In this document: in pieces, positions 1-64,000 of the stretch | How the letters are laid out: every line of letters starts with the position of its first letter | How positions within the stretch are numbered: position 1 is the stretch's first letter | Assembly: GCA_016206725.1 (NCBI GenBank) | Contig: JACQRA010000088.1 | Span: forward strand, 1,622-65,621 | Origin: Candidatus Omnitrophota bacterium | Lineage (GTDB): Bacteria > Omnitrophota > Gorgyraeia > Aquiviventales > Aquiviventaceae | Reading direction: 5' to 3' | DNA length: 64,000 nt | Notes under the pieces: generated by a model | The model's database searches: none | Seen by the model: the letters and a program-made list of their open reading frames with translations, nothing else | Told to the model about the DNA's origin: nothing | Position numbers and translations under genes: made by a program

Positions 1-938
1 ATCGTCCGCCGCAATCCTTCTTCAAGCGAAACCGCGGGTTTCCAGCCGAGGAGCTGCTGAGCCAGCGTCGTGTCCGCCAAAAGCCGTTCCACCTCACTGC
101 CTTGCGGCCGCAGACGCTGCGCCTCCTGCTCAACGGCGCCAGCCTTCCCGAGCCGCGTCAGAATCATCCGGGCCAGCTCCCCGATGCTCGTCTCCCGGCC
201 TGACCCCAGGTTGATCGCGCGCCCGACCGCTTCAGGGACGGTCGCCGCCAAGACAAAGCCTTCCACGGTATCACTGACGTAATTCAAGTCTCTCTTCGGG
301 CTGAGATTGCCCAACCGCACCGTCCCGTTGCCCAGGCCCTGCGTGATGATGGTCGGAATGATCGCCCGAGCCGACTGACGAGGCCCAAAGGTATTGAACG
401 GCCGGATCGTTACCACCGGCAGTTCATAGGAACGCCAAAACGATTCAGCCAGCTTGTCCGCCCCGATCTTGCTGGCGGCGTAGGGCGACTGGGCCTGGAG
501 CGGATGCGCTTCATCCATCGGCACATACTGCGCGGTTCCATAGACTTCGCTGGTAGAGGTGTGCACGACCCGCCCCACGCCGCCGGCACGGGCCGCCTGC
601 AAGACATTCAAGGTTCCCACGACGTTGGTCTGGACGAACGAGCTTGGCGCCTGATAGGAATAGGGAATCGCGATGAGCGCCGCCAGGTGAAACACGACCT
701 CGGTTCCCTGCACCGCCTGCAGGACGAGATCCCGATCGGCCAAGTCTCCCGCCACCACCTCCAACTCCTCCTTCAGCGGTGATGTATCCAGCCAACCCCA
801 CGAGCCGTCTCCGCGATAGTGGACGAAGGCGCGCACGGTGGCGCCAAGTTCCACCAACCGTTCCGTGAGGTGGCTGCCGATGAATCCCCCGGCTCCCGTC
901 ACCAAGACCCGTTTCCCTTGCCACATGCTGGTGCTCAT
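1..938 (-). CDS. NAD-dependent nucleotide-sugar 4,6-dehydratase/epimerase (SDR fold); C-terminus runs off window edge
   Basis: Minus-strand frame is open from 938 to position 1, so it is absent from the ORF table. The N-terminus MSTSMWQGKRVLVTGAGGFIGSH is a Rossmann motif, and TSE...YAASK matches the catalytic triad region. The start overlaps the stop of 935..2056 as ATGA. Confidence 0.75.
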   Translation of the reverse strand, partial: MSTSMWQGKRVLVTGAGGFIGSHLTERLVELGATVRAFVHYRGDGSWGWLDTSPLKEELEVVAGDLADRDLVLQAVQGTEVVFHLAALIAIPYSYQAPSSFVQTNVVGTLNVLQAARAGGVGRVVHTSTSEVYGTAQYVPMDEAHPLQAQSPYAASKIGADKLAESFWRSYELPVVTIRPFNTFGPRQSARAIIPTIITQGLGNGTVRLGNLSPKRDLNYVSDTVEGFVLAATVPEAVGRAINLGSGRETSIGELARMILTRLGKAGAVEQEAQRLRPQGSEVERLLADTTLAQQLLGWKPAVSLEEGLRRT

Positions 939-2056
939 GACACAGTTTTCTGAAACGGCGCGGCGCGATGCTTCGCCTTACGCCGAGATTGCTCCCACCG
1001 TTTCACCTGTTCTTGAGCTTCGGCGTAGTCATCGAGCTGACCGATGTCCAGCCAATGCTCCCGAATCGGAAAACTCACCACGGTCCGTCCGGACTTGATG
1101 AGTTGCTGGATGAGCTCCGTCATATCCATCCGTTCTCCCTTGGGGATGAACTGGTAGACGTCAGGCTCCAGCAGATAGGTCCCCGCATTCACGAACGAAC
1201 TCACGAGCGGCTTCTCACTTAACCCCGTGACACGAAATCCCTCGCACCGCACCAATCCATATGGAACCTTCAGTTCATAATGGCGGACGCAGACGGTGAA
1301 GTCCGCCTCGTGCTCCCGGTGGTAGGCCAACATCGCCCGGAAATCCACCTGCGTGAGGATATCGCCGTTCATGACGAGGGTCGTCGTGTCGGGAGGCTCC
1401 TGCAGTCCCAGCGCGCCTGCGGTCCCGAGGGGACGGTCCTCCGTCACATAGGACAGCTCAACGCCAAACTGCTTGCCATCGCGAAAATGCGCTTCGATCT
1501 TCTCCGGCTTATGGTGGGTACTCAGCTTCACGTGCCGCACGCCGGCGTCCCGCAACTGCTCAATGATGAGTTCCAGCAGCGGCCGATCGCCCACGGGAAG
1601 CATGGGCTTCGGGATCTCTTCGGTCAAGGGACTGAGCCGGCTGCCCATCCCGCCCGCCATCACGACCGCCCGCAACGACAGCGGCTGGTTCGGCAGAAAC
1701 TCCTCCATCGTCACCACCCCGACGACTCGATCGGCCTCATCCAGCAACGGCAGATGGAGAATCCCGTGGCGCTTGAGGAGCGCCAGATACGCCCCGCTCT
1801 CCTGCCCCATCCGGGCGGTGATCGGCGTCGCGTAGGGCGTACCGGCTTTCCTCGCCAGGAGCGAACGGATCGGCTGCTCGAGCGCGAGCTTCGTCAAGAG
1901 CGCGCGCCGGATGTCGCCATCCGTGATGGTGCCGATCAGCCGGCGCTGCCCATCCACAACCAGGACGATGCCCAAGCGATTGGCGTCCATCTGGACCACC
2001 GCCGGGTACAGCGCCTGGTCTTGAGACACGCACAGTGTCGCCAGGTCGGTATACAT
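935..2056 (-). CDS. CBS-pair domain plus sugar-1-phosphate nucleotidyltransferase (PtmE-like NDP-hexosamine pyrophosphorylase)
   Basis: 373-aa ORF. The N-terminal half has tandem CBS-like repeats, and the C-terminal half has the nucleotidyltransferase motif AVVMAGGMGSRLSPLT. Confidence 0.75.
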   Translation of the reverse strand: MYTDLATLCVSQDQALYPAVVQMDANRLGIVLVVDGQRRLIGTITDGDIRRALLTKLALEQPIRSLLARKAGTPYATPITARMGQESGAYLALLKRHGILHLPLLDEADRVVGVVTMEEFLPNQPLSLRAVVMAGGMGSRLSPLTEEIPKPMLPVGDRPLLELIIEQLRDAGVRHVKLSTHHKPEKIEAHFRDGKQFGVELSYVTEDRPLGTAGALGLQEPPDTTTLVMNGDILTQVDFRAMLAYHREHEADFTVCVRHYELKVPYGLVRCEGFRVTGLSEKPLVSSFVNAGTYLLEPDVYQFIPKGERMDMTELIQQLIKSGRTVVSFPIREHWLDIGQLDDYAEAQEQVKRWEQSRRKAKHRAAPFQKTVS

Positions 2057-2057
2057 C

Positions 2058-3317
2058 TCACGCGACCTCGTGGCGTAAGGACCACCGGCCGCCCTCGCGC
2101 GTCCAGAGATGCGGCGAGCGGAACTCGTCGCACAGCTCCATGAACCGCTCGACGGTCAGCCCCAAGGCTTCCAGCACCTCTCGAACATATCGCCCTGGCT
2201 GCTCGCCGTCGAAGCGGCGCACCAGGGCGATGCCTTCCTCGCGCGTGAGATGCTTGTTGCGAATCTCCTGCGAGGCGTCATACGACGCCCGGCCAAGGCC
2301 GAACTTGATGTGCGTCGTGTAGTAGTGCAGATCGTCGATCTTGTCATCAATGCTGTTGTACTTGCTGTAGGTTCCCTCGGTGCGGAACGGGCGGGCTTGG
2401 AAGCCGGTGTGTTCGACCGCGTAGTAATACGCCTCTTGAGGCGTCCACTTGATGTAGTAGCCCATGTAGTGCACTTCGATGTTGGAGCGGGCCAACTCCT
2501 CGGCGTCCGCCGGCAGGTAGGCCATGAAATCGTTCAGCGAGAGCTGGTGGCGCTCCATCAGCTCGGGCAGCGGCAGGCCGGCCAGGTAGAGCTCATCGAG
2601 GTGGCGCATGGTGTAGTAGGAGGTGTCGCGCAACGAGCTGGCGGTCTCCGCGATGGGACTGCCGTACTCCGCCTCCGGTTCGCCGAAGAACACCAACGGG
2701 ATCTGGTAGCGCAGCGCCACCTTGGGCGCCAGGTTTTTCTGACCCAGGATGAACGTCTGGAACGGATGCAGGAGATGCTCGATCGCCAGGCGGGTCAGCA
2801 GACGATGGACGCGGCCGTTCGGCTTGAAGGTCACATTGTCGAAGCCGCCCACCTCGATCCAATTCTGAAAATTTTTCCAGCCGTAGTCCGTGTACAGAAT
2901 CGGCGGCCAGGTCACGGTGAGAGGGTGCATGCCGTATGTGTACTTGAGCAGATGCGCCGCGTAGGCGCTGTCCTTCCCTCCGCTGCCCGGCACGAGGCAA
3001 TCATACGCGCCGTCGCTTCGGCGGTACCGGTCGAGCAGCGCGAGGAGTTCCTGCTCGCGCCGCGTCCAGTCAATCGTTTCCTTGCGCTGCGCGTATCGGC
3101 AGGCGTCGCACACGCCCTCCTCGTCAAGATGGAGATACTTCGCGCCCTGGCGGTCCGGCCGGTGCCGAAACTCCGGAATGGAGGAGGGACGCTGGTTGGA
3201 CATCACGCACCCGCGGCAAAAGATCACCTCGCGCGGCAGGCCGTATTTGACCTCCGGCGCGTCAGAGCGTTCTAACGCGGGCTTACGGGTCGCTGACTTC
3301 AGCATGTTGCACCTCAT
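2058..3317 (-). CDS. N-acetyl sugar amidotransferase (WbpG-like, PP-loop ATP pyrophosphatase)
   Basis: Contains the SGGKDS PP-loop and an N-terminal CxxC...NQRP...GVCDAC signature. The ORF runs to 3404, but the likely start is the internal Met near 3317/3305, just after the HisH-like stop at 3283. Confidence 0.75.
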   Translation of the reverse strand: MRCNMLKSATRKPALERSDAPEVKYGLPREVIFCRGCVMSNQRPSSIPEFRHRPDRQGAKYLHLDEEGVCDACRYAQRKETIDWTRREQELLALLDRYRRSDGAYDCLVPGSGGKDSAYAAHLLKYTYGMHPLTVTWPPILYTDYGWKNFQNWIEVGGFDNVTFKPNGRVHRLLTRLAIEHLLHPFQTFILGQKNLAPKVALRYQIPLVFFGEPEAEYGSPIAETASSLRDTSYYTMRHLDELYLAGLPLPELMERHQLSLNDFMAYLPADAEELARSNIEVHYMGYYIKWTPQEAYYYAVEHTGFQARPFRTEGTYSKYNSIDDKIDDLHYYTTHIKFGLGRASYDASQEIRNKHLTREEGIALVRRFDGEQPGRYVREVLEALGLTVERFMELCDEFRSPHLWTREGGRWSLRHEVA

Positions 3318-4008
3318 GGGATGGCGCGGTGATCCGCGCGGCGAGACGACGATACATGCGAAGACCGAGAGGCCCGCTGCGTTCCGGATGGTACTGGCTG
3401 GCAAACACGTGATCCTGTTGGAGTGTCGAGCAGAATGTCGTCGACCCGTAGCGCGTGACCGACAAGACGACCCGCGGATCCACCGGACGGAGATAGAAGG
3501 AATGGACGAAATACATGGCGGAGCCGTCCGTCAACCCCTCCAGCAACGAGCCGTCCCACGACCGCGCCTGCCGCTCGATTCGGTTCCATCCGATGTGGGG
3601 AACTTTGAGGACACGGCCCTGCTCGGTGGAGACGGCCAGCCGCACGACATCGCCCTCAATGATTCCCAAGCCCTTGTGCCGACCGAACTCTTCGCTTTCG
3701 CTCATCAACAACTGCATCCCCAAGCAGATTCCCATGAGGGGCGCGCCGGAGACGGCCGCGTCCCGCAACGGGCTGATCAGATCCAGCCGTCGCAGCGCCT
3801 CCATCGCATCACCGAAGGCGCCCACGCCAGGCAGGATCACGGCGTTCGCCGAGACGATCTGCTCCGAGGAGGAGGTAATGGCCGCGGACAGCCCGACCGC
3901 CTCGCAGGCGTGCTTGACGCTGAACAGGTTGCCCATCCCATAGTCCACGATGGCGACGCGTCCCACCACCTGGCGCGGCCCTACTCCTTCAGGCATAGTC
4001 GACCTCAC
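3283..4008 (-). CDS. HisH-like glutamine amidotransferase subunit (WbuY type)
   Basis: Class I GATase motifs VAIVDYGMGNLFSV and GICLGMQLL. Sits beside a HisF-like gene and a WbpG-like amidotransferase. Confidence 0.8.
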   Translation of the reverse strand: MRSTMPEGVGPRQVVGRVAIVDYGMGNLFSVKHACEAVGLSAAITSSSEQIVSANAVILPGVGAFGDAMEALRRLDLISPLRDAAVSGAPLMGICLGMQLLMSESEEFGRHKGLGIIEGDVVRLAVSTEQGRVLKVPHIGWNRIERQARSWDGSLLEGLTDGSAMYFVHSFYLRPVDPRVVLSVTRYGSTTFCSTLQQDHVFASQYHPERSGPLGLRMYRRLAARITAPSHEVQHAEVSDP

Positions 4009-4849
4009 GGCAGGGGATGCCCCCCGAGCGCATGGCGTCGCGGATCTCCGGCAGGGTCGCCACGTGGATGCTCAAGAACCCTCCGCGACGCTTCGTCAGG
4101 TATTCGACATTCCCTTCAGCGGAGAAATCCCCCACGACCTCATGGTGCCGCACCGTGTGATAGTGCAGCACGGACGCGAGGCACACCGCATTGGCGTGGC
4201 CCTCAGCCACCACGTCGCAGACGTGCTGTACGCTGCCCGCACCGCCGCAGGCAATGACCGGAATCGAGACCGCATCGGCGATCTGCCGCGTGAGTTCCAC
4301 GTCGAAGCCGCGGCCCGTTCCTTCCCGGTCAATGGACGTCACGAGCAGCTCCCCCGCCCCCAACGCGGCCGCCTCCACCGCCCAAGCCACTGCGTCGCGG
4401 CCGGTTTCCTGCCGGCCGTTATCGGTATAGGCTTCGTATCGGCCGTCGGATTTCTTGATCGCCTCAACGGAGACCACGATGGTGGAGGAGCCAAACCGAT
4501 GGGCGGCCTGACGGATCAGTTCCGGCTCGCGAATCGCCGCCGTGTTGAGCGAGACCTTGTCGGCGCCGGCGCAGAGAACCTTGCGAATGTCGTCCAAGGT
4601 TCTGAGGCCGCCGCCGACGGTCAGCGGAATGAAAATCTCTTTTGAGGTGCGCGCCACAATATCCAAGAGGTTGTGGCGTCCGTAGAGACTAGCGACCACG
4701 TCCATGTAGAGCAGCTCATCGGCTCCTTGCTCATAGTAGCAGCGCGCAAACGCCTCGGGCTTGCCCAACACGCGAAGCCCTTCCAGGTGAACGCCTTTCA
4801 CCAGATTGGGTCCCTTGATGTCCAGCCGGGGAATAATCCGCACGCTCAT
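3989..4849 (-). CDS. HisF-like cyclase subunit (WbuZ type)
   Basis: N-terminus RIIPRLDIKG and TIM-barrel HisF-like sequence. The start forms an ATGA overlap with the NeuC-like stop. Confidence 0.8.
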   Translation of the reverse strand: MSVRIIPRLDIKGPNLVKGVHLEGLRVLGKPEAFARCYYEQGADELLYMDVVASLYGRHNLLDIVARTSKEIFIPLTVGGGLRTLDDIRKVLCAGADKVSLNTAAIREPELIRQAAHRFGSSTIVVSVEAIKKSDGRYEAYTDNGRQETGRDAVAWAVEAAALGAGELLVTSIDREGTGRGFDVELTRQIADAVSIPVIACGGAGSVQHVCDVVAEGHANAVCLASVLHYHTVRHHEVVGDFSAEGNVEYLTKRRGGFLSIHVATLPEIRDAMRSGGIPCREVDYA

Positions 4850-6021
4850 GGGGTGACCAATGCTTCAGAAGGCCAATCCACAAATGACTTGGCGATGAAC
4901 CGATGATCCAGCACAACGCCCCGCAGATGGTCCACCATCACGTCCGCCGCGCGTCCCTCACCATACGGGTTGACCATGTTCTTGAGGCACTCGCGGGTCT
5001 CCGGCGCGAGGGCGCGGCGAATACCCTGGAGGATGGCTTCTCGTCCATAGCCGACGTCAATCACGTTCTCCGCCCTCAATCGTCCCGCCTGCCGGGTGCC
5101 GATATTGACGACTGGCAGCTTGAACGACGGCGCTTCGATGAGTCCGCTGGACGAATTTCCGATCATCGCCGCGGCGTGCGCCATGAGGCTGAAATAGGCT
5201 TGTGTGCCCAGGGCGTCGACCACGACCGACGAAGGGCGGCTTGCGACAAACGCCTCGATGGCCCGGCGAATCACCCGGCCGTTGGTGTCCGCATTGGCCG
5301 CCGTGAAGACCACCGGCCGATCCACGACTTCCAGGACGGCGAGCAATTCGCCGATCTGCCAAACCGCCTGTTCGTATTCGAGCGTCACCGGATGATACGT
5401 GACTAACAGCGGGGCCGTCTTCAGCGGCTTGCCGAGGGAGAAAGCGATCTCTTCCAGCGTGAGCAGCTTGACGGTGCGAAGATTGTCTAACCCCGGCGCC
5501 CCCGACACGACGACCCGCCACGGTTCTTCCCCCATCTGGAGCACGCGGCGGCGAGCCTCTTCGGTGGCGACGAAGTGGAGATGGCTCATCTTGGTCATCG
5601 CGTGGCGCCAAGCGTTGTCAATCGCTCCATTCGTCAGCTCCCCGCCATGGAGATGGGCCAGCGGGATGGCAAACGGCACCGCCGCCACCGCCGCCGCGTG
5701 CATCTCGAACCGGTCCCCCAACAGGACGAGCACATCCGGACGGCATCGCCCATAGGCCTGCGAGAACCCCAGCGTGCCACGCCCCATGGCGGCGGCGATG
5801 CCGGCAGGGCTGTCGTCGCCCAAGCCCATGGGAATCCGCTCGGCAATGGGAAATCCATCAACCTCAATGGCGCGCACCGTCAGACCGAACGACGGCTCCA
5901 GATGCGTGCCCGTGACGAACAGGCGCAGCGCCAACCCCTCAGCCTGTTGAATCGCCCGCAACACCGGCCGATAGATGCCGTAGTCTGAACGACCGACGGT
6001 CACCACGCCAATCGTTCTCAT
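4846..6021 (-). CDS. neuC: UDP-N-acetylglucosamine 2-epimerase, hydrolysing type (NeuC/LegG-like)
   Basis: 391 aa with GDRFEMHAAAVAA, HLHGGE and a NeuC-family layout. Confidence 0.8.
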   Translation of the reverse strand: MRTIGVVTVGRSDYGIYRPVLRAIQQAEGLALRLFVTGTHLEPSFGLTVRAIEVDGFPIAERIPMGLGDDSPAGIAAAMGRGTLGFSQAYGRCRPDVLVLLGDRFEMHAAAVAAVPFAIPLAHLHGGELTNGAIDNAWRHAMTKMSHLHFVATEEARRRVLQMGEEPWRVVVSGAPGLDNLRTVKLLTLEEIAFSLGKPLKTAPLLVTYHPVTLEYEQAVWQIGELLAVLEVVDRPVVFTAANADTNGRVIRRAIEAFVASRPSSVVVDALGTQAYFSLMAHAAAMIGNSSSGLIEAPSFKLPVVNIGTRQAGRLRAENVIDVGYGREAILQGIRRALAPETRECLKNMVNPYGEGRAADVMVDHLRGVVLDHRFIAKSFVDWPSEALVTP

Positions 6022-7073
6022 CAGCGGAGCATCTCCAACGCGATCAAGGCATCCGCCGGAATATCCTGGGCCGCGATGCGCCCGATCACCTGAGGCAACA
6101 GGGAGGGCGGCAATCCGATGCCCGGCCGCTTGGTCGTAATCAACGCCTCGGTCAATCGCGTGCCGGCACGCACATCGCAGGCGGCCACCAGGCTCTTGCG
6201 GGCCACCGCCGCCGTTTCCAACTCGCGGGCGGCCGGCTCTTTGCGCCCATGGCCGAGCGCACGCTCCACGAGTCGGATGCCCCGCACCAACGCCGCCAAT
6301 TCATCCGGCTCAAGGGACATCTGATGATCCGGACCCGGCAGGTTGCGATTCAGCGTGACATGTTTCTCAATCACGCAGGCCCCCAGCGCCACCGCGGCCA
6401 AGGCGACCTCGATGCCCGGCGTGTGATCCGAGTAGCCCACCGGCACGCCGAAGGCGCGAGTCAAGCTGGCCATCGCTCGCAGATTGGCATCGGCCGGATC
6501 CGCCGGATAGTTGCTGACGCAATGCAGCAGAATGAGCGGCGGGTTGCCGGCCTCGCGAATGACACGGACCGCTTCAGCCACTTCCGCTTCCGTGCTCATG
6601 CCGGTGGAGACAATCATCGGCCGTCCTTTCTGCGCGATGTGGCGCAGGTACGGCAGATTGGTCACTTCACCCGAGGGCACTTTGAAGACCGCCACGTCGA
6701 GCGTCTCGAGAAAATCGGCGCTCTCTTCATCGAAGGGTGTGCACATGTACCAAATCCCCTGCTGCCTGCAGTAGGCGGAAATGGTCCGATTCGCTTCCTG
6801 GGAAAATTCCAGGCGCCGCAACATCTCGAGTTGGGACTCGCCGCCTCCGGTCGTCTCCGCTTGGTAGTGCGCCTTCGGCGCGCAGGCGGCGGCCAGGCGC
6901 TCGGCCTTAAAGGCTTGGAACTTGACCGCATCAGCTCCGGCCGATTTGGCCGCATCCACCAGCCGGCGCGCCATGTCCAGATCCCGATTGTGGTTGACCC
7001 CGACTTCCGCCACGATGAAACACGGCTCCCCGGGGCCAACCCAACGTCCGGCAATCTCCACAGGCTTCACCAT
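6021..7073 (-). CDS. neuB: nonulosonic acid synthase (NeuB family, with C-terminal SAF domain)
   Basis: From the internal Met: MVKPVEIAGRWVGPGEPCFIVAEVGVNHN, followed by a SAF-like C-terminus. The table ORF extends upstream in-frame, but the homology start is at about 7073. Confidence 0.85.
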   Translation of the reverse strand: MVKPVEIAGRWVGPGEPCFIVAEVGVNHNRDLDMARRLVDAAKSAGADAVKFQAFKAERLAAACAPKAHYQAETTGGGESQLEMLRRLEFSQEANRTISAYCRQQGIWYMCTPFDEESADFLETLDVAVFKVPSGEVTNLPYLRHIAQKGRPMIVSTGMSTEAEVAEAVRVIREAGNPPLILLHCVSNYPADPADANLRAMASLTRAFGVPVGYSDHTPGIEVALAAVALGACVIEKHVTLNRNLPGPDHQMSLEPDELAALVRGIRLVERALGHGRKEPAARELETAAVARKSLVAACDVRAGTRLTEALITTKRPGIGLPPSLLPQVIGRIAAQDIPADALIALEMLR

Positions 7074-7858
7074 ATCGTCCACCCGCCATCCACGACCAGG
7101 TTGTGCCCTGTCACATACGCGGAGAGATCGCTCGCCAGATACGCAACGGCCCCCTTGAGATCTTCCTCCGTCGCCATCCGACCCAGCGGCGTGCGCGTGT
7201 GATATCGGCGGCGGAATGCGGCCGGTTGATGGCGCCACACACCTCCCGGCGAGACGGCATTCACGCGAATGCGCGGGGCCAAGGTTGTGGCCAGGTAGCG
7301 GATCAGTTGCAGGATCCCGCCTTTGGACGCGGCATAGCCGGCCGGCTGGGCCATGGCCGTTCCGTCATAGAGCCGCCAATCCGGCCCCACCAGCCCATAG
7401 ATAGAGGAAAGAAGGATGACAGAACCGTGCCCGGAGGCAGCCAGGGCGTTTCGAGCCTCTTGAACCATGACGAAGGCTGAGGTCACATTGACCCGCATCG
7501 CCGCGTCCCACGCTTCCACGGTCTGCTGCGAGAACGGCACCGCCCAGCCCGGCTTCTTGGTCGCTCCCACATAGGCGGCGCAATGGATGAGAATCTCGAG
7601 TCCGCCCATCCGCTTGATGGCGGCTCGGATCGCCTGGCGGGTCGCGCGCTCATCGCGCAAGTCGCACCGCATCGCATCGGCACGGCCGTGAGCGCGTACA
7701 TCCAATATCATGACACGACTGCCCGTTTCTTCAAGTGCCTTGGTGATGACGGTGCCGATATGGCCAGCCCCGCCGGTCAACAGGACCCTCCGGCCGGTCA
7801 GATCCATGAGCTGTGCCACCGACCGCTCCATCAGACTCGCACCGCCTCGCTGAGCCAC
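7067..7858 (-). CDS. short-chain dehydrogenase/reductase (SDR) oxidoreductase
   Basis: TGGAGHIG Rossmann motif, YAASK catalytic motif and SPGGV. Coupled to neighbours by overlaps. Confidence 0.7.
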   Translation of the reverse strand: MAQRGGASLMERSVAQLMDLTGRRVLLTGGAGHIGTVITKALEETGSRVMILDVRAHGRADAMRCDLRDERATRQAIRAAIKRMGGLEILIHCAAYVGATKKPGWAVPFSQQTVEAWDAAMRVNVTSAFVMVQEARNALAASGHGSVILLSSIYGLVGPDWRLYDGTAMAQPAGYAASKGGILQLIRYLATTLAPRIRVNAVSPGGVWRHQPAAFRRRYHTRTPLGRMATEEDLKGAVAYLASDLSAYVTGHNLVVDGGWTIW

Positions 7859-8583
7859 GGCAAGGTAATCAGCCCGCTCCTCACCATGGCTTCGGCCCGC
7901 GCAAATTGCTTCGCATCATCAATCGACATCGCCCGTATCTCGGGAATCTCATGCAGCAGGTAACGCCCACCGCGCTGCCATGATCCCTGATGCACCCGCA
8001 CAAAGGCTGCGCGCCAGAGATAGATGGAGCCGTTGATCCGATACACCGTCGGGACGTCCTGGCGGCGCGTAAACTGCCCCCCCGACTCGATGAGCTGAGC
8101 CATACAGCCGTCGCGCTCCACGACACAATGCCAGATCGGATTGAACTCCGGCTCGGACACCCCGATGATGCCGTCGGCCTCGGGCGACTCGCGCAGCTTC
8201 CGCAGCGCGACGGTCACGTCCAACGGCTCGCGGGCCGGCGAGGTGGGATCGAGCAGCAAGATCTCCTTGTAGAATCTCCTTTCCTCCTTTTCGACAAACG
8301 CCAGCGCGTGCTGGACGACCATCCAGAGTGGCGTGTCATCTTGCGCCAACTCGGAGGGTCGGGAACAGGGCGTTTCGGCGCCAAACCGCTTCGCGACCTC
8401 CGCAATCTCTTGGACATCAGTCGAGACCACACACCGGTCAATCTCCGGACACATCTTGGCAAACAAGATGGAATGCGCGATGAGCGGCAGACCGAGAAAC
8501 GGCCGGATGTTTTTGCCCGGCAGCCCCTTGGATCCGCCGCGCGCCGGGATGACGGCCAGCAGCCCCTGCTCCGCGTCGCTCAT
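7831..8583 (-). CDS. neuA: acylneuraminate cytidylyltransferase (CMP-nonulosonate synthetase, NeuA family)
   Basis: LAVIPARGGSKGLPGKN motif. The likely start Met21 is at 8583 and forms ATGA with the upstream stop. Confidence 0.8.
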   Translation of the reverse strand: MSDAEQGLLAVIPARGGSKGLPGKNIRPFLGLPLIAHSILFAKMCPEIDRCVVSTDVQEIAEVAKRFGAETPCSRPSELAQDDTPLWMVVQHALAFVEKEERRFYKEILLLDPTSPAREPLDVTVALRKLRESPEADGIIGVSEPEFNPIWHCVVERDGCMAQLIESGGQFTRRQDVPTVYRINGSIYLWRAAFVRVHQGSWQRGGRYLLHEIPEIRAMSIDDAKQFARAEAMVRSGLITLPWLSEAVRV

Positions 8584-9569
8584 GAGGCATACTCCACTCG
8601 TTCCTCCCGCCGACTGTGGGAAGCAATGCGGGCGGCGTCGCACACCGCCAACGCCATCACCCCCTCCTGTCCGGTCGCCAAACGCGGATCGTGCGCGCCG
8701 CCGCAGGCGGCAAGAAAGGCTTGCGCTTGAGCGGTGAACATCGCATCGCGCGTTTGCGAGGACCGCCGGGTGATCGCCTCCGTCCCGTTGGCGGCGAGCG
8801 TGACCGTTCCCGCGACCCCATCCCAGCTCAGCGTGCCGTGTTCACCGCACGCCCGCATGGCGCGCCGCGGCGGCGTCGTCAAATAGTCCACGCACAGGCA
8901 GATGAGACATCCTTCGGCAGTTTCCCACGACACCTCCGCGATTTCCTCCGCGCTAATCCCCAACCGCCCCAGGTTTCGCACGCGCGCCTGCACCGCGCGC
9001 GGCCAGCCATACAGCCATCCGGCGTAATCCACCTCATGAATCAGATCCCGCAACACGCCGCCCTCATCCATATGAGCCGAATAGCGCTCACGGCATGGAC
9101 GGCCACCCGGATGCCAATCCGGCAGATACGACTGGCACTCGATCCGCACCGCATGGAGCCGTCCCAGCGACGGCAACCGTTCGCGGAACCAGCCCAACGA
9201 CTCGCTGAACCGCATCACGCAGCCCGTGAAGAGCCTCCGCTCGGCAGCCTGCGCGCGCGCGGCGAGCTCGCGCGCCTGCGCCGCATCACACGCCAGCGGC
9301 TTCTCAACGAGCAGATTCAGTCCCTGATCGAGCGCGTCGAGCCCATCCCGCAGGTGACGGCCGGTGTCGGTCGCAATGATCGCCGCCGTCGCGCCCAACT
9401 CGGCCGCCTCCCGCACATCGGCGGCCGTTGAAAATCCTTGCGCGGCCAGCTCGCCCCTGCGTTCGGCCCGAATCGGCACCGCAATGGGGCACAGCCCACC
9501 GCTCTGCGTCAAGACCCGTAGGTGCCTCGTCCCAATGCTGCCGGTTCCCACCACCGCAATGGCACTCAT
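8580..9569 (-). CDS. Gfo/Idh/MocA family NAD(P)-dependent oxidoreductase
   Basis: IAVVGTGSIG Rossmann motif and EKP motif. The ORF extends to 9608; the internal Met gives a conventional N-terminus. Confidence 0.7.
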   Translation of the reverse strand: MSAIAVVGTGSIGTRHLRVLTQSGGLCPIAVPIRAERRGELAAQGFSTAADVREAAELGATAAIIATDTGRHLRDGLDALDQGLNLLVEKPLACDAAQARELAARAQAAERRLFTGCVMRFSESLGWFRERLPSLGRLHAVRIECQSYLPDWHPGGRPCRERYSAHMDEGGVLRDLIHEVDYAGWLYGWPRAVQARVRNLGRLGISAEEIAEVSWETAEGCLICLCVDYLTTPPRRAMRACGEHGTLSWDGVAGTVTLAANGTEAITRRSSQTRDAMFTAQAQAFLAACGGAHDPRLATGQEGVMALAVCDAARIASHSRREERVEYAS

Positions 9570-9591
9570 CACCGAAGCAAGGGCGTTGTCG

Positions 9592-11010
9592 TTACCGACG
9601 CCATCCAAGGTTCTCCCGAAGATCCGCGACGCGAAACGTCTGGATTAAGTTCATGCGGTTGCCGGCTCGCGGATAGCCCACCGCGGTCACCAGAATGATG
9701 TCTTCGTCCGTCAGCTGCTCTCTCCGCCAGAGCACCTCGAGACATCGGGGGATGTGATCGGTGCTCGTGCGTGAAAAGGGCACGTCCACGTGAACGCCTT
9801 CCGTGCCGGCGAACAGTTGGAAGCTTCTGGCCGCGGCAGCGTCATCGCTCACGGCGAGAATCGGCTGGACAGGGTGGTGGGTCGCGATCGCGCGCGCCGC
9901 ATATCCCGATTTCGTAATGGCCACGATCTTGGTGATGGGCAGCTGGCGGCACAGCAGGGCGATGGCTTCTCCGACCGCTTCCGGGATGGTCCGCGAGGAC
10001 GCCGCAATCTCCTCGGCCGCTCGACTGCGGTGGAGGCTCACCGCATCCACAATGCGGCGCATCGTCTTCACCGCCTCGATCGGATACGCGCCCACCGCGG
10101 TTTCTGCGGAGAGCATGACCGCCGACGCGCCATCCAGGACGGCATTGCTGATGTCGCTGACCTCGGCTTTCGTCGGAACAGGCGCGCGCACCATCGAGTG
10201 GAGCATTTCCGTGGCGATGATCACCGGCTTGTACACCCGCCTGGCCGAGGCGAGGATGCGCTTCTGGTGCAACACCACCCGCTCCAAATCCCGCGTCTCC
10301 GTCGAGAGATCGCCGCGATCAATCATGATGGCATCGGCGGATTCCAGGATCTCCTCGAGCTGCTGCATCGCCTTGGGCGTTTCGATCTTCGCGATAATCC
10401 GCGGCCGTTCCGAGCCGATGAGCATCCGAATCGCCTCAAGCTGCTGCGCGGAATCAATGAAGCTGGCGCCGATAAAATCCACGCCCGCTTCGCACGCGAA
10501 GGCGATGAGGCGTTTGTCCGCTTCGGTCGTCAAGCCGCTCCACAACGCCGTGGGAATCGAAAGGCCCTTGGCGCTCGTCAGCGTGCCGCTGGTCTGCGCT
10601 TGGCAGACGAGGTCATGTTCGCCGACATCCACCACCGTGAACGCGAATTGCCCGTCATCCACCAGGACGCTGTCTTGCTTCGACACGACGCCGTGGAGCG
10701 CCGGGGCGTTGATCGGCACTTTGTCGCCGCCGCCGTCCTGCGCCGTGGTGAACACAATCGTATCCCCGGCTTGGAATCGCACATCAGTCGGCAGATTCGC
10801 CACGCGGATCTTCCGGCCAGGCAGATCCAACAGGATGGGCACGGCGGGAGCCATCTCGCGCAGCCGTTCGATCACTGTGCGGTGCCAGTCGAGCTGGTTG
10901 TGCGAACCGTTCAAGCGGGCGATGTCCATGCCGGCTTCGCAGAGGGCGCCGAGGGTGACCGCGTCACAGGTGGTCGGCCCAATGGTTGCCACGATCTTGA
11001 TTCGGCTCAT
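9592..11010 (-). CDS. pyruvate kinase family protein
   Basis: 472 aa with PK motifs KIVATIGP, RLNGSH, VLVDDG, GVDFIGASFI, IIAKIE, MIDRGDL, VIIATEMLHSM, AEVSDISNAV and MLSAETA. Variant DLPGRKIR in place of the canonical DTKGPEIR. Confidence 0.75.
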   Translation of the reverse strand: MSRIKIVATIGPTTCDAVTLGALCEAGMDIARLNGSHNQLDWHRTVIERLREMAPAVPILLDLPGRKIRVANLPTDVRFQAGDTIVFTTAQDGGGDKVPINAPALHGVVSKQDSVLVDDGQFAFTVVDVGEHDLVCQAQTSGTLTSAKGLSIPTALWSGLTTEADKRLIAFACEAGVDFIGASFIDSAQQLEAIRMLIGSERPRIIAKIETPKAMQQLEEILESADAIMIDRGDLSTETRDLERVVLHQKRILASARRVYKPVIIATEMLHSMVRAPVPTKAEVSDISNAVLDGASAVMLSAETAVGAYPIEAVKTMRRIVDAVSLHRSRAAEEIAASSRTIPEAVGEAIALLCRQLPITKIVAITKSGYAARAIATHHPVQPILAVSDDAAAARSFQLFAGTEGVHVDVPFSRTSTDHIPRCLEVLWRREQLTDEDIILVTAVGYPRAGNRMNLIQTFRVADLRENLGWRR

Positions 11011-12092
11011 GGGGAGGCCTCCTCTTCTTCTTCAATAAAGCACGGCAGGGCCGTAATGCTTTGCAGCACTTCCGGACGAATGAGCTCCGGGGCCGGGGGA
11101 CTTCCGCCGCCCAGGAGCGCGCGCACCGACGTCCCGCTGATATGGCGGATCGCCTCCGGCGCGCTCGCCCCATGCGGGCAGGAGCGCTCCGTGACGATGC
11201 CCCCGCAGATGGTGCAGTGGTACGGGCCGGAGCAGCGCAGCACCTCGATGCCCAGCTGCCCGTCAAACTGCCGCGTGAGCTCGTGCGCCGCGTATCTCCC
11301 GTAATAGTTCCCCACCCCGGCATGATCCCGACCGACGATGAAATGAGTGCAGCCGTAGTTGCGGCGGATAATCGCGTGGAAGACCGCTTCCCGCGGTCCG
11401 GCATAGCGCATGGCCGTGGACAGTACCCCCAGCACCACGCGGTCTTTCGGAAGGAAACGGTCAATGAGCGTGCGATAGGCCGTGAGGATCGCCTTCGGCG
11501 TGTAATCCCCACGCTGCTTGAATCCAACCAGCGGCTGGATAAAGAGTCCCTCGGAGAATTCCAGCGCCAATCGCAGGAGATACTCGTGCGCCCGATGCGG
11601 CACGTTGCGGGTCTGGAAACCGACGACGGTTTTCCACCCGCGACGGGCGAACTCCGCGCGGGTCTGCTGGGGCGTGAGCTCATGATCGGAGAACTCGCAC
11701 CGCGCCCGCGCGAGCAGTGTCACCGGCCCGCCGACGAACCACTCCTTCAACCGGAAGAAGTACGCGACACCGGGATGAGCGGTGTCGTCGGTCCCATAGA
11801 CCTGCCGGGCCACGGCGGCCCTGTCGCACCGGTAGACGCTCTGCGGCGTCAGCTCGCCGACTTCCTGACCTTCGTACATCAACCGCGCCTGGTCGCTGCG
11901 GCGCAACGCGCGCGCGTCCGACACGTCCAATACAACGGGAAGCGGAAACACGGCGCCGTTGGGCAGCCGCATCGTTGAGACCACGGACTGAAACTCCGCC
12001 TCCGTCATGAAGCCGCCCAATGGCGCGAACGCTCCCAGGGCGAGCTTCTCCAATTCCAGATACTGATGGCGATTCAGGACCAACGTCGTCAT
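11007..12092 (-). CDS. sat: sulfate adenylyltransferase (ATP sulfurylase, Sat type)
   Basis: 361 aa with QTRN and GRDHAG(VG) motifs. ATGA overlap with the PK start at 11010. Confidence 0.8.
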   Translation of the reverse strand: MTTLVLNRHQYLELEKLALGAFAPLGGFMTEAEFQSVVSTMRLPNGAVFPLPVVLDVSDARALRRSDQARLMYEGQEVGELTPQSVYRCDRAAVARQVYGTDDTAHPGVAYFFRLKEWFVGGPVTLLARARCEFSDHELTPQQTRAEFARRGWKTVVGFQTRNVPHRAHEYLLRLALEFSEGLFIQPLVGFKQRGDYTPKAILTAYRTLIDRFLPKDRVVLGVLSTAMRYAGPREAVFHAIIRRNYGCTHFIVGRDHAGVGNYYGRYAAHELTRQFDGQLGIEVLRCSGPYHCTICGGIVTERSCPHGASAPEAIRHISGTSVRALLGGGSPPAPELIRPEVLQSITALPCFIEEEEEASP

Positions 12093-13153
12093 GCGTGTCC
12101 GTTCGTTGGATACCCGAAGAGCGACTCGGCGAAGCGCGCCAGCGCCGCCGCCTGGCGCAACGACACCAACGGAACCGCCGCGCGAACTCTCGCTTCAAGT
12201 GCTGACGCGGTCTGCTCAACAAACCCCACCTTCACGGTTGGGTCGACCGCGACGACGGGCATCGCCTCCCACTCAGCCAAGGGGGCGCGGCGCCGAAGGA
12301 CCTGTTCCAGTGGACCGTGCCGATAGGACGACACCGACGTGTGAACCTCCACCGACCATCGCCCCGTGGATCCCCAATCCGCATGGTACGCAAAGGGAAT
12401 CCCATGCTCCGAGACGCCAGAGCCGACGAACACCGAGCCAGTCGGATGCCATGACACGGCCGTCCCCCCGCGGTGACCATGCCACTGCGCCGGCATGCCG
12501 ATGAGGGCATGGGCCATGCTCATGACGTGCAGGCTATTGGCAATTCCCCAACGAGCCAGCTCCTCGGCTGTGAAGAGCTGCGGCCAATCCGGCTTGATGA
12601 ATTCCGTGAAGGTATAGGTACAGGAGGTGATGCCGCCCTCCTGCGCCGCCAGGGCTCGCACCTCCTGGAGTGCCGGGTAGGCCACGCGGTTATAGGCGCA
12701 CCACGCCTCAGCGCCTGCGCGCTCAAGCGACTCCGTGAGCCGTTCGATGGCGCCTGACCAGAGCGAGACCGGCTTTTCAATAAGCAGCCGGCGGTAGCCG
12801 AGGGACACGAGATGCTCAGTGGCCTCTACCAACCGATCGATCGGCACCGCCACAATGCCTAGCTCGCCTGGACGTCCCTGCCGCGCCATCCGCTCAAACC
12901 CGCCGGCCATCAGTTCCACACCGTCCATTCCGCGCAAGGGCTGCAGCCTCGCCTCTGATCGGGAACAGACACGGATACGTTTCACGCCGAGGATGCGCAG
13001 CGCCTTGACGTATTGCGCGCCCATGCCGCCGTAGCCGATCACGGTCGCCGCGCAGGCGGAGAAGTCTTCCGCACGGATCGCCTGAGCGAGCGCCGCCGAG
13101 GACAGCACCGGCGAAACGCGGAGGTCGCCTGCAGCGGACGGATTACTGCTCAT
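12089..13153 (-). CDS. Gfo/Idh/MocA-like oxidoreductase
   Basis: VIGYGGMGAQY Rossmann motif and IEKP motif. Confidence 0.55.
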   Translation of the reverse strand: MSSNPSAAGDLRVSPVLSSAALAQAIRAEDFSACAATVIGYGGMGAQYVKALRILGVKRIRVCSRSEARLQPLRGMDGVELMAGGFERMARQGRPGELGIVAVPIDRLVEATEHLVSLGYRRLLIEKPVSLWSGAIERLTESLERAGAEAWCAYNRVAYPALQEVRALAAQEGGITSCTYTFTEFIKPDWPQLFTAEELARWGIANSLHVMSMAHALIGMPAQWHGHRGGTAVSWHPTGSVFVGSGVSEHGIPFAYHADWGSTGRWSVEVHTSVSSYRHGPLEQVLRRRAPLAEWEAMPVVAVDPTVKVGFVEQTASALEARVRAAVPLVSLRQAAALARFAESLFGYPTNGHA

Positions 13154-13841
13154 AGCAGGCGACCCCTAAATGTTTGGTGCGCCGGATGGTGGTCAGCGTC
13201 CTCTTGCGGCCGTCAATCGCTCCCGCGGCAAGTCGCGCCAGGAATTCCGGGACCCCATAGTGGCCGGGCACCGTCAGGCCAACGTCATGAAACGCAATCA
13301 GCCCGCCGGGCTTGACCAGCGGGCTGTAGAGCAGCCAGTCGGTCAGCACCGACGCGTACTGGTGGTCGCCGTCAATGAAGAGCAGGTCCACCCCCCCGCA
13401 GGCGACCTGATAGGTTTTCGCCACGGTCGCCGGCTCATACGACATGCCGATGATAAAGGCGCTGCGCCGATCGCCCAGCGCCCACCGGTCGTGGAAGGCC
13501 CGCATATTCGTTCCGAAGATACGGATGCGCTCGTGCGATTTCTCGATGGTGATGATCCGCTTGAACAGCAGACGCCACAGGAAGTGGGTGCTGCCGTAAT
13601 ACCCCAGCCCTACCTCCAGCGCAGTGCCCAGCCGTTTCCGCGACAACAACAGCGAGACGAACTCCTTGATCTCGTCGCGGTCCTGCTGGATGCCCGCGTC
13701 ATCCGGAATCATGAAATCTTGCATCGGGACCCAGTCGCCCCGCTCGTACTTGCCGTTGCCGTGACGGGCCACCCAGGCATCCAGTTGCTTCATCACGCGG
13801 TTGACGGTCGAGCGCCCTGCGTCCTCACGTAACCGGGGCAT
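13143..13841 (-). CDS. class I SAM-dependent methyltransferase (CmcI-like fold)
   Basis: GxGxG-like LEVGLGYYG and an LFIDGDH motif. Confidence 0.55.
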   Translation of the reverse strand: MPRLREDAGRSTVNRVMKQLDAWVARHGNGKYERGDWVPMQDFMIPDDAGIQQDRDEIKEFVSLLLSRKRLGTALEVGLGYYGSTHFLWRLLFKRIITIEKSHERIRIFGTNMRAFHDRWALGDRRSAFIIGMSYEPATVAKTYQVACGGVDLLFIDGDHQYASVLTDWLLYSPLVKPGGLIAFHDVGLTVPGHYGVPEFLARLAAGAIDGRKRTLTTIRRTKHLGVACYEQ

Positions 13842-14817
13842 CGGCCAGCTCCTTTCCCATCAAGCGATTGAAGTGCGGCTGCAACTCACCCAAAATGAAC
13901 CGATGGGAGACTAACGACTCCTCCAGAGCGGGCAAATCACACCGGCCTGACGCGATGATCTCGGATGCAAACGTCATCGTCATGCGGCTGACCAGCATCT
14001 CGTCACCAAATGGAATGGCGCGCCACTGCCCTCCTGACGCCGCCTCGCTTTCGACCGCCCACCGCTGGATGTGATCAACGATGCAGCGATAGCTCCGGCT
14101 GCTGATTGAGAGTTGTTCTGAGAGTCGGTGGTCGCCGGCATAGGTCATCGTCAACCGGCTACCTTTCTCGGTCGAGCCCTGGAGGGTTCCGCTGAGGTCC
14201 CATTGGCCTCTTGCGGTTCGGTGGAGCATCGGATCGATTGAGGAACCGGTGCCGTCGATGCGACTCGCCCCGTCGTAGAACGCGAAGAGGTCGGCATTGT
14301 GGATTCCATTGGTGGCCAATCCGAGATTGCCCCCCACCACGTTGAGGATCAGCGGTTCTTCAGGCTGCAACCGCGCTTTGACTCGTTGATGGAACGGGTA
14401 GGCCCGCGTCTGACAGTTCACCCACACAGACAGGCCTCTGGTGCTTGAATAATCGACCATGTCTTCACATTCAGCGACCGACGGCGCCACGAGCTTCTCC
14501 ACGAGAAAGTGGGTGTAGCTGAGCGTCTCCGCCACCTGCCGAAGGAGTTGAGAGCGTCCCTGCGCTTGGGTCGCGATGATGCACAATGCTCCCCCGCGGC
14601 CGGCATCCTCAACTGAAGACAGCCATCGCACCGTGGTGGAACGGCATCGCCCTGGCGTTTCAGCCAACCGTTCGCGGCCAAGCCGCAGCGCCTCAGGACG
14701 AGGATCCACCACTTCGATCTCCCGGACCTGCGCAAGCGAGGCAACCGCCTGGAGGTGGTAGCTGCCCATCGTGCCGCAGCCGACGATCAGCACGCGAGCG
14801 TCGTTAGGTTGGCTCAT
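13825..14817 (-). CDS. Gfo/Idh/MocA family oxidoreductase
   Basis: VLIVGCGTMGSYH Rossmann motif and VEKL motif. Confidence 0.65.
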   Translation of the reverse strand: MSQPNDARVLIVGCGTMGSYHLQAVASLAQVREIEVVDPRPEALRLGRERLAETPGRCRSTTVRWLSSVEDAGRGGALCIIATQAQGRSQLLRQVAETLSYTHFLVEKLVAPSVAECEDMVDYSSTRGLSVWVNCQTRAYPFHQRVKARLQPEEPLILNVVGGNLGLATNGIHNADLFAFYDGASRIDGTGSSIDPMLHRTARGQWDLSGTLQGSTEKGSRLTMTYAGDHRLSEQLSISSRSYRCIVDHIQRWAVESEAASGGQWRAIPFGDEMLVSRMTMTFASEIIASGRCDLPALEESLVSHRFILGELQPHFNRLMGKELADAPVT

Positions 14818-14856
14818 ACCACGCGATCCCGAGATGTTTCGTGCGTCGAATCGTCT

Positions 14857-16830
14857 TCATTGTTCTCGGACGGCCGCCAGCTTCGCGCCATCGAGCACCC
14901 ACAGCCTCCCGCGCCAGCGCCGATCCATCTCGCCGACCTGCCGGAGGATCAGATCGCGGTAACTGGTCACGTCATGCTCATGGATCCACATCCGGCTGGA
15001 GGCGATCGTCTTGAACGACGCGACGGCATAGCGGTCGATGGTCTTCGATGCGAACAACCGGTTCAACTCGGGATCGTCGGCAAAGTCCCCCCGGGCGATG
15101 GCGTCGCGGTCCGTCGACATATCAAACCCTTTCGCGCTCGTGCTGGGCACGACGACGTAGCCCTCGGTCACCTCGCCCAGCGTCCGCACGTACCGAATCT
15201 GGAAGCGCTCGCGCACCCGCGGCGGCCAGACGCCGATGAACCCTTGGTTGTACGACGTATCGTAGGTCGCGAAGGATCGAATCGCCATCCGCTCCAGCGT
15301 GCGGTGCAGCCACGTCGAGGCCATGCGCGCCGGCCACACATCGGTCACGAAGATCCAGACATTCCACCCGACGCCGAGGGCGACCAGCCCGACCATCCCG
15401 CCCCACCAGACGCCCCGCACCCCGAGGGGAAACCGCGCGGCGGCCAGCGCGCCCGCATACCCGACGGCCAGCAAGAATCCGACCAGCGATGGAAAATAGG
15501 TCCGGCTGCACTGCGGCGACTGGGTCAGCTCGGCATACACGATTGGCGAAAGGCTCAGGAGCCCGAGCAGCGCCGCACCGACGACCTCGTGCGGTTCCCC
15601 ACCTCCCAGGCCGACCGTGGTCACGATGGTAGCCATGCTCACCCCGTAGGCCGCCACGTGGAAGGGCAAGGTTCGCCAGAAGAACGGCCACAGCCACCGC
15701 AGCCCCACGCGCATCTCGCCGGGGCGCAGAATCCTCCCGACGCTCGCGAAGAACTCTCGATAGAGCGGGTAGTGCGTCCACCGCTGCGCCGCCTGCCAGT
15801 AGCCCAGGTAACCCTTGAGGTTCCAGACGACGTTCGGCGCGGTGAAGAAGAGCGCGGCCAATCCGATCCCTACGAACAGGAGGCCATGCGCCACGTAGAA
15901 GGCGGGGGCTCGCGTCACCACCAGGCACGCCAGCAGATATCCGAGGAACCCCACTCCCAACCTGGTGACGACCCGCGTCACGACGGCTTCCTTCCCCAGA
16001 TAGTAGGCCAGCGGCAACTGGGCGCGCGCCGTGATAAGGCGGTTGAGCGCGCCGGCAGCCCGCTCGAAGTAGATCGCCGTCACAAGGCGCCGGAACCACC
16101 ACCGTCCCCACACGGCGACGCTGCCGAGGGCCGCCGCCAGAACGGCCGCGACGGCCAACAGCCACGGCCCCATCCCCTCTCCCAACGACGCCCATCCGCG
16201 CCCGCCGATGCCGAGCAAAGCCATCGTCTCCCGCTGGCTGTAGAGGAACGCCCCGGCGGCCAGCGGAAGGAACTTGCGCCCCGAGGCCGAGGCGAACATC
16301 ATCGCCCCCAGCCACGCCCCCGCCGCCACATACCAGAGCGCCCCGCCATCCGGCGCGGCGGACGCCTGCTGCAGAGACCAGACCGCACCGAGCAGCAGCA
16401 TCTGCGCCAACCCCTGGAACCCGCCGAGGAGGACAATTTGATACGGCCAGTAGCAGCCCATATACCAGACGAAGAGCAGGCCGGCCGCGGGCGCGCCCCA
16501 GTACGACCGGGCCACCGCAAAGAGCAGCACGGCGGAGACGGCGTGGACCAGGAGGGCCAAGACCGTCAGCGGCCGCCCCGTCTCGGTGTCCTTGAGCACC
16601 CGCTGCAGCAGTGCGACTCCCAGCAGCCCCACATCCTTCATCCAGGCCTTGTCCGTCGCGAACCGGTGCATGTCCGACGGCCACCGCCACTCCCGCGAGC
16701 GGGCGGCAGCGCGCACCTGCTTCTCCTGATCGGTGTGCGTCGCCACAAACAGGATGCCACGCGTCATGCGCCCGATGACCAGGGCAGTACTCACCGACAC
16801 CGCCACCACGCCGAGAAACATACCGTCCAT
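14857..16830 (-). CDS. polytopic integral membrane protein with C-terminal soluble domain; candidate glycan polymerase or GT-C-like transferase
   Basis: 657 aa with at least 10 hydrophobic helices, then a hydrophilic tail of about 170 aa. No confident family assignment. Confidence 0.4.
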   Translation of the reverse strand: MDGMFLGVVAVSVSTALVIGRMTRGILFVATHTDQEKQVRAAARSREWRWPSDMHRFATDKAWMKDVGLLGVALLQRVLKDTETGRPLTVLALLVHAVSAVLLFAVARSYWGAPAAGLLFVWYMGCYWPYQIVLLGGFQGLAQMLLLGAVWSLQQASAAPDGGALWYVAAGAWLGAMMFASASGRKFLPLAAGAFLYSQRETMALLGIGGRGWASLGEGMGPWLLAVAAVLAAALGSVAVWGRWWFRRLVTAIYFERAAGALNRLITARAQLPLAYYLGKEAVVTRVVTRLGVGFLGYLLACLVVTRAPAFYVAHGLLFVGIGLAALFFTAPNVVWNLKGYLGYWQAAQRWTHYPLYREFFASVGRILRPGEMRVGLRWLWPFFWRTLPFHVAAYGVSMATIVTTVGLGGGEPHEVVGAALLGLLSLSPIVYAELTQSPQCSRTYFPSLVGFLLAVGYAGALAAARFPLGVRGVWWGGMVGLVALGVGWNVWIFVTDVWPARMASTWLHRTLERMAIRSFATYDTSYNQGFIGVWPPRVRERFQIRYVRTLGEVTEGYVVVPSTSAKGFDMSTDRDAIARGDFADDPELNRLFASKTIDRYAVASFKTIASSRMWIHEHDVTSYRDLILRQVGEMDRRWRGRLWVLDGAKLAAVREQ

Positions 16831-16833
16831 GCG

Positions 16834-17679
16834 TCAGCTCTTGATGATGAGTCCCTGGCCGGTGGGGCTGGCGAAAATCTCGCACCCCAGCTCCTCCACC
16901 AACCGATCCATCCCCTGTTTCTGTTCCCCGCGCCCCGGCTGGCCGTAATCGTCCAAGACGACCCAGGCGCCCCGGCTCAGCCGAGGCCAGAAATGCCGCA
17001 GCGCTTCCACCTCAGGGTAGACCGCATTCATGTCAAGGTGGAGAAACGCCACCGTGGGGATCTCCACGCGCGAGAGCGACTCGGGGACGTATCCCTTGAT
17101 GAACACCACCGACGGGAACGAGGAGAATGCGCGCTGGACCTCTTCATAGTAGCCGGTGTACGACTGATTGACCCCATCCAACCCCCTCCCATACAGCACG
17201 GTGCGTTCGTAGTCGGTCAGCTGGCCGTTCAACAACCCTTCCCAGCTATCAAAGAGGAAGAAACGCTTGTGGTGTCGCTGCCAATCCAGACTCGCGACAA
17301 TGCTCGCGGCGGCAAACCCTCTGGCGGTCCCGCACTCCACGAAATCGCCTTCCACCGTCACCGCTTGTCGAGCCGCCCACTGCAGCAGATAGGCACTCCA
17401 CATGGGACGCTCCTGGGCGGTCATCTGTTGGGCAAATCGGTGGCCTTTGAGAAAGCGCTCATCCGTCATGAAATCGCAGTTATGACGGCTGATGAGCTGA
17501 TTGTCTGCGTAGGTCGCGACATACCAATAGCGATGCAGCCGGAACAAACGGTTGAGTTGTGCCACGGTCATCTCTTTGCGAAACACCTGCTTCATCAGCG
17601 TGCCCTGAACACGGCTGCGAATCGTCCGCAGCGGTTTCTTGATGGGCTCTGGGAGGTAGCGTGTCAGCGGTCTCATCAT
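16834..17679 (-). CDS. TylF/MycF-family sugar O-methyltransferase
   Basis: DSWEG, LHLDMN and LDDYG motifs typical of macrocin O-methyltransferase-like enzymes. Confidence 0.65.
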   Translation of the reverse strand: MMRPLTRYLPEPIKKPLRTIRSRVQGTLMKQVFRKEMTVAQLNRLFRLHRYWYVATYADNQLISRHNCDFMTDERFLKGHRFAQQMTAQERPMWSAYLLQWAARQAVTVEGDFVECGTARGFAAASIVASLDWQRHHKRFFLFDSWEGLLNGQLTDYERTVLYGRGLDGVNQSYTGYYEEVQRAFSSFPSVVFIKGYVPESLSRVEIPTVAFLHLDMNAVYPEVEALRHFWPRLSRGAWVVLDDYGQPGRGEQKQGMDRLVEELGCEIFASPTGQGLIIKS

Positions 17680-18767
17680 CTTCTTTCGGTCATCGCTCGG
17701 TACATCGGCATGAAATCTTCATGATAGGGCGAGCGAGCCTTCAGCAGCGCCGACAACGAGATGGTGTCGCGCCGTCCAGGAAGCCGCGGACCCACCGCCC
17801 GCCACACCGACCGTGCCCCTGGAACGTTTCGAAGCCACTCGCGGGTGCGCCTCGTCAGGGACGGCCGCGGCGCGTCGCAGCCGCCGTTCGCCTTGTTGGA
17901 CAACACCCGAAGGGCGTAACACCAGAACGCCTGCGTGGCCACAGCCTCGGCGCGCTCTTGCGCGATGCCCTCCGCATCCTTCAACGCCTCGGCAAGACAG
18001 GACCTGAAGGCAGCGTACTTTCCGGCAAAGCTGGCTTCGGTGAACCATTCAATGACGTCCGTCGCCCTCGTGGTCTCGCGCGCGCCATCGAGATTCCGCA
18101 CCGAGCGGATCCACGCGTCCGGCCCGTCATGAATCTCTTTCAGGAGGTAGAGTTGATGGAGGCAATGCGCCTTGCCCTGAATGACATCCAGACCACCCAG
18201 CGCGAGCTCGCCCCACGCGTAGCCAAAACTATGAGCGCAGCAACGGCGGACGTTCTCGCGCAACAACGCCGTGCGATGGACGGAATAGTTCAGCACCGCG
18301 CCATAGCGTGTGAAATGATCCAGCAGACGCTCCGACGCCGTCGGCTGAGCGATCGCGCGCTGCGGATACACCGCGACCCACTCCATGGTCCCTCGAGAAG
18401 CTCCCGGCTTGAACGTCGCGCTTCGGCCATGCGCCAGGCTGTAATCCGGATGCGCCTCCAAGAACTGCGCGCCAAGCCTGAGGGTACGCGGCACCAAAAA
18501 ATCGTCATCGTTCCAGACCACGGTGTAGGGCGTGGTCACATGCGCGAGGCCGTCCGCGAGTTTCTCCATGGGAGGCATCGCCGGATCGTAACGCCGATGG
18601 ACAACTCCCTCCTCTGCCAGCGCCCTCCGCAGCGGGCCTTCCGGAAGCGCGTGAGCACTCGAATCCAACACATCCACTCGGCCAGGCCGTCCCACCGATG
18701 TGAGGTAGGCCAGCAGCCGCGTCAGTTCCTCATAACGGTTGTAGGTCGGGATGAGGACGGTCAGCAT
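17676..18767 (-). CDS. glycosyltransferase family 2-like protein
   Basis: N-terminus LTVLIPTYNRYEEL, which resembles a GT2 motif. Confidence 0.5.
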   Translation of the reverse strand: MLTVLIPTYNRYEELTRLLAYLTSVGRPGRVDVLDSSAHALPEGPLRRALAEEGVVHRRYDPAMPPMEKLADGLAHVTTPYTVVWNDDDFLVPRTLRLGAQFLEAHPDYSLAHGRSATFKPGASRGTMEWVAVYPQRAIAQPTASERLLDHFTRYGAVLNYSVHRTALLRENVRRCCAHSFGYAWGELALGGLDVIQGKAHCLHQLYLLKEIHDGPDAWIRSVRNLDGARETTRATDVIEWFTEASFAGKYAAFRSCLAEALKDAEGIAQERAEAVATQAFWCYALRVLSNKANGGCDAPRPSLTRRTREWLRNVPGARSVWRAVGPRLPGRRDTISLSALLKARSPYHEDFMPMYRAMTERR

Positions 18768-20497
18768 CGCGCGGTGACCAGTGTTCTCCGGCTGAGGCGG
18801 CGCTTGTGGCTTCGCCGTAAGATCTCCACGAGCGCGTCACAGACCATTGCCACCTCCGACTCGCCCAGTGTGGCGGCCGACGGCAGACAGACGCCATAGG
18901 GTGACAACGCGTACGACACCGGGTTGACGGTTCGCATGTCGCGGCCCCGACAGAACGGCTTGAAGGGCGGCATCGAGCTGAGCGGATAGAAAAACGGTCG
19001 CCCCCCGATGCCGCGCTGCTCCAGTGCTCGGACGATCGCTTCCTTCCGCAAACCGTAGGCGCGGCTGACCATCACCGCCGTGATCCAGAAGGTGCTGCGG
19101 CTTCCCGGCGTCTCCTGGTTCAAGCTGAGCCCCTCGACACCGTGCAGCCGTTGCGCGTACCAATGGAAGATTCTGCGACGCTGTTCCACCAACTCTTCCA
19201 AGCGATCCAATTGGGCCAGCCCCAACGCGGCCTGGACGTTCGTGTATTGGTACTTGTAGCCCAGCTCATGCGACCAGTAATAGCGCGCGCCAGGCGCTTT
19301 GTTGATCCCGTGATGCGCCAGCCGCTTGGCCCGTTCGTAGAGCCGCTTGTCGTCTGTCACCAGCATGCCCCCTTCGCCGGTCACCAACAGCTTGGTCCCG
19401 TTGAAGCTGTAGACGCCGACCGCCCCGAACGCCCCGGCCGGTTTGCCGAGGTAGAGTGCCCCAAGCGACTCGGCCGCGTCCTCGATCATCGGGATGCGAT
19501 GCCGGGCCGCGATGGCCGTGAGGGCGTTCACGTCCGGCATGTTGCCCAGCAGCCCCACCACGATGATCGCTTTGGTCCGTTTCGTGATCGAGGCCTCAAG
19601 CGCCTCAGGGCTCAGGCACCAACTGTGCCGATCAATATCCACGAGCACCGGCCGCGCCCCCACATAGCAGACCGGAGCCGCCTAGGCGACCCACGTCAAA
19701 TCCGGCGCACTCACCTCATCGCCCGGCCCGATTCCCAAGCTCATCAGCGCCACATGGATCGCGCCTGTGCAACTGCTCAGCGCAAGCGCATAGCGCCTGC
19801 CGGCATGAGCCGCCATCCGTCGTTCAAACTCATCAATCTCTCGGCGCATGTTCGTGTACCAGCCGTCCTGAACCGCCTGACTGACCCGCCGCACCTCCCA
19901 CTCGGTCATCGAGGGTCCAGCCGAAGGGATGAAGGCGCGTCGCGCCGACTCCAGTGCCGTCTCTCGCGGTTTCACTTTCGCAACCCGAATCGAATCCATA
20001 TGCGCCCCACCGATGAAGAAATGGTCCTTGTAGACCCCTTCGATCTGGAACCCCGCTTTGGCGAAGAGCCTCGCCGAGGCCGCGTTCTCGGCGTAATAGT
20101 CCGCATGAAGGCGGTGCAGTCCCCACGCGTTGAACGCATGATCCACCACGGCCTCAAGCGCCTCGGTCGCGCAGCCGTGGGACCATTGCGACTTGTCAAA
20201 GATCATCAAACTGAGTTCCGCGCGCCGATCAACCGGATGGATATTGAACAATCGGATGCCGCCGATATGCCGCCCGGAATCCTTGAGGAAGATCCCCAAC
20301 AACACGGATGCCCCCGGCTCGTTCGAACGTGTGATGTACGCCGCCGCGCTGGCCTCATCCCATCGTTGATGGCGCGCCTCGGTCCATCGCACCACCTCGG
20401 GATCGTTGAGCGCCTCGAGGTAGGCGGGTGTGATGTCCTCCGCGGTCAGCGGCCGAAGGGTCTGGTGTTCGGTGACGATCGGCTCCATCTGGCTCAT
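18761..20497 (-). pseudogene. GNAT N-acetyltransferase fused to DegT/DnrJ/EryC1 sugar aminotransferase, interrupted by in-frame TAG at 19682-19684
   Basis: ORFs 19682..20686 and 18761..19663 are in the same frame. They are separated by one TAG plus 6 codons (...PDLTWVA*AAPVCYVGARPVLVDID) inside the conserved DegT FVAT-ANA region. The N-terminus is a RimL-like GNAT. The likely start is Met64, forming ATGA with the upstream stop. Confidence 0.65.
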
Positions 20498-21567
20498 GTG
20501 AGGGTGGCCACCGGTGAGCCCGCCTTCAAGAGCGACTCCAGGTATTGCACCCGGTAGAACCTGATGTCCTGAAGCTGCGTCTGCGTCAACCCCAGCGCGC
20601 GTAATTCCCCGATCAGACGCTCGATCCCTCGCGCCACCGGCCACGCGCACGCAAACCCGGGGAGCGCTTCCTTCACGCGCTCGCACGCGACCCGGTAGGT
20701 CCTCCGATCAACGCCGTCCTGGATCTTCCGATCCCGGACGAGCTCCAGGCCGTCATCCGACCTCTGACGGCCCTGCGGGAGAAACTCCAGCTCGCACCCT
20801 GGAACCTGGCGCTGGATCATCTCGGCCACCTCGAGGATCCGATGACTCTGCCCCGTGTCGCCGATGTTCAGCCGCAGGGGCCCGCGCGGAGGGAGCGGCA
20901 TGTTGAGGCATCGTCGAATCGCCTCGCACGCATCCTCGATATGGACGAGCGGCCGCCAGGCCTTCCCGTCCGAGTTCAAGATGATCTTCTGGTTGGTCAA
21001 TGCCATCCCGACACACATGTTCACGACGAGGTCAAAGCGCATCCGAGGCGACAGGCCGAACACCGTGGCGAATCGCAAGATGATCGGCGCAAATGTCCCA
21101 TCGCTCATCGCGGTGAGATCCTGCTCAATCTGGAGCTTGTTCAGCGAATAGGGCGTCTGCGGGAACGTCGGCGACTCCTCCGTCACCAGCGCCTCGCCCC
21201 CGATCCCATACACCGAACAGCTCGAAGCAAAAATGAACCGGATCCCCATCGCCCTGCAGAGCGTCGCCAACCGGGCCGTGTACGCCCGCGTCGGATCGTA
21301 GACCGCCTCAGCGCTCAAGGAGCCGAACGGGTCATTGGAGATCCCCGCCAAATGGACCAGCGTCTCGGCGCCCGCGAGATCCTGTTCGGTGAGCTCGCGC
21401 ACGTCCTTAAAGATCGTCGCCTCCTGGGACGGATACAGCGTGCAGTCGCGAAAGAACCCAGCGTCGTATTCGCGCACGCGAATGCCCCGCTCCTTAAGGT
21501 ACGGCACAAGCCGGCTACCGATGTACGATTGGGACCCCGTGATCACGACCGTCTTCGACATCACCAT
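20494..21567 (-). CDS. NAD-dependent epimerase/dehydratase (SDR fold)
   Basis: MVMSKTVVITGSQSYIGS Rossmann motif and YSLNK catalytic motif. The upstream in-frame extension to 21639 is P/R-rich and has poor GC3, so it was judged non-coding. Confidence 0.7.
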   Translation of the reverse strand: MVMSKTVVITGSQSYIGSRLVPYLKERGIRVREYDAGFFRDCTLYPSQEATIFKDVRELTEQDLAGAETLVHLAGISNDPFGSLSAEAVYDPTRAYTARLATLCRAMGIRFIFASSCSVYGIGGEALVTEESPTFPQTPYSLNKLQIEQDLTAMSDGTFAPIILRFATVFGLSPRMRFDLVVNMCVGMALTNQKIILNSDGKAWRPLVHIEDACEAIRRCLNMPLPPRGPLRLNIGDTGQSHRILEVAEMIQRQVPGCELEFLPQGRQRSDDGLELVRDRKIQDGVDRRTYRVACERVKEALPGFACAWPVARGIERLIGELRALGLTQTQLQDIRFYRVQYLESLLKAGSPVATLT

Positions 21568-21698
21568 TGACGCAGGAGTTTTTTGAATTCGATCTCGCGG
21601 CCGGTGGATTGGGGGCACATGGGGCATTTGAGATTGCAACCGCCGGCCATCTCCAGGTTAATCTGTTTAATCTCGCCGATCGCGTAGGGCGATCCCAT
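21561..21698 (-). CDS. 45-aa ORF with radical-SAM-like CxxxCxxC motif (MGSPYAIGEIKQINLEMAGGCNLKCPMCPQSTGREIEFKKLLRQW)
   Basis: Perfect GAGGAGG sits 7 nt upstream of the ATG, embedded in the end of the rpe-like gene. GC3 is about 70%. The stop overlaps the next gene's start (ATGGTGA). Too short for the ORF table. Confidence 0.45.
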   Translation of the reverse strand: MGSPYAIGEIKQINLEMAGGCNLKCPMCPQSTGREIEFKKLLRQW

Positions 21699-21702
21699 AC
21701 GG

Positions 21703-22383
21703 TTACCTCCTCACGGGCTGTTGAACGTCACAGGGTTCGCGTAACGCGGCAATCGCCTGCCCAAACGCCTCGCAGGAAAAAATCGGATAGCCCGCCACCA
21801 GCGCCGTCGCGCCGGACTCCACGAGTTGCGGCCGCGTTTGCAGGGAAACGGCTCCGTCCACTTGAATCACCACGTCGCGCCCCTGTTGTTGGATCGCCTC
21901 AGCCAATTCCTTTAGGTTCCGGACGCCGCCGGCTTCCAAGGCGCCAGGACGGCCTGGTGCTACGGTCATCACGTTCACGACATCGCAGGCGGCCAGATGC
22001 GGCATGACGGCGCGAGCCGGGGTGGCCGGCGCGATGGCCAGGCCGGCCTGCCGCCTCTGCGCTCGAATCCGCTCCAACGTCACGGTCGGCTCCGCGCTGG
22101 TTTCAATGTGGATCAGCACGCCATCCGCGCCAGCGTCCACATACTGCGCCCAGCACGCCTCCGGCTCCTGGACGAGCAGGTGCACCTCGAAGGGCAGCCG
22201 CGTAGAACGGCGCAAGCCGCGAATGAACGACGGGCCCATGCACAACTCCGGGACAAACCGCCCGTCCATGACATCAAAATGCAGTGCGTCAATTCCTCCG
22301 GCTTCCAGCCGATGAATCTGATCCGCTAAATGACCCATGTCGGCGGAGCGCATGGCGGCTTTGATCAACAGGCGTGCCATCAC
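21703..22383 (-). CDS. rpe: ribulose-phosphate 3-epimerase family protein
   Basis: HFDVMDGRFVP signature in a 226-aa TIM barrel. Confidence 0.75.
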   Translation of the reverse strand: MMARLLIKAAMRSADMGHLADQIHRLEAGGIDALHFDVMDGRFVPELCMGPSFIRGLRRSTRLPFEVHLLVQEPEACWAQYVDAGADGVLIHIETSAEPTVTLERIRAQRRQAGLAIAPATPARAVMPHLAACDVVNVMTVAPGRPGALEAGGVRNLKELAEAIQQQGRDVVIQVDGAVSLQTRPQLVESGATALVAGYPIFSCEAFGQAIAALREPCDVQQPVRR

Positions 22384-23309
22384 GCGGCCTCTGCTCGGAC
22401 GAGACTCATCTCACGCTCCATCTCCGTGAGGCTTTCGTCCAGCGAGAGTAACCTCGTCCGGCGCAACACACCCTGAACCTTCGCTAGATGAAAGCCGGAT
22501 TGCAAAGGCCGAGGCCCGCGCTGTTCCAGCTCAGCCGTTGAAACGCCGTGGATGAGTGTTCGGTTCAATCCAAAACGCTCCGCGGTCTTCAGCGCCCACT
22601 CATACTTGGAACAGCGCGTCGTGCCGGCGACATGAAATAGACCCTGCTGTCCCAGCTCGACCAACTCCACCAGGGCTTCGGCGAACGTCGGCGCATACGT
22701 GACGTTTCCCACCTGATCATTCGGAACTCGCATCAGACGACCGGCGCGATCGTTGTCCAAGAGCTGCATGATGAAATTCTTGGCCGACACATGCGGCGCC
22801 CAACTGAAGACAAAGGACGTCCGCAGCACCAGCGCCTCCGGCAGGCGTTCCATCACGTAGCACTCCGCCATCAGCTTGGCGCGCCCCAACTGAGAGAGCG
22901 GATGGGGCGGATCGGTTTCGGCGTACGGCCCGGCCTGCCCATCGAAGACGTAATCGGTTGAGATCTGGATGAAGCGCGCGTTCACGGCCACCACGGCGTC
23001 AACGAGATGGCGCACTGTGTCATAGTGCGCGCGGATCGCAAGAGTTGGATCCGCTTCACACGCATCCGTGCCGCCTTGCGCGTTCAGGCTGTTCACGATC
23101 AGCCATGGGCGCCATTGCTCAATAAGCCGGCGCACCGGCTTGTCGTCCGTGGCGTCAAGCGCGACCGCTCCCGGCTGGGGATTCCGGTAGAAGGTCGGTA
23201 CGCAGGCCCAGCCTCGGTTCCGACACGCCTCCGCGAGACGCCAGCCGATTTGTCCGGAGCCGCCCACGATCAGGACCGGCTGCTCCTCGACCCTGCGCTT
23301 AGCCACCAT
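22380..23309 (-). CDS. RmlD-family nucleotide-sugar 4-reductase (dTDP-4-dehydrorhamnose reductase-like)
   Basis: From the internal Met: VLIVGGSGQIG, plus RmlD-like STDYVFDG. Confidence 0.65.
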   Translation of the reverse strand: MVAKRRVEEQPVLIVGGSGQIGWRLAEACRNRGWACVPTFYRNPQPGAVALDATDDKPVRRLIEQWRPWLIVNSLNAQGGTDACEADPTLAIRAHYDTVRHLVDAVVAVNARFIQISTDYVFDGQAGPYAETDPPHPLSQLGRAKLMAECYVMERLPEALVLRTSFVFSWAPHVSAKNFIMQLLDNDRAGRLMRVPNDQVGNVTYAPTFAEALVELVELGQQGLFHVAGTTRCSKYEWALKTAERFGLNRTLIHGVSTAELEQRGPRPLQSGFHLAKVQGVLRRTRLLSLDESLTEMEREMSLVRAEAA

Positions 23310-24300
23310 GATCCCTCGCCAACAACACGCACGAACCGTTGGCTTCGTAACCAACCCGCACTTCTTGCATGTCATGCAGCGCCAGGCGGATCGCGTCCTG
23401 GCGATCCTGAGGGCTCACCAGGAGCAGGAATCCGCCTCCGCCGGCCCCGCAGATTTTCCCGCCGACCGCGCCGGCCTCTTTCGCCCGCTCATACCACGCA
23501 TCAATGCGGTCATTCGAGATGCGGCTGGCCAGTTGGCGCTTGCGCTGCCAGGTCGTATCAAGGAGGCGCCCGAACGCCAGCGGATCGAATCCGTTGTGCA
23601 ACAACCCTTGGAGGAAACGGGCGTCTTCCCGCATGGTTTGCAGCACAGGAAATTTCTCAGGAATGTTGTCCTGTTGCTCTTTCAAGACGGAGGCCGCGTC
23701 GCGGCTCATCGCCGTCCAAAACATGACGAGATGATCGAACAATCGCTGCACTGCACCCTCCGGTAGATGCTGCGGCTCCACCGTCACCCGCCCGTCTGGC
23801 TGGAAACAGAAGAAATTGAGACCCCCAAAGGCGGCCGCATAGTGGTCTTGCTTGCCGATGGGACGCTTCAACACGTCCATCTCGATGTGCGACGCTTCTT
23901 CGGCCAATTGGACCGCCGAGGCGCGCTCTCCGCGAAAGACATGGAGGGCGTTCAGGAGGCCGACCGAAAAACTGCTAGAGGAACCCAATCCGGAAAACTC
24001 CGGAATGTCCGCCACGGTATTGATGTAGAGCGGGGGCTCCACGGGCACCAACCGAAGACACTCGCGCGCAATGTGGTTCTTGATCGCCTCCATCTGCTGG
24101 ACATGCTCGGTTTCCGAATAGTTCAACCGAAAGGCCTCATTGAACAGGCGACCGTGCCGTTTCACCGTCACATAGAGGTACTTGTCAATGGTCGTGCTCA
24201 ACACCGCGCCGTGTTCCCGTTCGTAGAAGGCCGGCAGATCCGTCCCCCCACCGGCGAAACTGATGCGCAATGGCGTGCGAGTGACCACCAACTCAACCAT
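23299..24300 (-). CDS. hddA: GHMP kinase, D-glycero-alpha-D-manno-heptose 7-phosphate kinase-like (HddA)
   Basis: RISFAGGGTD, GLGSSSS and GAGGGGF motifs. The likely start is the MVELVV Met. Confidence 0.7.
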   Translation of the reverse strand: MVELVVTRTPLRISFAGGGTDLPAFYEREHGAVLSTTIDKYLYVTVKRHGRLFNEAFRLNYSETEHVQQMEAIKNHIARECLRLVPVEPPLYINTVADIPEFSGLGSSSSFSVGLLNALHVFRGERASAVQLAEEASHIEMDVLKRPIGKQDHYAAAFGGLNFFCFQPDGRVTVEPQHLPEGAVQRLFDHLVMFWTAMSRDAASVLKEQQDNIPEKFPVLQTMREDARFLQGLLHNGFDPLAFGRLLDTTWQRKRQLASRISNDRIDAWYERAKEAGAVGGKICGAGGGGFLLLVSPQDRQDAIRLALHDMQEVRVGYEANGSCVLLARDHGG

Positions 24301-24742
24301 GCTTGAGCCCCCAGTCGTAGGGGATCTCGTTCGTGAACGGATCAAGATGGATGATCTCCTCAGGATCGTGCGGCTCAGTCGCGCAGTTGGCGAGAATCAC
24401 CAGCTTGTCCCCGTAGGCCTTGTAGCCGTTCGTGATGCCGGGAGGAATCTGCACGAGGCAGTAGTGGTCTTCGCCCAAGAAGATCTCCTGGATCTGGCCT
24501 TTCGTCGAAGAATGCTCACGTCCGTCATAGAGGACGAGTTTGGCCCGGCCGGAAATCACCGCATTGTTGAGCGTCATCGTCTTGTGCACGTGCCACGCCT
24601 TGATCGTGCCGGGCCACGCGCACGAAAAGTACATCTCCCCGAAGCGGATGAAATGCGGATCGGTCGCTTTGAGCATCAGCATGACCTTGCCCCGCTCATC
24701 GACAACCTGCTTGAGTGGAATGATCTTCACCCCCTCGATCAT
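24293..24742 (-). CDS. RmlC-like cupin (dTDP-4-dehydrorhamnose 3,5-epimerase family)
   Basis: 149 aa. The cupin core carries the conserved His (WHVHKTM). Confidence 0.65.
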   Translation of the reverse strand: MIEGVKIIPLKQVVDERGKVMLMLKATDPHFIRFGEMYFSCAWPGTIKAWHVHKTMTLNNAVISGRAKLVLYDGREHSSTKGQIQEIFLGEDHYCLVQIPPGITNGYKAYGDKLVILANCATEPHDPEEIIHLDPFTNEIPYDWGLKHG

Positions 24743-25959
24743 CCCCCCACCTCCGCGGGAACGCGGCTCAGTTCGGGTTTCCGGTAGAGACGCGCTTCGA
24801 GCGTCTCATCCCAGTGCTGCTCACGTGTCATCAACTCAAATGCTGAATGGGTCGTCAACACGGCATGGATATAGTCGTTATCAACAAATCCGTTGTCCCC
24901 TGTCCAATAGCCTTTCACTCGCTGGCGATAATTTTCATGCAGAAAATACGTTCGAGTGATCCGATCAATGTGACGCAGATACTCATTAACCGAACCGGAA
25001 GGCATCTCTCCAAGACTCGCGGAATTCAAGCACAGGTCGACACTCTGCTCAGGCCAACGAGGCAACAGGTAGTGCGGCAGTAGAATCACGTCATACGCAT
25101 GCAGCAGCGCATCATAATCCAACGCATCAAGACATCCCTCCTCAAGAAAGAAGCAGGATTTCCCAGGCAAACTGTTCAGGAGAAAATACTTGGCCATGAG
25201 CAGGCTCTCTGGAAGATCGAAACCCACGTACGTCGTGTTGGCCTCGTCGCGCAACAGATAGTACGCATACAGCCCGAACCCTCCGCCAATTTCTGCGACG
25301 ACACGGCGTTGGCGATGTGCGAGGAGTTGGGCTGTTGTGACGCTGTAATAATGCACGCGGGGCGCCACGGAGAGAATCACCTGCCCGTCGTGCAGATACC
25401 CGAATGGATTGCCAATGGACGGAATGCCTAATCGGTCGTACTGCCGTTCGCCGGTCAGTGACGACCACACCTCAAGATGCTGAAGCACTCGATTGATATA
25501 CGACATTTTCAGGAGCCGGTTCCCGTCTTGCAATCCCAGCCGGCCATGCGTGGAGTTAAAATCGCCAATCCCGAAGTACGTCGCGCCTCCGTTGCGAAAA
25601 AACGAGTTGAACAACTGCTGCAACCCTTGCGCATCCCTTCGTTCAATGGCACTGAGATACGGCTCCCAATACCGATGGATGACTTCCTTGAGTTCGGCGC
25701 AGATCGCGTAGGCATCACCAGCGTCGCGTGGCTGAAGTGATGTTTCCACGAGATACGACTCGACAAGTCGTGCCAGAAGATCCGGCTGAGGAGCTGGCTG
25801 CGGCTGACGAGATTCGCACCCCTGTTTCAGCGCATCGAGTTTTGCCGTATTGGTGGTGTAATGCCGATAAAACGCAACCCATTGAGCGGCTCGTGCGCGA
25901 GCGAGCGCAAGGTTCCGTGTGGCGCGGTCAAGCCACGCTGTGATGCCTTGCGTGCTCAT
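24739..25959 (-). CDS. putative SAM-dependent sugar O-methyltransferase
   Basis: AEIGGGFGLYAYYLL is a Rossmann MTase motif in a 406-aa protein. Family assignment is uncertain. Confidence 0.45.
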   Translation of the reverse strand: MSTQGITAWLDRATRNLALARARAAQWVAFYRHYTTNTAKLDALKQGCESRQPQPAPQPDLLARLVESYLVETSLQPRDAGDAYAICAELKEVIHRYWEPYLSAIERRDAQGLQQLFNSFFRNGGATYFGIGDFNSTHGRLGLQDGNRLLKMSYINRVLQHLEVWSSLTGERQYDRLGIPSIGNPFGYLHDGQVILSVAPRVHYYSVTTAQLLAHRQRRVVAEIGGGFGLYAYYLLRDEANTTYVGFDLPESLLMAKYFLLNSLPGKSCFFLEEGCLDALDYDALLHAYDVILLPHYLLPRWPEQSVDLCLNSASLGEMPSGSVNEYLRHIDRITRTYFLHENYRQRVKGYWTGDNGFVDNDYIHAVLTTHSAFELMTREQHWDETLEARLYRKPELSRVPAEVGG

Positions 25960-25977
25960 CTCCCAGCTCTCCTCATC

Positions 25978-27027
25978 TTAGCTGTTGATCGCTGCGATCG
26001 CCTGCCACCGCAGGGAGTCGTCCAACCGCCCGCTCTCCAACAAATGCCGCAGCCATTTCAGCCGCGTAAACCGTTGATCCGTGAAGTCCTCATACGTCAG
26101 CCCCGTCGAGTGAAACGCGTCAGCCAGCCCCCGCGCGCCCTCTTCGACGCTCCACGTGAAGCGAAAATCTGGAAACGTGCGGGTGAACTTGCCGAAATCC
26201 GTCTTGTACGTGCGCTGATCCGCATCCGCGCTGGCCACACATTCAATCCGGCAGCCCGGCACGATCTGTGCCACGGTCTCGGCGAGCTCTCGGACCTGGT
26301 GATTCATGCGCGCCTCGCCGTTATTGAAGGCCTGGTTGTGCACCAGCTCGATGGGAGCCTCCAGGACATGGAGAAACGCCCGCGCAATGTCTTGCACGTG
26401 CGCCACCGGACGCCAGGGCGTGCCGTCACTGTGCAAGACGATCTTCCCTGTGGTGACCGCGGCGGTCACCAGGTTGTTCAGGACCGTGTCAAAGCGCATC
26501 CGCGGCGAGAGGCCGTAGATCGTGCCGTTGCGCAAAAACGTCGGCGAGAACGTGTCATCCGCCAGCCGGGCAATGGCCTGCTCGCTTTGCACTTTGGAGC
26601 GTGCATACGCCGTCTTCGGATCCAAGGGCGAGTCCTCATTGACCGTGACCGCCTCGGAGACGCCGTACATGATGCAGGAGGAGGAAAAAAGAAACCGCCT
26701 CACCCCCGCCTCCTTCGCCAATTCGGCGAGACGCACTGAGGCCTGACAATTGATCGCCTCGGTCCATTGCGGATTCAGATTACCGATTGGATCATTGCTC
26801 AACGCGGCCAGATGGATCACCGTCTCAGCCCCTTCCAGGTCTTGAATCGCCGCGTCTCGGAGATCTTTCTGGATCCAGGGAACCTGCACGGCATCAGGGA
26901 TGAGCGTGCACTCCGAAAAATATCCGGTATCCAGGCCGACGACGTTGTAGCCGGCTTCCACAAGGAGAGGGGTCATGACAGAACCGAGATACCCGTTGTG
27001 ACCGGTGACGACCACGCGCCTAGACAT
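25978..27027 (-). CDS. NAD-dependent epimerase/dehydratase
   Basis: Internal start MSRRVVVTGHNGYLGS. The C-terminal tail resembles that of 20494..21567, so the two may be paralogs. Confidence 0.7.
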   Translation of the reverse strand: MSRRVVVTGHNGYLGSVMTPLLVEAGYNVVGLDTGYFSECTLIPDAVQVPWIQKDLRDAAIQDLEGAETVIHLAALSNDPIGNLNPQWTEAINCQASVRLAELAKEAGVRRFLFSSSCIMYGVSEAVTVNEDSPLDPKTAYARSKVQSEQAIARLADDTFSPTFLRNGTIYGLSPRMRFDTVLNNLVTAAVTTGKIVLHSDGTPWRPVAHVQDIARAFLHVLEAPIELVHNQAFNNGEARMNHQVRELAETVAQIVPGCRIECVASADADQRTYKTDFGKFTRTFPDFRFTWSVEEGARGLADAFHSTGLTYEDFTDQRFTRLKWLRHLLESGRLDDSLRWQAIAAINS

Positions 27028-28312
27028 GCACGCACTCCGGCTGTGAGCCCACGATGTCGTGGACGACGTCCAGCAATGGCCGCTGGAGAGACACGCGCCT
27101 CCATGGACAGCCCGCCGCGTCAGCCGCTTGTCCGTCACGCTCGTCATCGCCGATGAACGGGGTGCGGCTCAAATCGAGATGGAACTCCCGCTGCGCGGCA
27201 ACGAGCATGCCGGGTTTCGGTTTGCGGCACTCGCAACCCTCATCCCATCCGTGGGGACAGTAGTAGATCGCGTCAATCCGTCCGCCAGCCGCCTCGACCT
27301 CAGCCTTCAGGCGTTCATGAACGGCCGTCAGATCCGCTTCCGTCATGGCTCCGCGGGCGATGCCGGCTTGGTTGGACACGACGATGACTCGATAGCCGGT
27401 CTCGCGAAGTCGCCGCAGGGCTTCCAACGCCCCCGGCAACCACTGCCAATCGTTCCATGAGCGAACATACTCGGCTCGAGGCGGCTTGACGTTCAAGACA
27501 CCGTCCCGATCCAGAATGACCGTCGGGCTCCTCGCCAAGAATCGTTGTGTGAGCGGGAGTCGCTCATGAGAGCTGACGCTGTAATAGCGATGGTCGGTGA
27601 CAAACGCGGCTAGGTGGCGTGACGCGATCAATCGCGGATAGATGACGCGCTCAAAACAGACGTTCTCATCCGGGATGTCGTCCAGGACCTCGTGTTGGAA
27701 GATGCCAAAGCCGATGTCCACCCCACGCAGGCTCGGGGCGCGACGCTCTTTGTCGTACACCGCAATGAAACCTTGCTCGTCCACTCGGACGTTGTCGCGG
27801 CTGTAGCCCTCGGCGTTTCGATACACCGTCAGCATCGCCGGCACATTCAACGACCGGTAGCGCGTCCACATCACCTCGAACGACATCGGCCAGTAGTTGT
27901 CGCAGTACATGAAGAGAAAACGGGGCTCAACGCGCGAAGCCGCGAGTTTGAGCCGCCGTCCTGTATCATCGCCCACCGCTGAGACCGCATAGTCAATCGC
28001 CAGTCCCCATCGGCGGCCGTCCTCGCAATACGATTGGATCACGTCAGGACGATACCCCAGCAACAGCAGCACGCGCTCGAATCCCTGCTCGCGCAACAGC
28101 TCAAGCAGATAGCCCAGGAACGGCTGACCGTGAAATTCGATCATCGGCTTGGGCGTGGTGTCGGTGAGCGGCCGAAGACGGCTTCCGCGCCCCCCCGCCA
28201 AGATCACCGCCTGCCGAGGTCGTCCCTCGACTCGCTGCGCTCGCTCGGGATGACCCTGAGCAAGGGCGCGTGACTGAAAGCTATAGCCCGCGTCGAAGGG
28301 TCGCTCCATCAC
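27020..28312 (-). CDS. bifunctional heptose-1-phosphate nucleotidyltransferase (HddC-like) / D,D-heptose 1,7-bisphosphate phosphatase (GmhB, HAD)
   Basis: N-terminal ILAGGRGSRLRPLT, and C-terminal ILDRDGVLN ... CRKPKPGM HAD motifs. Confidence 0.75.
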   Translation of the reverse strand: MMERPFDAGYSFQSRALAQGHPERAQRVEGRPRQAVILAGGRGSRLRPLTDTTPKPMIEFHGQPFLGYLLELLREQGFERVLLLLGYRPDVIQSYCEDGRRWGLAIDYAVSAVGDDTGRRLKLAASRVEPRFLFMYCDNYWPMSFEVMWTRYRSLNVPAMLTVYRNAEGYSRDNVRVDEQGFIAVYDKERRAPSLRGVDIGFGIFQHEVLDDIPDENVCFERVIYPRLIASRHLAAFVTDHRYYSVSSHERLPLTQRFLARSPTVILDRDGVLNVKPPRAEYVRSWNDWQWLPGALEALRRLRETGYRVIVVSNQAGIARGAMTEADLTAVHERLKAEVEAAGGRIDAIYYCPHGWDEGCECRKPKPGMLVAAQREFHLDLSRTPFIGDDERDGQAADAAGCPWRRVSLQRPLLDVVHDIVGSQPECVHV

Positions 28313-28950
28313 ACTCCCGATGGTTTCGCCGGGTACTCGGCCTTCCCGATGATCACATCCACCAGCGCCAAGAGCCAGAAGTGATGCGCCATCTCCACGA
28401 GGTTGTAGGCACGACTATCCACCCAGAAATTCTCATCACCCAGTTGGCGCAACGGGTTGTCCGCAGACAAGCCGGAGAACGTGACGACCGCGGCGAATGT
28501 CATGCGCCTGGCTGCCTCGCAGGCGTTGAGGATGTTCGGGGACTTTCCGCTGGACGAAATCGCGATCAGGACATCGCCGGCGTCGCCGTACTGTTCGACG
28601 GCTTTGGCCATCCACTGCTCGTAGCCGTAATCGTTGGCGAAGCACGTAATGAGATCGGCCTCATTGAAATTGATGGCGCGCACGCCGGCGTTCTTCGTCA
28701 AGTCCACCGCGACGTGGCTCGCCATCGCCGCACTGCCGCCGTTACCGATCAGGATGGTCTTGCGGCCGTGGCGAGCAGCCGTGACGACGAGATCCCGCAG
28801 CCGGATCAACCGGGGAATCCACGACCCATCACCCTGGCAGAGTCGTTGAAACTGCTCGGTATACTGCCGGAGGAACACTTCGGCCTCTTTCGAGCGGTCG
28901 CTCGTTCCTGCACGGGACATTCGGGTTGATCGGCTAACTGACACGGGCAT
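28309..28950 (-). CDS. gmhA: sedoheptulose-7-phosphate isomerase (SIS domain)
   Basis: ILIGNGGSAA and ISSSGKS motifs. Confidence 0.8.
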   Translation of the reverse strand: MPVSVSRSTRMSRAGTSDRSKEAEVFLRQYTEQFQRLCQGDGSWIPRLIRLRDLVVTAARHGRKTILIGNGGSAAMASHVAVDLTKNAGVRAINFNEADLITCFANDYGYEQWMAKAVEQYGDAGDVLIAISSSGKSPNILNACEAARRMTFAAVVTFSGLSADNPLRQLGDENFWVDSRAYNLVEMAHHFWLLALVDVIIGKAEYPAKPSGV

Positions 28951-31495
28951 AGTCGGGTCTCCTCTCAGCTTCTGTGTAGAGTCTGGCGTAGAAGGCGCCC
29001 TGCTGCATCAGGGTCTCATGCGTCCCGTGCTCCACCACGCGGCCGCCGTCAAGGACCATGACGTGATCGGCGTCTCTCACCGTGCTGAGCCGATGAGCGA
29101 TCACGATCACGATGGCGTCCTGATGCAGCGTCTTGATGGCCTCGTACACCGCCCGTTCCGTCAAGTTGTCCAGCGCGCTGGTGGCTTCATCAAAGATCAG
29201 CACGTCGGGCCGTCTCAGAATCGCTCGGGCGATCGCCAATCGTTGACACTGTCCGCCCGAGAGCCGCACGCCACGGTCTCCCACCATGGTGTCGTAGCCC
29301 TCAGGCAGCGAACCGATGAAGCCATCCAGTTGGGCGATACGGGTTGCCCACTCCACGTCAGATCGAGGAACCGTTTCATCACCGAGGGCGATGTTGTCTC
29401 GAATCGAAGCGCTGAAGACAAACACGTCCTGAGGGACATAACCGATCCGCTCTCGCCAGGCGCGCAGGTCCACCTCGCGCAGATCCACACCGTTGATGAG
29501 GACCGCCCCGTCGCCTGGCTCGTAGAGTCCCAACAGGAGGTTGGCCAACGTGCTCTTGCCGGAGCCTGTTGGTCCCACGAGCGCGGTGACGCTGCCCCGA
29601 GTCATGGAGGCGCTGATCCCCCGTAACACGTCCTGATCCGGACGCGCCGCGTACGTGAAGCTCGCCTCCCGCAGCTCGATCCGGTCGACTCGCTCCACGG
29701 CTCGACCTCCCCGACGCTCTTGGGGCAGATGCGTGAGGACCTCCTCCATCACCTCTAATTTCCGTTTGTGTTGGTTCAGCTCCACGCTGGCCTGATTCAC
29801 CATCGCCAACGACGGCGCGATGCGCCGGATACCCATCAGGAACGCCGCCAGCATCGAAAACCGCAGCCCAACCGAGGGGAACAGGAAGGTCGCAGCGCCA
29901 AGCCCCAGGACAATCACCACGGCGATGACTTCGTTCACCAGCATAGGCCCATGGCGGAAGACGACAAGTTGGAGCTCGGGTCGCCACTCAGCCATCGACA
30001 ACGCGTCCTGCCGCTGGACCATCTGCGGTTCCAGACGGTGGGCTTTGACGACCTTCACTCCATCAATCCCCTCAAGCTGGAGCTTTGATTGTTCGCTGCG
30101 AAGGCCGTAGAGCGTCCGCCCATGAGCCGCCGAGCGTCTGTCGGCGAAGACTCGCCACCCCTCCACGCCGATGAACGCGAAGAGCCCGATGATCAGTGTC
30201 ACCCACCATGAGAGGCACAATAACAGCGCCACCATGAGCGCACTACTGAGGATGCCCATCAGGAAGTGGCTCAACTGGGTGATGACGGCGGCCAACGACT
30301 CCGACGGTTGTTCGATATCGTTGAGGATGGCTCCCCGCGAGCGGCGTGTCATCTCCTCGTACCGCGCGTTCAGGAACCGTTCGAAGAGCGAGACCTTGAC
30401 ACGTCGGCGAAGCTTCACCGCGATGGCGGAGGTCCAGTACCAACTCAACAGAAAACATAGCCCGCGGATCACGAAGAAGAGACTGGCAACCGCCAACAGC
30501 GTGAACACCACCACGCTCATCGTGGTCGGCATGCCCAGCGCATGCAGCATGGCGGTAACCGCCGACACCACAGGACTCGCCTGTCCCCGTTCTGGTGCCG
30601 TCAGGACATCAAGCAGGGGCACCGTCAGACCGACCGTCGCAACGTCCAAGAGCGCTGCGCCAAGGATCAGCACCAGGAGTGTGGCTGACTCTCGCGGGTA
30701 GGGCTTCACCGCGATACGCCACGAAAAGGCCAGGGTGCCCAATGGTTTCGTGCCACCGAGGTTGGGAGAGAGTCGTCCTCGGATGATGCGCCAGCCGCTT
30801 CCGGCGATCAGCACAACGTTCTTCCACGTCAGCGCCTTCGAATGGCTTCGGGAACGGGCCTTGTTGGGAATCTGCACTTCCACGACCGATTTCCCTTCCC
30901 GGAGGAGTTGACACAGCAGCTCCGCCTGGTATCCGAATCCCGATGACCGGAATCCTCTGCGGCGCACATTGGCCGTCTTGTGGAGCACGGGACCGTTGTA
31001 GTACTGGAGCCTCGTGCCACTGAACCCTCTCACCAGGCGCACGAAGACTCGGCTGAGGGCACGCCGAAACGGACCACGCGCGTCCAACACTCCGAAGTAG
31101 GGGACGATCATCTCGGCTCGCCCCAGATGATCGAGTAGAATCCGCAGGGCTTCCGGTGGTTCCGCCCCATCTCCGCAGACCATCATGTAGTACTCCCCGA
31201 TGGCTTCATCGGCCGCCCGGAAGTAGCCGGCGCCGAGGCCGCAGCAAACCGGGTTGCGGAGCACGCAAATGCGACACGCCGGATAGCGACGGCATCGATC
31301 GAGCGCCTCCTCGACCGATCCATCCATCGAGGCATCATCCACCACCAGGATTTCGTAGGGGTTGTGTCGCCCGTCCATCACGTCAACGATCGTATCAATC
31401 GTGCGACCCACATTGCCCTCTTCGTTGCGGCAGGGCACGAAGAACGTGAGTGACGGCTCGGCTGACATCGCGTTATCCTTCCAAGGCTCCACCAA
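28934..31495 (-). CDS. fusion protein: GT2 polyprenyl-phosphate glycosyltransferase-like domain + ABC exporter (transmembrane domain + nucleotide-binding domain)
   Basis: 853 aa. N-terminal FFVPCRNEEGNV...VVDDASMDGS (DPM1/GtrB-like GT2). The middle is a 6-TM exporter domain. The C-terminus has Walker A GPTGSGKST, the LSGGQCQR signature and Walker B ILIFDEATSALD. Ends in TAG. Confidence 0.75.
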   Translation of the reverse strand: MVEPWKDNAMSAEPSLTFFVPCRNEEGNVGRTIDTIVDVMDGRHNPYEILVVDDASMDGSVEEALDRCRRYPACRICVLRNPVCCGLGAGYFRAADEAIGEYYMMVCGDGAEPPEALRILLDHLGRAEMIVPYFGVLDARGPFRRALSRVFVRLVRGFSGTRLQYYNGPVLHKTANVRRRGFRSSGFGYQAELLCQLLREGKSVVEVQIPNKARSRSHSKALTWKNVVLIAGSGWRIIRGRLSPNLGGTKPLGTLAFSWRIAVKPYPRESATLLVLILGAALLDVATVGLTVPLLDVLTAPERGQASPVVSAVTAMLHALGMPTTMSVVVFTLLAVASLFFVIRGLCFLLSWYWTSAIAVKLRRRVKVSLFERFLNARYEEMTRRSRGAILNDIEQPSESLAAVITQLSHFLMGILSSALMVALLLCLSWWVTLIIGLFAFIGVEGWRVFADRRSAAHGRTLYGLRSEQSKLQLEGIDGVKVVKAHRLEPQMVQRQDALSMAEWRPELQLVVFRHGPMLVNEVIAVVIVLGLGAATFLFPSVGLRFSMLAAFLMGIRRIAPSLAMVNQASVELNQHKRKLEVMEEVLTHLPQERRGGRAVERVDRIELREASFTYAARPDQDVLRGISASMTRGSVTALVGPTGSGKSTLANLLLGLYEPGDGAVLINGVDLREVDLRAWRERIGYVPQDVFVFSASIRDNIALGDETVPRSDVEWATRIAQLDGFIGSLPEGYDTMVGDRGVRLSGGQCQRLAIARAILRRPDVLIFDEATSALDNLTERAVYEAIKTLHQDAIVIVIAHRLSTVRDADHVMVLDGGRVVEHGTHETLMQQGAFYARLYTEAERRPDYARVS

Positions 31496-31967
31496 GGAGT
31501 CGCGTCAGCCTCTGCGCCCCCCGCGACAGCGCTCGTCCCACCGGGGTCAGGCTGACAGACTCCTCCTCGAGACGCAATAAGCCTGTGTCGTGCATCAACC
31601 GGATTCGGTCGTCAAATCGCCTCGAAGCGACGTACTCCTCAAGGAGCGTGTCAAACTCCACGGACTCCGCTCGGTGTGGGAGAAGGCGGGAGAGCAGCGT
31701 GACTGACACGGACCTTGCCAGCCCCGCATAGATAAAGAAGTAGAGGGTCGACCAGAACCCTGTCAGCCACAGCACGGCACAGGCGTCGATCCATGGCAAC
31801 CGGTTCACACCAACAGCCATCCATCCTGCGACCACCATGCCCATCACGGCCAGTCCTGTCAACCGTACTATTCGGGGTGCATTCGAAGGCCTCGCCCGCC
31901 AGATCAGCACATGCAGGAGGAAGAAGACTCCAAGACCGATGGCAACCGAAGACAGCACGCGGTCCAT
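31473..31967 (-). CDS. small integral membrane protein (hypothetical)
   Basis: About 164 aa from the MDRVLSS Met, with hydrophobic helices then a soluble tail. TGATG overlap with the upstream gene. The ORF-table N-terminal extension overlaps its neighbour out of frame. Confidence 0.45.
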   Translation of the reverse strand: MDRVLSSVAIGLGVFFLLHVLIWRARPSNAPRIVRLTGLAVMGMVVAGWMAVGVNRLPWIDACAVLWLTGFWSTLYFFIYAGLARSVSVTLLSRLLPHRAESVEFDTLLEEYVASRRFDDRIRLMHDTGLLRLEEESVSLTPVGRALSRGAQRLTRLLGGALEG

Positions 31968-32491
31968 CAGCCCACCACCTCCAGTCGCAAGAACTTGCGC
32001 ATCCCGACCATCATCGTCGCACAGCACACGCCCAGCGCCGTCAGCGGTCCCACGCGCCGCCCATCGAATTGCACAAGATGCCATTGCGCCAGGCCGGTCA
32101 GCCGACGCGTCAGCAGGCCGCGCATCCCCATGCCGTTGCTGTAGCCGTCCTGCAGGCGCGACACGCTGACACCTTCCGGTTGGTCCAGCGCATCGACCAG
32201 AATTCTCAGCGAATAGCCGCGCGAGAGCAGCGAACGCACCTCCACATACACGATCACGCCGGTCAGATAGAAGCCGATCGATCCGACCTGTAGGACCAGC
32301 GGCATCGTGCTCATGCCGATCAACAACCCTGCGAGACCGGCTCCGATCATGACGGCCAGGATCGCCGCTGAGACCGCCGGCGCATTCGGATGCCTGATCG
32401 CCTTCAGGCACCTCAAGGCGGCGATGTGCAGAGCCGCCAGCGCCAGCCACATCAGCGCAACAAGCGCACACGCGGTTCCGATTACGACCAT
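31967..32491 (-). CDS. small integral membrane protein (hypothetical)
   Basis: 174 aa with the same architecture as 31473..31967 (helices plus a SLLSR-containing tail). Confidence 0.45.
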   Translation of the reverse strand: MVVIGTACALVALMWLALAALHIAALRCLKAIRHPNAPAVSAAILAVMIGAGLAGLLIGMSTMPLVLQVGSIGFYLTGVIVYVEVRSLLSRGYSLRILVDALDQPEGVSVSRLQDGYSNGMGMRGLLTRRLTGLAQWHLVQFDGRRVGPLTALGVCCATMMVGMRKFLRLEVVG

Positions 32492-33513
32492 GTGATCACC
32501 GGACGTCCCGGCTCGTCATCATCCAGCGCCGCCAGTGCCTCGTTGACCTGCTCAAGCGGAAAGCGCCGGCCCATCAGCAAGCGATGGTTCACCATCCCCT
32601 GCGCCATCATCTGAACCAACTGAGGGATGTCGTGGTCAGGATTGATGCCGCCGCCCCAACTGCCCCAGAGTGAGCGGCCGGCGATCAGATCAAATGGATT
32701 CACGGCAAACGTCTTGCCGGTCTCAAGGTTGCCCACAATGACCACCTTGCCTCCGCGGGGCTTGGCGAGCCGCAGCGCGCTCTCCATGGACGGCACGCTG
32801 CCTGCGCATTCCACCACGAGGTCAAATCCATGTCCATCCGTGATCCGTCGCGCCGCCTCTTCGAGGTCCTCCTCACCGACCTGGATGGTGTGGGTCACAC
32901 CCAGCTCTCGCGCCCGTGCTAGCCGCGCCGGACGGACATCTGCCACCGCGATCAGCGGCCATCCGGCGACCATCGCCCCACAGACCGCCGCCAGCCCCAC
33001 GCCGCCTGCGCCAAGAATGCAGATGCCGCCATGTGGGTTGGCCGGCATCGCCTGCAGCACAGTCCCGGCACCGGTCGGCACCGCGCAGCCAGCCAAGACC
33101 GCGAGCTCCGGATCAACCGGTGGGTCAATGGGCGTCACACACTGTTCTGAGACGATCGGCGACTCGCAGAAGGTCGCGATCGGCCCCGCATTCACGCAGT
33201 CATTCGCCGAGCGATAGGCCACAGGACCGCCGTCCCGCCCTGAGCCGCGGATCCACGACAGCACCACCTGATCGCCTGGCTGGGCTTTGGTGACATCCGG
33301 ACCGATGTCTTCTACGATCCCGACCCCCTCATGTCCGATCAGATGCGGGAGAAACCGGTCCGGCCCACGCCCCCCAGAAACCTCCAGTTTTTGCGAATGG
33401 CACACGGCCGCTCGTTGCATGCGCACGACCAGCTGTCCGGACGCGAGCGGCGGCAACCGCAGCTCTTCAAGCTGCAACGGTTTGCCGAGTTCGCGCAGGA
33501 CAGCGGCTCTCAT
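32482..33513 (-). CDS. zinc-dependent alcohol dehydrogenase (MDR family)
   Basis: MRAAVLRELGKP start, then CHSQ, GHEGVG and GAGGVG motifs. Confidence 0.75.
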   Translation of the reverse strand: MRAAVLRELGKPLQLEELRLPPLASGQLVVRMQRAAVCHSQKLEVSGGRGPDRFLPHLIGHEGVGIVEDIGPDVTKAQPGDQVVLSWIRGSGRDGGPVAYRSANDCVNAGPIATFCESPIVSEQCVTPIDPPVDPELAVLAGCAVPTGAGTVLQAMPANPHGGICILGAGGVGLAAVCGAMVAGWPLIAVADVRPARLARARELGVTHTIQVGEEDLEEAARRITDGHGFDLVVECAGSVPSMESALRLAKPRGGKVVIVGNLETGKTFAVNPFDLIAGRSLWGSWGGGINPDHDIPQLVQMMAQGMVNHRLLMGRRFPLEQVNEALAALDDDEPGRPVITWS

Positions 33514-33598
33514 GGTTCGACTCCACTCACCATGATCCTGCCTCGCACCGAGTGCGCTCGGCACGAGGTGAGCAACGCCGAAAGGCTGAGTCGAAGGA

Positions 33599-34315
33599 TC
33601 ATTCGGTAATCGTCCAGTACACGTCGCCGGTATAACCCTCTTCGGCCAGCAACTGTTTCCAGTGGTCGGTGCTGTAGATCAGCTCAGCCGTCAACTGCCA
33701 CTGTTCGAGATTGATCCGCTCTTGCTCGTTGCGGAACGAATCCACCTGCAAGTACTTGTGCCGACGCCCGACGCGCTCCATTTCCCGAATCGCCTGCCGG
33801 CACAAGGCGTCCGGCAAATTGTGGACCACATTGATCGAGATCACCACATCAAAGGACCGATCTGGAAACGGCAGATGCGTCGCGTTGCCCTGCTGGAGAA
33901 ACGGCTTGACGTCTTCCATCGCATGATCCAAGGCGTAACGGGACACGTCGATCCCCGCCACGCGCACCCCCGGCAGGAGCTCCCGGAAGTCGTGGAGGAA
34001 AAACCCCTTCGCGCAGCCGATGTCCAGGATGGATTCGGCGCCGGTCAATCCATCGTGGTCGATCATCCGGCGCGCCACCGCTTTCCACCGGCCGTCATAG
34101 CGGTAGCCGCCATAGCCCTGGGCGCGGGTGCCGTCAAAATATTCGAGGCCGAACTGTTTTGCGATGAGGCGGTTTTCCGGCGTCCGCGCTTTCCACTCGG
34201 CCCGCTCGGCGAGATTGCGCTTCATCCGCGGATAGACGTCCAGCAAGTTCACCTCGCGGAAGCCTTCGTCGGCCGTCGGCGTCGACGCGCGCATGGGGTC
34301 AGACACGGTGGACAT
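33599..34315 (-). CDS. class I SAM-dependent methyltransferase
   Basis: ILDIGCAKG motif I. The ORF-table N-terminal 170 aa is R/S-rich out-of-frame overlap with 34299..35294. Confidence 0.65.
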   Translation of the reverse strand: MSTVSDPMRASTPTADEGFREVNLLDVYPRMKRNLAERAEWKARTPENRLIAKQFGLEYFDGTRAQGYGGYRYDGRWKAVARRMIDHDGLTGAESILDIGCAKGFFLHDFRELLPGVRVAGIDVSRYALDHAMEDVKPFLQQGNATHLPFPDRSFDVVISINVVHNLPDALCRQAIREMERVGRRHKYLQVDSFRNEQERINLEQWQLTAELIYSTDHWKQLLAEEGYTGDVYWTITE

Positions 34316-35294
34316 ACTCCAGCGCCTCCTGGAGGATCGGCTCCGAGTGGTCCTCCACCCACGCGATGGTCTCGCGCACACCCGCTTCGAAGTCCACGTG
34401 CGCTCGCCAACCCAACTCGCGCTGGGCTCTCGTGGCGTCCAACCAATACCGCGCATCCTGCCCCAGCCGCTCCGCCGCCGGCTCCGCGACATCCTCGAAG
34501 GTGCGGCCCATGAGGCGTGCCACGGTCCGCACGACCTCCGCGATGGTCCGATCATCGGCCGTGGAAAAATGATAGACGGTACCCGGCGTGCCTCGGCGCA
34601 TCGCCGCCAGGGCGCCCTGGACCACGTCGCGGACGTGGACAAACGACTTGATCGCCCGGCCCCCGCCGTGCAGGGGGACCTTCTTTCCCTGCTTGATGGC
34701 GAGGATCGTCCGCGGGATGATCTTGAAGAGTTGTTGATGCTTTCCATACACGTTCGTGGAACGGACGATGAAAGCGGGAAATCCGAAATTATTGACCAGC
34801 GTTGAGAGATAGAGATCCGCCGCGGCCTTGGAGACGGCATACGGCGTGCTGGGACGCAGCGGCGCGTCCTCCGCCACCGGATGTTCGCAGGAGCCGTAGA
34901 CCTCGGCCGAGGAGATGTGGAGATAACGTTTCAGGTACGGCCGCGTCCTGAGGAAATTCGCCAGACGCACCACACCCACCGTATTGGTCTCAAAGTATTC
35001 CACCGGACTGGTATTGCTTAACGCCACCTCGCTGAGTGCCGCCACGTTGATCACGCAGGCTGGCTGCAGCTCATCCAACAGCGTCTGCACCGCCTCCGCC
35101 TGGCGGACCAGATCGATTTGGTAAAACGTCCACCGGCTCATGTCCCGTTGCCGATAGGGAGCGAACAGCGCCCCCTGTTCCGGCGAGCGGCTGATGCCGA
35201 CGACCTCGTAGGCCGGATCCTGAAGCAGCGCGTCAACAAAGTGACTGCCGGTAAAACAATTACTGCCGATGACAACACCCAGCGTTCGACTCAT
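34299..35294 (-). CDS. NAD-dependent nucleotide-sugar 4,6-dehydratase/epimerase
   Basis: VVIGSNCFTGSH start and YAVSKAAAD catalytic motif. Confidence 0.75.
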   Translation of the reverse strand: MSRTLGVVIGSNCFTGSHFVDALLQDPAYEVVGISRSPEQGALFAPYRQRDMSRWTFYQIDLVRQAEAVQTLLDELQPACVINVAALSEVALSNTSPVEYFETNTVGVVRLANFLRTRPYLKRYLHISSAEVYGSCEHPVAEDAPLRPSTPYAVSKAAADLYLSTLVNNFGFPAFIVRSTNVYGKHQQLFKIIPRTILAIKQGKKVPLHGGGRAIKSFVHVRDVVQGALAAMRRGTPGTVYHFSTADDRTIAEVVRTVARLMGRTFEDVAEPAAERLGQDARYWLDATRAQRELGWRAHVDFEAGVRETIAWVEDHSEPILQEALEYVHRV

Positions 35295-36439
35295 CGGTTC
35301 CCGTAGAAGGTTCGGATCATCTCCACCACATAGGCGCGCTCTTCCGACGTCAGGTGCTGATCCACCGGCACGGTGATCAACGAGGTGGACTGCCGTTCCG
35401 CCTCCGGAAAGTCGCCCCGCTTGTAGCCCAGATGCGCCAAGCCCCGCTGGAGCGGCAACGGAATCGGATAATGGATCTTGGCCTCGATGCCCTGCGCGAG
35501 CAGGTACTCAAACAGCGCATCACGGTCGCGCGCGTAGACCTGATAGAGATGAAACACTCGGCGGATTCCTGGACGGCGCGGCGGCAGCGCCAGGTCGCCG
35601 GCCATGGCGCCGAACGCCACGTCGTACGCGGCGGCGTTGTCGATCCGGCGCTGGTTGATGTCCGGCAGATGCGTCATCAGCCAGTTGCCGACGATCGCCT
35701 GGAGGGTATCCAAACGGCTGTTGTACCCCAAGAGGGCGATTTCATTGCGGCCCTGCAGGCCGTGGTTGCGCAACAGGCGCAATCGTTCGTTGAGCGCCGC
35801 GTCGTTCGTCACGATGACCCCCCCATCGCCCCAGACGTTCAGGTTCTTGAGCGGATGGAGGCTGAACGCCCCGCAGGCGCCCATCCCGCCGGCCGGCTGG
35901 CCGTGGTAGGTGGCCCCGATCGCCTGGCAGGCGTCCTCCACGACCGCCAGGCCTCGGCACGAGGCGAGCTCACGGATGGCCTCCATGTCGGCGACGTCCC
36001 CCGTCAGGTGGACCGGAAGGATCGCTTTCGTGCGCGGCGTGATCGCCCGTTCGATTCGCGCCGGATCGAGCGTGAAATAGGGCGTGACATCCACCAGCAC
36101 GGGCCGTGCGCCGGCGGCCTGGATGGCTCCGACGGTGGCCACAAACGTGCTGGCGGCGGTGATGACTTCGTCCCCCTGGCCGATGCCCAGCGCCTTGAGG
36201 CTCAGCATCAAGGCATCGGTCCCGTTGGCGACGCCAATCGCATGTCGGACGCCGAGAAAGGAGGCGAACGCCTGCTCGAACTGCTCCACGGCAGGACCGA
36301 GCGTGTACTGGCCCGTTGTCACCAGCGCGCGGATCTGCTCCAGGATCTCGTCCGGCTGCGCGAACTGCCGCTGCAGATACGAATAACCCACCCGCATACG
36401 GGGTCGGGACGACGGTTTCACGATCGTGGCGTCAGCCAA
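35291..36439 (-). CDS. DegT/DnrJ/EryC1/StrS PLP-dependent sugar aminotransferase
   Basis: Full-length DegT pattern (GDEVITAASTFVATVGAI..., SLHPLKNL). Confidence 0.8.
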   Translation of the reverse strand: MADATIVKPSSRPRMRVGYSYLQRQFAQPDEILEQIRALVTTGQYTLGPAVEQFEQAFASFLGVRHAIGVANGTDALMLSLKALGIGQGDEVITAASTFVATVGAIQAAGARPVLVDVTPYFTLDPARIERAITPRTKAILPVHLTGDVADMEAIRELASCRGLAVVEDACQAIGATYHGQPAGGMGACGAFSLHPLKNLNVWGDGGVIVTNDAALNERLRLLRNHGLQGRNEIALLGYNSRLDTLQAIVGNWLMTHLPDINQRRIDNAAAYDVAFGAMAGDLALPPRRPGIRRVFHLYQVYARDRDALFEYLLAQGIEAKIHYPIPLPLQRGLAHLGYKRGDFPEAERQSTSLITVPVDQHLTSEERAYVVEMIRTFYGNR

Positions 36440-37451
36440 CGAACAGCTCCTCCTGTTGCAACAGCTGCTGCATCATGTTCAGATTGTGGTAGCGCGGGTC
36501 GGTAAGAGGATTGGGGATCTTCCCGTCCCGATACGCCTCGCACAGTCCCTGCACCGCCTCCTCGATCGTCCACCGGGGCGCAAACCCCACGGCTTGCCGG
36601 ATGCGGTCCGCATTGATGTGGTACGACCGCACGTCATCCGTCGGCCGCACCTCGATGCGCGCCGCGGGATCGCCGAGCTGCCGGCGCACCAGCTCGGCCA
36701 ACTCCATCACGGACCGGTTCTGGTAACCCACATTCCAAGTCTGCCCATGCACGAGATCTCCCGGCGCTTCCAGCATCGCGCGATACGCGGCGACCATGTC
36801 GTGGATATGGAGATTTGGCCGCAGCTGCGTGCCGCCGAAGACGGTGATGACGCGGTTGACCAGCGCGTGGATCGTCAGCAGGTTCACCGTCAGATCCAGG
36901 CGCAGCCGTGGCGCCCAGCCGCAGACGGTGGCCGGCCGAAGAATCACCCATTCACACGACCCCAGACCTTCGTCCCGAAGCTGTTGTTCGCACAGCCACT
37001 TGTACCGCGAATAGTCGGTGAGCGGCTCACAGGCGTCCTCTTCCCGCACGTCCGGCTGGTCCTTCACCCCGTAGACGCTCGAACTCGACGCGTAGATGAA
37101 TCGTTTCACGCTGTTGGCTCGGACCGCCCGCAGCACTCCGGCAAACGCATCGTAGTTGATGGACTTGCCCAGTCGCGGATCCAATTCAAAGCTTGGGTCG
37201 TTCGAGATGCAGGCCAAGTGAACCACCGCCTCCATCCCTTGGAGGGCGGCGGTCAGCGCGCGCTCATCCCGGATGTCGAGCCGCACGGGATGGAGGCACG
37301 GGTGGCCGCGGAGACCGTCGAAGACGTGGTCCCCGTAGAAAAAACAATCGAGCACCGTCACGTCGTAGCCCGCCTCCACCAGCGCCGGCACGAGGGCGCT
37401 GCCGACATAGCCCGCCCCACCCGTCACGGCCACACGGCTGAATGGCGTCAT
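36432..37451 (-). CDS. NAD-dependent epimerase/dehydratase
   Basis: Internal start MTPFSRVAVTGGAGYVGS. ATGA overlap with the upstream stop. Confidence 0.75.
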   Translation of the reverse strand: MTPFSRVAVTGGAGYVGSALVPALVEAGYDVTVLDCFFYGDHVFDGLRGHPCLHPVRLDIRDERALTAALQGMEAVVHLACISNDPSFELDPRLGKSINYDAFAGVLRAVRANSVKRFIYASSSSVYGVKDQPDVREEDACEPLTDYSRYKWLCEQQLRDEGLGSCEWVILRPATVCGWAPRLRLDLTVNLLTIHALVNRVITVFGGTQLRPNLHIHDMVAAYRAMLEAPGDLVHGQTWNVGYQNRSVMELAELVRRQLGDPAARIEVRPTDDVRSYHINADRIRQAVGFAPRWTIEEAVQGLCEAYRDGKIPNPLTDPRYHNLNMMQQLLQQEELFVG

Positions 37452-38977
37452 CGCAGTAGGCTCGTCACGAACTTCTGCAGCAGGATCGGATCCACCGGGT
37501 CGCGGTTGCAGACGATCTCCACCGCCAGGGCGCCGACGCAATTGCCGATAAACCCGACCAACTCCACCGGAAGTCGCCGGTAGACGCAGGGCGAGGCGAT
37601 GGCAAAGAGCGCATCGCCCGCGCCGGTGCGATCGACCACTTTCGTCGCCAACGCCGGGGTCTCCACGGCCTGAGCTCCGTCCGAGAGGATCAGCGACCCG
37701 CCCGGCCCGCGGCTGACCAGCATGGCGCCGGTGCGAAGGCGGGCTTTCACCTGCTCGGCCATCATCGGCAAGGCCCCGTACTGGCTGCCGGCCGCCAACT
37801 TCAGCTCCGGTTCGTCAATGCAGACGAAATCGGCGCGGGCATACTTGGTCACGGGGTTGAAACCGAGATTCGCGCTGTTGCTCTGGCTGTTGAGGGCCAG
37901 GAACGCCCCGCAGGTGGAGAGGAACTGCCGGAGAGGTTCCGTCATCAGGCCGTGCCCGAAATCGCTGACGGCCACCATGTCATGCGCCGGCTGCAGGCGC
38001 TGCAATCGCTCGTGCAGCGTCCGCTCCACCGGCTCAGGAATCGGGGCATCGTCGAGGTACTCCACCTCAAACATCTTGGTGAGGAAGTTCGGCTCCAGGT
38101 AACGGCGCTTTCGAATCGTGGGACGTTCCTCCGTGATGACCACTTCCAACCGGACGTTCGATTTCAGTTTGGATCGAATGAACGCCTGTTGTGCGGCCTC
38201 GGCGCCGAGGGCCGTCAGGAGCGTCACCTCGCGGCAGAACCCCGCGAGGTGATTCGCCACGGCCAGCGAGCCGCCGGCGAAATGCTCTTCGGAGACGAAT
38301 CGCGTCGAGACAATCGTTTCTTTTGGCGACTTCCCCATCGGGAAACAGTAACAGTACTGATCCAGAATCGCCTCGCCAACGACCAGCACCCGCAAGTCCT
38401 CCAGGCGCTTGAGCGCGTCGATGACCTGCTCGGCGCGGTAGCGCTGACGGAAGGCCTGGAGGTACTGTTGGGTGTGGTCGGGATAGGCGCTGAAGAAGCG
38501 GTTGAGGATGTGGCTCGAGCTGAATGCCTCCTCGTTCGTGAAGACCAGCCGACCGCCCACCGCCTTGACCGCCGCTTCTTCATCCACGATCCGGCCCGTG
38601 ACATCTGAGGCGGCCTGCGCGTAGTCCTGGCCTTTCACATACACGTGGGGCTTGAGCCGCTGGATCGTTTCCACGGCGGTCGGCCACTCGTTGAGCGCCG
38701 CGTAATCCACGGTTTCCAAGGCCGCGATCGACTCCAGCCGGAGGCGTTGGTTGAACACCGGCCGGCCGGGGCCTTTACGGACGAATCGGTCCGGCGTCAC
38801 GGTGACTACCAGGAGATCGCCTTGTTTGCGCGCTTCCTTGAAATGGAGGATGTGCCCGGGATGCAGGAGGTCAAAGACACCGTGGCAGTGGACGACCCGA
38901 CGGCCGTCAGCGCGGGCCGCCTCGAGAATCCTCTGCAACTCGCCCAGTGCTTTGATCTTCTGGTCGTTGTCCATCAT
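37448..38977 (-). CDS. bifunctional cytidylyltransferase-like nucleotidyltransferase (HldE domain II/TagD-like) + PfkB-family sugar kinase (HldE domain I-like); domain order reversed relative to E. coli HldE
   Basis: N-terminal HCHGVFDLLHPGHILHFKEARKQGDLLVV (HxGH cytidylyltransferase fold). C-terminal PfkB motif DRTGAGDALFA. Confidence 0.7.
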   Translation of the reverse strand: MMDNDQKIKALGELQRILEAARADGRRVVHCHGVFDLLHPGHILHFKEARKQGDLLVVTVTPDRFVRKGPGRPVFNQRLRLESIAALETVDYAALNEWPTAVETIQRLKPHVYVKGQDYAQAASDVTGRIVDEEAAVKAVGGRLVFTNEEAFSSSHILNRFFSAYPDHTQQYLQAFRQRYRAEQVIDALKRLEDLRVLVVGEAILDQYCYCFPMGKSPKETIVSTRFVSEEHFAGGSLAVANHLAGFCREVTLLTALGAEAAQQAFIRSKLKSNVRLEVVITEERPTIRKRRYLEPNFLTKMFEVEYLDDAPIPEPVERTLHERLQRLQPAHDMVAVSDFGHGLMTEPLRQFLSTCGAFLALNSQSNSANLGFNPVTKYARADFVCIDEPELKLAAGSQYGALPMMAEQVKARLRTGAMLVSRGPGGSLILSDGAQAVETPALATKVVDRTGAGDALFAIASPCVYRRLPVELVGFIGNCVGALAVEIVCNRDPVDPILLQKFVTSLLR

Positions 38978-39978
38978 GAGATCATGGCCGCGGGTGAGAG
39001 ATGCTCAAACCACGTCCGCGTCGCCTGCTCAATCGTTTCCGGCGTCCAGACGGGCGCGTCGCGCCAATCCTCTAGATGCTCTAACAGACATCGCACACCG
39101 GTCTCAAAATTGACGCGAGGCTCCCAGCCCAACGTTCGGCGGATCTTTGTGGTGTCAGCGAACGTGCAGTCCGGCTCTGCCGGCCGTTTGGGAATGTGGA
39201 CGATCGGACCGCCGAGCAACTCCACGAGCCGGTTGACCGTCGAGGTGGAGCCGGAGCCGACGTTGAACACCTCGCCGGTGACCTCGGACGTCGCGGCCCG
39301 CAGGAAGGCTTCGACGACATCCGTCACGTAGGTAAAATCCCGCGTCTGCGAGCCGTCCCCTACGACGGTGAACGGCTGGCCCGCCAGCTTCTGCGCCAGA
39401 AACACGCCGAAGACGGCGCCGTAGGCGCCGGAGGTCCGGGCCCGTGGGCCGTACACATTAAAGAGGCGCAACGACACCACCGGCAACCGATATACCTGCG
39501 CCCAGTGGAGGACGAGCTGTTCGCCCAACCATTTCGTCAACGCGTACGGATATTGCGGCCGGATCGGCGCGTCTTCAGGCGTGGGGTGCACGTCTGGAAT
39601 CCCATAGCAGGATGAGGAAGCGGCGTAGAGCAACCGCTTGACGCCGACGGCACGGGCGGCCTCCAACATGGAGAGCGTCCCTTCCACGTTCGCCCGGTAG
39701 TACGCCCACGGCCGCTCAATCGAAGGGACGATATCCGCCAGGGCGGCCAGATGAAACACCCACTCGGTTCCCGCCATCAGCCGACGAACTTCCGGCTGGT
39801 TGGTCACGTCCACCTGATGGATCACCAGGCGCGTCTGGTCTGTGACGGACGCCAGATTGCTGAGGCGGCCGGTGGACAGGTTATCCAGCGCCACAACCTG
39901 ATGGCCATCGGCGAGTAGCCGCTCGACCAGATGACTCCCGATAAACCCTGCCCCTCCCGTCACCAGCGTGCGCATCAT
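38974..39978 (-). CDS. NAD-dependent epimerase/dehydratase (UDP-glucose 4-epimerase/UXS-like)
   Basis: [16 protein letters not shown] start and YALTK catalytic motif. Confidence 0.75.
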   Translation of the reverse strand: MMRTLVTGGAGFIGSHLVERLLADGHQVVALDNLSTGRLSNLASVTDQTRLVIHQVDVTNQPEVRRLMAGTEWVFHLAALADIVPSIERPWAYYRANVEGTLSMLEAARAVGVKRLLYAASSSCYGIPDVHPTPEDAPIRPQYPYALTKWLGEQLVLHWAQVYRLPVVSLRLFNVYGPRARTSGAYGAVFGVFLAQKLAGQPFTVVGDGSQTRDFTYVTDVVEAFLRAATSEVTGEVFNVGSGSTSTVNRLVELLGGPIVHIPKRPAEPDCTFADTTKIRRTLGWEPRVNFETGVRCLLEHLEDWRDAPVWTPETIEQATRTWFEHLSPAAMIS

Positions 39979-41024
39979 CAGACTGTTCCGGCCAGCGCGC
40001 GCGGCCGAGCCGCGGCGGCGCGAGCCGGAAGCGTTTCCTCGGACGATTCACAAAAGATGATCCGACTGCCGCCGGTCTCGAACCGGAACGGCACGTGCAA
40101 CACGCCCCGCAGCGCGGCTTGCACGCGATCCTGCTCCTCGGGCCGCACGAATAATAAGAGGAAGCCCCCACCGCCGGCGCCGAGGAGCTTGCCGCCGATG
40201 GCACCGGCGGCTCGCGCCGTCTCGTAGAGGGTGTCGATCTGCGGCGTGGAAATCCGGCTAGTCAGACTGCGTTTCACCTGCCAGCCCTCATGGAGCAACC
40301 GCCCGAACGCTGTGAGATCGATCTCTTCCTGTAGAATCCGAATGGCTTCATCCACCATCTGTTGCATCGCGCGCAGCTCCGCGGTCTTCTTCGGCGTCGC
40401 CTGGATCTGGTCGCGGGCGATGTCCGAGGCCGTGCGCGAAAACCCCGTAAAGAAGAGCATCAGGTGTTCCTGGAGGCGCGTACGCCGCGTCTCATCGATC
40501 ATGACCGGTGAGACCTGAAAACGGTGGTCGGTCGGAAAGTCAATCCGATTGAATCCCCCAAAGGCGGCGACGATCTGATCTTGTGACCCCACAGACTCTT
40601 TGAGCACCTCTTGCTCGATGTGGATCGCCTCGCGCGCGAGCTGCATCTTGGTGGGCATCCGACCCTTGAGGCCATGAAGGGCGTGCAAGAAACCAACCGT
40701 AAAAGCGGAACTCGACCCTAGGCCCGTCCTGGCGGGCAAGTCTCCGTCGTGGTGGATTTCCAGTCCTTCCGTGATGTGGAGAGCACGCAGCACCCCCCGG
40801 ACCGCGGAGTGCTCGATCTGATCGTTCGATGCCACCGACTCGACCTTCGAGTAGACGATCCGGCTTTTGTGTTCGAAGAACGGCGGCAGATACCGGCAGG
40901 TGAGGTAGCAGTATTTATCAATGGTCGTCGCCAACACCGCGCCTCCGTGCTCCTGGAACCACACCGGATAGTCGGTGCCGCCTCCAAAAAATGAGATCCG
41001 GTACGGCGTGCGGCTGATGATCAT
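39978..41024 (-). CDS. GHMP kinase, second HddA-like heptose-7-phosphate kinase paralog
   Basis: RISFFGGGTD, GLGSSSA and GAGGGGF motifs. Architecture is the same as 23299..24300. Confidence 0.7.
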   Translation of the reverse strand: MIISRTPYRISFFGGGTDYPVWFQEHGGAVLATTIDKYCYLTCRYLPPFFEHKSRIVYSKVESVASNDQIEHSAVRGVLRALHITEGLEIHHDGDLPARTGLGSSSAFTVGFLHALHGLKGRMPTKMQLAREAIHIEQEVLKESVGSQDQIVAAFGGFNRIDFPTDHRFQVSPVMIDETRRTRLQEHLMLFFTGFSRTASDIARDQIQATPKKTAELRAMQQMVDEAIRILQEEIDLTAFGRLLHEGWQVKRSLTSRISTPQIDTLYETARAAGAIGGKLLGAGGGGFLLLFVRPEEQDRVQAALRGVLHVPFRFETGGSRIIFCESSEETLPARAAAARPRALAGTV

Positions 41025-42538
41025 GCTGCGACGGGCGCGTGCTGCCTTGTCAGCTTATGCGACGCCATCTGTCGGATGTGCGCCACGGTTTCTTCGCCGA
41101 ACTTCTGGCGGATCATCTCCAGGTACCTGGACGAGGTGAAGTACGTCTCGAAGGCGTGATCGCGAAACCGCAACACCTCCGCCCCTGAGAGGTAGTTCGT
41201 CGGCAGCGGCAGGGTGTCCACCGCATGCTGGGAGTAGCCGGACCACCGCTGCGGCAGCGGCCAGCCATTCTGAATGGCCAGTTCATACAGCGCGCTTCCA
41301 GGGTAAGACATACAGGAATAGAAATTGGCGAACTCACAGTTGAGCTCGAGTGCCAGATCGAGTGTTTCCTGCATCGTGGCGAGGTCGTCTTCGGGCAAGC
41401 CGAACATGTAGTTGCCGATCACGTAGATGCCGGCCTCCCGCACCCGAGTGATGGTCTTGGCGATGTCCTCTTGATCGAAGCCTTTCTGCACGTGATCCCG
41501 TACCCGCGCGTTGGCCGCCTCGATCCCGAACGCCAGCCAGTGGAAACCGGCACGTTTGAGCACCTCCACCATCTCTTCCCGCACCGTATCGACTCGCGCG
41601 TAGGCCCAGATGTTCAGATCGTAGCCGCGCGCGATGATGGCTTCGCAGATTCCGAGGACATGCTTGGGGTGAAGCACAAACATCTCATCCGCGATCTTGA
41701 CGTGCCGTACCCCGTACTGATTGACCAGGGTGTCAAGCTGTGCCATCACGGATTCGATACTCCAGAATCTGTAGCTGTTCGTCGTGGCTTTCAGTCCAAG
41801 CTCCTTTTCCCCACTCTTGAACGGAATTTGGATACAGCAGAACTGACAATGGAACGGACACCCAAGGGTTGTATATAAACTCGCATACGGCTGACGCGAC
41901 GGCTCGCCGAGGGCATGCCAGTTATGCGCGCGGTATTTTTCCATCGGCAACAGATCCCACGCAACGCCAGGCATCTCGCCGGCGAGGTCTTTGAGCAGGG
42001 GTGCTGCGGGATTGTGCCGGATGGCGCCGTCTTCGCGATACCACAGGTCCCGAACCTTCTGCAGCTCGGGATGCGGGGTCTTCAACGCCTCGATCAATTC
42101 CCACATCGTGTAGAGCCCCTCGCCGCTGCAGACGAAATCCCCTGCCTCCTCGCGCAGGGTGCGCTCAGGCAGCGCGGCGACATGACCGCCAACTAAGAGC
42201 ACGGCCTGCTCGGGATGACGCCGCTTGATTGCGGTGCAGATCGCCCCGGCCGCGGTCATGTTCTGGGTCGAGGCAGAGGGCTGGTGGCCGTAGACGACCA
42301 CGGCGATCAGGCGCGGTTTCATCGCGATGGCTCGCGCTGCCGCCGCGTCGGGTGTGAGTTCTTCAGCTTCGGCATCGAGAACGGCCACGGAGCAGCCTTT
42401 CCGACGGAGAAACGTCGCCATCAATCCCGCCCACACCGGCGGCTCAATCGCGGTCAACGTCGTGCCAAGCCCCTGATAGACCTGGGCGCGACTCCCCGGA
42501 TTGATCAGCACCACGTCGAGGTCCGGCGCTGCCCTCAT
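41021..42538 (-). CDS. B12-binding (cobalamin-dependent) radical SAM enzyme
   Basis: N-terminal B12-binding-like domain (VVLINPG...), then CPFHCQFC, a CxxxCxxC motif. ATGA overlap with the UbiA stop. Confidence 0.75.
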   Translation of the reverse strand: MRAAPDLDVVLINPGSRAQVYQGLGTTLTAIEPPVWAGLMATFLRRKGCSVAVLDAEAEELTPDAAAARAIAMKPRLIAVVVYGHQPSASTQNMTAAGAICTAIKRRHPEQAVLLVGGHVAALPERTLREEAGDFVCSGEGLYTMWELIEALKTPHPELQKVRDLWYREDGAIRHNPAAPLLKDLAGEMPGVAWDLLPMEKYRAHNWHALGEPSRQPYASLYTTLGCPFHCQFCCIQIPFKSGEKELGLKATTNSYRFWSIESVMAQLDTLVNQYGVRHVKIADEMFVLHPKHVLGICEAIIARGYDLNIWAYARVDTVREEMVEVLKRAGFHWLAFGIEAANARVRDHVQKGFDQEDIAKTITRVREAGIYVIGNYMFGLPEDDLATMQETLDLALELNCEFANFYSCMSYPGSALYELAIQNGWPLPQRWSGYSQHAVDTLPLPTNYLSGAEVLRFRDHAFETYFTSSRYLEMIRQKFGEETVAHIRQMASHKLTRQHAPVAA

Positions 42539-43491
42539 CTCATGCGTTCTCCGTAGAGAATCACGCCGGCGGTCGCCACCCACAACAGCAGATTCACCAT
42601 CATCGGGCGGTCCGTCAGAATGCTCTGGGTCGGGTCTCCCCCTTCTTCCTTGTGATAGACCAAATAGAGGTAACGGAAGAACCCATACAAGACAAACGGG
42701 ACGGTCAGCAGCAGCCCTGGCGAACCAAATCGCCCGACGATCTCCTCGCTCACGGTGTAGAGCGTGTAGCTGACCAGTGCGGAAGCCGTGATAATGCCGA
42801 CCATCGCATCGAGAAACGGCAGAGGGTAATCCGTCAGGACTTGCCGGTGATTCGGCGCGCCGTCCTCGAGGAGCACGAGCTCATGGCGACGTTTGCAGAG
42901 GGCGATGAACAACGCCAACAACGTCGTGCAAATCAGCACCCACGCGCTCATCGTCACTTGGAGCACGACGGCCCCGGCAAGCACCCGCAAGAGATAGCCG
43001 GCTGCGACCACGAAAACATCCAGGATGACGGCATGCTTGAGCCTCCAGGCATAGAGCAGGTTCAGTCCCCAATAGGTTGAGAGGACAAGGGCTAAGGACA
43101 CGCTCAAGGCGGCCCCACCCAACAGACTCAGCAGCAACAACCCCACAACCGCGGCTCGGGCGATCCCCACACGCAGCAGCCCCGCGGCCAGCGGGCGGCG
43201 GCGCTTTTCCGGATGGAGGCGGTCCTGTGCGCAATCGGTGAGATCATTCAAGAGGTAGATCGAACTGCTGGCGAGGCAGAAACATCCACAGGCCGCGAGG
43301 CTGCGCAGGAGTGCGTCCAGGGAAAAGACGTGCGGCGAAAAGAAGAGCGGAGCCAACACGAAGAAATTTTTCACCCACTGCGTGGGTCGCAGCTCAACCC
43401 AGAGGGCCCGCAGCGGACCTGGTGGGGGAGGCCGGTTCGGCTCGGCCTGGCTCACAGGCGTTTCCAAGACCAGCGAATCAGGAGACATCAT
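42535..43491 (-). CDS. UbiA-family prenyltransferase, decaprenyl-phosphate phosphoribosyltransferase-like
   Basis: NDLTDCAQDRLHPEKRRRPLAAG motif (NDxxDxxxDR...HP.K..RPL), about 8 TM helices, 318 aa. Confidence 0.7.
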   Translation of the reverse strand: MMSPDSLVLETPVSQAEPNRPPPPGPLRALWVELRPTQWVKNFFVLAPLFFSPHVFSLDALLRSLAACGCFCLASSSIYLLNDLTDCAQDRLHPEKRRRPLAAGLLRVGIARAAVVGLLLLSLLGGAALSVSLALVLSTYWGLNLLYAWRLKHAVILDVFVVAAGYLLRVLAGAVVLQVTMSAWVLICTTLLALFIALCKRRHELVLLEDGAPNHRQVLTDYPLPFLDAMVGIITASALVSYTLYTVSEEIVGRFGSPGLLLTVPFVLYGFFRYLYLVYHKEEGGDPTQSILTDRPMMVNLLLWVATAGVILYGERMR

Positions 43492-43494
43492 CGG

Positions 43495-44541
43495 TTAAAA
43501 GGGTCCTTTGAACCGCTGCTCATGGCTGTAGAACGATTCGCCGCTCAGATCGGCCGGCTCAAGCTTCAGCATGTGCTCCGCGGTGCGGAGGATGCTGACC
43601 GCGTTGGGATAAAACAGGTTCTCCAGCGGCCGCGTGGTGGGACAGGGGACCTGCGCAAATCCGAGCCGTTCAACCGCCCGCTCCAAGATCTCGAAGCAGC
43701 GATGGCTGATGAGCGCCGCCGCCTCCGCCGCAAACCCGCAGAAGGTCCAGTCGTAGTCGGCGACGATGCACCGGCGCGTCCGCTTCACCGAATCGACCAG
43801 CGTCGCCTCATCCAACGGCACCACGCTACGCACATCCACGACCTCCAGCTCGACACCCCGCTTGGCCATGACCTCGGCGGCCTTCATCGCCTCGACCGTC
43901 ATCCACGACGTCGCGATCACCGTCAGGTCCTTGCCGAATCGCCGCACCGTCGCCTCGCCCAACGGCAGACGGCGGCTGCGATCCACCTCGCCCTCCACGT
44001 CATACAGCCATCGATGCTCCAGGAAGATGACGGGATTGTCATCGCGAATCGCGGCGCGCAAGAGACTGTAGGCATCCTGGGGCGTGGTGGGCAGAACCAC
44101 TTTCAAACCTGGAAAATGGCTAAAGAGACCGTGGAGCGACTTGCTGTGTTGGGCCGACTGCCCCCAACCCCGCCCAATGACCGCCCGGATCACCAGCGGC
44201 AGGCGAAGCTGCCCACCGCTCATGTAGCGGAGACTCGAAAGCATGTTGCCGATCTGGTTCATCGCCAGCAGCATAAAATCCGCCCGGATATGCACATGCA
44301 CCGGCCGAAGACCGGAGACCGCAGCCCCGATCGCCACACCGGTCATGCTCTCTTCAGAGAGTGGGGTGATAAAGCACCGCCGGTCTCCAAACCGCTCTAC
44401 CAGTCCTGCGGTGGAGCCGAAGATGCGCTTGTGGTCCGAGACGTCCAGGCCGAACACGAACACCGAGGGATCCGCGTCCATCTCATCGGCTAACGCGGCC
44501 GCGAGGGCATCCCGAAAGGTGGTGCGAGTCGCTAGGCCCAT
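43495..44541 (-). CDS. thiamine-diphosphate-dependent dehydrogenase E1 component, beta subunit (transketolase C-terminal-like)
   Basis: 348 aa. VFVFGLDV ... TPLSEESMTGVAIGAA matches the E1 beta pattern. Confidence 0.75.
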   Translation of the reverse strand: MGLATRTTFRDALAAALADEMDADPSVFVFGLDVSDHKRIFGSTAGLVERFGDRRCFITPLSEESMTGVAIGAAVSGLRPVHVHIRADFMLLAMNQIGNMLSSLRYMSGGQLRLPLVIRAVIGRGWGQSAQHSKSLHGLFSHFPGLKVVLPTTPQDAYSLLRAAIRDDNPVIFLEHRWLYDVEGEVDRSRRLPLGEATVRRFGKDLTVIATSWMTVEAMKAAEVMAKRGVELEVVDVRSVVPLDEATLVDSVKRTRRCIVADYDWTFCGFAAEAAALISHRCFEILERAVERLGFAQVPCPTTRPLENLFYPNAVSILRTAEHMLKLEPADLSGESFYSHEQRFKGPF

Positions 44542-45566
44542 ACGTCGGTTGAGAGTTCAGCAGGGGACGCAAACGGCGCCTGTTGAGCCGCTCGAACGCT
44601 GCGAGTCAGTTGTTCGTCCACCGACAGGCGCAGCGCCTCCAGCTCGTGGTCGGTGACACCATCTTCACGCAGTGCTTGCTCAAAGCGCCGGACTGGATCG
44701 AGACGGGCTAACTCGTCCGGCGACGGTTTCTGGCGATACCCCGCGTGAAAATCTTCCAGGGGACCCACATGCTCGAGGAATCGGAAATAGGTCAGGTGCA
44801 AGAACCCCGGACGCGGATCGGTTTCCATCCGCTCAAGGAGTGTGTGAGCGGAGGTCATGACCGTCCGGAGATCGTACCCCGCCCCGCTCATGACATGACA
44901 GCGAAATCCCCGCACGACATCTGGAATGGAGCGGAATCCTTGCCGCTGGCTGGTCGGGATATGGATGGCCAGGTCGTTGTCTTCACACACAAAGAGGATG
45001 CGCAGCCGCTTCAAACAGGCGAAGTTCAGACTTTCCCAAAACGCGCCCTCTTCCACGGCGCCGTCCCCAAAGAACGACACCACCAGCGTCGGCTCATCGC
45101 GGTACTGATGAGCCAGCGCCGCACCCACCGCGAGCGGAATGGTGGTGGCGACCACTGCGGAGGTGGCGATCAACCCGTGCTGAGGAGCCGCCAGGTGCAT
45201 GGAGCCGGCTTTCCCTTTGGCCGCACCAATGGCCTTGCCATAGAGCTCGCCGAAGAACCGGTCGGTCTCGCCGGTCATCGCCAGATACCACGCGTGATTC
45301 CTGTAGGTCCCAAACGCCCTGGCGCCAGGCGGCGCCGCGTGGCAGACCCCCACCGCAATGGCTTCCCCCCCGATGCCGAGGTGGACCGGTGTCTTCATGT
45401 CATTGGTGGGGTATTCTTCGCGGATCTTCTCTTCCGCGCGGCGCACCAACAACAGCTTCCGGTACAGCGCCAAGGCTTCCGCGTGCTTCACGGAGGCCTC
45501 ACGGGCCGCTGGCGCCTCACGCAAAGTAGGAGGCGACGCTTTCTGCAGCATAGGCGATGTCGTCAT
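44532..45566 (-). CDS. thiamine-diphosphate-dependent dehydrogenase E1 component, alpha subunit
   Basis: LYRKLLLVRRAEEKI and GDGAVEEGAFWESLNFA (the ThDP-binding GDG...N motif). The exact start is uncertain. Confidence 0.75.
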   Translation of the reverse strand: MTTSPMLQKASPPTLREAPAAREASVKHAEALALYRKLLLVRRAEEKIREEYPTNDMKTPVHLGIGGEAIAVGVCHAAPPGARAFGTYRNHAWYLAMTGETDRFFGELYGKAIGAAKGKAGSMHLAAPQHGLIATSAVVATTIPLAVGAALAHQYRDEPTLVVSFFGDGAVEEGAFWESLNFACLKRLRILFVCEDNDLAIHIPTSQRQGFRSIPDVVRGFRCHVMSGAGYDLRTVMTSAHTLLERMETDPRPGFLHLTYFRFLEHVGPLEDFHAGYRQKPSPDELARLDPVRRFEQALREDGVTDHELEALRLSVDEQLTRSVRAAQQAPFASPAELSTDVWA

Positions 45567-46674
45567 CCGTCAAGTACTGATGCACGCCGAAGTGCAACCC
45601 CGTCTCTCCGATTCGCTCGGCGACGGGGAATTGCCCGAGACGATAGCCGAGGAAGGCCAAGGCGCGATGTTGGGTCGGCAATGATCCGAAGAGCGTCTTG
45701 CATTGAATCCCTCGGCCCTCCAAATGCTCATAGAGTCCTTCGATGGAACGCGACGCGTCTCGCAACACCAACGGAAAGGCATGGGGACAGATCACCTCAC
45801 CAGGCCCGTCCGGGTACAGGATCAGACGATCCTCCATCGGACGCAACAGCTCCCACAACCGCGCCAGATGGCGACGCCGAACGGCGAAGGTCCGATCAAA
45901 TAGCTCCAAGCCCTCAAGGCCGATCGCGGCTTCGAGGTCGTTCATCTTCGAGTTGAATCCCACTCGATCAAAGTGGAAGGCGGGTTGCCCGTCTCGGCGA
46001 CCATGGGTGCGAATCGAGCGGCACAGCAACGCCCACTCGTCCTCGCTGGCGGCGATCATCCCCCCCTCCCCGCTACAGATCATGTGAGCCGCATAAAAGC
46101 TGAAGAGCGCCATGTCGCCGAAAGAACCGACGACCTGGCCGTTCAACGTCGCCCCGTGCGCTTCGCAGCAATCTTCAATCACCGCTCGACGATGGCGCTT
46201 GGCGATGGCCAGGATGTCTCTCATTCGGCACGGCTTACCCATCGTGTGGACCACCTGGATCGCGCGCGTGTGAGGCGTGATGGCCGCTCCAATCAGGGCG
46301 GGATTGATAGTGAGCGTCTCCAGTTCGACGTCGACGAATTTCGGCGTGAGGCCGGCGGCTAGAATGCAGTTGGCGGTCGCCACAAACGCCAGCGCCGGCG
46401 TGATCACCTCATCGCCGCGCGCAGCCCCGCGCTCCAACAACGCACTCATCGCCACGATGCCGGCATCCGTCCCGGAGCTGGTTGCGACCGCGTGGCGATA
46501 GCCGAACGCCCTAGCAAACTCTCGCTCGAAGCGCTGCACATTCAGCCCTTCCGAAACCCAATGGCGGTCAAGCGCGTCGTTCAGCCATCGTCTGGCGGTC
46601 TCGCCGATTTCAATGTGACCGAAGGTTATTCGATAGGGCGTTTTGGGAGCCACACTCGTCACGGCCGTGTGCAT
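45517..46674 (-). CDS. DegT/DnrJ/EryC1/StrS sugar aminotransferase
   Basis: From the internal Met MHTAV...; GDEVITPALAFVATANCI and FSFYAAHMICSGEGG motifs. The ORF-table N-terminal 99 aa is out-of-frame overlap. Confidence 0.8.
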   Translation of the reverse strand: MHTAVTSVAPKTPYRITFGHIEIGETARRWLNDALDRHWVSEGLNVQRFEREFARAFGYRHAVATSSGTDAGIVAMSALLERGAARGDEVITPALAFVATANCILAAGLTPKFVDVELETLTINPALIGAAITPHTRAIQVVHTMGKPCRMRDILAIAKRHRRAVIEDCCEAHGATLNGQVVGSFGDMALFSFYAAHMICSGEGGMIAASEDEWALLCRSIRTHGRRDGQPAFHFDRVGFNSKMNDLEAAIGLEGLELFDRTFAVRRRHLARLWELLRPMEDRLILYPDGPGEVICPHAFPLVLRDASRSIEGLYEHLEGRGIQCKTLFGSLPTQHRALAFLGYRLGQFPVAERIGETGLHFGVHQYLTDDDIAYAAESVASYFA

Positions 46675-46675
46675 A

Positions 46676-47383
46676 CTAATGGCTGCGCGGCTCGGCCAGC
46701 GAGATGGCCTCGGAGGTCTCGGGCAGCGATACCGCCGAGGCGTGGTTGGCCAACATGCGGTCAAGCGCCGCGGTTTGAACGTTCGGATTCGCAAACCCGG
46801 ATTCAGGCAGGACGATGAGACGCTCCATCGGCACCCCCAGGGCAGCCAGGCGGTCCAGGCCGCCGTCACCCCAGCGCAGCGAGGCGACAACCATCCGGTC
46901 GTAGGCGAAGGCGCCGATCTCGGCGACGGAGCGAACGGAACGACCAAGAAATTGCTGGCGGCTTGGGGCATCGTCCACTACCCCCACGAGCTCAAGTCCC
47001 ATTTCGTGAATCGTGAGAAAGGCAATCTCGGCCAACTCGTTGGTGCCGCACAGCACGATCCGCCGGTGGCCGGCCTTCGCGACCTGTGTGAGCTGTTCGC
47101 GCAGAAAGGAGCGGACGCGGCCGTAGAGCTGCAGAGAGTAGTGGATGAATTCGTACGTCAGGCGGGACTTTTCGAGGATGCCTTGCGGCGTGATCAGGTA
47201 CCGGATCCGGCTGCGCTTGGTCCCCGTAATCTTGATGTAGCCTTTCTTGGCCAGGCGGCGCAGCATCAGGTTGGTCAGACCCAGCGCCGCGCCGATCCGT
47301 TGGGAAAGTTCCCGCTGGGTGGCATCCGGCGAGTTGGTCACCTCGTTCAGCAGATGCATGTCCCGGTATGTGCTTTGCTTCAT
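46676..47383 (-). CDS. winged-helix transcriptional regulator with C-terminal Rossmann-like (CoA/nucleotide-binding) domain
   Basis: N-terminal MarR/wHTH-like TQRELSQRIGAALGLTNLMLRRLAKKGYI and C-terminal RIVLCGTNELAEIA. It is the first gene after a 132-nt promoter gap. Confidence 0.6.
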   Translation of the reverse strand: MKQSTYRDMHLLNEVTNSPDATQRELSQRIGAALGLTNLMLRRLAKKGYIKITGTKRSRIRYLITPQGILEKSRLTYEFIHYSLQLYGRVRSFLREQLTQVAKAGHRRIVLCGTNELAEIAFLTIHEMGLELVGVVDDAPSRQQFLGRSVRSVAEIGAFAYDRMVVASLRWGDGGLDRLAALGVPMERLIVLPESGFANPNVQTAALDRMLANHASAVSLPETSEAISLAEPRSH

Positions 47384-47399
47384 GCGCCTCTTTCTCTGG

Positions 47400-47485
47400 G
47401 GGGATGTTCACAGCGTGAACGGAAGCTGTTCAAAACATGAACATATTGAAGATACTCTAAACGATCTGAAGTCCTTGTCAAGAGA
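47400..47485 (-). promoter_or_regulatory. candidate sigma70-like promoter (-35 TTGACA, 16-nt spacer, -10 TAGAGT on the minus strand) followed by two inverted repeats with TGTTCA/TGAACA half-sites before the regulator start codon
   Basis: On the plus strand, tgtcaa is at about 47476-47481 and actcta at about 47454-47459. IR1 gttcac-agc-gtgaac is at about 47406-47420. IR2 tgttca-aaaca-tgaaca is at about 47427-47443. An AAGAGG-like RBS lies just before the ATG at 47383. Confidence 0.45.
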
Positions 47486-47515
47486 AAATGCACGGCGTGA
47501 GGGATGATCGCGCCG

Positions 47516-48013
47516 TCAGCGCCGGAGGGCGGATCGCCTGGCTACAGCGAGGGTCGTCGCCACGATGGCGAGGGCGGCAGCCGTCAGGAGAAGCCACGGC
47601 CCAACGTACAGGACGAAGGAGTGGTAGGTATACAACTCAACCGCTTGAAGCCCTCCCCAACCTCTGTGCTTGCAAAAACGCAGGAACGCCACGACCCCGA
47701 TCGCGCAACTTGTCAAGACGGCCCAGCGCCCTAACATCGTGACACGGAGGTCGATACTGGAACGGTTGTTATCGTCCGACAACCTGGTGAGTCGCTCGAT
47801 CCAGATCCAGCACCGTCGCGTCGGTTCCTTCACGAGCAAGGCGCAGCCTCCTCCGGCCAGGATCATCAGGCCGATCACGAGTTGGCGCTTTAGCACATCC
47901 GCCGCATCTGTGGAATCCGCAAACGTCAAGGCAATGACGAGCAGCGTGACCATCGCGCTCCATAAGACCCAGTGCAGTCCCGTGAATACGCGGATCATCC
48001 CCTGCCGGCCCAT
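47516..48013 (-). CDS. small integral membrane protein (hypothetical)
   Basis: 165 aa with 4 predicted hydrophobic helices. It is the last gene before the intergenic promoter region. Confidence 0.45.
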   Translation of the reverse strand: MGRQGMIRVFTGLHWVLWSAMVTLLVIALTFADSTDAADVLKRQLVIGLMILAGGGCALLVKEPTRRCWIWIERLTRLSDDNNRSSIDLRVTMLGRWAVLTSCAIGVVAFLRFCKHRGWGGLQAVELYTYHSFVLYVGPWLLLTAAALAIVATTLAVARRSALRR

Positions 48014-48015
48014 GG

Positions 48016-49671
48016 TCAGAATCGCTTGACGCGACGCAGCGTCCCGTGAGGATCAGTGAGCAGATAATACAGAATCCCGGAATGCGCCGAGGTGATGGCG
48101 AATCTCAGGGGACGCTGGGACAACTCCCACGTCTGATCAGGATCGGTCACCGGGATGCCGGCAAAGTGAAAGGGCGCCGGGTCAATGCCAAGATGCGCCA
48201 GGATGGTCGGCAGCACATCCACTTGCTGAATCGGCGCCGCAAACACCCGGCCCGCTCGTTGCCCGGGACGTTTGATCGCCAGAAAAATCCGCACCAAGTC
48301 GGGATGGATCGTCAGCGTGTCGAGCGACTCCCCCTTAGACCCCACTGACCTGACAAACGGATCGTGGCCGCTATCGGAGCCGATGAAGATGAGTGAACGA
48401 TCGTACAGGCCCGAGGCCCGAAGTTGATCGAGAAACTCTCCCAAAGCGGTATCGAACGGACGGAGGGATTCCCGTGCCGCTTCCAACTCCTCATGGTACT
48501 CGGCCGCGGACTGGGGCGCATCGCCCCTGAGTACGGAGGTGGTCACCGGTGAATCATAGGTCATGAAGTTGTGTGCGAGGTAGAGCGCTGGAGCTTGGCC
48601 GTCGGCCAGGACCAACGCCCTCAGGCGCTCCCACTGGCGCAGGCCCACGTCGACGTGGGAGCCAATCTCCACGTCCCACAGCTGGCTCACGATGTTGACG
48701 GCATGCAAGCCGAGCGCCCGCTCGCCCTGCGGGCCGATCACCCGCACCAGTCGCGCTTGAACGTACGGTGGGAGGATGGAGTGGAGATACGTGCCGTACC
48801 AGCCCCGCAGCAGGGCGCGGCTCGTGAAACCCTCCTGCCCGACCACCCGTTCGCAGACGGCGGGCGGGCGGCAGTACTCCGGGAGCATCTCCGTGACAAT
48901 GTGCGTTCTGCGGCCGGCTCCGAGGATCGAGACCAGGGTGGGATAGCCCACCCATTTTCGCTCTCTGGTCCAGTAGCGTCCGGAATACAGGGTCTTGAGC
49001 GAATAGGCCGTCGCCGTATGGTTGGCGTACGCCTTGGGGTAGTAGTCCGCCTCCGCCACGAACCGGGCCAGGTTGGGGAGACGATCCGCCAGAATGCGCC
49101 CGTCCTCATCGGCCACATAACTGGCCACCAATTTCTCAGAGGTGAGAAAAAAGACCGTGGGGGTGTCGTGGGTCAGGGAGAGGACGTCGGGGGCTGGCGG
49201 CAATGCCATCGTCAGACGCGAGGGGGCGGCCTCAGCCGCAAAGAAGGCGAAAATCGCCACCCCAAACAGACCGGACACCTTCAGCACCCGGATCACCTGC
49301 TGTCGGTATCGGAGCAAGGGCACGATGAGCAGCAGGAAGAGGACCGCGAACAACGGACGCTTCCAGGGAGCGCGCAGGAAGTAGACGTGTAAATAATAGA
49401 AGTTGATTTGGCCGGCGACCATAAAGCTGATCCCCATCGCCATCAGGAGGAGGCAGCTCTTAGGATACAGGGAATACAGGCTGGCCAGCATGATGCCAAG
49501 GCCAATCGGGATGGCCAAAAACGTGAGAACAGAGAAGACGAGAAACGTCGGGTTGTTCCACACCCCTATGTGCAGCGTTTGGGGATCATCCAAGATCATC
49601 TTGACGATCGGCAGCTGCACAAAGAGGGCGACCAACCCAAACGCCGCCCAGAACAAATCCCGTTTCCTCAT
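48016..49671 (-). CDS. membrane-anchored sulfatase/alkaline-phosphatase-superfamily transferase (LtaS/EptA-like)
   Basis: N-terminal multi-TM region plus a C-terminal sulfatase-like domain (FIGSDSGHD region). 551 aa. Confidence 0.6.
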   Translation of the reverse strand: MRKRDLFWAAFGLVALFVQLPIVKMILDDPQTLHIGVWNNPTFLVFSVLTFLAIPIGLGIMLASLYSLYPKSCLLLMAMGISFMVAGQINFYYLHVYFLRAPWKRPLFAVLFLLLIVPLLRYRQQVIRVLKVSGLFGVAIFAFFAAEAAPSRLTMALPPAPDVLSLTHDTPTVFFLTSEKLVASYVADEDGRILADRLPNLARFVAEADYYPKAYANHTATAYSLKTLYSGRYWTRERKWVGYPTLVSILGAGRRTHIVTEMLPEYCRPPAVCERVVGQEGFTSRALLRGWYGTYLHSILPPYVQARLVRVIGPQGERALGLHAVNIVSQLWDVEIGSHVDVGLRQWERLRALVLADGQAPALYLAHNFMTYDSPVTTSVLRGDAPQSAAEYHEELEAARESLRPFDTALGEFLDQLRASGLYDRSLIFIGSDSGHDPFVRSVGSKGESLDTLTIHPDLVRIFLAIKRPGQRAGRVFAAPIQQVDVLPTILAHLGIDPAPFHFAGIPVTDPDQTWELSQRPLRFAITSAHSGILYYLLTDPHGTLRRVKRF

Positions 49672-50876
49672 GAGGAGAACCCTCTGGAACAGCCGACCGC
49701 CGCGAGGAGTCCCTCGGCCGGCTCGTCCGTGATACCGTCTGCGAGGGCGGCGATCTCTCGCGCCCCGACCGCACCGCTGCTGCCGACGTGAAAGACCATC
49801 TGCTGCCGCAACACCTGAATGCGCGCTCTGAACGACTCAGGCGCGGCGCAGAGCGCTTCGATGTGACGCGGGACCTCGGCCAGCCGCTTCGGATCCACGA
49901 TCGCGCCGATCTCACTCCGAATCTTGACCTCCATCGGCTCGCAGGAAATGTCCGCGTAGCGGGGGTTGTTGACTTTCTTCGGCACATCAATGAACAGGAC
50001 GGGCCGCTCCATCGCAAACGCATACTCCAGCGCCGCTCCGGACCAGTCGCTGATCATGATCTCCACCGCGTGGAGCGATTCTTGTGAGGCCACATCGGTT
50101 TCCAGCGCACAGGACGGATGGGCGCTCAGGAGGGCGCTCAATCGCCGTAACAGCTCGGGGTGCTTCCATTGGGTCATGGGGTGCGGCCGCACGGTCACCT
50201 GATAGCCGGCTTCGACGAGAATCCGAACCAATTCCTCTCCGCACGTCTCCAGCAATGCGTGAGGCCCCCACGACGGCGCGACCAGCACGCGGCGGGGCGC
50301 ACCAGGCCTCACGGTTTGAGAGATGGTGCGACGGTCCCGCTCGCGCAGCAAGGCTTCCAAGCGACCATGCCCGTGCGACACTAAGCGTTTGGGGGGCAAC
50401 CCGTAGCGCGCCTCAGTGGCGCGGATTTCTTGAAGATGATGCGGCCCAACGCAGAAGATGGTGTCGAAATGATCAAAGGCCCCGCGGCGAAAGACCATGT
50501 GCGTGCTGAGCATGTTATGGAACACGTACACGTAGTGGACCGAGTGCGCCCTTGAGCGCTTGATGTGGAAGGTCTCGAGGTCCGGCATCGTCATCACCAT
50601 GACGCCGGCGTGGAGATTCAGAAATACCCATGTCCGGCAGGCGCCCTCGCCAATATAGAACGGACGGATCCGCGGGTGCTCGGTTTGAAGGATGGGATCC
50701 GCCAGGCTCGAGGTCAAATAGCAGAGGTCTCGTTCGAGGGGTCCGGTCAGCTCTTGGATGATGGTTTCCCAGTGAACCCAGGACGCGGCGTCTTCCGCAT
50801 AGAAGACAATCGAGCGGGCCTTTGGTTCCAGGGCGAAAAACACCCTCGCTTGCTGCCAGGCGGTCCACCATGTCAT
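49668..50876 (-). CDS. CDP-glycerol glycerophosphotransferase family protein (TagB/TagF-like)
   Basis: ISDWSGAALEYAFAMERPVLFID resembles the TagF DYSS...P.LF motif region. ATGA overlap with the upstream gene. Confidence 0.5.
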   Translation of the reverse strand: MTWWTAWQQARVFFALEPKARSIVFYAEDAASWVHWETIIQELTGPLERDLCYLTSSLADPILQTEHPRIRPFYIGEGACRTWVFLNLHAGVMVMTMPDLETFHIKRSRAHSVHYVYVFHNMLSTHMVFRRGAFDHFDTIFCVGPHHLQEIRATEARYGLPPKRLVSHGHGRLEALLRERDRRTISQTVRPGAPRRVLVAPSWGPHALLETCGEELVRILVEAGYQVTVRPHPMTQWKHPELLRRLSALLSAHPSCALETDVASQESLHAVEIMISDWSGAALEYAFAMERPVLFIDVPKKVNNPRYADISCEPMEVKIRSEIGAIVDPKRLAEVPRHIEALCAAPESFRARIQVLRQQMVFHVGSSGAVGAREIAALADGITDEPAEGLLAAVGCSRGFSS

Positions 50877-50885
50877 CAGATCGTG

Positions 50886-51053
50886 TCAGGACCGCGGGGG
50901 ATTTTTCTTGCGGCTAAAGCGCTCTGTGAACCACGCCTTGGAGTTCCGGAAGGTCACGAAGACGCCCGCGACACCGACCAGGAGGAATTGCAGCAGGAGG
51001 CTGCCGGTTCCTGGATTGATGTACGCCACACACGAGCCGAGTTCTGCGATCAT
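50886..51053 (-). CDS. 55-aa single-TM small protein (MIAELGSCVAYINPGTGSLLLQFLLVGVAGVFVTFRNSKAWFTERFSRKKNPPRS)
   Basis: GAGGAGG sits 7 nt upstream of the ATG, the same spacing as the 45-aa ORF. One hydrophobic helix. The table ORF 50886..51074 extends 7 codons upstream. Confidence 0.4.
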   Translation of the reverse strand: MIAELGSCVAYINPGTGSLLLQFLLVGVAGVFVTFRNSKAWFTERFSRKKNPPRS

Positions 51054-51169
51054 CGGTGTTCCTCCTCGTTGCATTGTGCAAGAAATCTCATTGGATCAAA
51101 CCGCTTCGCGGTCTGACAAGGCGGAAACGGCGCAGGCGCTGGCGCCTAAGGGAGAAGACGCGCCAGGTC

Positions 51170-52618
51170 TCATGGCGCAGAGATGACAGGACCGCCTGAG
51201 GGGATGGCTTTCGGATTGGCGGTATAGCGACGGGAGTCGACGTATTTGCCCGTGATCTTGTACATCCCAAGTAAATTGAACACCCTCCGGAAGAAATACC
51301 GGTATTGATCCCATCTGATGCGCGTGAGCAAACAGAAGATGGTGCTCGGCTTGAGGTAAAATTTCCGGTTGGCACGGCGTTGGATCGTTGAGAGCTCCTC
51401 AGAGCTGACCTTGGCCATTTTTGGATTAAACGTATAAAAATTAAATGTCGACCAATCCACCTCTTCTCCCTGAGCATACTCCTGTTTCCACAGCTCGTAG
51501 AGCTCCGTCCCGGGAAGCGGCGTCACCTTGGTAAAATTGGCACGAGAGAGCGGAAGGGAGAGCGCAAAGTCCACCGTTTGTTGAATCTCTTCGCGAGTTT
51601 CTGTCGGAAATCCAATCATGAAAAACCCGCAGGACTCGATCCCGGCATCGCTGACCCACCCGACGACTTTTCGAACCAGCTCGACATTGAGTCGCTTCTT
51701 GACGAGGTCGAGGATCCGTTGGTTGGCGGATTCGATCCCCAGGGACATGAGGTAACAGCCGGCACGTTTCATGATCGCCAGCATTTCCGGATCCAACCGA
51801 TCGATCCGCACCCCGTTGGGGAGACTCCAGATGACGTCGAGCTTCTTGCGGATCAGGGCCTCGCAGAACTCGAACACCCGATCTCGTTTGATCGTGAAGT
51901 TATCATCCTCAATTTGAATTTCACGCACGCCGTATTGCTCATGCAGCATCGCGATCTCGCTGACGACGGCGTTGACGCTTCGCCAGCGCATCTTTTTGCC
52001 GGCGGTGATCGGGGCGCTGCAATAGGTGCAGGAATACGGACAGCCTCGGGAGGTGATGATGGGGGCGAGGGGAAACCGCCGCGCAATCATCCCATGCGGG
52101 GCTTTCGGGTAGCTTCGCGGGTCAATGAGATCCCAGGCGGGTTGGCCGAAATCATCGATGTCAGGATAGAAGGTCGGTTTGGCGCAGGTTCGAAAGGGTG
52201 CGCCATCTTTCCAATACACCAGTCCCTCAATGTCTGATGGAGCCTTCCCTTCGACCAGCTCGTTGAGCAGCACCTCCCCTTCTGCCATACACGCAAAATC
52301 AGCTCCTGACTGGACGAGCGCTTGTTCAGGATTGGCAATGGTATGGGGTCCACCGATCACGGTCGGCAGGCCGAATGATTTGGCCCGTTTGACTTCTTCA
52401 ACCATTTCCGGGAAGTAGGTCGTCATCGAGGTCAACCCGACCCAATCGTATTCCTGAGGGTCGTAGCGCACGTCTTCCCGAAGGCCATCGATCGCGCGGA
52501 CCGAGTGCCCTCGTTTCAGGAGGGCGGACGCGAGGTAGCCAAGCCCGAGATGGGGTGCGACGATATATCCGTTATACTTGGGGCTGATGAGGAGCACTCT
52601 GGCCATTGCGAGACTCAC
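51170..52618 (-). CDS. B12-binding (cobalamin-dependent) radical SAM enzyme
   Basis: N-terminal B12-binding-like domain (VLLISP...), then SRGCPYSCTYC, a CxxxCxxC motif. 482 aa. Confidence 0.75.
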   Translation of the reverse strand: MSLAMARVLLISPKYNGYIVAPHLGLGYLASALLKRGHSVRAIDGLREDVRYDPQEYDWVGLTSMTTYFPEMVEEVKRAKSFGLPTVIGGPHTIANPEQALVQSGADFACMAEGEVLLNELVEGKAPSDIEGLVYWKDGAPFRTCAKPTFYPDIDDFGQPAWDLIDPRSYPKAPHGMIARRFPLAPIITSRGCPYSCTYCSAPITAGKKMRWRSVNAVVSEIAMLHEQYGVREIQIEDDNFTIKRDRVFEFCEALIRKKLDVIWSLPNGVRIDRLDPEMLAIMKRAGCYLMSLGIESANQRILDLVKKRLNVELVRKVVGWVSDAGIESCGFFMIGFPTETREEIQQTVDFALSLPLSRANFTKVTPLPGTELYELWKQEYAQGEEVDWSTFNFYTFNPKMAKVSSEELSTIQRRANRKFYLKPSTIFCLLTRIRWDQYRYFFRRVFNLLGMYKITGKYVDSRRYTANPKAIPSGGPVISAP

Positions 52619-52627
52619 GACCTCATA

Positions 52628-54430
52628 CTATTGTGATGGAGCCTTTGGGTTTGTCAATGAGAAACTTACGAGGCGGAAGAACCCATAGGCGGCCAGCATG
52701 ATGAGGAACGGCTCGAGCGGAGTTCGGTGTCGGTACGCGCACTCGAAAAAGAGGTGCACGACACTGCGCGAAGCCAGCACGACGAGCAGCAGCCACCAGT
52801 CTAATCGCTTGACCGGTTCGCGCAAGGAGCGCCAGAGCACCACACCGAACCCCACCCACGCCGCCGCGTAGGCATACCACCACATCCAGGACCAATAGAG
52901 GCTGCCCCGCATGAGGAAGATGGGATCAAAGGCGCCAAACCCATGGGAAAAGAACAGCACGCGAGCATTCCCCGCAACCGCGGCGGCCATGTTCACCATC
53001 ACGTTCAAGGGCTGAGTCCTGAAGAGCGCCCAAGCCCCCTGGGGATCGCGCCATGGATTGAGCCACACATGCATGTTCACGGGTGAGTTCATCGAGACAA
53101 ACCACTGCATGTTGAGGCGTCCCGCCCCTTGGAAGTGAAGCGACCCGTCGTGGACGCTCAGCGCAAATGGGGCCAGGATGACGAGGAACCCGAGCGACAA
53201 TCCCAGGCCATGGATCACGGCGGTACGCCAGCCCAGCTTGGCCCGGATGCCAAGCAGGAACCAGCCGATGAGGAAGAACCAGAACATGATATTGCTTTCA
53301 CGCGTTACAGCCGCCCACCCCAACAAGCCGCCAATTCCAACGATCCATCTGCCCCACCGATGAGGATCCTCCACATATCTGAGGAGGCACCAGACGACCA
53401 ACAGCGTCCAGAAGGGATCCACGGCTTGGTGTCCGATCGCAGCCGCGGAAAAGATCATGAGAAAATCCAATGCCCCGAACACCGCGGCAATCCGCGCCAC
53501 CATCCGACCAAATAGCCGTTTGGCCACGTCGTACAGGAGGAGACACGTGAGCGCCCCGATCACCGATTGCACGGCACAGACCAGAAAATAGGACCTCCCG
53601 CCCAGCCAGTAGATCAGCGCGAGGAACCGAACGTAGCCCGGCGCAAAGAGGGGGATGTCCGACCAGGGCGTCTTTCCACCGTGCAGCAACGACATCGCCA
53701 GCGCATCATACGCCGGTCCGTCTGAGCCGGTCTCCCAATAATTCGGATCCGACATCACGCGGGTCGTGTAAAACAGCCGGAACGCCAGCGCGACAAGGAA
53801 CACGACCGCAAGGAACACCGGCTCGCTCGCGAGGGCGGTTCGGATGCGGGCACTCCACGCCTTGACGATCCGGGTCGAGGCCATCACGCTTCCCGCCACA
53901 CCCAGGAGGGTTGCACAAACGGTGAACCAGCGAGCGACCACCAGCGAAACAGCCCACAGCGCCGCGTATCCTAAGATAAGCGGGAGGAAGAAGAGCGAGG
54001 GATCCTCTGTACCCCTGCGGCGCCACCGCGCGAGAAGCTGCGCGCCCGCCACCATCCCCGCGACCAGCACGCCACCCCACAACGCGAAGCAGTACCGCAC
54101 GTACCAGGGAGAGAAGGTCGCAACACCCGGCTCGTGCGTCAAGTGCCAGACGAAGCTTGCGAAGAGGCCGAACAGATGGAGGGAGAGCCCGAGTCGTATC
54201 GCCCAACGCCAGCGCGCGCGGAGGGAACGGTCGAAGAAGACGCTGAAGGACCAGGCATAGAGCGCGACGCTCGCCCAGTACAAGAGTGGGACCGGAACCA
54301 CCACCCCTTCCATGAGCGGAACCGAAAGGCGAACCAGTCCGCCGTCCCACCAGATGATTTCAGCAACGAGGGCCGCGCAGAGCCCGCCCCCCAACAACAT
54401 CACGAGGAACCCGCGTGCGTTGGTGGACAT
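52628..54430 (-). CDS. GT-C superfamily glycosyltransferase (ArnT/PMT_2-like) with N-terminal multi-TM extension
   Basis: PMT_2-like segment GSDGPAYDALAMSLLHGG after 5-6 extra helices. About 600 aa with at least 14 helices. Confidence 0.55.
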   Translation of the reverse strand: MSTNARGFLVMLLGGGLCAALVAEIIWWDGGLVRLSVPLMEGVVVPVPLLYWASVALYAWSFSVFFDRSLRARWRWAIRLGLSLHLFGLFASFVWHLTHEPGVATFSPWYVRYCFALWGGVLVAGMVAGAQLLARWRRRGTEDPSLFFLPLILGYAALWAVSLVVARWFTVCATLLGVAGSVMASTRIVKAWSARIRTALASEPVFLAVVFLVALAFRLFYTTRVMSDPNYWETGSDGPAYDALAMSLLHGGKTPWSDIPLFAPGYVRFLALIYWLGGRSYFLVCAVQSVIGALTCLLLYDVAKRLFGRMVARIAAVFGALDFLMIFSAAAIGHQAVDPFWTLLVVWCLLRYVEDPHRWGRWIVGIGGLLGWAAVTRESNIMFWFFLIGWFLLGIRAKLGWRTAVIHGLGLSLGFLVILAPFALSVHDGSLHFQGAGRLNMQWFVSMNSPVNMHVWLNPWRDPQGAWALFRTQPLNVMVNMAAAVAGNARVLFFSHGFGAFDPIFLMRGSLYWSWMWWYAYAAAWVGFGVVLWRSLREPVKRLDWWLLLVVLASRSVVHLFFECAYRHRTPLEPFLIMLAAYGFFRLVSFSLTNPKAPSQ

Positions 54431-54431
54431 G

Positions 54432-55385
54432 TCACCCGCGCGAAGGAGAGAGCCCTGCATATCGGCTGAGCCACGCGATCGTCTTTGACAACCCTTCCTC
54501 AAGATCAATCGCCGGCTGCCACTTCAGGAGGGTCTTGGCTTTCGTCACATCCGGTTGACGCTGCTTGGGATCATCCTGGGGTAACGGGCGGAACTCGATC
54601 CGGCTGGCCGTCTCCTTACAATACGTCAGCACCCGCTTGGCGATCTCCAGGATGGCGCACTCATCCGGATTGCCGAGATTCACCGGCTCATGGAGGTCGC
54701 TGTCCATCAGTCGGCGGATGCCTTCGATCAGATCATCAATGTAACAGAAGCTCCGCGTCTGGCTCCCATCACCATACACCGTCAGCGGCTCGCCCCGCAA
54801 GGCTTGAGCGATGAAGGTGGGAATCGCCCGCCCGTCATCGAGCCGCATCCGCGGTCCATACGAGTTGAAGATGCGCACGATCCTCGTGTCCACTCCATGC
54901 TCACGGTGGTACGCCATGGTCAAGGCTTCCGCGAACCGCTTGGCTTCGTCGTAGACCCCTCGAGGCCCGACCGGATTGACATGGCCCCAGTAGCCCTCCG
55001 GTTGGGGATGCACCTGCGGGTCGCCGTACACTTCCGATGTGGAGGCCAAGAGGAACTTGGCGCCTTTCGCTTTCGCAATGCCCAGGGCATTCAAGGTGCC
55101 GAGCGAACCCACCTTCAGGGTCTGGATAGGATATTTCAGGTAATCCGGGGGGCTGGCGGGTGAGGCAAAGTGCAGGATATGGTCGAGAGGTCCCTCGACG
55201 TCAAGCGGCTGGCTGATGTTGTGCTCGAGGAATTGGAAACGCCCGTGTGACTGCAGGTGCGACACGTTGACGCGCGTTCCGGTGATGAGGTTGTCCACAC
55301 AGATGACGTGGTGCCCTTCTGCGACGAGCCGCTCGCAGAGATGCGATCCGATAAAGCCGGCTCCTCCGGTGATGAGGACGTTCAT
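54432..55385 (-). CDS. uxs: UDP-glucuronate decarboxylase (UDP-xylose synthase family)
   Basis: From the internal Met: [15 protein letters not shown], plus YDEAKR catalytic motif and UXS-like length. ATGA overlap with the upstream gene. Confidence 0.8.
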
Positions 55386-56314
55386 ACGTTGGCGTACGTG
55401 TTGCGACGGATCACGTGATAGCCTTTGATCAGTTCGGCGATGCCGTCTTGGAGGGAAACCTTCGGCCGAAAGCCGGTACGCTCGATCTTTTCGTTGCTCA
55501 CGATGTAGTTGCGCTTGTCGGGGTCTTCCCCGATCGCCGCTTCGACGTAGTAGAACGCCGGGAGCTGTTTTTTGATCTCCGCGCACAGCTCCAGCTTGGA
55601 GAGATTGGCATCGCTTAATCCGACGTTGTAGGGCTGCCCGTTCATCTGATCGAAATGCCCGAGGGCATGGAGCAATGCCCTGGCGATATCCCGCACGTGG
55701 ATGTAATTGCGCTTGAAATGTCCTTGGAAGACCACGAGGAATCGATCGGTGAGGGCGCGGTAGACGAAGTCATTGACCAGCAAATCCAGCCGCATGCGGG
55801 GACTGATTCCAAAGGCGGTGGCGAGACGCAGCGTGACACTATGGCCGGCTTCGAGCACGGCCTCTTCCGCCTCGACCTTGAGCTGTCCATAGAGCGAGAC
55901 GGGACGCAGGGGGGTCTGCTCCGTACAATGGAGACCCTCTTGGCCGATGCCATAGCCGCTGTTTGTCGTCGGAAAAATGAGGACTTGTGAACGACTGCGC
56001 AATTCCAGCAGCAATCGAATGGCCTCCAGATTGATCCCGCGAGCCTCGGAGGGCGTGCGATCGCACGCCGGCGCACCGGTCAGGCAGGCCAGCGGCATGA
56101 TCACATCAACCCGTTTCAGTCGATCCGCCACGACGCGGCGATCTCGCACATCAGCTCGAATGATCGTCAGACCGGCCTGATGACAACAGTCAAGCAGCGA
56201 GGTCTGCCCATACATGAAATTGTCGATCACGGCGACGTGATGGCCCTCTTGCAGCAAGAGAGGGACTAAGACCGAACCGATATACCCCGCTCCCCCCGTC
56301 ACCAGAACGTTCAT
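55382..56314 (-). CDS. NAD-dependent epimerase/dehydratase
   Basis: Internal start [18 protein letters not shown] overlap with the upstream gene. Confidence 0.75.
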
Positions 56315-57255
56315 GAGGTGGCGTCTCCTGCGCCGCTCAGTTCGTGTTCGAGGAACCAGCGATAGGTCTGTTCGATTCCACCGCGTAGATTGGTCCTCGG
56401 CCGCCACCCCATCGCCTGGATCAGCGACGAGTCAAGCCGTTTCTCCGGCGCCCCGTCCGGACGAGAGGCATCCCAGCGGACGGTCCCGCGGAAGCCGACG
56501 ACCTCTGCGATGAGATCCGCCAGCTCGCGGATCGTCCACGACGCCCCCGATCCCACGTTGATGGGGCTGGCCGCCTCATCGTGGTCGAGCAGCAGTGCAC
56601 AGGCTTCCGCCAAGTCATCCGTGAATAAGAACTCGCGTCGCGCCTGCCCGCTGCCCCACAACGTCACCTCGCCACGGCCCTGCTCGGCCGCCTCGTACAA
56701 CTTCCGCAGGAGCGCGGAGAGCACATGGGCATCCTCCGGATCAAACGAATCGCCCGGCCCATAGACCGTCGCGGGGATGACGGTGACGTACCGCGTGCCA
56801 TACTGACGGTTGTACGAGTCGCACAGCGACAATCCCGCCCACTTGGCCATGGCGTAAGGCTCGCTGGTGGGCTCCATCGGTCCGGTCATGAGATGCTCAG
56901 CGCGCATGGGTTGTGGGCAGCGTTTCGGATACATGCAGCTGCTGCCGAAATTCAACAACCGCTTGACCCCGGCCTTCCACGCCCCATGGATCAGATTCAT
57001 TTCCATGATGAGATTCTCGTAGATGAACTCCGCCGGGTAGCGGCGGTTCGCTTCGATGCCGCCGACCCGTCCGGCGGCGATGATCACGACATCGGGATGA
57101 ACCCGCGGCAACCACGTCTCGACCGCCTCCTGGCGGGTCAGATCCACCTCGGCGCGGGTCGCGGTGACCACGGACCACGTCGGCTCTTTGGAGAACCGAC
57201 GCATCAAGGCCGAGCCGACTAAGCCGGTATGTCCTGCGACGTAGAGACGTGGCAT
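56311..57255 (-). CDS. fcl: GDP-L-fucose synthase family 3,5-epimerase/4-reductase (Fcl/WcaG-like)
   Basis: MPRLYVAGHTGLVGSAL start and YAMAK catalytic motif. Length is about 314 aa. Confidence 0.75.
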   Translation of the reverse strand: MPRLYVAGHTGLVGSALMRRFSKEPTWSVVTATRAEVDLTRQEAVETWLPRVHPDVVIIAAGRVGGIEANRRYPAEFIYENLIMEMNLIHGAWKAGVKRLLNFGSSCMYPKRCPQPMRAEHLMTGPMEPTSEPYAMAKWAGLSLCDSYNRQYGTRYVTVIPATVYGPGDSFDPEDAHVLSALLRKLYEAAEQGRGEVTLWGSGQARREFLFTDDLAEACALLLDHDEAASPINVGSGASWTIRELADLIAEVVGFRGTVRWDASRPDGAPEKRLDSSLIQAMGWRPRTNLRGGIEQTYRWFLEHELSGAGDATS

Positions 57256-58619
57256 TGTTGTGCAATCACGGAGGCGGCATCGCGCAAATCGTCCGCCACG
57301 ACATCCGGCGTCAGCGAAGGATCGCCGGCCGCCCGCGCGCCGTAGCCGGTACGCACCAGGACGGTCGTCGCGCCCACCGCTCGACCGAGATCAATGTCGC
57401 ATGCCTTATCGCCGATCACGAAACAGTCCTGCAATTCGAAGCGCAGCTCACGAGCGGCACGCTTCAGCAGGCCAGCCTTCGGTTTGCGACACGCGCACGC
57501 CTCTTGGGGACGATGGGGACAGACATACACGCCGTCAAGGCGGACGCCCTCCGCCTGGAGGAGTTCGCGCATCCGCTGGTGAACCGCTTCCAATCGAGCC
57601 ACGTCGAACATCCCGCGCCCAATCGCGGATTGGTTCGTGATCACCACGAGGCCCAGCCCCATGGCCTGCAGTCGGCGAAGTCCTTCCGCCGCGCCCTCGA
57701 CCAACTCGACCTGGTTCGGATCGGAGAGGTAATGCTTCTCGACGAGGATCGTCCCGTCCCGATCCAGCATGACAAACCGTCGCTTCCTCTTGCCCTCTCC
57801 GACCCTCTCCGGCCTTCTCCGGCCTTCTTGTCTGACAAACGTTTCTGCCATCCGATAACTCTCCGGCGTGCCGATATCCAAAAAGCGCCCGCGGCTGCAG
57901 TAGCCGTACAATCCACGGCCGGCTAATGTCGGAAACACGTCGTGCTCCATCGACACCGGGCCGTCGCTGGGGATGGCCTCGATCACCTGACGACCCAACA
58001 GATAGACGCCCGCGTTGATCCATCCCTCTCCTGCGACGGATTTCTCGTCAAATCCTTGCACGCATCCCGCTCGATCGATCCGCACGCGCCCATACCGACT
58101 GGTGTCAGCCGCCCACATCAACACGATCGACGTGACCGCCCCTCGACGATGATGCCAGCGCCAAAATGCCTGGAGGTCCGCGTCCCAGAAGGCATCACCG
58201 TTCATCGCGAGCACGACGTCGGTCTTGCACAATGGCAGGGCCTGTCGCAACGCCCCCGCGGTTCCCAACGGGGCGGCCTCTTGGGAATACCGCAGTCGCA
58301 TCGGCCCGTAGGAGTCGCCAAAGGCCTGTTGAATCTGCTCGCCGCGATAGCCGGTGCAGAGCACTACGTCCTTGATGCCCGCGGTCTTCAACCGATCGAG
58401 CTGATAACTCAAAAACGGCCGTCCCGCAACCTCCGCCAACGCCTTGGGACGACCGGGAAGCTGCGCGCGTAATCGCATCCCTAGTCCGCCGACCAAGATG
58501 GCCGCCGTCACCGAGCACAGATTCGTCTCAGTTCCTGAGTCACGTAACCACTTTGCCACTGAGTCACCTTGCCACTTAGCCACTTCTTTGGAGGGCGTTC
58601 GCGAGTTGTTGAACCACAT
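57219..58619 (-). CDS. bifunctional sugar-1-phosphate nucleotidyltransferase / GmhB-like HAD phosphatase (second copy)
   Basis: ILVGGLGMRLRAQLPGRPKAL nucleotidyltransferase motif. C-terminal MLDRDGTIL ... CRKPKAGL HAD motifs. The exact start is uncertain. Confidence 0.7.
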   Translation of the reverse strand: MWFNNSRTPSKEVAKWQGDSVAKWLRDSGTETNLCSVTAAILVGGLGMRLRAQLPGRPKALAEVAGRPFLSYQLDRLKTAGIKDVVLCTGYRGEQIQQAFGDSYGPMRLRYSQEAAPLGTAGALRQALPLCKTDVVLAMNGDAFWDADLQAFWRWHHRRGAVTSIVLMWAADTSRYGRVRIDRAGCVQGFDEKSVAGEGWINAGVYLLGRQVIEAIPSDGPVSMEHDVFPTLAGRGLYGYCSRGRFLDIGTPESYRMAETFVRQEGRRRPERVGEGKRKRRFVMLDRDGTILVEKHYLSDPNQVELVEGAAEGLRRLQAMGLGLVVITNQSAIGRGMFDVARLEAVHQRMRELLQAEGVRLDGVYVCPHRPQEACACRKPKAGLLKRAARELRFELQDCFVIGDKACDIDLGRAVGATTVLVRTGYGARAAGDPSLTPDVVADDLRDAASVIAQQCHVSTSQDIPA

Positions 58620-59745
58620 CGTTGATTTGGACGGCAGTCAGCTCAGGATACATGGGCAGCGAGAGGACTTCAGCCGCGGCGCGACGAGCCGTGGGGCATA
58701 CGCTCACCGACCGAGCCCGACGGCGCAGCGCCGGCTGCTCCGGCAAGATGGATGGATACGCCACTTGGGTCGAGATGCCGGCAGCCTCAAGTGCCTGTTG
58801 GACACGGTCTCGATCCGCCACGCGAATCGTATAGAGATGGTAGACATGTTCGCAACCTGCGCGCTCCCCCGGGAGCTCCACGTGCGTCAGATGCTGCTGC
58901 TCAATCGCCTGGGCGTAGGCGAGGGCATGACGTCGTCGAGCCAGATTCCACTCATCCAAATGCCGCAGCTTGATCCTCACAATCGCCGCCTGCATCTCAT
59001 CTAACCGGCTGTTTCTCCCCAGCACGTCGTGATGGTATCGCTGCACGCTTCCATGGGCGCGCAGCAAGCGAACCTGCCGTGCGCAGACCTCGTCATTGGT
59101 GAGCACCATCCCTCCGTCACCGTAGGCACCGAGGTTCTTGCTCGGGTAAAAACTCACGATGGCGGCGTCGCCGAATGACCCCACCAGCTTACCCCGACAC
59201 CGCGCGCCGATGGCCTGGGCGCAATCTTCGAGGACCAGCAGGCGATGACGGCGGGCGAGGGCGAGGATCGGCTCCATGTCACACGGATGCCCGAAGAGAT
59301 GCACTGGAATGATCGCTTTGGTCTTCGAGGTGATGGCGTCGACCGCCTGCCCCGGGTCCAGTGCGAAGGTCTGGGCATCAATATCCACGAAGACCGGTGT
59401 GGCCCCCACCGCAACGACCGCCTCTGCCGCCGCGATAAACGAAAAGGCGCTGGTGATCACCTCATCGCCGCGCCCGATCCCCCAGGCGCGCAACGCCAAC
59501 TCCAGCGCATCGGTCCCGGAGGCCACCCCCACCGCGTAGCGCGTCCCGCAATACGCCGCGACCTCGCGCTCGAGCGCCTCCACCTCGGGACCGAGGATGA
59601 ATTGGCCGCGATCCAACACCTGCTGAATCGCGCCGTCGATCTCGCCCTTCATGGCGCGGTATTGCGCCACGAGATCAATCAACGGGACGGGCACGGAACC
59701 ACTCCACGGTACGGCGCAACCCTTCAGTAAATCCCACGTGGCCAT
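58576..59745 (-). CDS. DegT/DnrJ/EryC1/StrS sugar aminotransferase
   Basis: PLIDLVAQY ... GDEVITSAFSFIAAAEAV ... SFYPSKNLGAYGDGG. The exact start is uncertain. Confidence 0.8.
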   Translation of the reverse strand: MATWDLLKGCAVPWSGSVPVPLIDLVAQYRAMKGEIDGAIQQVLDRGQFILGPEVEALEREVAAYCGTRYAVGVASGTDALELALRAWGIGRGDEVITSAFSFIAAAEAVVAVGATPVFVDIDAQTFALDPGQAVDAITSKTKAIIPVHLFGHPCDMEPILALARRHRLLVLEDCAQAIGARCRGKLVGSFGDAAIVSFYPSKNLGAYGDGGMVLTNDEVCARQVRLLRAHGSVQRYHHDVLGRNSRLDEMQAAIVRIKLRHLDEWNLARRRHALAYAQAIEQQHLTHVELPGERAGCEHVYHLYTIRVADRDRVQQALEAAGISTQVAYPSILPEQPALRRRARSVSVCPTARRAAAEVLSLPMYPELTAVQINDVVQQLANALQRSG

Positions 59746-60616
59746 TCCAACTTAACCGTCGCTTCGCGTGGGAGGGATCGGCCAGTGTCCGTCGCATGTC
59801 GCCGGGCCGAGCGGGTTGAAAGGCGGGGGGGACGGAGGTCCCCACGATGTCATGGAGTTCCTGCAGCAACTCCAGCACGCTGTGCTCCTCGCCGAGCGCG
59901 ACGTTGAACACCTCCCCGCTGAGGTCGGGGACCCTGGCCGCCAAGAGCGTGGCCTCGACCACATTCTCCACATAGGTGAAGTCACGGGATTGCCGGCCGT
60001 CACCATAGATCGGGGGTGATTCGCCGCGAAGCAGGCAGGTGATAAATTTGGGGACCACGACGGCATACTCGTTCTCCAGACTCTGTCGCGGCCCGAAGAC
60101 GTTGAAGTATCGCACACAGACGGTCGGAAGACCATAGCTGCGCGCAAACATCCCGCACATCATCTCCGCCGCCAGTTTGGAGGCGGCATAGGGAGAGATC
60201 GGACGGGTCGGCTGATCTTCTCGCAACGGCATCTGGTCCGTGTCCCCGTAGACCGAGCTGGAAGACACGCCCACCACGCGCTTGACCTTCGCCTGCGCCG
60301 CAGCTTCCAACACGTTGATGGTTCCAACGACGTTGACCTCGGCATACCCTGCGGGGTCGCGCATCGATTTCGGAACGCTGCGCAGCGCGGCTTCATGAAT
60401 GACGGCATCGACCCCGAGGCAGGCGCGCGCCGTGACCTCCCGATCGCGCACGTCGCCCTCGATGAATTCCAGGCGGGCACGCACCGGCTGCAGATTGTCC
60501 AACCGTCCCGTGGAGAGATTGTCGAGGACGCGCACCGCGTGGCCGTCCTTCACCAGACGGTCAACGACATGCGAACCGATGAACCCCGCCCCGCCCGTCA
60601 CGAGATAGCGCGCCAT
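59675..60616 (-). CDS. UDP-sugar 4-epimerase (WbpP/TviC-like)
   Basis: Real start [16 protein letters not shown] at 60616. The table ORF begins at a TTG at 60667 by reading through the intergenic palindrome. Confidence 0.75.
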   Translation of the reverse strand: MARYLVTGGAGFIGSHVVDRLVKDGHAVRVLDNLSTGRLDNLQPVRARLEFIEGDVRDREVTARACLGVDAVIHEAALRSVPKSMRDPAGYAEVNVVGTINVLEAAAQAKVKRVVGVSSSSVYGDTDQMPLREDQPTRPISPYAASKLAAEMMCGMFARSYGLPTVCVRYFNVFGPRQSLENEYAVVVPKFITCLLRGESPPIYGDGRQSRDFTYVENVVEATLLAARVPDLSGEVFNVALGEEHSVLELLQELHDIVGTSVPPAFQPARPGDMRRTLADPSHAKRRLSWNGHVGFTEGLRRTVEWFRARPVD

Positions 60617-60627
60617 CAGAACAAATC

Positions 60628-60665
60628 GGGGACACAAACAAATTTCCAAATTTGTTTGTGTCCCC
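60628..60665. repeat. perfect 38-nt AT-rich palindrome GGGGACACAAACAAATTTCCAAATTTGTTTGTGTCCCC (stem about 16-18 bp) in the dehydrogenase-epimerase spacer
   Basis: Read directly. The arms are exact reverse complements. The reading is consistent with the ORF-table translation across it (GTQTNLEICLCP). Confidence 0.8.
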
Positions 60666-60707
60666 AATCTCCCGCTCCACCGGTCACGAGGTATCGGGGC
60701 ATCGCCG

Positions 60708-62051
60708 TCACAGGCTGATCAACCGGGCTGGCCGTTCGGTCAGATGGCGGTAGTGGTTACGGGTGTCGAGAAGCAACGACGCGTGGCGCAGGACACCGTC
60801 GTAGTCCACATTGGAGTGATCGGTGAGAATCGCCACGCAGTCGCTGCGTTTCAATTCATCAGGCGTGAGCGCCACGGAGCACGCCCTCAAGCCATTCAGA
60901 CAGGCCGTGGGCACATAGGGATCGTGGTAGACGACCTGCGCGCCCCGCTCGGAGAGCGCCTGGGCAATCTCAAACGCGGGGGAGTCGCGTGTGTCATTGA
61001 CGTCCTTCTTGTACGCGAGGCCGATGAGCAGAATCCGTGAGCCGTTGAGCGCTTTCTTGCGACCGTTCAGGGCGCGGTTGATCTTTTCCACGACGTAATG
61101 AGGCATCGAGTGGTTTAATTGATCCGCCAGCTCGATGAACCGCGCCTCAAACCCATGGACGCGCGCCTTCCACGCCAAGTACATCGGGTCCGCTGGGATA
61201 CAATGTCCCCCGATGCCGGGACCGGGATAAAACGGCATGAAGCCAAATGGCTTGGTCTTGGCGGCCTCGATCACCTCCCACACATCGAGCCCTAGCTTAT
61301 CGCACATCAGCGCGATTTCGTTGACGAGGCCGATGTTGACCGCGCGGAAGGTGTTCTCCAAGAGCTTCACCATCTCGGCGACCTTCGTCGAGGAGACCGG
61401 CACGACGGTGCGAATGATTTGGCTGTAGAGCAAGACGGCGAGCCGCTGGCAGGTTGGTGTGACACCCCCCACGACTTTAGGGATCGTCCGCGTGGTGTGG
61501 CGCGTATTCCCCGGATCAATGCGCTCCGGGGAAAACGCCAGCGCGAAATCGCGCCCCACCTTCAGACCCTTAGCTTCCAGCATCGGCAAGATGACTTCGT
61601 CGGTCGTGCCCGGGTAGGTGGTGCTCTCCAAGACGATGAGTTGACCTCGCCGCAGCGACGTGGCAATCGCCTGTCCCGCGGACAAAATAAACGACATATC
61701 CGGCTCCCGGGTTTTCCGCAAGGGGGTGGGCACGCAGATGATGATCGCATCGCAGGAAGACAGCGCGCGGAATTCGGCTGAGGCCGACAGGCGCTTGGTG
61801 CGTGCGAGCTGGATGAGGTCGTCGCTGGGGACATCGGGGATGTACGACCGACCGCGATTGACGCCCTCGATCCGGCTCGAATCCAGATCAAAGCCGAGGA
61901 CCGTCAATCCCTCTTTGGCAAACTCCACCGCCAAGGGCAATCCGACATAGCCCAAGCCGATGACACCTACGCGAGCGGTCTTGGCGCGAATCCGCTTGGC
62001 TAATTGATCCAGTGACGCGCTCTGAGATACGCGTGCAACGCCTCGTCCCAT
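60708..62051 (-). CDS. nucleotide-sugar 6-dehydrogenase (UDP-glucose/UDP-GlcNAc dehydrogenase family; WbpO/TviB-like)
   Basis: VGVIGLGYVGLPLA N-terminus and the catalytic Cys region GGHCIP. 447 aa. Confidence 0.8.
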   Translation of the reverse strand: MGRGVARVSQSASLDQLAKRIRAKTARVGVIGLGYVGLPLAVEFAKEGLTVLGFDLDSSRIEGVNRGRSYIPDVPSDDLIQLARTKRLSASAEFRALSSCDAIIICVPTPLRKTREPDMSFILSAGQAIATSLRRGQLIVLESTTYPGTTDEVILPMLEAKGLKVGRDFALAFSPERIDPGNTRHTTRTIPKVVGGVTPTCQRLAVLLYSQIIRTVVPVSSTKVAEMVKLLENTFRAVNIGLVNEIALMCDKLGLDVWEVIEAAKTKPFGFMPFYPGPGIGGHCIPADPMYLAWKARVHGFEARFIELADQLNHSMPHYVVEKINRALNGRKKALNGSRILLIGLAYKKDVNDTRDSPAFEIAQALSERGAQVVYHDPYVPTACLNGLRACSVALTPDELKRSDCVAILTDHSNVDYDGVLRHASLLLDTRNHYRHLTERPARLISL

Positions 62052-62902
62052 GGTCGCAGTCCTTTTCCAATGAGGCCGTCAAGATACCGGCTCGTGAGCA
62101 CTGAATTCGCCGGCCGCGGGGCTGGGCGGCGTTGTTCGGCCATCCGAATCGGCGTCACCAATGCTGCTGGACGTCCGAGCCATTCCACCACTCGGGATGC
62201 GAACTCGACGCGCGAACATCCCCCCGCGTTGGTCATGTGATAGATGGGTGACGTCGGCGGCGAGCGCCGCTGCGCCAGGACCGAGATGAGCCGGCCAATC
62301 CCGTCCGCCAAATCCTCGGTATACGTCGGAGACGTGCGCTGATCGGTGTACGCGTGGATCGCCTGCCCCTGCTGCGCGCGCTCGACAATCGCGTCGCAGA
62401 AATTCATCCGTCCGCACCCAAAGAGCGTGCTGGGCCGAATCACATAGGTGTGCGGATGCCGTAAGGCTACCCGTTCGCCGTCCAGCTTGCTCCGGCCATA
62501 CACGCTGACGGGATGGGGTTCATCCGCTTCATCGTACGGGCTCGCCTTGGTGCCGTCGAACACATAGTCGGTGCTGAGCGCGATGACCGGCGTCACTCGA
62601 GCGCGCAGGGCGTGGCAGAGGTGCTCGACGGTCCGCACATTCATTCCATACGCCAGCTCCGGCTCGAGCTCGCATCGATCCACGTCCGACAACGCCTGCG
62701 TGTGCACTACGACATCGGGAGCCGTCTCTCGGACCGCCCGCCGGGCGGCCTGCGCATCGGTCAGATCGCACACGACGTGCGCCGATTCGCCCGGCATCTG
62801 GACGTCGTGCCGAGACAGACCGACGACCTCACCGCTCAACGCGAGCCGTTTGACCAGGGCTTGCCCCAGCAGCCCGGTTGAGCCAGTGATAAGGATCGTC
62901 AT
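62000..62902 (-). CDS. rmlD: dTDP-4-dehydrorhamnose reductase
   Basis: MTILITGSTGLLGQAL start, STDYVFDG motif and YGRSK catalytic motif. 300 aa. Confidence 0.8.
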   Translation of the reverse strand: MTILITGSTGLLGQALVKRLALSGEVVGLSRHDVQMPGESAHVVCDLTDAQAARRAVRETAPDVVVHTQALSDVDRCELEPELAYGMNVRTVEHLCHALRARVTPVIALSTDYVFDGTKASPYDEADEPHPVSVYGRSKLDGERVALRHPHTYVIRPSTLFGCGRMNFCDAIVERAQQGQAIHAYTDQRTSPTYTEDLADGIGRLISVLAQRRSPPTSPIYHMTNAGGCSRVEFASRVVEWLGRPAALVTPIRMAEQRRPAPRPANSVLTSRYLDGLIGKGLRPWDEALHAYLRARHWIN

Positions 62903-63863
62903 GGAGTCGGTCTTTCAACGGTTGCCACCAGGCCGGCTGGCCGCGATACCACTCGATGGTACGCTGCAATCCGTCCTCAAACGACACCTGGGGCGCCCAC
63001 CCCAACGCGCGCAGGCGCCGATCGTCCAGCGCATAGCGCCGGTCGTGCCCGGGGCGGTCCTCAACACGCCTCAGGAGGCTCTCCGGTTTGCCCAAGACCC
63101 TCAGGATCGCGCGGGCCACCTCCAGGTTCGGAAATTCCGAACCGCTGCCCACGTTGTAGATCGAGCCGACCTCCCCGCGCTGGATGATGAGCTCGATGGC
63201 CCGGCACAGATCCTCGATGAAGAGCCAGGCCCTCCGTTGCTGCCCGTCGCCGTAAATCGGCAGTGGGGCGTCGCGGAGCGCGTTGGTGATGGACAACGGG
63301 ATGAATTTTTCCGGAAACTGGCTTGGTCCAAAGACGTTGGTCGGACGCACCACGACCGTTGGCAGGCCGTAGGTCGCCCAAAAGGCCTGCACCAGGAGAT
63401 CGCCGGCCGCTTTGCTCGCCGCGTACGGGCTGCGAGGATTCAGCCGTGCGTCTTCCGTCGGACTCCCCTCCAGAATGGGACCGTAGACCTCATCCGTGCT
63501 GACATGGAGAAACCGCCTGACGCCGAGTTCCATGGCGGCCTGGAGGAGGACCCGCGTGCCTTCGACATTGGTGCGGAGGAACGGCGCCGCGTTGGTGATC
63601 GATCGGTCCACATGGGTCTCGGCGGCGAAATGCACGACGGCCTCGCACCCCTCCATGGCCCGCTTCACGGTGGAGACCTCGCAGATGTCGCCCTGGACAA
63701 AGCGATGCCGAGGATCGCCGCCAATCTCCTCAAGGCGGCTCCGCAACCCGGCATAGGTCAGCAGGTCGAGCGTCACCACCGCATCATCAGGATGGCGGGT
63801 GAGCCAATGCCGCACGAACTGCGATCCGATAAAGCCCGCCCCACCCGTTACGAGAAGTCTCAT
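62829..63863 (-). CDS. rmlB: dTDP-glucose 4,6-dehydratase
   Basis: [14 protein letters not shown] start, VSTDEVYG and YAASKAAGD motifs. Confidence 0.85.
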   Translation of the reverse strand: MRLLVTGGAGFIGSQFVRHWLTRHPDDAVVTLDLLTYAGLRSRLEEIGGDPRHRFVQGDICEVSTVKRAMEGCEAVVHFAAETHVDRSITNAAPFLRTNVEGTRVLLQAAMELGVRRFLHVSTDEVYGPILEGSPTEDARLNPRSPYAASKAAGDLLVQAFWATYGLPTVVVRPTNVFGPSQFPEKFIPLSITNALRDAPLPIYGDGQQRRAWLFIEDLCRAIELIIQRGEVGSIYNVGSGSEFPNLEVARAILRVLGKPESLLRRVEDRPGHDRRYALDDRRLRALGWAPQVSFEDGLQRTIEWYRGQPAWWQPLKDRLHDDPYHWLNRAAGASPGQTARVER

Positions 63864-63885
63864 CAATTCGCAATCCGCACGAAAG

Positions 63886-64000
63886 TCATGTACTCACCGA
63901 CACTGGATGAGTGTGTCCTTGTCGTTTGAGCGCCTGCTCGCGCACTAAGGTCGTCGCCCGGTAGAGCGTCTCCGGCAGACCGGCGTCCGTCCACCAGCCC
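63886..64000 (-). CDS. rmlA: glucose-1-phosphate thymidylyltransferase, C-terminal fragment (N-terminus beyond window)
   Basis: The minus-frame tail ...GWWTDAGLPETLYRATTLVREQALKRQGHTHPVSVST* resembles the RmlA C-terminus (W.DTG...L..A...V...EKRQG). It is absent from the ORF table because it is edge-truncated. Confidence 0.5.
   Translation of the reverse strand, partial: GWWTDAGLPETLYRATTLVREQALKRQGHTHPVSVST

Follow-up and report, generated by a model that had tools for sequence, protein, structure and literature searches.

The sat-pyk pair and its genomic context

The DNA analyzed here (the window, 64 kb in full) is a glycan island encoded on one strand in a Candidatus Omnitrophota MAG. It carries a sat gene (11007..12092, minus strand) for a homodimer-type ATP sulfurylase (sulfate adenylyltransferase) of 361 amino acids, with the Pfam domains PUA_2 and ATP-sulfurylase (PF01747), followed by a pyk gene (9592..11010, minus strand) for a sulfation-associated pyruvate kinase paralogue of the K+-independent type, with A, B and C domains in 472 amino acids. 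The sat product scored above the cut-offs of NF003166 (428.6 bits; cut-off 387) and TIGR00339 (336.3 bits; cut-off 322.95), and its translation contains QTRNVPHRAH and VGRDHAG, matching the ATP sulfurylase active-site motifs QTRN-x-x-HRAH and GRDHAG, as well as a C-x2-C...CPH cluster. Its closest solved structures are 8a8d and 1v47 (E ~1e-95). The kinase matched Pfam PK (PF00224; 267 bits) and PK_C (PF02887; 53 bits) and exceeded the cut-off of TIGR01064 (384.7 bits; cut-off 306.4), while remaining under the threshold of all more specific NCBIfam pyruvate kinase models; it has the domains, the profile score and the catalytic, metal and nucleotide ligands of the pyruvate kinase family.

The two genes meet in an ATGA stop/start overlap (11007..11010, minus strand; ccATGAgc), where the TGA stop of sat shares bases with the ATG start of pyk, an arrangement of translational coupling. 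The earlier note had described this junction between sat and a full-length pyruvate kinase gene, and both the sequence and the profile matches bear it out. Overlaps of 4 nt are frequent in the window operon, occurring at about eight junctions, and the sat/pyk junction is therefore unremarkable by itself.

The pair is located in a nonulosonic-acid (NulO) module of the legionaminic/neuraminic type. Immediately downstream, overlapping the end of pyk, is a GFO/IDH/MocA oxidoreductase gene (8580..9608, minus strand; Pfam GFO_IDH_MocA and C3 domain), and upstream of sat is an NAD-binding oxidoreductase-like gene (12089..13153, minus strand) with a weak match to the GFO_IDH_MocA and Shikimate_DH N-terminal domains, so that the pair is indeed wedged, as had been noted before, among the oxidoreductases of the Neu module. 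Also on the minus strand are genes for a CMP-nonulosonate synthetase of the NeuA/LegF/PseF-like type (7831..8643; Pfam CTP_transf_3; 127 bits to TIGR03584, under its cut-off), a nonulosonate synthase of the NeuB/LegI type (6021..7238; Pfam NeuB and SAF; 445 bits to TIGR03569, cut-off 400) and a hydrolyzing UDP/GDP-GlcNAc 2-epimerase of the NeuC/LegG type (4846..6021; Pfam Epimerase_2; annotated as "UDP-N-acetylglucosamine 2-epimerase (hydrolyzing)"), and an SDR gene (7067-7858) lies downstream of pyk. The synthase, the hydrolyzing epimerase and the CMP-transferase together constitute a NulO cluster. It is accompanied by an accessory set (935..4849, minus strand) of HisF-like (3989-4849), HisH-like GATase (3283-4008) and PtmE-like CBS plus nucleotidyltransferase (935-2056) genes and a gene for a 448-aa protein without a Pfam match (2058-3404), and this set recurs beside cysC-sat-pyk in two related loci (L001, whose sat is 57% identical to that of the window, and L004).

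Pfam scans of about 55 ORFs spanning the whole 64-kb window returned no match to APS kinase (PF01583) or to Sulfotransfer_1/2/3, and genes for dissimilatory sulfate reduction (apr, dsr) were likewise not seen among the scanned ORFs. The unannotated ORFs had no Pfam match even at E values up to 1. A tblastn search of the window with cysC and sulfotransferase sequences taken from related loci found nothing, and locus-derived profiles for sulfotransferase likewise had no match in the window, which upholds the earlier observation that neither an APS kinase nor a sulfotransferase is recognizable there. The ORF of 657 amino acids at 14857-16830, considered as a hidden sulfotransferase, was rejected, as its product is hydrophobic and resembles a membrane protein. 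The contig (67,458 bp) includes a further 3.4 kb outside the window, for which exact-protein look-ups with window-edge proteins found no record. The slot held by cysC in most related loci is filled in the window by the gene at 12089..13153, which overlaps the start of sat by 4 nt; tblastn with cysC from related loci found no APS-kinase similarity in it. The window therefore carries a reduced version of the cassette described below, with sat and pyk joined by the overlap and with neither a cysC directly upstream nor a clustered sulfotransferase. The pathway as seen in these 64 kb is incomplete, and sulfation of the glycan made there is something we infer.

A distinct subfamily of pyruvate kinases

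Sequence comparison assigns the window kinase to a distinct subfamily, not to ordinary pyk: members share a median identity of 60% with one another, and their identity to canonical kinases does not exceed 41%. No subfamily member was found in PLSDB, where all 297 matches were below 60% identity; the matches listed are about 36-37% identical to the kinase and annotated as pyk, and the PLSDB pyk matches served as the canonical comparison set. The window protein carries the subfamily signature DLPGRKIR / MIDRGDLSTET / ATEMLHSM and agrees with the subfamily at 113 of the 115 positions conserved in at least 95% of members, indicating that it is under the same constraint as the rest.

The predicted fold is that of a full pyruvate kinase. 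The AF2 model (pLDDT 87) aligned in Foldseek over its full length with solved pyruvate kinases at TM scores of 0.82-0.88, the value for the M. tuberculosis enzyme being 0.88. At the sequence level, the phosphoryl-transfer and nucleotide-site residues are all retained. The invariant ones (PKM2 numbering) are T50, P53, R73, N75, H78, D113, R120, K270, E272, R294, G295, D296, T328, S362 and E364, among which R73, N75, H78, D113, R120, K270, E272, D296, T328, S362 and E364 do not vary among 200 subfamily members and six canonical kinases; K207 is invariant in an alignment of 32 subfamily sequences (A1).

The loop DLPGRKIR, which the earlier note had singled out as an altered K+/substrate loop, is present in the window kinase, where D-L-P-G-R-K-I-R-V provides L113, K117 and V120. 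K117 occurs in 200 of 200 subfamily members, position 114 is Pro in place of the usual Gln, and the counterpart loop of the M. tuberculosis pyruvate kinase reads DLQGPKIR. Published work defines K+-independent pyruvate kinases by Lys117, Leu113 and a hydrophobic side chain at position 120 in rabbit numbering (PMC8835810, PMC4284704), and the window kinase has all three. For this reason, the loop was rejected as a sign of new chemistry.

K+-independent (type II) pyruvate kinases such as E. coli PykA and M. tuberculosis Pyk (5wrp/5ws9) share the three-domain fold of the window kinase (37% identity and TM 0.88 between its predicted model and 5wrp), the catalytic and nucleotide-site residues and the Leu113/Lys117 signature (PMC8835810, PMC4284704). 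The subfamily differs from them in Asp293, Glu329, His332 and Lys342, in the invariant Pro114 and Arg116, in Gly76 for Phe, in an extra residue in the alpha6' helix and in a conserved C-terminal extension ending in ...L..L.W. Its genes also lie in sulfation and glycan cassettes and not with glycolytic genes.

The changes that are really unusual affect the allosteric switch and adjoin the PEP site: A293D, G298S with one residue added to the alpha6' helix, Q329E, E332H and R342K. These sites are near-invariant in canonical kinases and altered in nearly all 200 subfamily members (D293 in 200, S298 in 171 and K342 in 198), so that the conserved form of the switch, an alpha6' helix of (A)RGDLG(x)E with the trans-subunit Arg342, is lacking in the subfamily. 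Strong conservation of the alpha6' helix has been described for pyruvate kinases as a whole, and in the Leishmania enzyme the equivalent of Arg342 is essential, its mutation killing the enzyme (PMC3467265). The substitutions in the alpha6' helix/Arg342 switch suggest altered regulation, possibly constitutive or differently triggered, rather than new chemistry; near-invariant changes beside the PEP site, taken with the Leishmania result, nevertheless leave room for an altered reaction.

Linkage to sulfate activation in related loci

A scan for the kinase signature in a one-genome-per-species collection (185,579 species) revealed 160 relatives, patchily distributed over about ten phyla; Stappia sediminis is one of the cultured carriers. 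Linkage was counted in 85 sources, consisting of 84 related loci and the window, with the neighborhood defined as 10 kb of the kinase. A sat gene was near the kinase in 71 of these sources and cysC, directly upstream of sat-pyk, in 64, while at least one of sat, cysC and sulfotransferase stood beside the kinase in 80. The commonest gene order is cysC-sat-pyk on a single strand. The 4-nt overlap of sat stop and pyk start was found in 41 of the 58 scorable loci, most of the others having gaps of 9 nt or less; it is this conservation among related loci, and not the overlap per se, that goes beyond chance. At least 21-28 related loci contain a recognizable sulfotransferase, a count that is a lower bound. 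In 33 of the 85 sources the 10-kb neighborhood includes a gene for NulO biosynthesis, and in 52 it does not; several of the sulfation-linked kinase loci are NulO clusters. These counts sustain the earlier suggestion that the pair could signal a sulfated sugar: it points to glycan sulfation and not to an incidental placement of housekeeping genes.

In about 14 loci the kinase has no adjacent sat, and several of these (L002, L051/L053, L057, L069, L084 and L091) have it beside sulfotransferases, with three Sulfotransfer_1 genes and a CysQ-like gene in L091. Seven sources show the pair sat-pyk without a visible cysC, among them the window, L074, L079, L052 and L075; in two cysC-less loci, L021 and L055, the locus sequence ends upstream. 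One MAG (isolate OFTM58) contains two kinase copies, each adjoining a sat (L028 and L042). Apparent Sat-PK fusions in four loci (L010, L011, L034 and L059) were rejected: the DNA there is rich in GC and the frame simply stays open upstream, sat lying in a different frame with the usual 4-nt overlap. Among about 200 subfamily members, none was found to be fused to sat or cysC. Single-linkage clustering of the neighbors was used as a guide only, since clusters 1 and 3 were contaminated by overlapping-frame ORFs.

Discussion

On balance, we favor reading the sat-pyk pair as a cut-down version of a sulfate-activation cassette that is widespread and horizontally mobile and has its own PEP-driven kinase to regenerate ATP and remove ADP. 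As the pairing beside sulfation genes recurs in most related loci and in many phyla, the kinase is probably an ATP-recharging helper for the making of sulfated glycans and not a stray housekeeping gene. The full cassette would comprise cysC-sat-pyk, usually with sulfotransferases and sometimes with a phosphatase resembling CysQ or a transporter of the TauE type, and its insertion into polysaccharide or NulO clusters would lead to sulfated glycans. Sat, to judge from its family membership and motifs, would form APS from ATP and sulfate, and APS kinase, adjacent in most loci and, for the window, necessarily encoded elsewhere, would convert APS to PAPS. The co-translated pyruvate kinase paralogue would then use PEP to recharge to ATP the ADP released by APS kinase, and also the ADP formed via PAP and AMP. 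Removal of ADP would prevent APS kinase from being trapped in a dead-end E-ADP-APS complex, and recharging would help to pull the unfavorable sulfurylase equilibrium. In vitro, PAPS synthesis needed regeneration by pyruvate kinase and PEP because ADP and APS form such a complex on APS kinase (PMC9885120), and the sulfurylase step is thermodynamically unfavorable (PMC3728988). In principle, the task could equally fall to a housekeeping pyruvate kinase, so that ATP regeneration alone gives no obvious reason for a dedicated, ancient paralogue.

In the literature on pyruvate kinase with sulfate activation, sulfotransferases, NulO or operons, no published description of a sat/cysC cassette with a pyruvate kinase was found. 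In the known NodPQ/CysDNC systems, or with sat-cysC beside sulfotransferases, extra sulfate-activating copies supply PAPS for one sulfated product. The full cassette resembles these in its cysC, sat, sulfotransferase and occasional CysQ-like gene, and differs in having a pyruvate kinase as fixed third member, the window copy differing further by the lack of cysC and sulfotransferase. The same three activities, ATP sulfurylase, APS kinase and pyruvate kinase with PEP, were combined in an engineered PAPS cascade (PMC9885120); that was an engineered mix with commercial muscle pyruvate kinase, whereas here a specialized paralogue of predicted activity is genetically hard-wired. Bifunctional PAPS synthases (Aquifex 2gks, fungal enzymes and human PAPSS) likewise couple consecutive steps of sulfate activation, and 2gks and 1m8p are among the homologues of the window sat. 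In the loci studied here, however, coupling is through the operon and overlapping codons and the partner is a pyruvate kinase; the window sat itself is of the short 361-aa homodimer type, nearest to those of T. thermophilus and M. thermolithotrophicus, unlike the Sat-APS kinase fusions.

A bolder conclusion, which we regard as unlikely, is that the kinase could be a new catalytic or structural part of sulfate activation, either as a PEP-dependent APS/PAP-type kinase, so that cassettes lacking cysC, like that of the window, would make PAPS from sat and pyk alone, or as the organizer of a three-enzyme PAPS-synthase complex, with the switch residues D293/E329/H332/K342 sensing APS, PAPS or PAP. 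That the paralogue has acquired a new substrate in sulfate-nucleotide metabolism, through PEP-dependent 3'-phosphorylation of APS in replacement of CysC where cysC is missing, as in the window, re-phosphorylation of the PAP/AMP type or sulfuryl transfer, seems improbable to us. It would suit the seven sources with sat-pyk and no visible cysC, and the near-invariant D293, E329, H332, K342 and alpha6' insertion beside the PEP/metal site; rabbit pyruvate kinase, moreover, reportedly moves a sulfuryl group from sulfoenolpyruvate onto ADP. However, cysC stands directly upstream in 64 of the 85 sources, so the kinase is no general substitute for CysC, and the idea of a pyruvate kinase-like enzyme standing in for APS kinase fails as a general account. 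In addition, the window protein departs from the subfamily consensus at only two of 115 conserved positions, which argues that cysC-less loci have no specialized kinase variant; the ADP-binding and phosphoryl-transfer residues are all conserved, and L021 and L055 are merely truncated upstream.

About as doubtful is a physical PAPS-synthase complex of the three enzymes in which the kinase would be mainly structural, regulatory or channeling and ATP regeneration secondary. The conserved coupling to sat suggests stoichiometric co-production, the altered residues cluster at the switch and the A-A' subunit interface (R342K and the alpha6' helix; PMC3467265), the C-terminal ...L..L.W extension is conserved, and fused Sat-APS kinase enzymes such as 2gks show that coupling of the steps is selected. 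Yet a kinase fused to sat or cysC is missing from all of the roughly 200 members, and in about 14 loci the kinase has no sat next to it.

It is very improbable that both genes are ordinary housekeeping copies in an incidental operon position, as would be the case if a sulfate-metabolizing organism had no other pyk or sat: although both exceed general equivalog or subfamily HMM cut-offs and have complete catalytic residues, the kinase subfamily is far from canonical kinases and is marked by an invariant signature of its own, its linkage to sat, cysC or sulfotransferase holds across about ten phyla, the OFTM58 MAG has two copies that both adjoin sat, and no apr or dsr was seen in the window. Scarcely credible is the suggestion, hinted at earlier through the use of PEP by NeuB, that the kinase serves the NulO pathway by adjusting its supply of PEP and pyruvate, with sat as an unrelated passenger. 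NeuB does lie in this operon, 2.3 kb downstream, and NulO genes accompany the kinase in 33 loci, but most loci have none while sat/cysC linkage is near-universal, a pyruvate kinase would use up PEP in competition with NeuB, and the conserved overlap joins the kinase to sat and not to any NulO gene.

Reports of sulfated glycans from bacteria of marine, groundwater and wastewater habitats are increasing, and, to our knowledge, how cells sustain a costly and product-inhibited PAPS supply has been little studied. If the kinase does act as an ATP-regenerating helper, the cassette of sulfurylase, APS kinase and pyruvate kinase would be nature's answer to ADP inhibition and the equilibrium problem, the same that biochemists adopted in vitro. 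The signature ATEMLHSM / PTKAE[VI]SDI would then be a genomic marker for sulfation clusters, and the subfamily would supply PAPS-regeneration biocatalysis with an existing K+-independent pyruvate kinase, possibly a deregulated one. The joint tolerance of R342K and A293D would also be a natural experiment on the allosteric switch of pyruvate kinases. For the Omnitrophota MAG, the prediction is a surface glycan that contains NulO and is sulfated.

The sat and pyk genes and their neighbourhood

The window was found to be a single minus-strand island of glycan-biosynthesis genes (more than 50 genes, G+C about 63%). Within it, sat (11007-12092, minus strand) encodes an ATP sulfurylase of 361 amino acids, with Pfam PUA_2 and ATP-sulfurylase domains and a score of 428.6 bits against the NCBIfam profile NF003166 (cut-off 387). 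Its translation shows the motifs QTRNVPHRAH and VGRDHAG together with a Cys-x2-Cys...CPH cluster, and the nearest solved structures (E ~1e-95) were the short homodimeric sulfurylases of Methanothermococcus thermolithotrophicus (8a8d) and Thermus thermophilus (1v47). The neighbouring pyk (9592-11010, minus strand) encodes a full-length pyruvate kinase of 472 amino acids with Pfam PK and PK_C domains, which scored 384.7 bits against TIGR01064 (cut-off 306.4) and fell under the cut-off of all more specific NCBIfam pyruvate kinase models. Exactly matching protein records from an Omnitrophica/Omnitrophota MAG are named "pyruvate kinase" and "sulfate adenylyltransferase". The stop codon of sat overlaps the start codon of pyk (ccATGAgc); since 4-nt overlaps also occur at about eight junctions of the operon, this junction alone is not special.

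Upstream of sat, on the minus strand, lie an oxidoreductase-like gene overlapping it by 4 nt (12089-13153), a methyltransferase (13143-13841), a GFO/IDH/MocA oxidoreductase (13825-14817) and a hydrophobic ORF of 657 amino acids without Pfam match (14857-16830), probably a membrane protein. Downstream of pyk, on the same strand, follow a second GFO/IDH/MocA oxidoreductase (8580-9608), a CMP-nonulosonic acid (NulO) synthetase (7831-8643), an SDR (7067-7858), NeuB (6021-7238; TIGR03569 above cut-off) and a NeuC/LegG epimerase (4846-6021), beyond which are HisF/HisH-like genes, a 448-amino-acid protein without Pfam match and a PtmE-like CBS-nucleotidyltransferase. These downstream genes constitute a legionaminic/neuraminic-type NulO module. 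ORF, Pfam/NCBIfam and junction analyses thus confirmed the earlier note, which placed an ATGA-coupled pair between oxidoreductases of such a module. Its statement that the window lacks APS kinase (cysC) and sulfotransferase also held: neither appeared when about 55 ORFs spanning the 64 kb were scanned with Pfam, and tblastn of the window with cysC and sulfotransferases from related loci gave no match.

Several other features of the island were recorded. A GNAT acetyltransferase-DegT-type aminotransferase fusion (18761-20686, minus strand) is interrupted by one in-frame TAG (19682-19684): the upstream ORF ends ...DLTWVA*, the same-frame downstream ORF resumes AAPVCYVGARPVLVDID, and the TAG separates Pfam DegT positions 3-76 from positions 84-359. 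A nonsense mutation, read-through or an error in sequencing could explain it. The combination of a UbiA-family prenyltransferase, a split transketolase/E1-like pair and two B12-binding radical-SAM enzymes (41021-45566 and 51170-52618) is unusual for a sugar pathway; in the related locus L004, the cassette likewise has UbiA and HAD genes nearby. In an 853-amino-acid protein (28934-31495), a glycosyltransferase of family 2 is fused to the membrane and ATPase module of an ABC transporter; it has relatives in 19 related loci (neighbour cluster 9). The genes at 23299-24345, 28309-28950, 37448-38977 and 39978-41024, for two GHMP kinases, a SIS-domain isomerase and a bifunctional cytidylyltransferase-like and PfkB protein, suggest a heptose-type nucleotide-sugar branch. 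G+C drops to 0.56 at 24001-26000, against about 0.63 elsewhere, coinciding with a 406-amino-acid gene (24739-25959) with only a weak methyltransferase match; this segment may be a more recent insertion.

A distinct kinase subfamily

In a protein search, the window kinase matched more than 120 clusters at 54-61% identity, each of 470-514 amino acids and with PK and PK_C domains. They share the motifs D[ILV]PGRK[IV]R, M[IV]DRGDLS[VA]ET and ATEMLHSM, where canonical kinases have DxxGPxIR, MVARGDLGVE and ATQML[DE]SM. Scanning a one-genome-per-species collection (185,579 species) with two signature peptides yielded 160 relatives, and the loci of 80 were retrieved. Alphaproteobacteria predominated, accompanied by Acidobacteriota, Omnitrophota, Elusimicrobia, Planctomycetota, Bacteroidota, Actinomycetota, Chloroflexota, Gemmatimonadota and Verrucomicrobiota; carriers include the isolates Stappia sediminis, Hongsoonwoonella zoysiae and strain BAL199. 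No member was found in the plasmid collection. Identity within the subfamily had a median of 60% and a minimum of 40%, compared with 28-41% to six canonical kinases, namely E. coli PykF (query confirmed at 100% identity), four annotated bacterial pyk products and human PKM2, whose sequence serves for numbering only. The window kinase departs from the consensus at just 2 of 115 strongly conserved positions and is therefore not decaying. One alphaproteobacterial MAG, isolate OFTM58, carries two sulfation-type copies (L028 and L042), each adjoined by sat; in L042, cysC lies downstream, not upstream.

Gene context across related loci

Context was counted within 10 kb of the kinase in 85 sources (84 loci and the window). 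At least one of sat, cysC or a sulfotransferase was present in 80, sat in 71 and cysC in 64, while any NulO gene (NeuA, NeuB or NeuC) occurred in 33. The commonest order was cysC-sat-pyk on one strand, with the end of sat at the start of pyk; of 58 scorable loci, 41 have an overlap of exactly 4 nt (ATGA, GTGA or TTGA), and in most of the rest the two genes are at most 9 nt apart. Precomputed Pfam labels on metagenome contigs showed APS_kinase, ATP-sulfurylase and PK followed by a sulfotransferase in NulO clusters with NeuB, CTP_transf_3 and HisF/HisH (L001, L004/L005); radical-SAM/SPASM, PK, Sulfotransfer_1 and CTP_transf_3 in L002 (Omnitrophota); and Sulfatase-family, cysC, sat, PK and radical-SAM/SPASM in L090 (Omnitrophota). 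In L091 the kinase lies in a polysaccharide cluster that also has a CysQ-like phosphatase and three Sulfotransfer_1 genes; this kinase was the second-closest relative among the matches listed (60% identity). The gene right after the kinase differed by locus (asparagine-synthase-like, Sulfatase-family, TauE-type transporter, inositol-monophosphatase/CysQ-like or Na+/H+ exchanger). Because of the conserved sat/cysC/sulfotransferase context, the kinase is tied to sulfation and not to NulO synthesis as such, and its scattered distribution among phyla implies horizontal movement of the cassette together with glycan islands. The window carries a reduced, sat-pyk-only form.

Sulfatase-family (alkaline-phosphatase superfamily) proteins were encoded in 19 of 85 loci, often adjoining the cassette (L090, 6533-8392 and 11454-12620; L002, 8850-10001; L045, 11448-13031; L074, 11386-12579), sometimes accompanied by radical-SAM/SPASM genes that resemble those of anaerobic sulfatase-maturating enzymes; the single window gene (48016-49671) lies 36 kb from the cassette. 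They may serve in sulfate-ester editing or phospho-group transfer. In two unrelated loci (L001, 11533-12228; L037, 4460-5236), the gene immediately after the kinase belongs to the CDP-alcohol phosphatidyltransferase family, and in L001 a dual-specificity phosphatase-like gene comes next. A TauE/SafE-family anion transporter gene just after the kinase (L022, L033 and L085; Pfam-confirmed for L022), an arrangement present in the cultured S. sediminis and H. zoysiae, may import sulfate for the cassette.

Active site and allosteric switch

The phosphoryl-transfer, metal- and nucleotide-binding residues (PKM2 T50, P53, R73, N75, H78, D113, R120, K270, E272, R294, G295, D296, T328, S362 and E364) were invariant in 200 subfamily members and the canonical set, as was K207 in a 32-sequence subfamily alignment. 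The AlphaFold2 model of the window kinase (pLDDT 87, pTM 0.86) matched solved kinases over its full length, best the M. tuberculosis enzyme (TM 0.88). The DLPGRKIR loop (rabbit positions 112-119, followed by Val120), previously regarded as an altered K+/substrate loop, is indeed present but is an ordinary K+-independent signature: Leu113, Lys117 and a hydrophobic residue at 120 mark K+-independent pyruvate kinases, Lys117 supplying the K+ charge (PMC8835810, PMC4284704), and the M. tuberculosis loop reads DLQGPKIR. Only Pro114 and Arg116 are subfamily-specific within it.

The genuinely unusual changes were A293D (200/200 members), G298S (171/200), Q329E (194/200), E332H (198/200), R342K (198/200) and F76G (186/200), together with a single amino acid inserted after Glu300 and a C-terminal extension that is conserved. 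The alpha6' helix comprises residues 294-300 and, in the active state, is clamped by Arg342 of the neighbouring subunit; it has been described as strongly conserved throughout the pyruvate kinases, and the arginine as essential in the Leishmania enzyme (PMC3467265). We read these co-varying changes as a rewired allosteric switch, although the PEP-side substrate may have changed.

Proposed role in sulfate activation

The best-supported function, which we favour with modest confidence, is that of a PEP-driven, ATP-regenerating and ADP-removing helper of sulfate activation. Sat would form APS, a thermodynamically unfavourable reaction (PMC3728988); APS kinase would convert APS to PAPS and ADP, and sulfotransferases would consume PAPS. 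The co-translated kinase would turn this ADP and PEP into ATP, giving the net reaction ATP + PEP + sulfate -> PAPS + PPi + pyruvate, and would likewise recharge ADP derived from PAP via AMP. ADP and APS lock APS kinase in a dead-end complex, and PAPS was "practically missing" from an engineered cascade lacking pyruvate kinase/PEP ATP regeneration (PMC9885120); ADP recycling would thus relieve the inhibition and pull the pathway forward. If the window glycan is sulfated, a possibility raised in the earlier note, cysC and a sulfotransferase are predicted to sit elsewhere in the MAG.

Alternatively, the kinase may act structurally or as a regulator in a complex with Sat and CysC, which would fit the translational coupling and the subunit-interface changes. 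The kinase may also have gained a new substrate, as a PEP-dependent APS 3'-kinase in cysC-less loci or in PAP recycling, which the seven sat-pyk loci without cysC in view and the substitutions adjoining the active site would allow; however, 64 of 85 loci do have cysC, and the cysC-less members have no special kinase variant. Incidental operon placement of housekeeping sat and pyk, an alternative raised at the outset, is contradicted by the divergence from canonical kinases, the context conserved across phyla and the MAG with two copies. A role in balancing PEP/pyruvate for NeuB conflicts with the weak NulO association and with pyruvate kinase itself using up PEP.

Both components of the pair come from known families, sat belonging to the Sat-type sulfurylases and the kinase to the K+-independent class of pyruvate kinases. 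Dedicated sulfate-activation genes beside sulfotransferases (NodPQ and similar) are likewise well known. The apparently new element is a specialised pyruvate kinase fixed in, and translationally coupled within, such cassettes, of which no description was found in open-access papers or preprints. The cassette bears on PAPS biocatalysis and on the allostery of pyruvate kinases, and its occurrence in cultured carriers makes it testable.

Follow-up and report, generated by a model that had tools for sequence, protein, structure and literature searches.

We conclude that a 45-codon open reading frame (ORF) between a gene of the ribulose-phosphate 3-epimerase family (rpe-like gene) and a gene for an SDR NAD-dependent epimerase/dehydratase is very probably the 5' stub of a gene for a radical SAM (rSAM)/SPASM sugar-modifying enzyme, with the body of that gene missing and the SDR epimerase gene in its place. 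The ORF lies in a window (the whole stretch of DNA analysed, 64 kb, to which all coordinates refer) from a Candidatus Omnitrophota MAG. The genes discussed are on the minus strand, where the order is SDR gene, 406-aa ORF of unknown family, cupin gene, GHMP kinase gene, RmlD-like gene, rpe-like gene, stub, SDR epimerase gene, GNAT-DegT (N-acetyltransferase-aminotransferase) fusion gene and glycosyltransferase-like gene (Table 1). We regard it as a gene remnant of an ordinary kind, of recent origin, within a polysaccharide cluster that is diversifying.

Table 1. Features of the locus around the 45-codon ORF, in coordinates of the 64 kb window
Feature	Position	Strand	Remarks
45-codon ORF (probable rSAM/SPASM stub)	21698..21561	-	45 aa plus TGA (21563..21561); translation MGSPYAIGEIKQINLEMAGGCNLKCPMCPQSTGREIEFKKLLRQW
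Stub codons 1-42	21573..21698	-	homologous to N-terminus of full-length rSAM/SPASM family
CNLKCPMC, CxxxCxxC [4Fe-4S]/SAM cluster-binding loop	21615..21638	-	stub codons 21-28
GAGGAGG Shine-Dalgarno	21706..21712	-	inside last rpe-like codons; 7 nt (TAACCGT) before ATG 21698
rpe-like (ribulose-phosphate 3-epimerase family) gene	21703..22380	-	PF00834, E=2.2e-47
Junction	21572/21571	-	..AAACTCCTGC / GTCAATGGTGATG; homology to intact rSAM gene ends after 21572
SDR NAD-dependent epimerase/dehydratase gene, 355 aa	20494..21561	-	PF01370, E=2.8e-33
GNAT-DegT (N-acetyltransferase-aminotransferase) fusion gene	18761..20497	-	in-frame TAG at 19684..19682

A sequence-only reading of this DNA had described a 45-aa minus-strand ORF that begins at ATG 21698, 7 nt after a GAGGAGG built into the end of rpe, that has a GC3 near 70%, and that ends in a TGA overlapping the ATG of the next gene, and each of these features is recovered here. 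The minus strand from 21712 to 21559 reads GAGGAGG-TAACCGT-ATG, 45 codons, TGATG; the GAGGAGG (21712..21706) falls within the final codons of the rpe-like gene, which ends ..P V R R TAA (stop at 21705..21703); and the TGA of the ORF shares one base with the SDR ATG (21561..21559) in TGATG (21563..21559). The frame of the ORF has a computed GC3 of 0.696; the two alternative frames have 0.51 and 0.44, and neighbouring genes 0.74-0.83. Other gene junctions in the cluster overlap likewise, for example that of the RmlD-like and rpe-like genes (22380-22383), and the TGA of the SDR gene overlaps the ATG of the GNAT-DegT gene (ATGA, 20497..20494). The rpe-like protein scores 173 bits against TIGR01163, under the equivalog cut-off of 212.6. 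In the GNAT-DegT gene, the TAG at 19683 is TCG in a 99.9%-identical contig (L055), and the base in the window is suspect.

Results of homology searches connect the first 42 residues of the ORF to one family of rSAM/SPASM proteins. Against 5.8 billion proteins, the best E value is 3.1e-12, and the ORF product matches three short proteins (71-79% identity), each of which, on its own contig, is the N-terminal piece of a longer rSAM/SPASM gene broken by a frameshift or in-frame stop; the 45-mer's matches in this search are solely such N-terminal pieces of broken full-length genes. Against 1.84 billion representatives, the best E value is 5.7e-10, and the 34 matches comprise full-length proteins and short fragments that end at differing positions, several of them in junk or translated Nextera adapter; none of the 34 has the ending of the window ORF. 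With full-length relatives reconstructed from broken genes (n=3) as tblastn queries on the 64 kb window, residues 1-42 alone match (E=1.6e-15), and no further rSAM piece is detected anywhere in the 64 kb: the SAM-binding GGE-type motif is absent in every frame, and the SPASM auxiliary-cluster domain (PF13186), present in the full-length relatives, has no detectable remnant. Profile searches with NCBIfam and Pfam give weak N-terminal radical SAM matches for the 45 residues. Stub residues 16-33 align to positions 2-19 of Pfam Radical_SAM (PF04055) with E=0.029, and these 18 aligned residues score 15 bits vs. a gathering cut-off of 29.5, below threshold because of the short length of the stub; a (partial) TIM-barrel core would run to about 150-200 residues. 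The CNLKCPMC loop is invariant in alignment A1. Judging from the strength of this family-specific homology, we conclude that the CxxxCxxC, which the sequence-only reading had identified as a radical-SAM-type loop, is no chance match.

Exact look-ups returned no match for the 45-mer, for the 226-aa (GTG-start) rpe product or for the 355-aa epimerase, the last despite the presence of an identical protein in NCBI; the look-up with the 225-aa, ATG-start version of the rpe product found a contig (L059) on which the rpe-like product is 100% identical. As a paralogous source of the stub within the window we considered, and rejected, the other CxxxCxxC ORFs of real length, at ~41860 and 52042, which are unrelated to the stub beyond the motif.

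A metagenome scan yielded 25 loci with the full-length gene (~330-350 aa). The full-length relatives carry Pfam Radical_SAM and SPASM domains, and among solved structures they come closest to the sugar-modifying rSAMs BlsE (PDB 7vob), BtrN (4m7t) and DesII (8hzv). None of the curated NCBIfam equivalog cut-offs is reached by the intact family, whose best score is 61.8 bits vs. a required 380; the family is uncharacterised, with a sugar-modifying role predicted from the nearest structures. An rpe-like gene is followed by the rSAM gene in eight loci (L001, L004, L038, L039, L041, L042, L052, L053), and in three of these (L004, L039, L041) the order GHMP, RmlD-like, rpe-like, rSAM is that of the window minus strand. 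Two loci (L039, L041) have the series SDR, cupin, GHMP kinase, RmlD-like, rpe-like, full-length rSAM/SPASM, which is found in part in five others (L004, L038, L042, L052, L053). The rSAM gene is followed by GNAT-DegT in four loci (L033, L034, L040, L054), and the window's epimerase follows it in 0/25. A genome scan, which covered species representatives and not the window's own genome, returned one close relative on a 3-kb contig (L004), the remainder being distant rSAMs with 24-40% identity. The results show that syntenic relatives of the locus have a full-length rSAM/SPASM gene at the position of the stub, as the sequence-only reading had suggested that orthologous loci might.

The breakpoint is located by comparison with a metagenome contig, Ga0114945_10120188 of sample 3300009444 (L052). 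Over window positions 22633..21572, the contig and the window are 97.9% identical in DNA (22 mismatches in 1062 nt), and the rpe-like proteins are 98% identical in amino acids. The contig has the same Shine-Dalgarno and ATG, with an identical stretch from the one to the other, serving an intact rSAM gene, and the first 42 residues of that gene are those of the stub (42/42 identical). The blastn alignment ends at 21572. Past the breakpoint, the contig reads CGTTGGAGGAG.. / PLEEFRKIIDQAVPYGLKYVTLSGSGEPLL..., i.e. PLEEFRKIIDQ...SGSGEPLL..., with SGSGEP at residues 65-70, and its rSAM gene is intact up to residue 105, where the contig ends; the window reads GTCAATGGTGATG, in which three codons foreign to the rSAM gene (R Q W) precede a stop and the start of the epimerase. 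Nothing to the right of the junction is homologous, a forced alignment there giving 54% identity, and the junction, 21572/21571, precedes the epimerase ATG by 10 nt (alignment A2). To the left of 22634, identity drops to 79%, making the left flank mosaic. No mobile element or repeat is seen at the junction. A search with the 105-aa fragment from L052 had a best match of 75% identity, apart from the query's own 78% fragment (P0001), which came back too; no match exceeded 174 aa in length. The sequence-only reading had offered, as one of two possibilities, a fossil N-terminus of a deleted rSAM gene. The same 42 codons leading into an intact gene in a 97.9%-identical contig bear out the fossil N-terminus and the loss, with one refinement: rather than simply being deleted, the rSAM body seems to have given way to the SDR epimerase gene.

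Three nucleotide differences distinguish the stub from the corresponding codons of L052, at 21645, 21642 and 21639. All three are synonymous, which alone could hint at purifying selection; they sit in adjacent codons (18-20) and may predate the truncation.

According to the mechanism that we propose, the ancestral cluster would have had the order GHMP kinase, RmlD-like, rpe-like, rSAM/SPASM, GNAT-aminotransferase, and illegitimate recombination would have taken out rSAM codons 43 to the end and left an SDR epimerase/dehydratase gene instead, with the left junction placed 10 nt upstream of the SDR start codon. The old rSAM frame would then run through R Q W past the junction and end at the TGA overlapping the SDR ATG, and what would have been retained from the rSAM gene is the Shine-Dalgarno, the ATG and codons 1-42, with the CxxxCxxC loop among them. 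We infer that the truncation event is recent, since the lineage with the intact gene differs by ~2% in DNA, and the stub would still be an open frame because the event is recent. In comparison with BlsE, BtrN and DesII, which like the intact relatives of the stub combine Radical_SAM and SPASM (twitch-type) domains, the stub is reduced to 42 of ~340 residues: it keeps beta strand 1 and the CxxxCxxC loop, the binding site of the [4Fe-4S] cluster that cleaves SAM, and it has lost the barrel core, the motifs for SAM binding and the auxiliary-cluster domain. The 45-aa product cannot work as a radical SAM enzyme; most likely it is a by-product.

Comparison of clusters suggests that rSAM and SDR genes alternate in one slot upstream of the GNAT-aminotransferase. 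After a C-methyltransferase gene, the slot holds rSAM in one locus (L054: C-methyltransferase, rSAM, GNAT-DegT) and SDR in another (L060: C-methyltransferase, SDR, GNAT, DegT); after rpe, it holds rSAM in L041 and SDR in L056, an Omnitrophota MAG with the order rpe, SDR, GNAT-DegT. L056 is the sole other locus found with the rpe-SDR order; its rpe stop overlaps its SDR start, and it has no rSAM ORF or stub-like ORF between the two genes. In two further loci (L057, L058) a short-chain dehydrogenase gene comes after the SDR gene, and the first of these also has a C-methyltransferase gene before the SDR gene. The closest relatives of the window's epimerase have 61-67% identity and stand in other cluster contexts. 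The two parts of the window's GNAT-DegT protein are 59-62% and 67-70% identical to those of rSAM-type clusters vs. 47-55% and 57-59% for SDR-type clusters, and this greater nearness to rSAM-type clusters points to displacement in place. These comparisons are most simply read as displacement of the rSAM body, and nothing else, by an imported SDR gene. An ancestor carrying both genes could also have arrived at this arrangement by internal deletion, and the L052 contig, which stops within its rSAM gene, does not distinguish the two. A candidate older scar in L056, where the rpe tail reads ..AVMGSPTGHRS before the stop and MGSP equals the first four residues of the stub, was rejected, the DNA alignment having p of about 0.09 vs. 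shuffles.

The stub-epimerase junction itself rests on the assembly of the window, and independent contigs flank it, with none spanning it. Two Logan contigs of SRR12113385 cover the two sides (L059, 100% identical over 22761..21606; L055, 99.9% identical over 21500..17227), and both end in Nextera adapter. An assembler could have joined, at 21572/21571, sequence from a strain with an intact rSAM gene to sequence from an epimerase strain or locus, in which case the stub would exist in no cell; a close co-occurring variant with the intact gene does exist (L052, with its 97.9% identity up to the junction), the left flank is itself mosaic in the comparison with L052, and neither same-strain Logan contig crosses the junction. 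However, assembly chimeras form inside shared sequence, of which there is none right of the junction, and reads must therefore have contained k-mers spanning ..CTCCTGC / GTCAATGG... Moreover, the expected site for a collapse of rpe-rSAM and rpe-SDR strains lies within rpe, whereas this join is 126 nt into the rSAM gene; the adapter ends of the Logan contigs suggest low coverage, not graph branching; and the join yields a clean TGATG overlap that resembles the other junctions in the cluster. On these grounds we consider a chimera unlikely.

The second possibility offered by the sequence-only reading, a genuine small Fe-S or zinc-binding peptide of 45 aa kept for a function of its own, draws on an intact ORF with a strong Shine-Dalgarno and ATG, on three cysteines arranged CxxxCxxC, and on the fact that 3/3 substitutions relative to L052 are synonymous. 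Intactness is uninformative, however: at ~2% divergence there has been too little time for decay, and the state of the 126 nt therefore says nothing on selection. Neither of the two protein searches returned a family of short homologs, the short matches being heterogeneous, randomly cut fragments of full-length genes, and the other rpe-SDR locus, L056, lacks such an ORF. The peptide would be without a TIM-barrel core, a GGE-type SAM-binding motif and a SPASM domain, and its three cysteines and zero histidines among 45 residues leave a four-Cys/His ligand set incomplete. We therefore do not retain this possibility, which we regard as highly improbable, and we favour the gene remnant.

It is still harder to credit that an indel in the sequence hides a longer epimerase N-terminus or a continuing rSAM gene, since, although the epimerase frame is open upstream as far as TTG 21639 and the window has a suspect base elsewhere (TAG 19683), 11/12 epimerase homologs have their first residue aligned with that of ATG 21561, the Pfam Epimerase profile starts at epimerase residue 5, the upstream extension (MQSQMPHVPPIHRPRDRIQKTPAS) is what results from reading the rSAM stub out of its own frame, rSAM sequence is encoded in none of the frames downstream of 21572, and L059 matches the stub base for base down to 21606. 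In addition, an NCBI protein from a Candidatus Omnitrophota MAG (MBI4354242.1) matches the epimerase with 100% identity and has the same start ATG. An N-terminal extension of the epimerase, which the sequence-only reading had set aside while naming an upstream start in orthologs as the finding that would speak for it, is accordingly rejected here as well, and on the evidence of the homologs the epimerase start at 21561 stands. At the 3' end of the epimerase gene, a GGLT motif in the next frame drew attention to a candidate frameshift, and the evidence for it is too weak to claim.

The stub is probably still translated, its initiation region being identical base for base to that of the intact gene in L052. 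For the epimerase, no GGAG, GAGG or AGGA occurs in the 20 nt before the SDR ATG (AAACTCCTGCGTCAATGGTG), no Shine-Dalgarno core occurs 5-12 nt upstream of ATG 21561, and a scan of 20300..22600 found no promoter-like or terminator-like site. Stop/start overlaps of the forms ATGA and TGATG have been shown experimentally to mediate termination-reinitiation coupling (2019, PMC6728339), and the stub may hand ribosomes to the SDR gene by termination-reinitiation at TGATG. The locus is like such pairs in its TGATG, in the strong Shine-Dalgarno of the upstream ORF, and in the lack of a usable one before the epimerase; it is unlike them in that the upstream partner is a 45-codon gene fragment rather than a functional gene, and in that coupling is here deduced. 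By analogy with those pairs, the stub may serve as a ribosome entry for the epimerase, whether by accident or via selection among recombinants; selection for coupling is not demonstrated, because a one-in-three chance suffices to give a frame that ends at the TGA.

Polysaccharide (O-antigen/capsule) clusters commonly hold truncated genes left by cassette exchange. The stub is like such remnants in being a truncated gene at the boundary of a swapped segment in a large glycan cluster, with mosaic identity to a close relative, and unlike them in that its translation signals are intact and its end coincides exactly with the beginning of the incoming gene. The locus shows glycan clusters of uncultivated Candidatus Omnitrophota diversifying by single-gene exchange, an interest that is modest but real, and annotators should label the ORF a truncated radical SAM pseudogene instead of a small protein.

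The sugar oxidation carried out by BtrN has an NAD-dependent counterpart. BtrN itself is a radical SAM dehydrogenase (PMC2996862), and its relation to nicotinamide-dependent oxidation has a parallel in the present clusters, where rSAM/SPASM and NAD-type SDR genes alternate directly upstream of an aminotransferase. By analogy, the slot upstream of the aminotransferase would be expected to be the place of the step that forms a keto-sugar, and from gene position alone we hypothesize that rSAM and SDR do the same job. As positional alternatives, the two families give a testable hint of equivalent steps performed by radical vs. nicotinamide chemistry. A more far-reaching proposal is non-orthologous displacement, in which an oxygen-sensitive rSAM/SPASM enzyme would have been replaced by an NAD-dependent SDR making the keto-sugar for the GNAT-aminotransferase, with the stub co-opted as an initiation and coupling leader; we put this forward as a doubtful possibility. 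If it were true, one could predict what the rSAM/SPASM family does, namely oxidise or epimerise a sugar in a step equivalent to that of the SDR, and the alternative cluster pairs would constitute a natural experiment.

Comparison of the loci listed in the table shows that a single slot, with an rpe-like or C-methyltransferase gene upstream and GNAT and DegT downstream, is occupied alternatively by a radical SAM/SPASM gene or by an SDR epimerase gene. SDR-GNAT fusion proteins also occur among the database homologs (P0090, P0104, P0106 and P0113). The alternation in the same slot, together with the fusions, suggests that the radical SAM/SPASM enzyme and the SDR epimerase perform equivalent jobs.

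In the epimerase of the window, Ser replaces the middle Gly of GxxGxxG (GSQSYIG vs. GSLGYLG in the homologs), and the C-terminus, compared with 12 homologs, is ~10-25 residues short and has lost a Trp that is almost invariant among them. The 3' end of the epimerase gene may contain the right-hand junction of the swap. In L056, a metagenome-assembled genome of Omnitrophota, the epimerase directly follows rpe, and the rpe tail (130-176) reads ..HPAVMGSPTGHRS*, in which MGSP corresponds to the first residues of the stub (the truncated radical SAM/SPASM gene of the window) and of the radical SAM gene of the metagenome contig L052. The L056 tail might represent an earlier remnant comparable to the stub, but the DNA alignment for this reading was not significant (p about 0.09).

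Identity between the window and L052 is uneven. Left of 22634, a position within the RmlD-like gene, it is 79%; across 22633-21572 it rises to 97.9%, and of the 22 mismatches in this interval 8 are crowded into the 3' end of rpe (21793-21760). This mosaic suggests repeated short recombination tracts.

The position read as TAG in the GNAT-DegT fusion gene of the window is Ser (..TWVA-S-AAP..) in six relatives and TCG in the 99.9%-identical Logan contig L055, where the GNAT-DegT product is intact at 578 aa. The window and L055 differ at four positions, three of which are grouped within 19683-19710. Two explanations fit the TAG: a nonsense mutation specific to the strain, or an error in the local sequence.

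Features of the window and of related loci
Feature	Position	Strand	Basis or remark
SDR epimerase	20494..21561	minus	alignment with homologs
In-frame TAG, GNAT-DegT gene (20497..18761)	19682..19684	minus	comparison with relatives and L055
Long ORF, CPFHCQFC near 41860	41021..42583	minus	own CxxxCxxC motif
Long ORF, CPYSCTYC near 52042	51170..52618	minus	own CxxxCxxC motif
Alternation locus L054	1046-5143		
Alternation locus L060	4768-8818		
Alternation locus L056	1-3141		
Alternation locus L041	9267-11029		
Broken family fragment L001	358-1068		in-frame stop
Broken family fragment L002	211-1259		frameshift
Broken family fragment L003	44-986		frameshift

Public sequences of the radical SAM/SPASM family are frequently broken. 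Untrimmed Nextera adapter, AGATGTGTATAAGAGACAG, is present in L055 (1-19) and at both ends of a second Logan contig, L059, and translated adapter sequence terminates several database 'proteins'.

The two long ORFs of the window presumably encode intact radical SAM enzymes and belong, like the stub, to the large glycan cluster on the minus strand; apart from the CxxxCxxC motif, they are unrelated to the stub. Two tandem copies of the radical SAM/SPASM gene were seen in one related locus, L040, where the pair (8504-9496 and 10001-10981; 76% and 80% identical to the reference) lies upstream of GNAT-DegT.

What the first reader, a model, noticed from the sequence alone, without database searches (positions are those of the whole stretch)
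41021..45566. ThDP-dependent E1 alpha/beta pair together with two cobalamin radical SAM enzymes: branched-chain or C-alkylated sugar chemistry
A split E1 (alpha 44532..45566, beta 43495..44541) is sandwiched between sugar aminotransferases and a B12-radical SAM (41021..42538). It lacks any E2/E3 partner. A second B12-radical SAM lies at 51170..52618. E1-type pairs in sugar clusters (avilamycin AviB1/AviB2 for eurekanate is the known example) transfer a hydroxyethyl/acetyl two-carbon unit onto a keto-sugar. Class B radical SAM enzymes C-methylate unactivated carbons in aminoglycoside sugars (GenK/GenD1-like). The locus therefore likely builds a C-branched and/or C-methylated deoxy-amino sugar. 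Such sugars are rare in cell-surface glycans.
Basis: inference. Interest (0 to 1): 0.55.

Follow-up and report, generated by a model that had tools for sequence, protein, structure and literature searches.

The report
Sugar-branching E1 pair in heptose module
An orphan thiamine-dependent E1 alpha/beta enzyme pair sits inside a gene module, conserved across many bacterial phyla, that most likely turns GDP-heptose into an unknown nine-carbon, carbon-branched cell-surface sugar, with one vitamin-B12-type radical enzyme as a regular partner.

Summary
E1 alpha (44532-45566), E1 beta (43495-44541) and two B12-domain radical SAM genes (41021-42538, 51170-52618) are real. No E2 or E3 occurs in the window or in about 90 related loci.

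The E1 pair belongs to a conserved module found from Omnitrophota to cyanobacteria, Azospirillum and candidate-phyla bacteria. The module joins four parts:
- GDP-heptose synthesis: a HddA-like kinase, a GmhB-HddC fusion and GmhA.
- A close homolog (about 58% identity) of the structure 6VO6, which I take to be the Campylobacter heptose C4-dehydrogenase Cj1427.
- A DegT-family protein directly upstream of E1 alpha. It carries His in place of the catalytic Lys, the mark of a 3-dehydratase rather than an aminotransferase.
- The first radical SAM enzyme, which is fused to that DegT protein in one relative.

The best reading is a yersiniose-like logic on a heptose. A GDP-4-keto-3-deoxy-heptose receives a two-carbon acetyl branch from pyruvate through the E1 pair and is then tailored by the radical SAM enzyme. 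Methylation by that enzyme is unproven. It matches no named subfamily.

The second radical SAM enzyme shows no conserved link to E1.

I rate this a new variant of a known kind.

The parts
44532..45566 (-). E1 alpha subunit (ThDP/diphosphate-binding), orphan alpha-ketoacid-dehydrogenase-type; proposed C-C carboligase subunit
   Evidence: Pfam E1_dh 2.6e-39. NCBIfam PDH_E1_alph_y 222.8 bits, below the cut-off of 393.85. Best PDB hit is human PDH E1 alpha, E 5e-25. GDG..EDN motif present. 100% identical to an Omnitrophota MAG protein. Overlaps the upstream dehydratase gene by 50 nt and E1 beta by 10 nt.
43495..44541 (-). E1 beta subunit (pyrimidine-binding plus C-terminal domain)
   Evidence: Transket_pyr 1e-30 and Transketolase_C 7e-29. 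NCBIfam PDH E1 beta 295.7 bits, below the cut-off of 321. A homolog lies next to E1 alpha in 65-78 of 84 related loci.
45517..46674 (-). DegT-family, PMP-dependent sugar 3-dehydratase-like protein (His197 replaces the catalytic Lys); no Fe-S motif, so of the ColD mechanistic type
   Evidence: The alignment to GDP-perosamine synthase 3bn1/3dr7 puts His at the position of the PLP Lys; that position is Ala in the entry 3dr4. 31 of 31 E1-linked homologs have His, while 7 of 7 other DegTs have Lys. Only one Cys is conserved. Start ATG at 46674, just after the HTH gene stop. Best NCBIfam hit is RfbH, 223 bits, below the cut-off of 423.
41021..42538 (-). rSAM1: class-B (B12-binding domain plus radical SAM) enzyme, a recurrent member of the E1 module; reaction unknown
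   Evidence: Pfam; CxxxCxxC motif. More than 120 homolog clusters at 67% identity or above. Three of three contexts fetched through its homologs carry E1 alpha/beta plus His-DegT, and one is a DegT::rSAM fusion. AF2 model pLDDT 79; Foldseek matches TsrM, AprD4, MgmA, OxsB, CysS and TokK.
39978..41024 (-). GHMP kinase of the HddA/WcbL type (D-glycero-D-manno-heptose 7-phosphate kinase-like); the most conserved partner of E1 alpha/beta
   Evidence: Best PDB hits are 3k85, 4usm/4usk and 4n3o, with E values from 1e-38 to 3.5e-33. NCBIfam HddA 142.8 bits, below the cut-off of 600. Present in 50-54 of 84 E1 loci at about 57% identity.
55382..56314 (-). [quoted passage not shown]
   Evidence: About 58% identical over the full length to PDB 6VO6/6VO8, E 6e-115. 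Co-occurs with His-DegT in 21 of 25 loci against 2 of 37, p 1e-10. Enzymology is from PMC10680097. That 6VO6 is Cj1427 rests on my own knowledge.
56311..57255 (-). GDP-L-fucose-synthase-like SDR (epimerase/reductase acting on GDP-keto-sugars)
   Evidence: NCBIfam GDPFucSynFcl 416.7 bits, below the cut-off of 500. A homolog sits directly upstream of E1 alpha in L085 and L087, and directly after E1 beta in RS-1 pDMC1.
57219..58619 (-). HddC-like nucleotidyltransferase fused to GmhB-type heptose-bisphosphate phosphatase
   Evidence: Pfam NTP_transferase plus HAD. NCBIfam GmhB 178.3 bits against a cut-off of 178, and HddC 143 bits against 300. Homologs occur in L086 and L087 at 51-56% identity.
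28309..28950 (-). GmhA-like SIS sedoheptulose-7-phosphate isomerase (supplies the heptose pathway; lies with a second heptose gene set)
   Evidence: SIS_2 2e-13. NCBIfam gmhA 81.5 bits, below the cut-off. SIS genes are part of the compact modules L085 and L086.
38974..39978 (-). GalE/WbpP-like SDR; its homologs sit immediately upstream of E1 alpha in the second module type and may be a C4 oxidoreductase or epimerase
   Evidence: Pfam Epimerase 2e-65. Best PDB hits are UDP-hexose 4-epimerases. Found in 31 E1 loci. It has an SSSCYG motif rather than the dehydratase TDE motif.
46676..47383 (-). HTH_24-domain protein, a conserved first gene of the Omnitrophota/Planctomycetia version of the cassette (fused to an NTP-transferase in L003)
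   Evidence: HTH_24 1.9e-8. Homologs at 42-74% identity in 8 or more loci.
42535..43491 (-). UbiA-family polyprenyl-phosphate phosphoribosyltransferase-like gene inserted in the cassette (accessory, lineage-specific)
   Evidence: NCBIfam NF008977 273.9 bits, above the cut-off of 234. Homologs at 65-71% identity only in L001, L005, L006 and L015.
51170..52618 (-). rSAM2: second class-B radical SAM; not a conserved partner of E1; flanked by GT-C (PMT_2) genes
   Evidence: Pfam. No ortholog above 33% identity in 84 E1 loci. Homolog contexts L088, L089, L090 and L095 lack E1 and the heptose genes. The close relative L096 keeps the order PMT_2, rSAM2, PMT_2.

Best explanation
The E1 alpha/beta pair is the carbon-carbon bond-forming enzyme of a conserved nucleotide-heptose tailoring module in a cell-surface glycan locus.

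Proposed route:
1. [quoted passage not shown] This rests on homology.
2. A Cj1427 homolog oxidises C4, recycling its bound NADH with alpha-ketoglutarate. This rests on strong homology.
3. The His-type DegT protein removes the C3 hydroxyl and gives GDP-4-keto-3-deoxy-heptose. This is inferred from the Lys-to-His signature.
4. E1 alpha/beta decarboxylates pyruvate on ThDP and adds the resulting acetyl-anion equivalent to the C4 ketone. The product is a tertiary alcohol with a 4-C-acetyl branch, a nine-carbon sugar. This is inferred by analogy with AviB1/B2, Pau11/12 and KbDH-alpha/beta, by functional analogy with YerE, and from gene context.
5. rSAM1 then tailors the product, either by methylating an unactivated carbon or by a radical rearrangement or ring closure. 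This step is unknown.
6. The GDP-fucose-synthase-like SDR epimerises or reduces the sugar before a glycosyltransferase installs it.

rSAM2 and the UbiA/GT-C genes belong to other parts of the same large glycan island.
For: **Orphan status.** No E2 or E3 was found in the window. None was found in 1.35 Mb of related loci or among the conserved neighbour clusters.

**Conserved context across more than 15 phyla**. Homologs next to E1 alpha include E1 beta, the GHMP kinase (50-54 of 84 loci), His-DegT (31), the Cj1427-like SDR (24), an NTP-transferase (22) and rSAM1 (13-19).

**Independent retrieval through rSAM1 homologs.** This gave the same compact module three times out of three: NTP-transferase, HAD, SIS, NUDIX, GHMP, SDR, E1 alpha, E1 beta, DegT(His), rSAM. 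One of the three carries a DegT::rSAM fusion.

**Cultured carriers.** The same module occurs on plasmids of S. magneticus RS-1 and of Azospirillum species.

**Individual components.**
- The His replacement of the catalytic Lys is seen in 31 of 31 E1-linked DegTs.
- The Cj1427-like SDR is about 58% identical to 6VO6 and is tightly coupled to His-DegT (p 1e-10).
- The kinase is closest to the heptose kinases 3k85, WcbL and 4n3o.
- L-2-hydroxyglutarate-oxidase-like genes occur in several loci (at least 6 in the gene maps) and in RS-1 pDMC1, where the gene is annotated lhgO. This fits the alpha-KG/L-2HG cycle of Cj1427 (PMC10680097).

**Literature.**
- GDP-D-glycero-4-keto-3-deoxy-heptose has been made in vitro with Cj1427 plus a C3-dehydratase (PMC10680097, PMC10440746).
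- E1-type 'alpha-KADH2' enzymes add C2 branches from pyruvate to keto-sugars at C3 or C4, shown in vitro for KbDH-alpha/beta (PMC12247030, PMC4753412).
- An aldo-keto reductase, Pau7, reduces such a branch (PMC4753412). An AKR cluster is a frequent neighbour here, in 18 loci.
Against: - No biochemical data exist for any member of this E1 clade.
- Direct sequence comparison with AviB1/B2, Pau11/12 or KbDH was not possible.
- Sequence identity does not separate functions. A Streptomyces orphan E1 pair that is 40% identical sits in an NRPS/PKS context with no sugar genes.
- Both catalytic His residues used by E2-dependent E1s are retained, so independence from E2 cannot be read from the sequence.
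- The His-DegT is closer to perosamine synthase (184 bits) than to ColD (136 bits), so its dehydratase activity is inferred from one residue.
- In the window the module is split into two blocks about 10 kb apart.
- The donor (pyruvate), the site of attack (C4) and the order of the E1 and rSAM1 steps are all inferred.
- My ORF clustering uses greedy longest ORFs in GC-rich DNA and misses genes, so the co-occurrence counts are lower bounds.
Confidence: 0.6

Rival explanations
1. The pair is an ordinary metabolic pyruvate or acetoin dehydrogenase E1 whose E2 and E3 are encoded elsewhere, and it merely happens to lie in a glycan island.
For: The best profile and PDB matches are PDH E1 alpha and beta. 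The catalytic His residues are conserved. The window covers only 64 of 67.5 kb of one MAG contig, so the rest of the genome is unseen.
Against: The scores fall below the PDH equivalog cut-offs. The same E1 clade is flanked by the same sugar genes in about 90 loci from more than 15 phyla, with overlapping start and stop codons, and never by E2 or E3.
Confidence: 0.03
2. The E1 pair works in the heptose pathway but does different ThDP chemistry. It might use another 2-oxo acid donor (for example alpha-ketoglutarate, which the neighbouring enzymes cycle, or hydroxypyruvate). It might attack another position. Or it might cleave rather than form a C-C bond.
For: Donor and acceptor are not determined by any result here. 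YerE-type enzymes in LPS pathways use donors of C3 to C8 (PMC9306805). Alpha-KG and glutamate turn over in the flanking steps (PMC10680097). In the second module type E1 co-occurs with a split transketolase and lacks the 3-dehydratase.
Against: All characterised or genetically studied E1-type sugar-branching enzymes give C2 branches from pyruvate (PMC12247030). The heterotetrameric E1 families are not known to accept alpha-ketoglutarate (my knowledge).
Confidence: 0.17
3. The E1 pair generates an activated acetyl or acyl unit that ends up as an O- or N-acyl decoration or on a carrier protein, as orphan E1 pairs in some polyketide/NRPS clusters appear to do, rather than as a C-branch.
For: An orphan E1 pair of similar identity (40%) lies beside an NRPS condensation-domain protein, an ACP and ketosynthases on Streptomyces griseofuscus pSGRIFU1. 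Several Lys-type DegT aminotransferases and a GNAT are present elsewhere in the window.
Against: No carrier protein or acyltransferase is among the conserved neighbours. The E1-linked DegT is the His type, which would give a keto product rather than an amine.
Confidence: 0.06
4. One reading: both B12 radical SAM enzymes are GenK/GenD1-like C-methyltransferases acting on the same sugar as E1.
For: Both have the class-B architecture and intact cluster motifs. The rSAM1 model superposes on the methylases TsrM, MgmA, CysS and TokK.
Against: Neither passes any methylase subfamily cut-off. The nearest solved sequence relative is the dehydratase AprD4, and the model superposes equally well on AprD4 and OxsB. 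rSAM2 has no conserved association with E1 or the heptose genes.
Confidence: 0.15

Closest known systems
AviB1/AviB2 (avilamycin), Pau11/Pau12 (paulomycin), AlmDI/DII (aldgamycin), KbDH-alpha/beta (kibdelomycin): the 'alpha-KADH2' sugar C-branching enzymes of actinomycete antibiotics
   Same: A split E1 alpha/beta architecture with no E2 or E3, encoded among nucleotide-sugar tailoring genes. The proposed reaction is the same: decarboxylation of pyruvate and transfer of an acetyl equivalent onto a keto-sugar to give a tertiary alcohol. Follow-up tailoring of the branch is also shared, and AKR neighbours are seen here as with Pau7.
   Different: Here the genes sit in a cell-surface glycan island of Gram-negative, candidate-phyla and cyanobacterial lineages, not in an antibiotic cluster. 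The likely substrate is a GDP-linked heptose rather than a dTDP- or NDP-hexose or pentose. There is a dedicated class-B radical SAM partner. Sequence relatedness to these enzymes could not be tested.
YerE/YerF pathway to yersiniose in Yersinia O-antigen, and ErwE and MMAR_2332 for erwiniose and caryophyllose
   Same: The same pathway logic in a surface glycan: a 4-keto sugar, then a PMP-dependent 3-dehydratase, then ThDP-dependent C4 branching, then reduction.
   Different: YerE-type enzymes are single-chain, FAD-binding members of the decarboxylase (acetolactate-synthase-like) family and act on CDP-3,6-dideoxy-4-keto-glucose. Here the ThDP enzyme is of the E1 alpha/beta type, the 3-dehydratase lacks the Fe-S motif of RfbH, and C6 is probably not deoxygenated.
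Campylobacter jejuni capsular GDP-heptose modification pathways (Cj1427 C4-dehydrogenase, HS:5 C3-dehydratase, Cj1430, Cj1428)
   Same: An HddA-type kinase, HddC and GmhB, a Cj1427 homolog at about 58% identity and a GDP-fucose-synthase-like reductase. The predicted intermediate, GDP-4-keto-3-deoxy-heptose, has been made with the Campylobacter enzymes.
   Different: Campylobacter has no ThDP or radical SAM step. Its C3-dehydratases are close ColD homologs (62-67% identity), whereas the His-DegT here is a separate clade nearer to perosamine synthase.
Class-B (cobalamin-domain) radical SAM enzymes: the methylases GenK, Fom3, TokK, CysS, TsrM and MgmA; the non-methylases AprD4, OxsB, HpnJ and BchE
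   Same: Domain order, cluster motif and overall fold (TM 0.58-0.66 to TsrM, AprD4, MgmA, OxsB, CysS and TokK).
   Different: No subfamily model is reached. The best profile hits are HpnJ and BchE at about a quarter of their cut-offs. The substrate would be a nucleotide-linked branched heptose, which is unprecedented for this class.
Pyruvate and acetoin dehydrogenase E1 (heterotetrameric alpha2beta2)
   Same: Fold, ThDP motif and the catalytic Glu and His residues. These are the best PDB and NCBIfam matches.
   Different: Scores lie below the equivalog cut-offs, no E2 or E3 partner is present, and the context is a conserved sugar pathway.

Membership tests
Heterotetrameric ThDP-dependent E1 (alpha-KADH2 superfamily) | E1_dh alpha subunit with the GDG-X(25-30)-N ThDP motif, plus a beta subunit with Transket_pyr and Transketolase_C domains, encoded by adjacent genes | tested here: met
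   The two genes overlap by 10 nt.
Pyruvate or acetoin dehydrogenase complex E1 (metabolic) | Score above the equivalog cut-off, and a cognate E2 (lipoyl acyltransferase) and E3 in the operon or genome | tested here: not met
   E1 alpha 222.8 against a cut-off of 393.85, and E1 beta 295.7 against 321. No E2 or E3 in the window or in about 90 loci. The rest of the genome is not visible.
Sugar C-branching alpha-KADH2 enzymes (AviB1/B2 type) | An orphan E1 alpha/beta encoded with enzymes that generate an NDP-keto-sugar acceptor | tested here: met
   Conserved linkage to a Cj1427-like C4-dehydrogenase, a His-type DegT and GDP-heptose genes.
Sugar C-branching alpha-KADH2 enzymes (AviB1/B2 type) | Phylogenetic clustering with AviB1/B2, Pau11/12 or KbDH | not testable with these tools
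   The reference sequences could not be obtained. Krug et al. 2024 is not held.
Sugar C-branching alpha-KADH2 enzymes (AviB1/B2 type) | Pyruvate-dependent acetyl transfer onto a ketone acceptor | not testable with these tools
   This needs an enzyme assay.
PMP-dependent NDP-4-keto-sugar 3-dehydratases (ColD / RfbH-E1 type) | DegT fold with His replacing the Schiff-base Lys | tested here: met
   His197 aligns with the PLP Lys position of perosamine synthase. It is conserved in 31 of 31 E1-linked homologs and in L085-L087, L092 and L093.
PMP-dependent NDP-4-keto-sugar 3-dehydratases (RfbH-E1 subtype) | A four-Cys [2Fe-2S] motif and an E3 reductase partner | tested here: not met
   Only one conserved Cys, and no reductase among the conserved neighbours. 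The protein is therefore ColD-like in mechanism if it is a dehydratase.
PMP-dependent NDP-4-keto-sugar 3-dehydratases (ColD clade) | Close sequence relation to ColD | tested here: not met
   ColD 2gms scores 136 bits against 184 bits for perosamine synthase. This is a separate His-bearing clade.
Cj1427-type GDP-heptose C4-dehydrogenase | Homolog-level similarity over the full length to the solved enzyme | tested here: met
   About 58% identity, E 6e-115, residues 2-309 against 4-311 of 6VO6. That 6VO6 is Cj1427 rests on my own knowledge.
HddA/WcbL heptose-7-phosphate kinases (GHMP) | GHMP N and C domains, closest to the characterised heptose kinases, and score above the NCBIfam HddA cut-off | tested here: inconclusive
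   The closest PDB relatives are heptose kinases, with E values from 1e-38 to 3.5e-33. The HddA model score is 142.8 against a cut-off of 600.
Class-B (cobalamin-dependent) radical SAM enzymes | An N-terminal B12-binding Rossmann domain, a CxxxCxxC radical SAM barrel and the class-B fold | tested here: met
   This holds for both rSAMs by sequence and for rSAM1 also by fold.
Class-B radical SAM C-methyltransferases (GenK/GenD1/Fom3-like) | Membership of a methylase subfamily, or methyl transfer with formation of SAH and 5'-dA | tested here: inconclusive
   No subfamily cut-off is reached. The nearest sequence in the PDB is AprD4. The fold is equally close to methylases and non-methylases. Activity cannot be tested here.
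HpnJ (hopanoid-associated radical SAM) | Score above the TIGR03471 cut-off, and hopanoid gene context | tested here: not met
   151.1 and 179 bits against a cut-off of 577.6. No hopanoid genes are nearby.

The most novel reading that the evidence does not exclude
The module may make a carbocyclic nine-carbon sugar of the caryose type. [quoted passage not shown]

Every difference between caryose and a heptose maps onto one gene of the module:
- The 3-deoxy group needs C4 oxidation by the Cj1427-like enzyme plus the His-DegT dehydratase, with the C6 hydroxyl kept.
- The quaternary C4 carrying C8 and the C9 methyl is an acetyl branch installed by E1 alpha/beta.
- The C7-C8 bond would be a radical ring closure by rSAM1. 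This would be a net isomerisation: a C7 radical adds to the branch carbonyl.

The two best profile matches of rSAM1, HpnJ and BchE, both form five-membered carbocycles. If this is correct, a class-B radical SAM enzyme would build a cyclopentane ring onto a nucleotide sugar, and such sugars would be widespread in uncultivated bacteria.
Probability: 0.12. Interest if true: 0.85.

Novelty: new variant of a known kind. Interest (0 to 1): 0.6.

Why it matters
E1-type ThDP enzymes that branch sugars are described in the review I read only from actinomycete antibiotic clusters. In that same review, the branching enzymes listed for surface glycans are of the unrelated YerE type.

This locus and its roughly 90 relatives indicate that the E1 type is also a widespread tool of cell-envelope glycan synthesis. 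The relatives come from Omnitrophota, Nitrospira, Planctomycetota, Elusimicrobiota, candidate-phyla bacteria, Pelagibacterales, cyanobacteria and Azospirillum. In these loci the E1 pair is coupled to the GDP-heptose chemistry worked out in Campylobacter and to a dedicated B12-type radical SAM enzyme.

The module predicts a family of undescribed C9 or larger branched, and possibly carbocyclic, heptose-derived sugars on many environmental bacteria. It offers a new carboligase that makes tertiary alcohols on nucleotide sugars. It also offers a radical SAM enzyme with a nucleotide-sugar substrate.

Cultured carriers make all of this testable: S. magneticus RS-1 plasmid pDMC1, A. lipoferum 4B plasmid AZO_p6 and a cyanobacterium named as strain BLCC-F154.

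Tried and rejected
1. **Direct comparison with AviB1/B2, Pau11/12 or KbDH.** No reference sequences were reachable. The key paper (Krug et al., Angew. Chem. 2024) is not held.
2. **Actinomycete sugar-type E1 from the plasmid collection.**
   - The S. griseofuscus pair sits in an NRPS/PKS context.
   - The S. albogriseolus pair has no homologs of the window's sugar genes within 15 kb.
   - Neither could serve as a sugar-branching reference. Both show that about 40% identity does not define function.
3. **Subfamily classification of the two rSAMs.** NCBIfam, the PDB sequence search and an AF2 model with Foldseek were all tried. Both proteins are class B. No assignment as methylase or non-methylase is possible.
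4. **Reading E2-independence from catalytic residues.** The alpha His266 and the beta AQHS His are conserved, so this is uninformative.
5. **Treating rSAM2 as part of the E1 system.** Rejected after the context survey.
6. **Assuming a classical 4,6-dehydratase feeds the pathway.**
   - The SDRs in the compact modules are a Cj1427-like dehydrogenase and a GDP-fucose-synthase-like enzyme.
   - C6 deoxygenation is therefore not supported for this module type.
7. **Confirming from the literature that 6VO6 is Cj1427.**
   - PMC7509852 is not held, and a text search for the PDB code found nothing relevant.
   - The identification rests on my own knowledge and on the entry's distinctive molecule name.
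8. **The bradyrhizose gene-cluster paper.** It mentions no ThDP or radical SAM genes, so this lead was dropped.
9. **Searches for prior descriptions.** Looking for E1 genes in O-antigen or capsule clusters, or for heptose together with radical SAM and ThDP, found nothing in the held library.

Full report
**Observation.** The window is a GC-rich (about 62%) stretch in which all the genes I tested lie on the minus strand. It is nearly a whole 67.5-kb contig of a Candidatus Omnitrophota MAG.

- E1 alpha, 44532-45566: Pfam E1_dh, E 2.6e-39.
- E1 beta, 43495-44541: Transket_pyr and Transketolase_C.
- rSAM1, 41021-42538, and rSAM2, 51170-52618: each has a B12-binding domain plus a Radical_SAM domain and an intact CxxxCxxC motif.

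Genes in this stretch overlap by a few bases: the DegT gene and E1 alpha by 50 nt, E1 alpha and beta by 10 nt, and several pairs by the 4-nt ATGA overlap. This suggests one operon.

Pfam scans of every sizeable minus-strand ORF, plus two long plus-strand ORFs, found no E2, E3 or lipoyl domain.

Two details of the description need correcting.
- A UbiA-family gene lies between E1 beta and rSAM1. It scores above NCBI's cut-off for decaprenyl-phosphate phosphoribosyltransferase.
- The DegT gene touching E1 alpha is not an ordinary aminotransferase (see below).

**The E1 pair belongs to a conserved module.** E1 alpha has hundreds of close homologs in metagenomes. A scan of one genome per species found 578 relatives, and 80 loci were fetched. 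They come from Omnitrophota, Nitrospira, Planctomycetia, Deltaproteobacteria, Elusimicrobia, Verrucomicrobia, Chloroflexi, Saccharibacteria and other candidate phyla, a Nanoarchaeota-labelled bin, and alpha-proteobacteria including Pelagibacteraceae and SAR116.

I called ORFs in all loci, clustered them and mapped the window's genes onto the clusters. The recurrent neighbours of E1 alpha are:

| Neighbour | Loci (of 84) |
|---|---|
| E1 beta | 65-78 |
| GHMP kinase (about 57% identity to 39978-41024) | 50-54 |
| GDP-fucose-synthase-like SDRs | 34 |
| GalE-like SDR (like 38974) | 31 |
| DegT protein like 45517 | 31 |
| SDR like 55382 | 24 |
| NTP-transferase | 22 |
| rSAM1 | 13-19 |
| A different, 691-aa B12-rSAM | 14 |
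| Aldo-keto reductase | 18 |
| RmlC-like epimerase | 15 |
| Split transketolase | 10-13 |
| SIS isomerase | 9 |

Methyltransferases and a NUDIX hydrolase also recur.

No E2- or E3-like cluster appears. The E2 and E3 signature motifs are absent from 1.35 Mb of six-frame translation, apart from one spurious hit. These counts are lower bounds, because my greedy ORF caller misses genes in GC-rich DNA.

**Independent confirmation through rSAM1.** rSAM1 has more than 120 homolog clusters at 67% identity or above. Three contexts fetched through those homologs all show the same compact module. One is from a cyanobacterium named as strain BLCC-F154. The gene order is:
- NTP-transferase
- HAD phosphatase
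- SIS isomerase
- NUDIX (in one of the three contexts)
- GHMP kinase
- SDR
- E1 alpha
- E1 beta
- DegT
- B12-rSAM

In one context the DegT and the rSAM are fused into a single 909-aa protein (P0210).

The module also occurs on plasmids of cultured bacteria:
- Solidesulfovibrio magneticus RS-1 pDMC1. It carries rSAM, NUDIX, kinase, E1 alpha, E1 beta, GDP-fucose synthase, DegT, SDR, nucleotidyltransferase, a GT-C glycosyltransferase and lhgO.
- Azospirillum lipoferum 4B AZO_p6, A. ramasamyi, A. argentinense and A. thermophilum.

**What the partners are.**

*The E1-adjacent DegT.* It aligns over its whole length with GDP-perosamine synthase, but it has His (FSFYAAHMICSGEGG) where the synthase has its Schiff-base Lys. 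The position is identified unambiguously, because the PDB entry 3dr4 differs from 3dr7 only by Ala at that residue. All 31 E1-linked homologs carry His. All 7 other DegT proteins in the same alignment, including the window's own 58576 and 35291 genes, carry Lys. The plasmid and cyanobacterial copies also carry His.

A His at this site is the hallmark of the PMP-dependent 3-dehydratases ColD and RfbH/E1 (established knowledge). Only one Cys is conserved, so the protein is of the ColD type and lacks the Fe-S cluster. It is nevertheless a separate clade, closer to perosamine synthase than to ColD.

*The SDR at 55382-56314.* It is about 58% identical over its full length (E 6e-115) to PDB 6VO6/6VO8. 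To my knowledge that entry is Cj1427 of Campylobacter jejuni. [quoted passage not shown]

This SDR and the His-DegT co-occur almost perfectly: 21 of 25 loci against 2 of 37, Fisher p 1e-10. Several loci, including RS-1 pDMC1, also encode an L-2-hydroxyglutarate-oxidase-like flavoprotein. That enzyme would close the alpha-KG cycle.

*The heptose-activation genes.*
- The GHMP kinase is nearest to the heptose kinases 3k85, WcbL and 4n3o.
- Gene 57219-58619 is an HddC-like transferase fused to GmhB.
- Gene 56311-57255 is GDP-fucose-synthase-like, at 416.7 bits.
- A GmhA-like SIS gene lies at 28309-28950.

Together these genes point to GDP-heptose as the starting sugar. The predicted intermediate is GDP-D-glycero-4-keto-3-deoxy-heptose. 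That compound has already been made in vitro from GDP-heptose with Cj1427 plus the Campylobacter C3-dehydratase (PMC10680097; see also PMC10440746).

**Mechanism proposed for E1.** A 4-keto-3-deoxy nucleotide sugar is exactly the type of acceptor that the ThDP enzyme YerE acetylates at C4 in yersiniose biosynthesis (PMC9306805, PMC4753412).

E1 alpha/beta-type enzymes, the 'alpha-KADH2' superfamily, do the equivalent C2 branching from pyruvate in several antibiotic pathways: avilamycin (AviB1/B2), paulomycin (Pau11/12), aldgamycin, kosinostatin and kibdelomycin. KbDH-alpha/beta has been shown in vitro to couple pyruvate to ketones (PMC12247030). The branch ketone is then reduced, for example by the aldo-keto reductase Pau7 (PMC4753412), or it is methylated, oxidised or transaminated.

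I therefore propose that the E1 pair here decarboxylates pyruvate and adds the acetyl-anion equivalent to C4 of the GDP-keto-heptose. The product would be a 4-C-acetyl, nine-carbon sugar.

What is shown:
- the domain content;
- the orphan status;
- the conserved linkage to enzymes that would make the acceptor.

What is inferred:
- the donor;
- the position of attack;
- the reaction itself.

Confidence is about 0.6.

**The radical SAM enzymes.** rSAM1 is a genuine module member, significantly linked to the His-DegT (p 0.009) and once fused to it. Its chemistry is open.
- No NCBIfam subfamily model is reached. HpnJ scores 151 bits against a cut-off of 577.6, followed by BchE, ApyD and others.
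- The only clear PDB sequence relative is AprD4, a diol dehydratase.
- An AlphaFold model (pLDDT 79, pTM 0.80) superposes about equally well on the methylases TsrM, MgmA, CysS and TokK and on the non-methylases AprD4 and OxsB.
- Some E1 modules lack rSAM1, for example the A. thermophilum plasmid. It is therefore a tailoring step rather than a core step.

rSAM2 is different.
- No ortholog above 33% identity exists in the 84 E1 loci.
- Its homologs lie in unrelated neighbourhoods: unknown proteins; a GT2 with an amine-oxidase-like gene in Rokubacteria and Pirellulales; and a marine contig carrying a proteasome gene.
- A 92%-identical relative keeps only the local order PMT_2, rSAM2, PMT_2.

rSAM2 should not be counted as part of the E1 system.

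**Rivals.**
- *A metabolic PDH or acetoin E1.* This is very unlikely given the conserved context.
- *Other ThDP chemistry within the same pathway.* A different donor or position remains open, especially in the second module type. That type has a GalE-like SDR directly before E1, no 3-dehydratase, and often a split transketolase. Split transketolases have themselves been proposed to install hydroxyacetyl branches in miharamycin and amipurimycin (PMC12247030).
- *An acyl-donor role.* Orphan E1 pairs beside NRPS/PKS genes in Streptomyces suggest it. The conserved neighbours here give it no support.

**Comparison and novelty.** The individual parts are known: E1-type sugar branching in antibiotics, yersiniose logic in LPS, and Cj1427 with a C3-dehydratase in Campylobacter. 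Their combination does not appear in the literature I could search. That combination is an E1-type brancher acting on a GDP-heptose, with a dedicated class-B radical SAM enzyme, in surface-glycan loci across many phyla.

The 2025 review places E1-type branching only in secondary metabolites and YerE-type branching in LPS (PMC12247030). I could not read the 2024 in-silico survey it cites for about 120 such gene clusters, so some overlap cannot be excluded. I rate this a new variant of a known kind.

[quoted passage not shown] It differs from a heptose by four features, and each matches a gene of the module:
- It is 3-deoxy with the C6 hydroxyl retained. This fits the Cj1427-like enzyme plus the His-DegT.
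- It has a quaternary C4 bearing a two-carbon unit that ends in a methyl group. This fits E1 alpha/beta.
- It has a C7-C8 bond. This would fit a radical ring closure by rSAM1.
- Its stereochemistry is adjusted. This fits the GDP-fucose-synthase-like SDR.

This is speculation, at a probability of about 0.12, but it is directly testable.

Noticed in passing
window 42535-43491 and 52628-54508 (also L001, L005, L006, L015, L096; RS-1 pDMC1 L093 16467-17993): A UbiA-family gene scores above the cut-off for decaprenyl-phosphate phosphoribosyltransferase. GT-C (PMT_2) glycosyltransferases are nested in or next to the E1 cassette in Omnitrophota and Nitrospira. The pairing recalls the lipid-linked ribose/arabinose donor system of mycobacterial arabinan and of Pseudomonas pilin arabinosylation.
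   Followed up: partly
window 18761-20686, in-frame TAG at 19684-19682: A gene encoding a GNAT acetyltransferase fused to a DegT aminotransferase is interrupted by a single in-frame TAG inside the conserved DegT N-terminal region (…DLTWVA*AAPVCYVGARPVLVDID…). It could be a pseudogene, an assembly error or a read-through.
   Followed up: partly
L086 10001-12730 (protein P0210): A natural fusion of the His-type DegT with the rSAM1-type B12 radical SAM enzyme in one 909-aa protein. This suggests the two act consecutively or as a complex.
   Followed up: partly
window 9592-12092; compare L094 (A. lipoferum AZO_p6) 12862-22328: A pyruvate kinase and an ATP sulfurylase lie inside the glycan island. 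The Azospirillum plasmid that carries the same E1 module has an APS kinase, sulfotransferases and a PEP-utilising enzyme. This hints at a sulfated glycan and possibly at a local pyruvate or PEP supply.
   Followed up: no
L094 25745-28010 (A. lipoferum 4B AZO_p6): Genes for methylthioadenosine phosphorylase and MtnA isomerase sit between the rSAM1 and E1 parts of the module. This is consistent with salvage of 5'-deoxyadenosine produced by a radical SAM enzyme.
   Followed up: no
L003, L005, L012, L013, L021, L057, L065; L093 20380-20945 (lhgO): L-2-hydroxyglutarate-oxidase-like FAD enzymes recur in E1 loci. They would recycle the L-2-hydroxyglutarate made by a Cj1427-type dehydrogenase. As far as I know, this link has not been noted for heptose pathways.
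   Followed up: partly
window 21703-28950: A second, separate heptose gene set: a GmhA-like SIS gene, a second HddC-GmhB fusion (27020-28312), a second HddA-like kinase (23299-24345), an RmlD-like reductase and a ribulose-phosphate 3-epimerase. A GC dip to 0.56 at 24-26 kb coincides with a 406-aa ORF that has no Pfam match.
   Followed up: no
window 3283-8643: Nonulosonic-acid genes (NeuB, a UDP-GlcNAc 2-epimerase-type gene and a CMP-transferase) lie next to a HisH/HisF-like amidotransferase pair. This is another rare-sugar pathway in the same island.
   Followed up: no
L090 128-1750 (protein P0314) and window 51170-52618: rSAM2 is 54% identical to a protein on a marine contig that also carries a proteasome alpha-type gene, so the contig is probably archaeal. 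In Rokubacteria and Pirellulales its relatives sit with a GT2 and an amine-oxidase-like gene. The function is unknown.
   Followed up: partly
window 37448-38977: An HldE-like bifunctional protein with the two domains in reversed order: cytidylyl/adenylyl-transferase at the N-terminus and PfkB kinase at the C-terminus. It scores far below the HldE cut-off.
   Followed up: no
L091 11998-17528 (Streptomyces griseofuscus pSGRIFU1): An orphan E1 alpha/beta pair, 40% identical to the window's, lies directly upstream of an NRPS condensation-domain protein and near ACP, ketosynthase and thioesterase genes. This is an example of a use for orphan E1 pairs outside sugar chemistry.
   Followed up: partly
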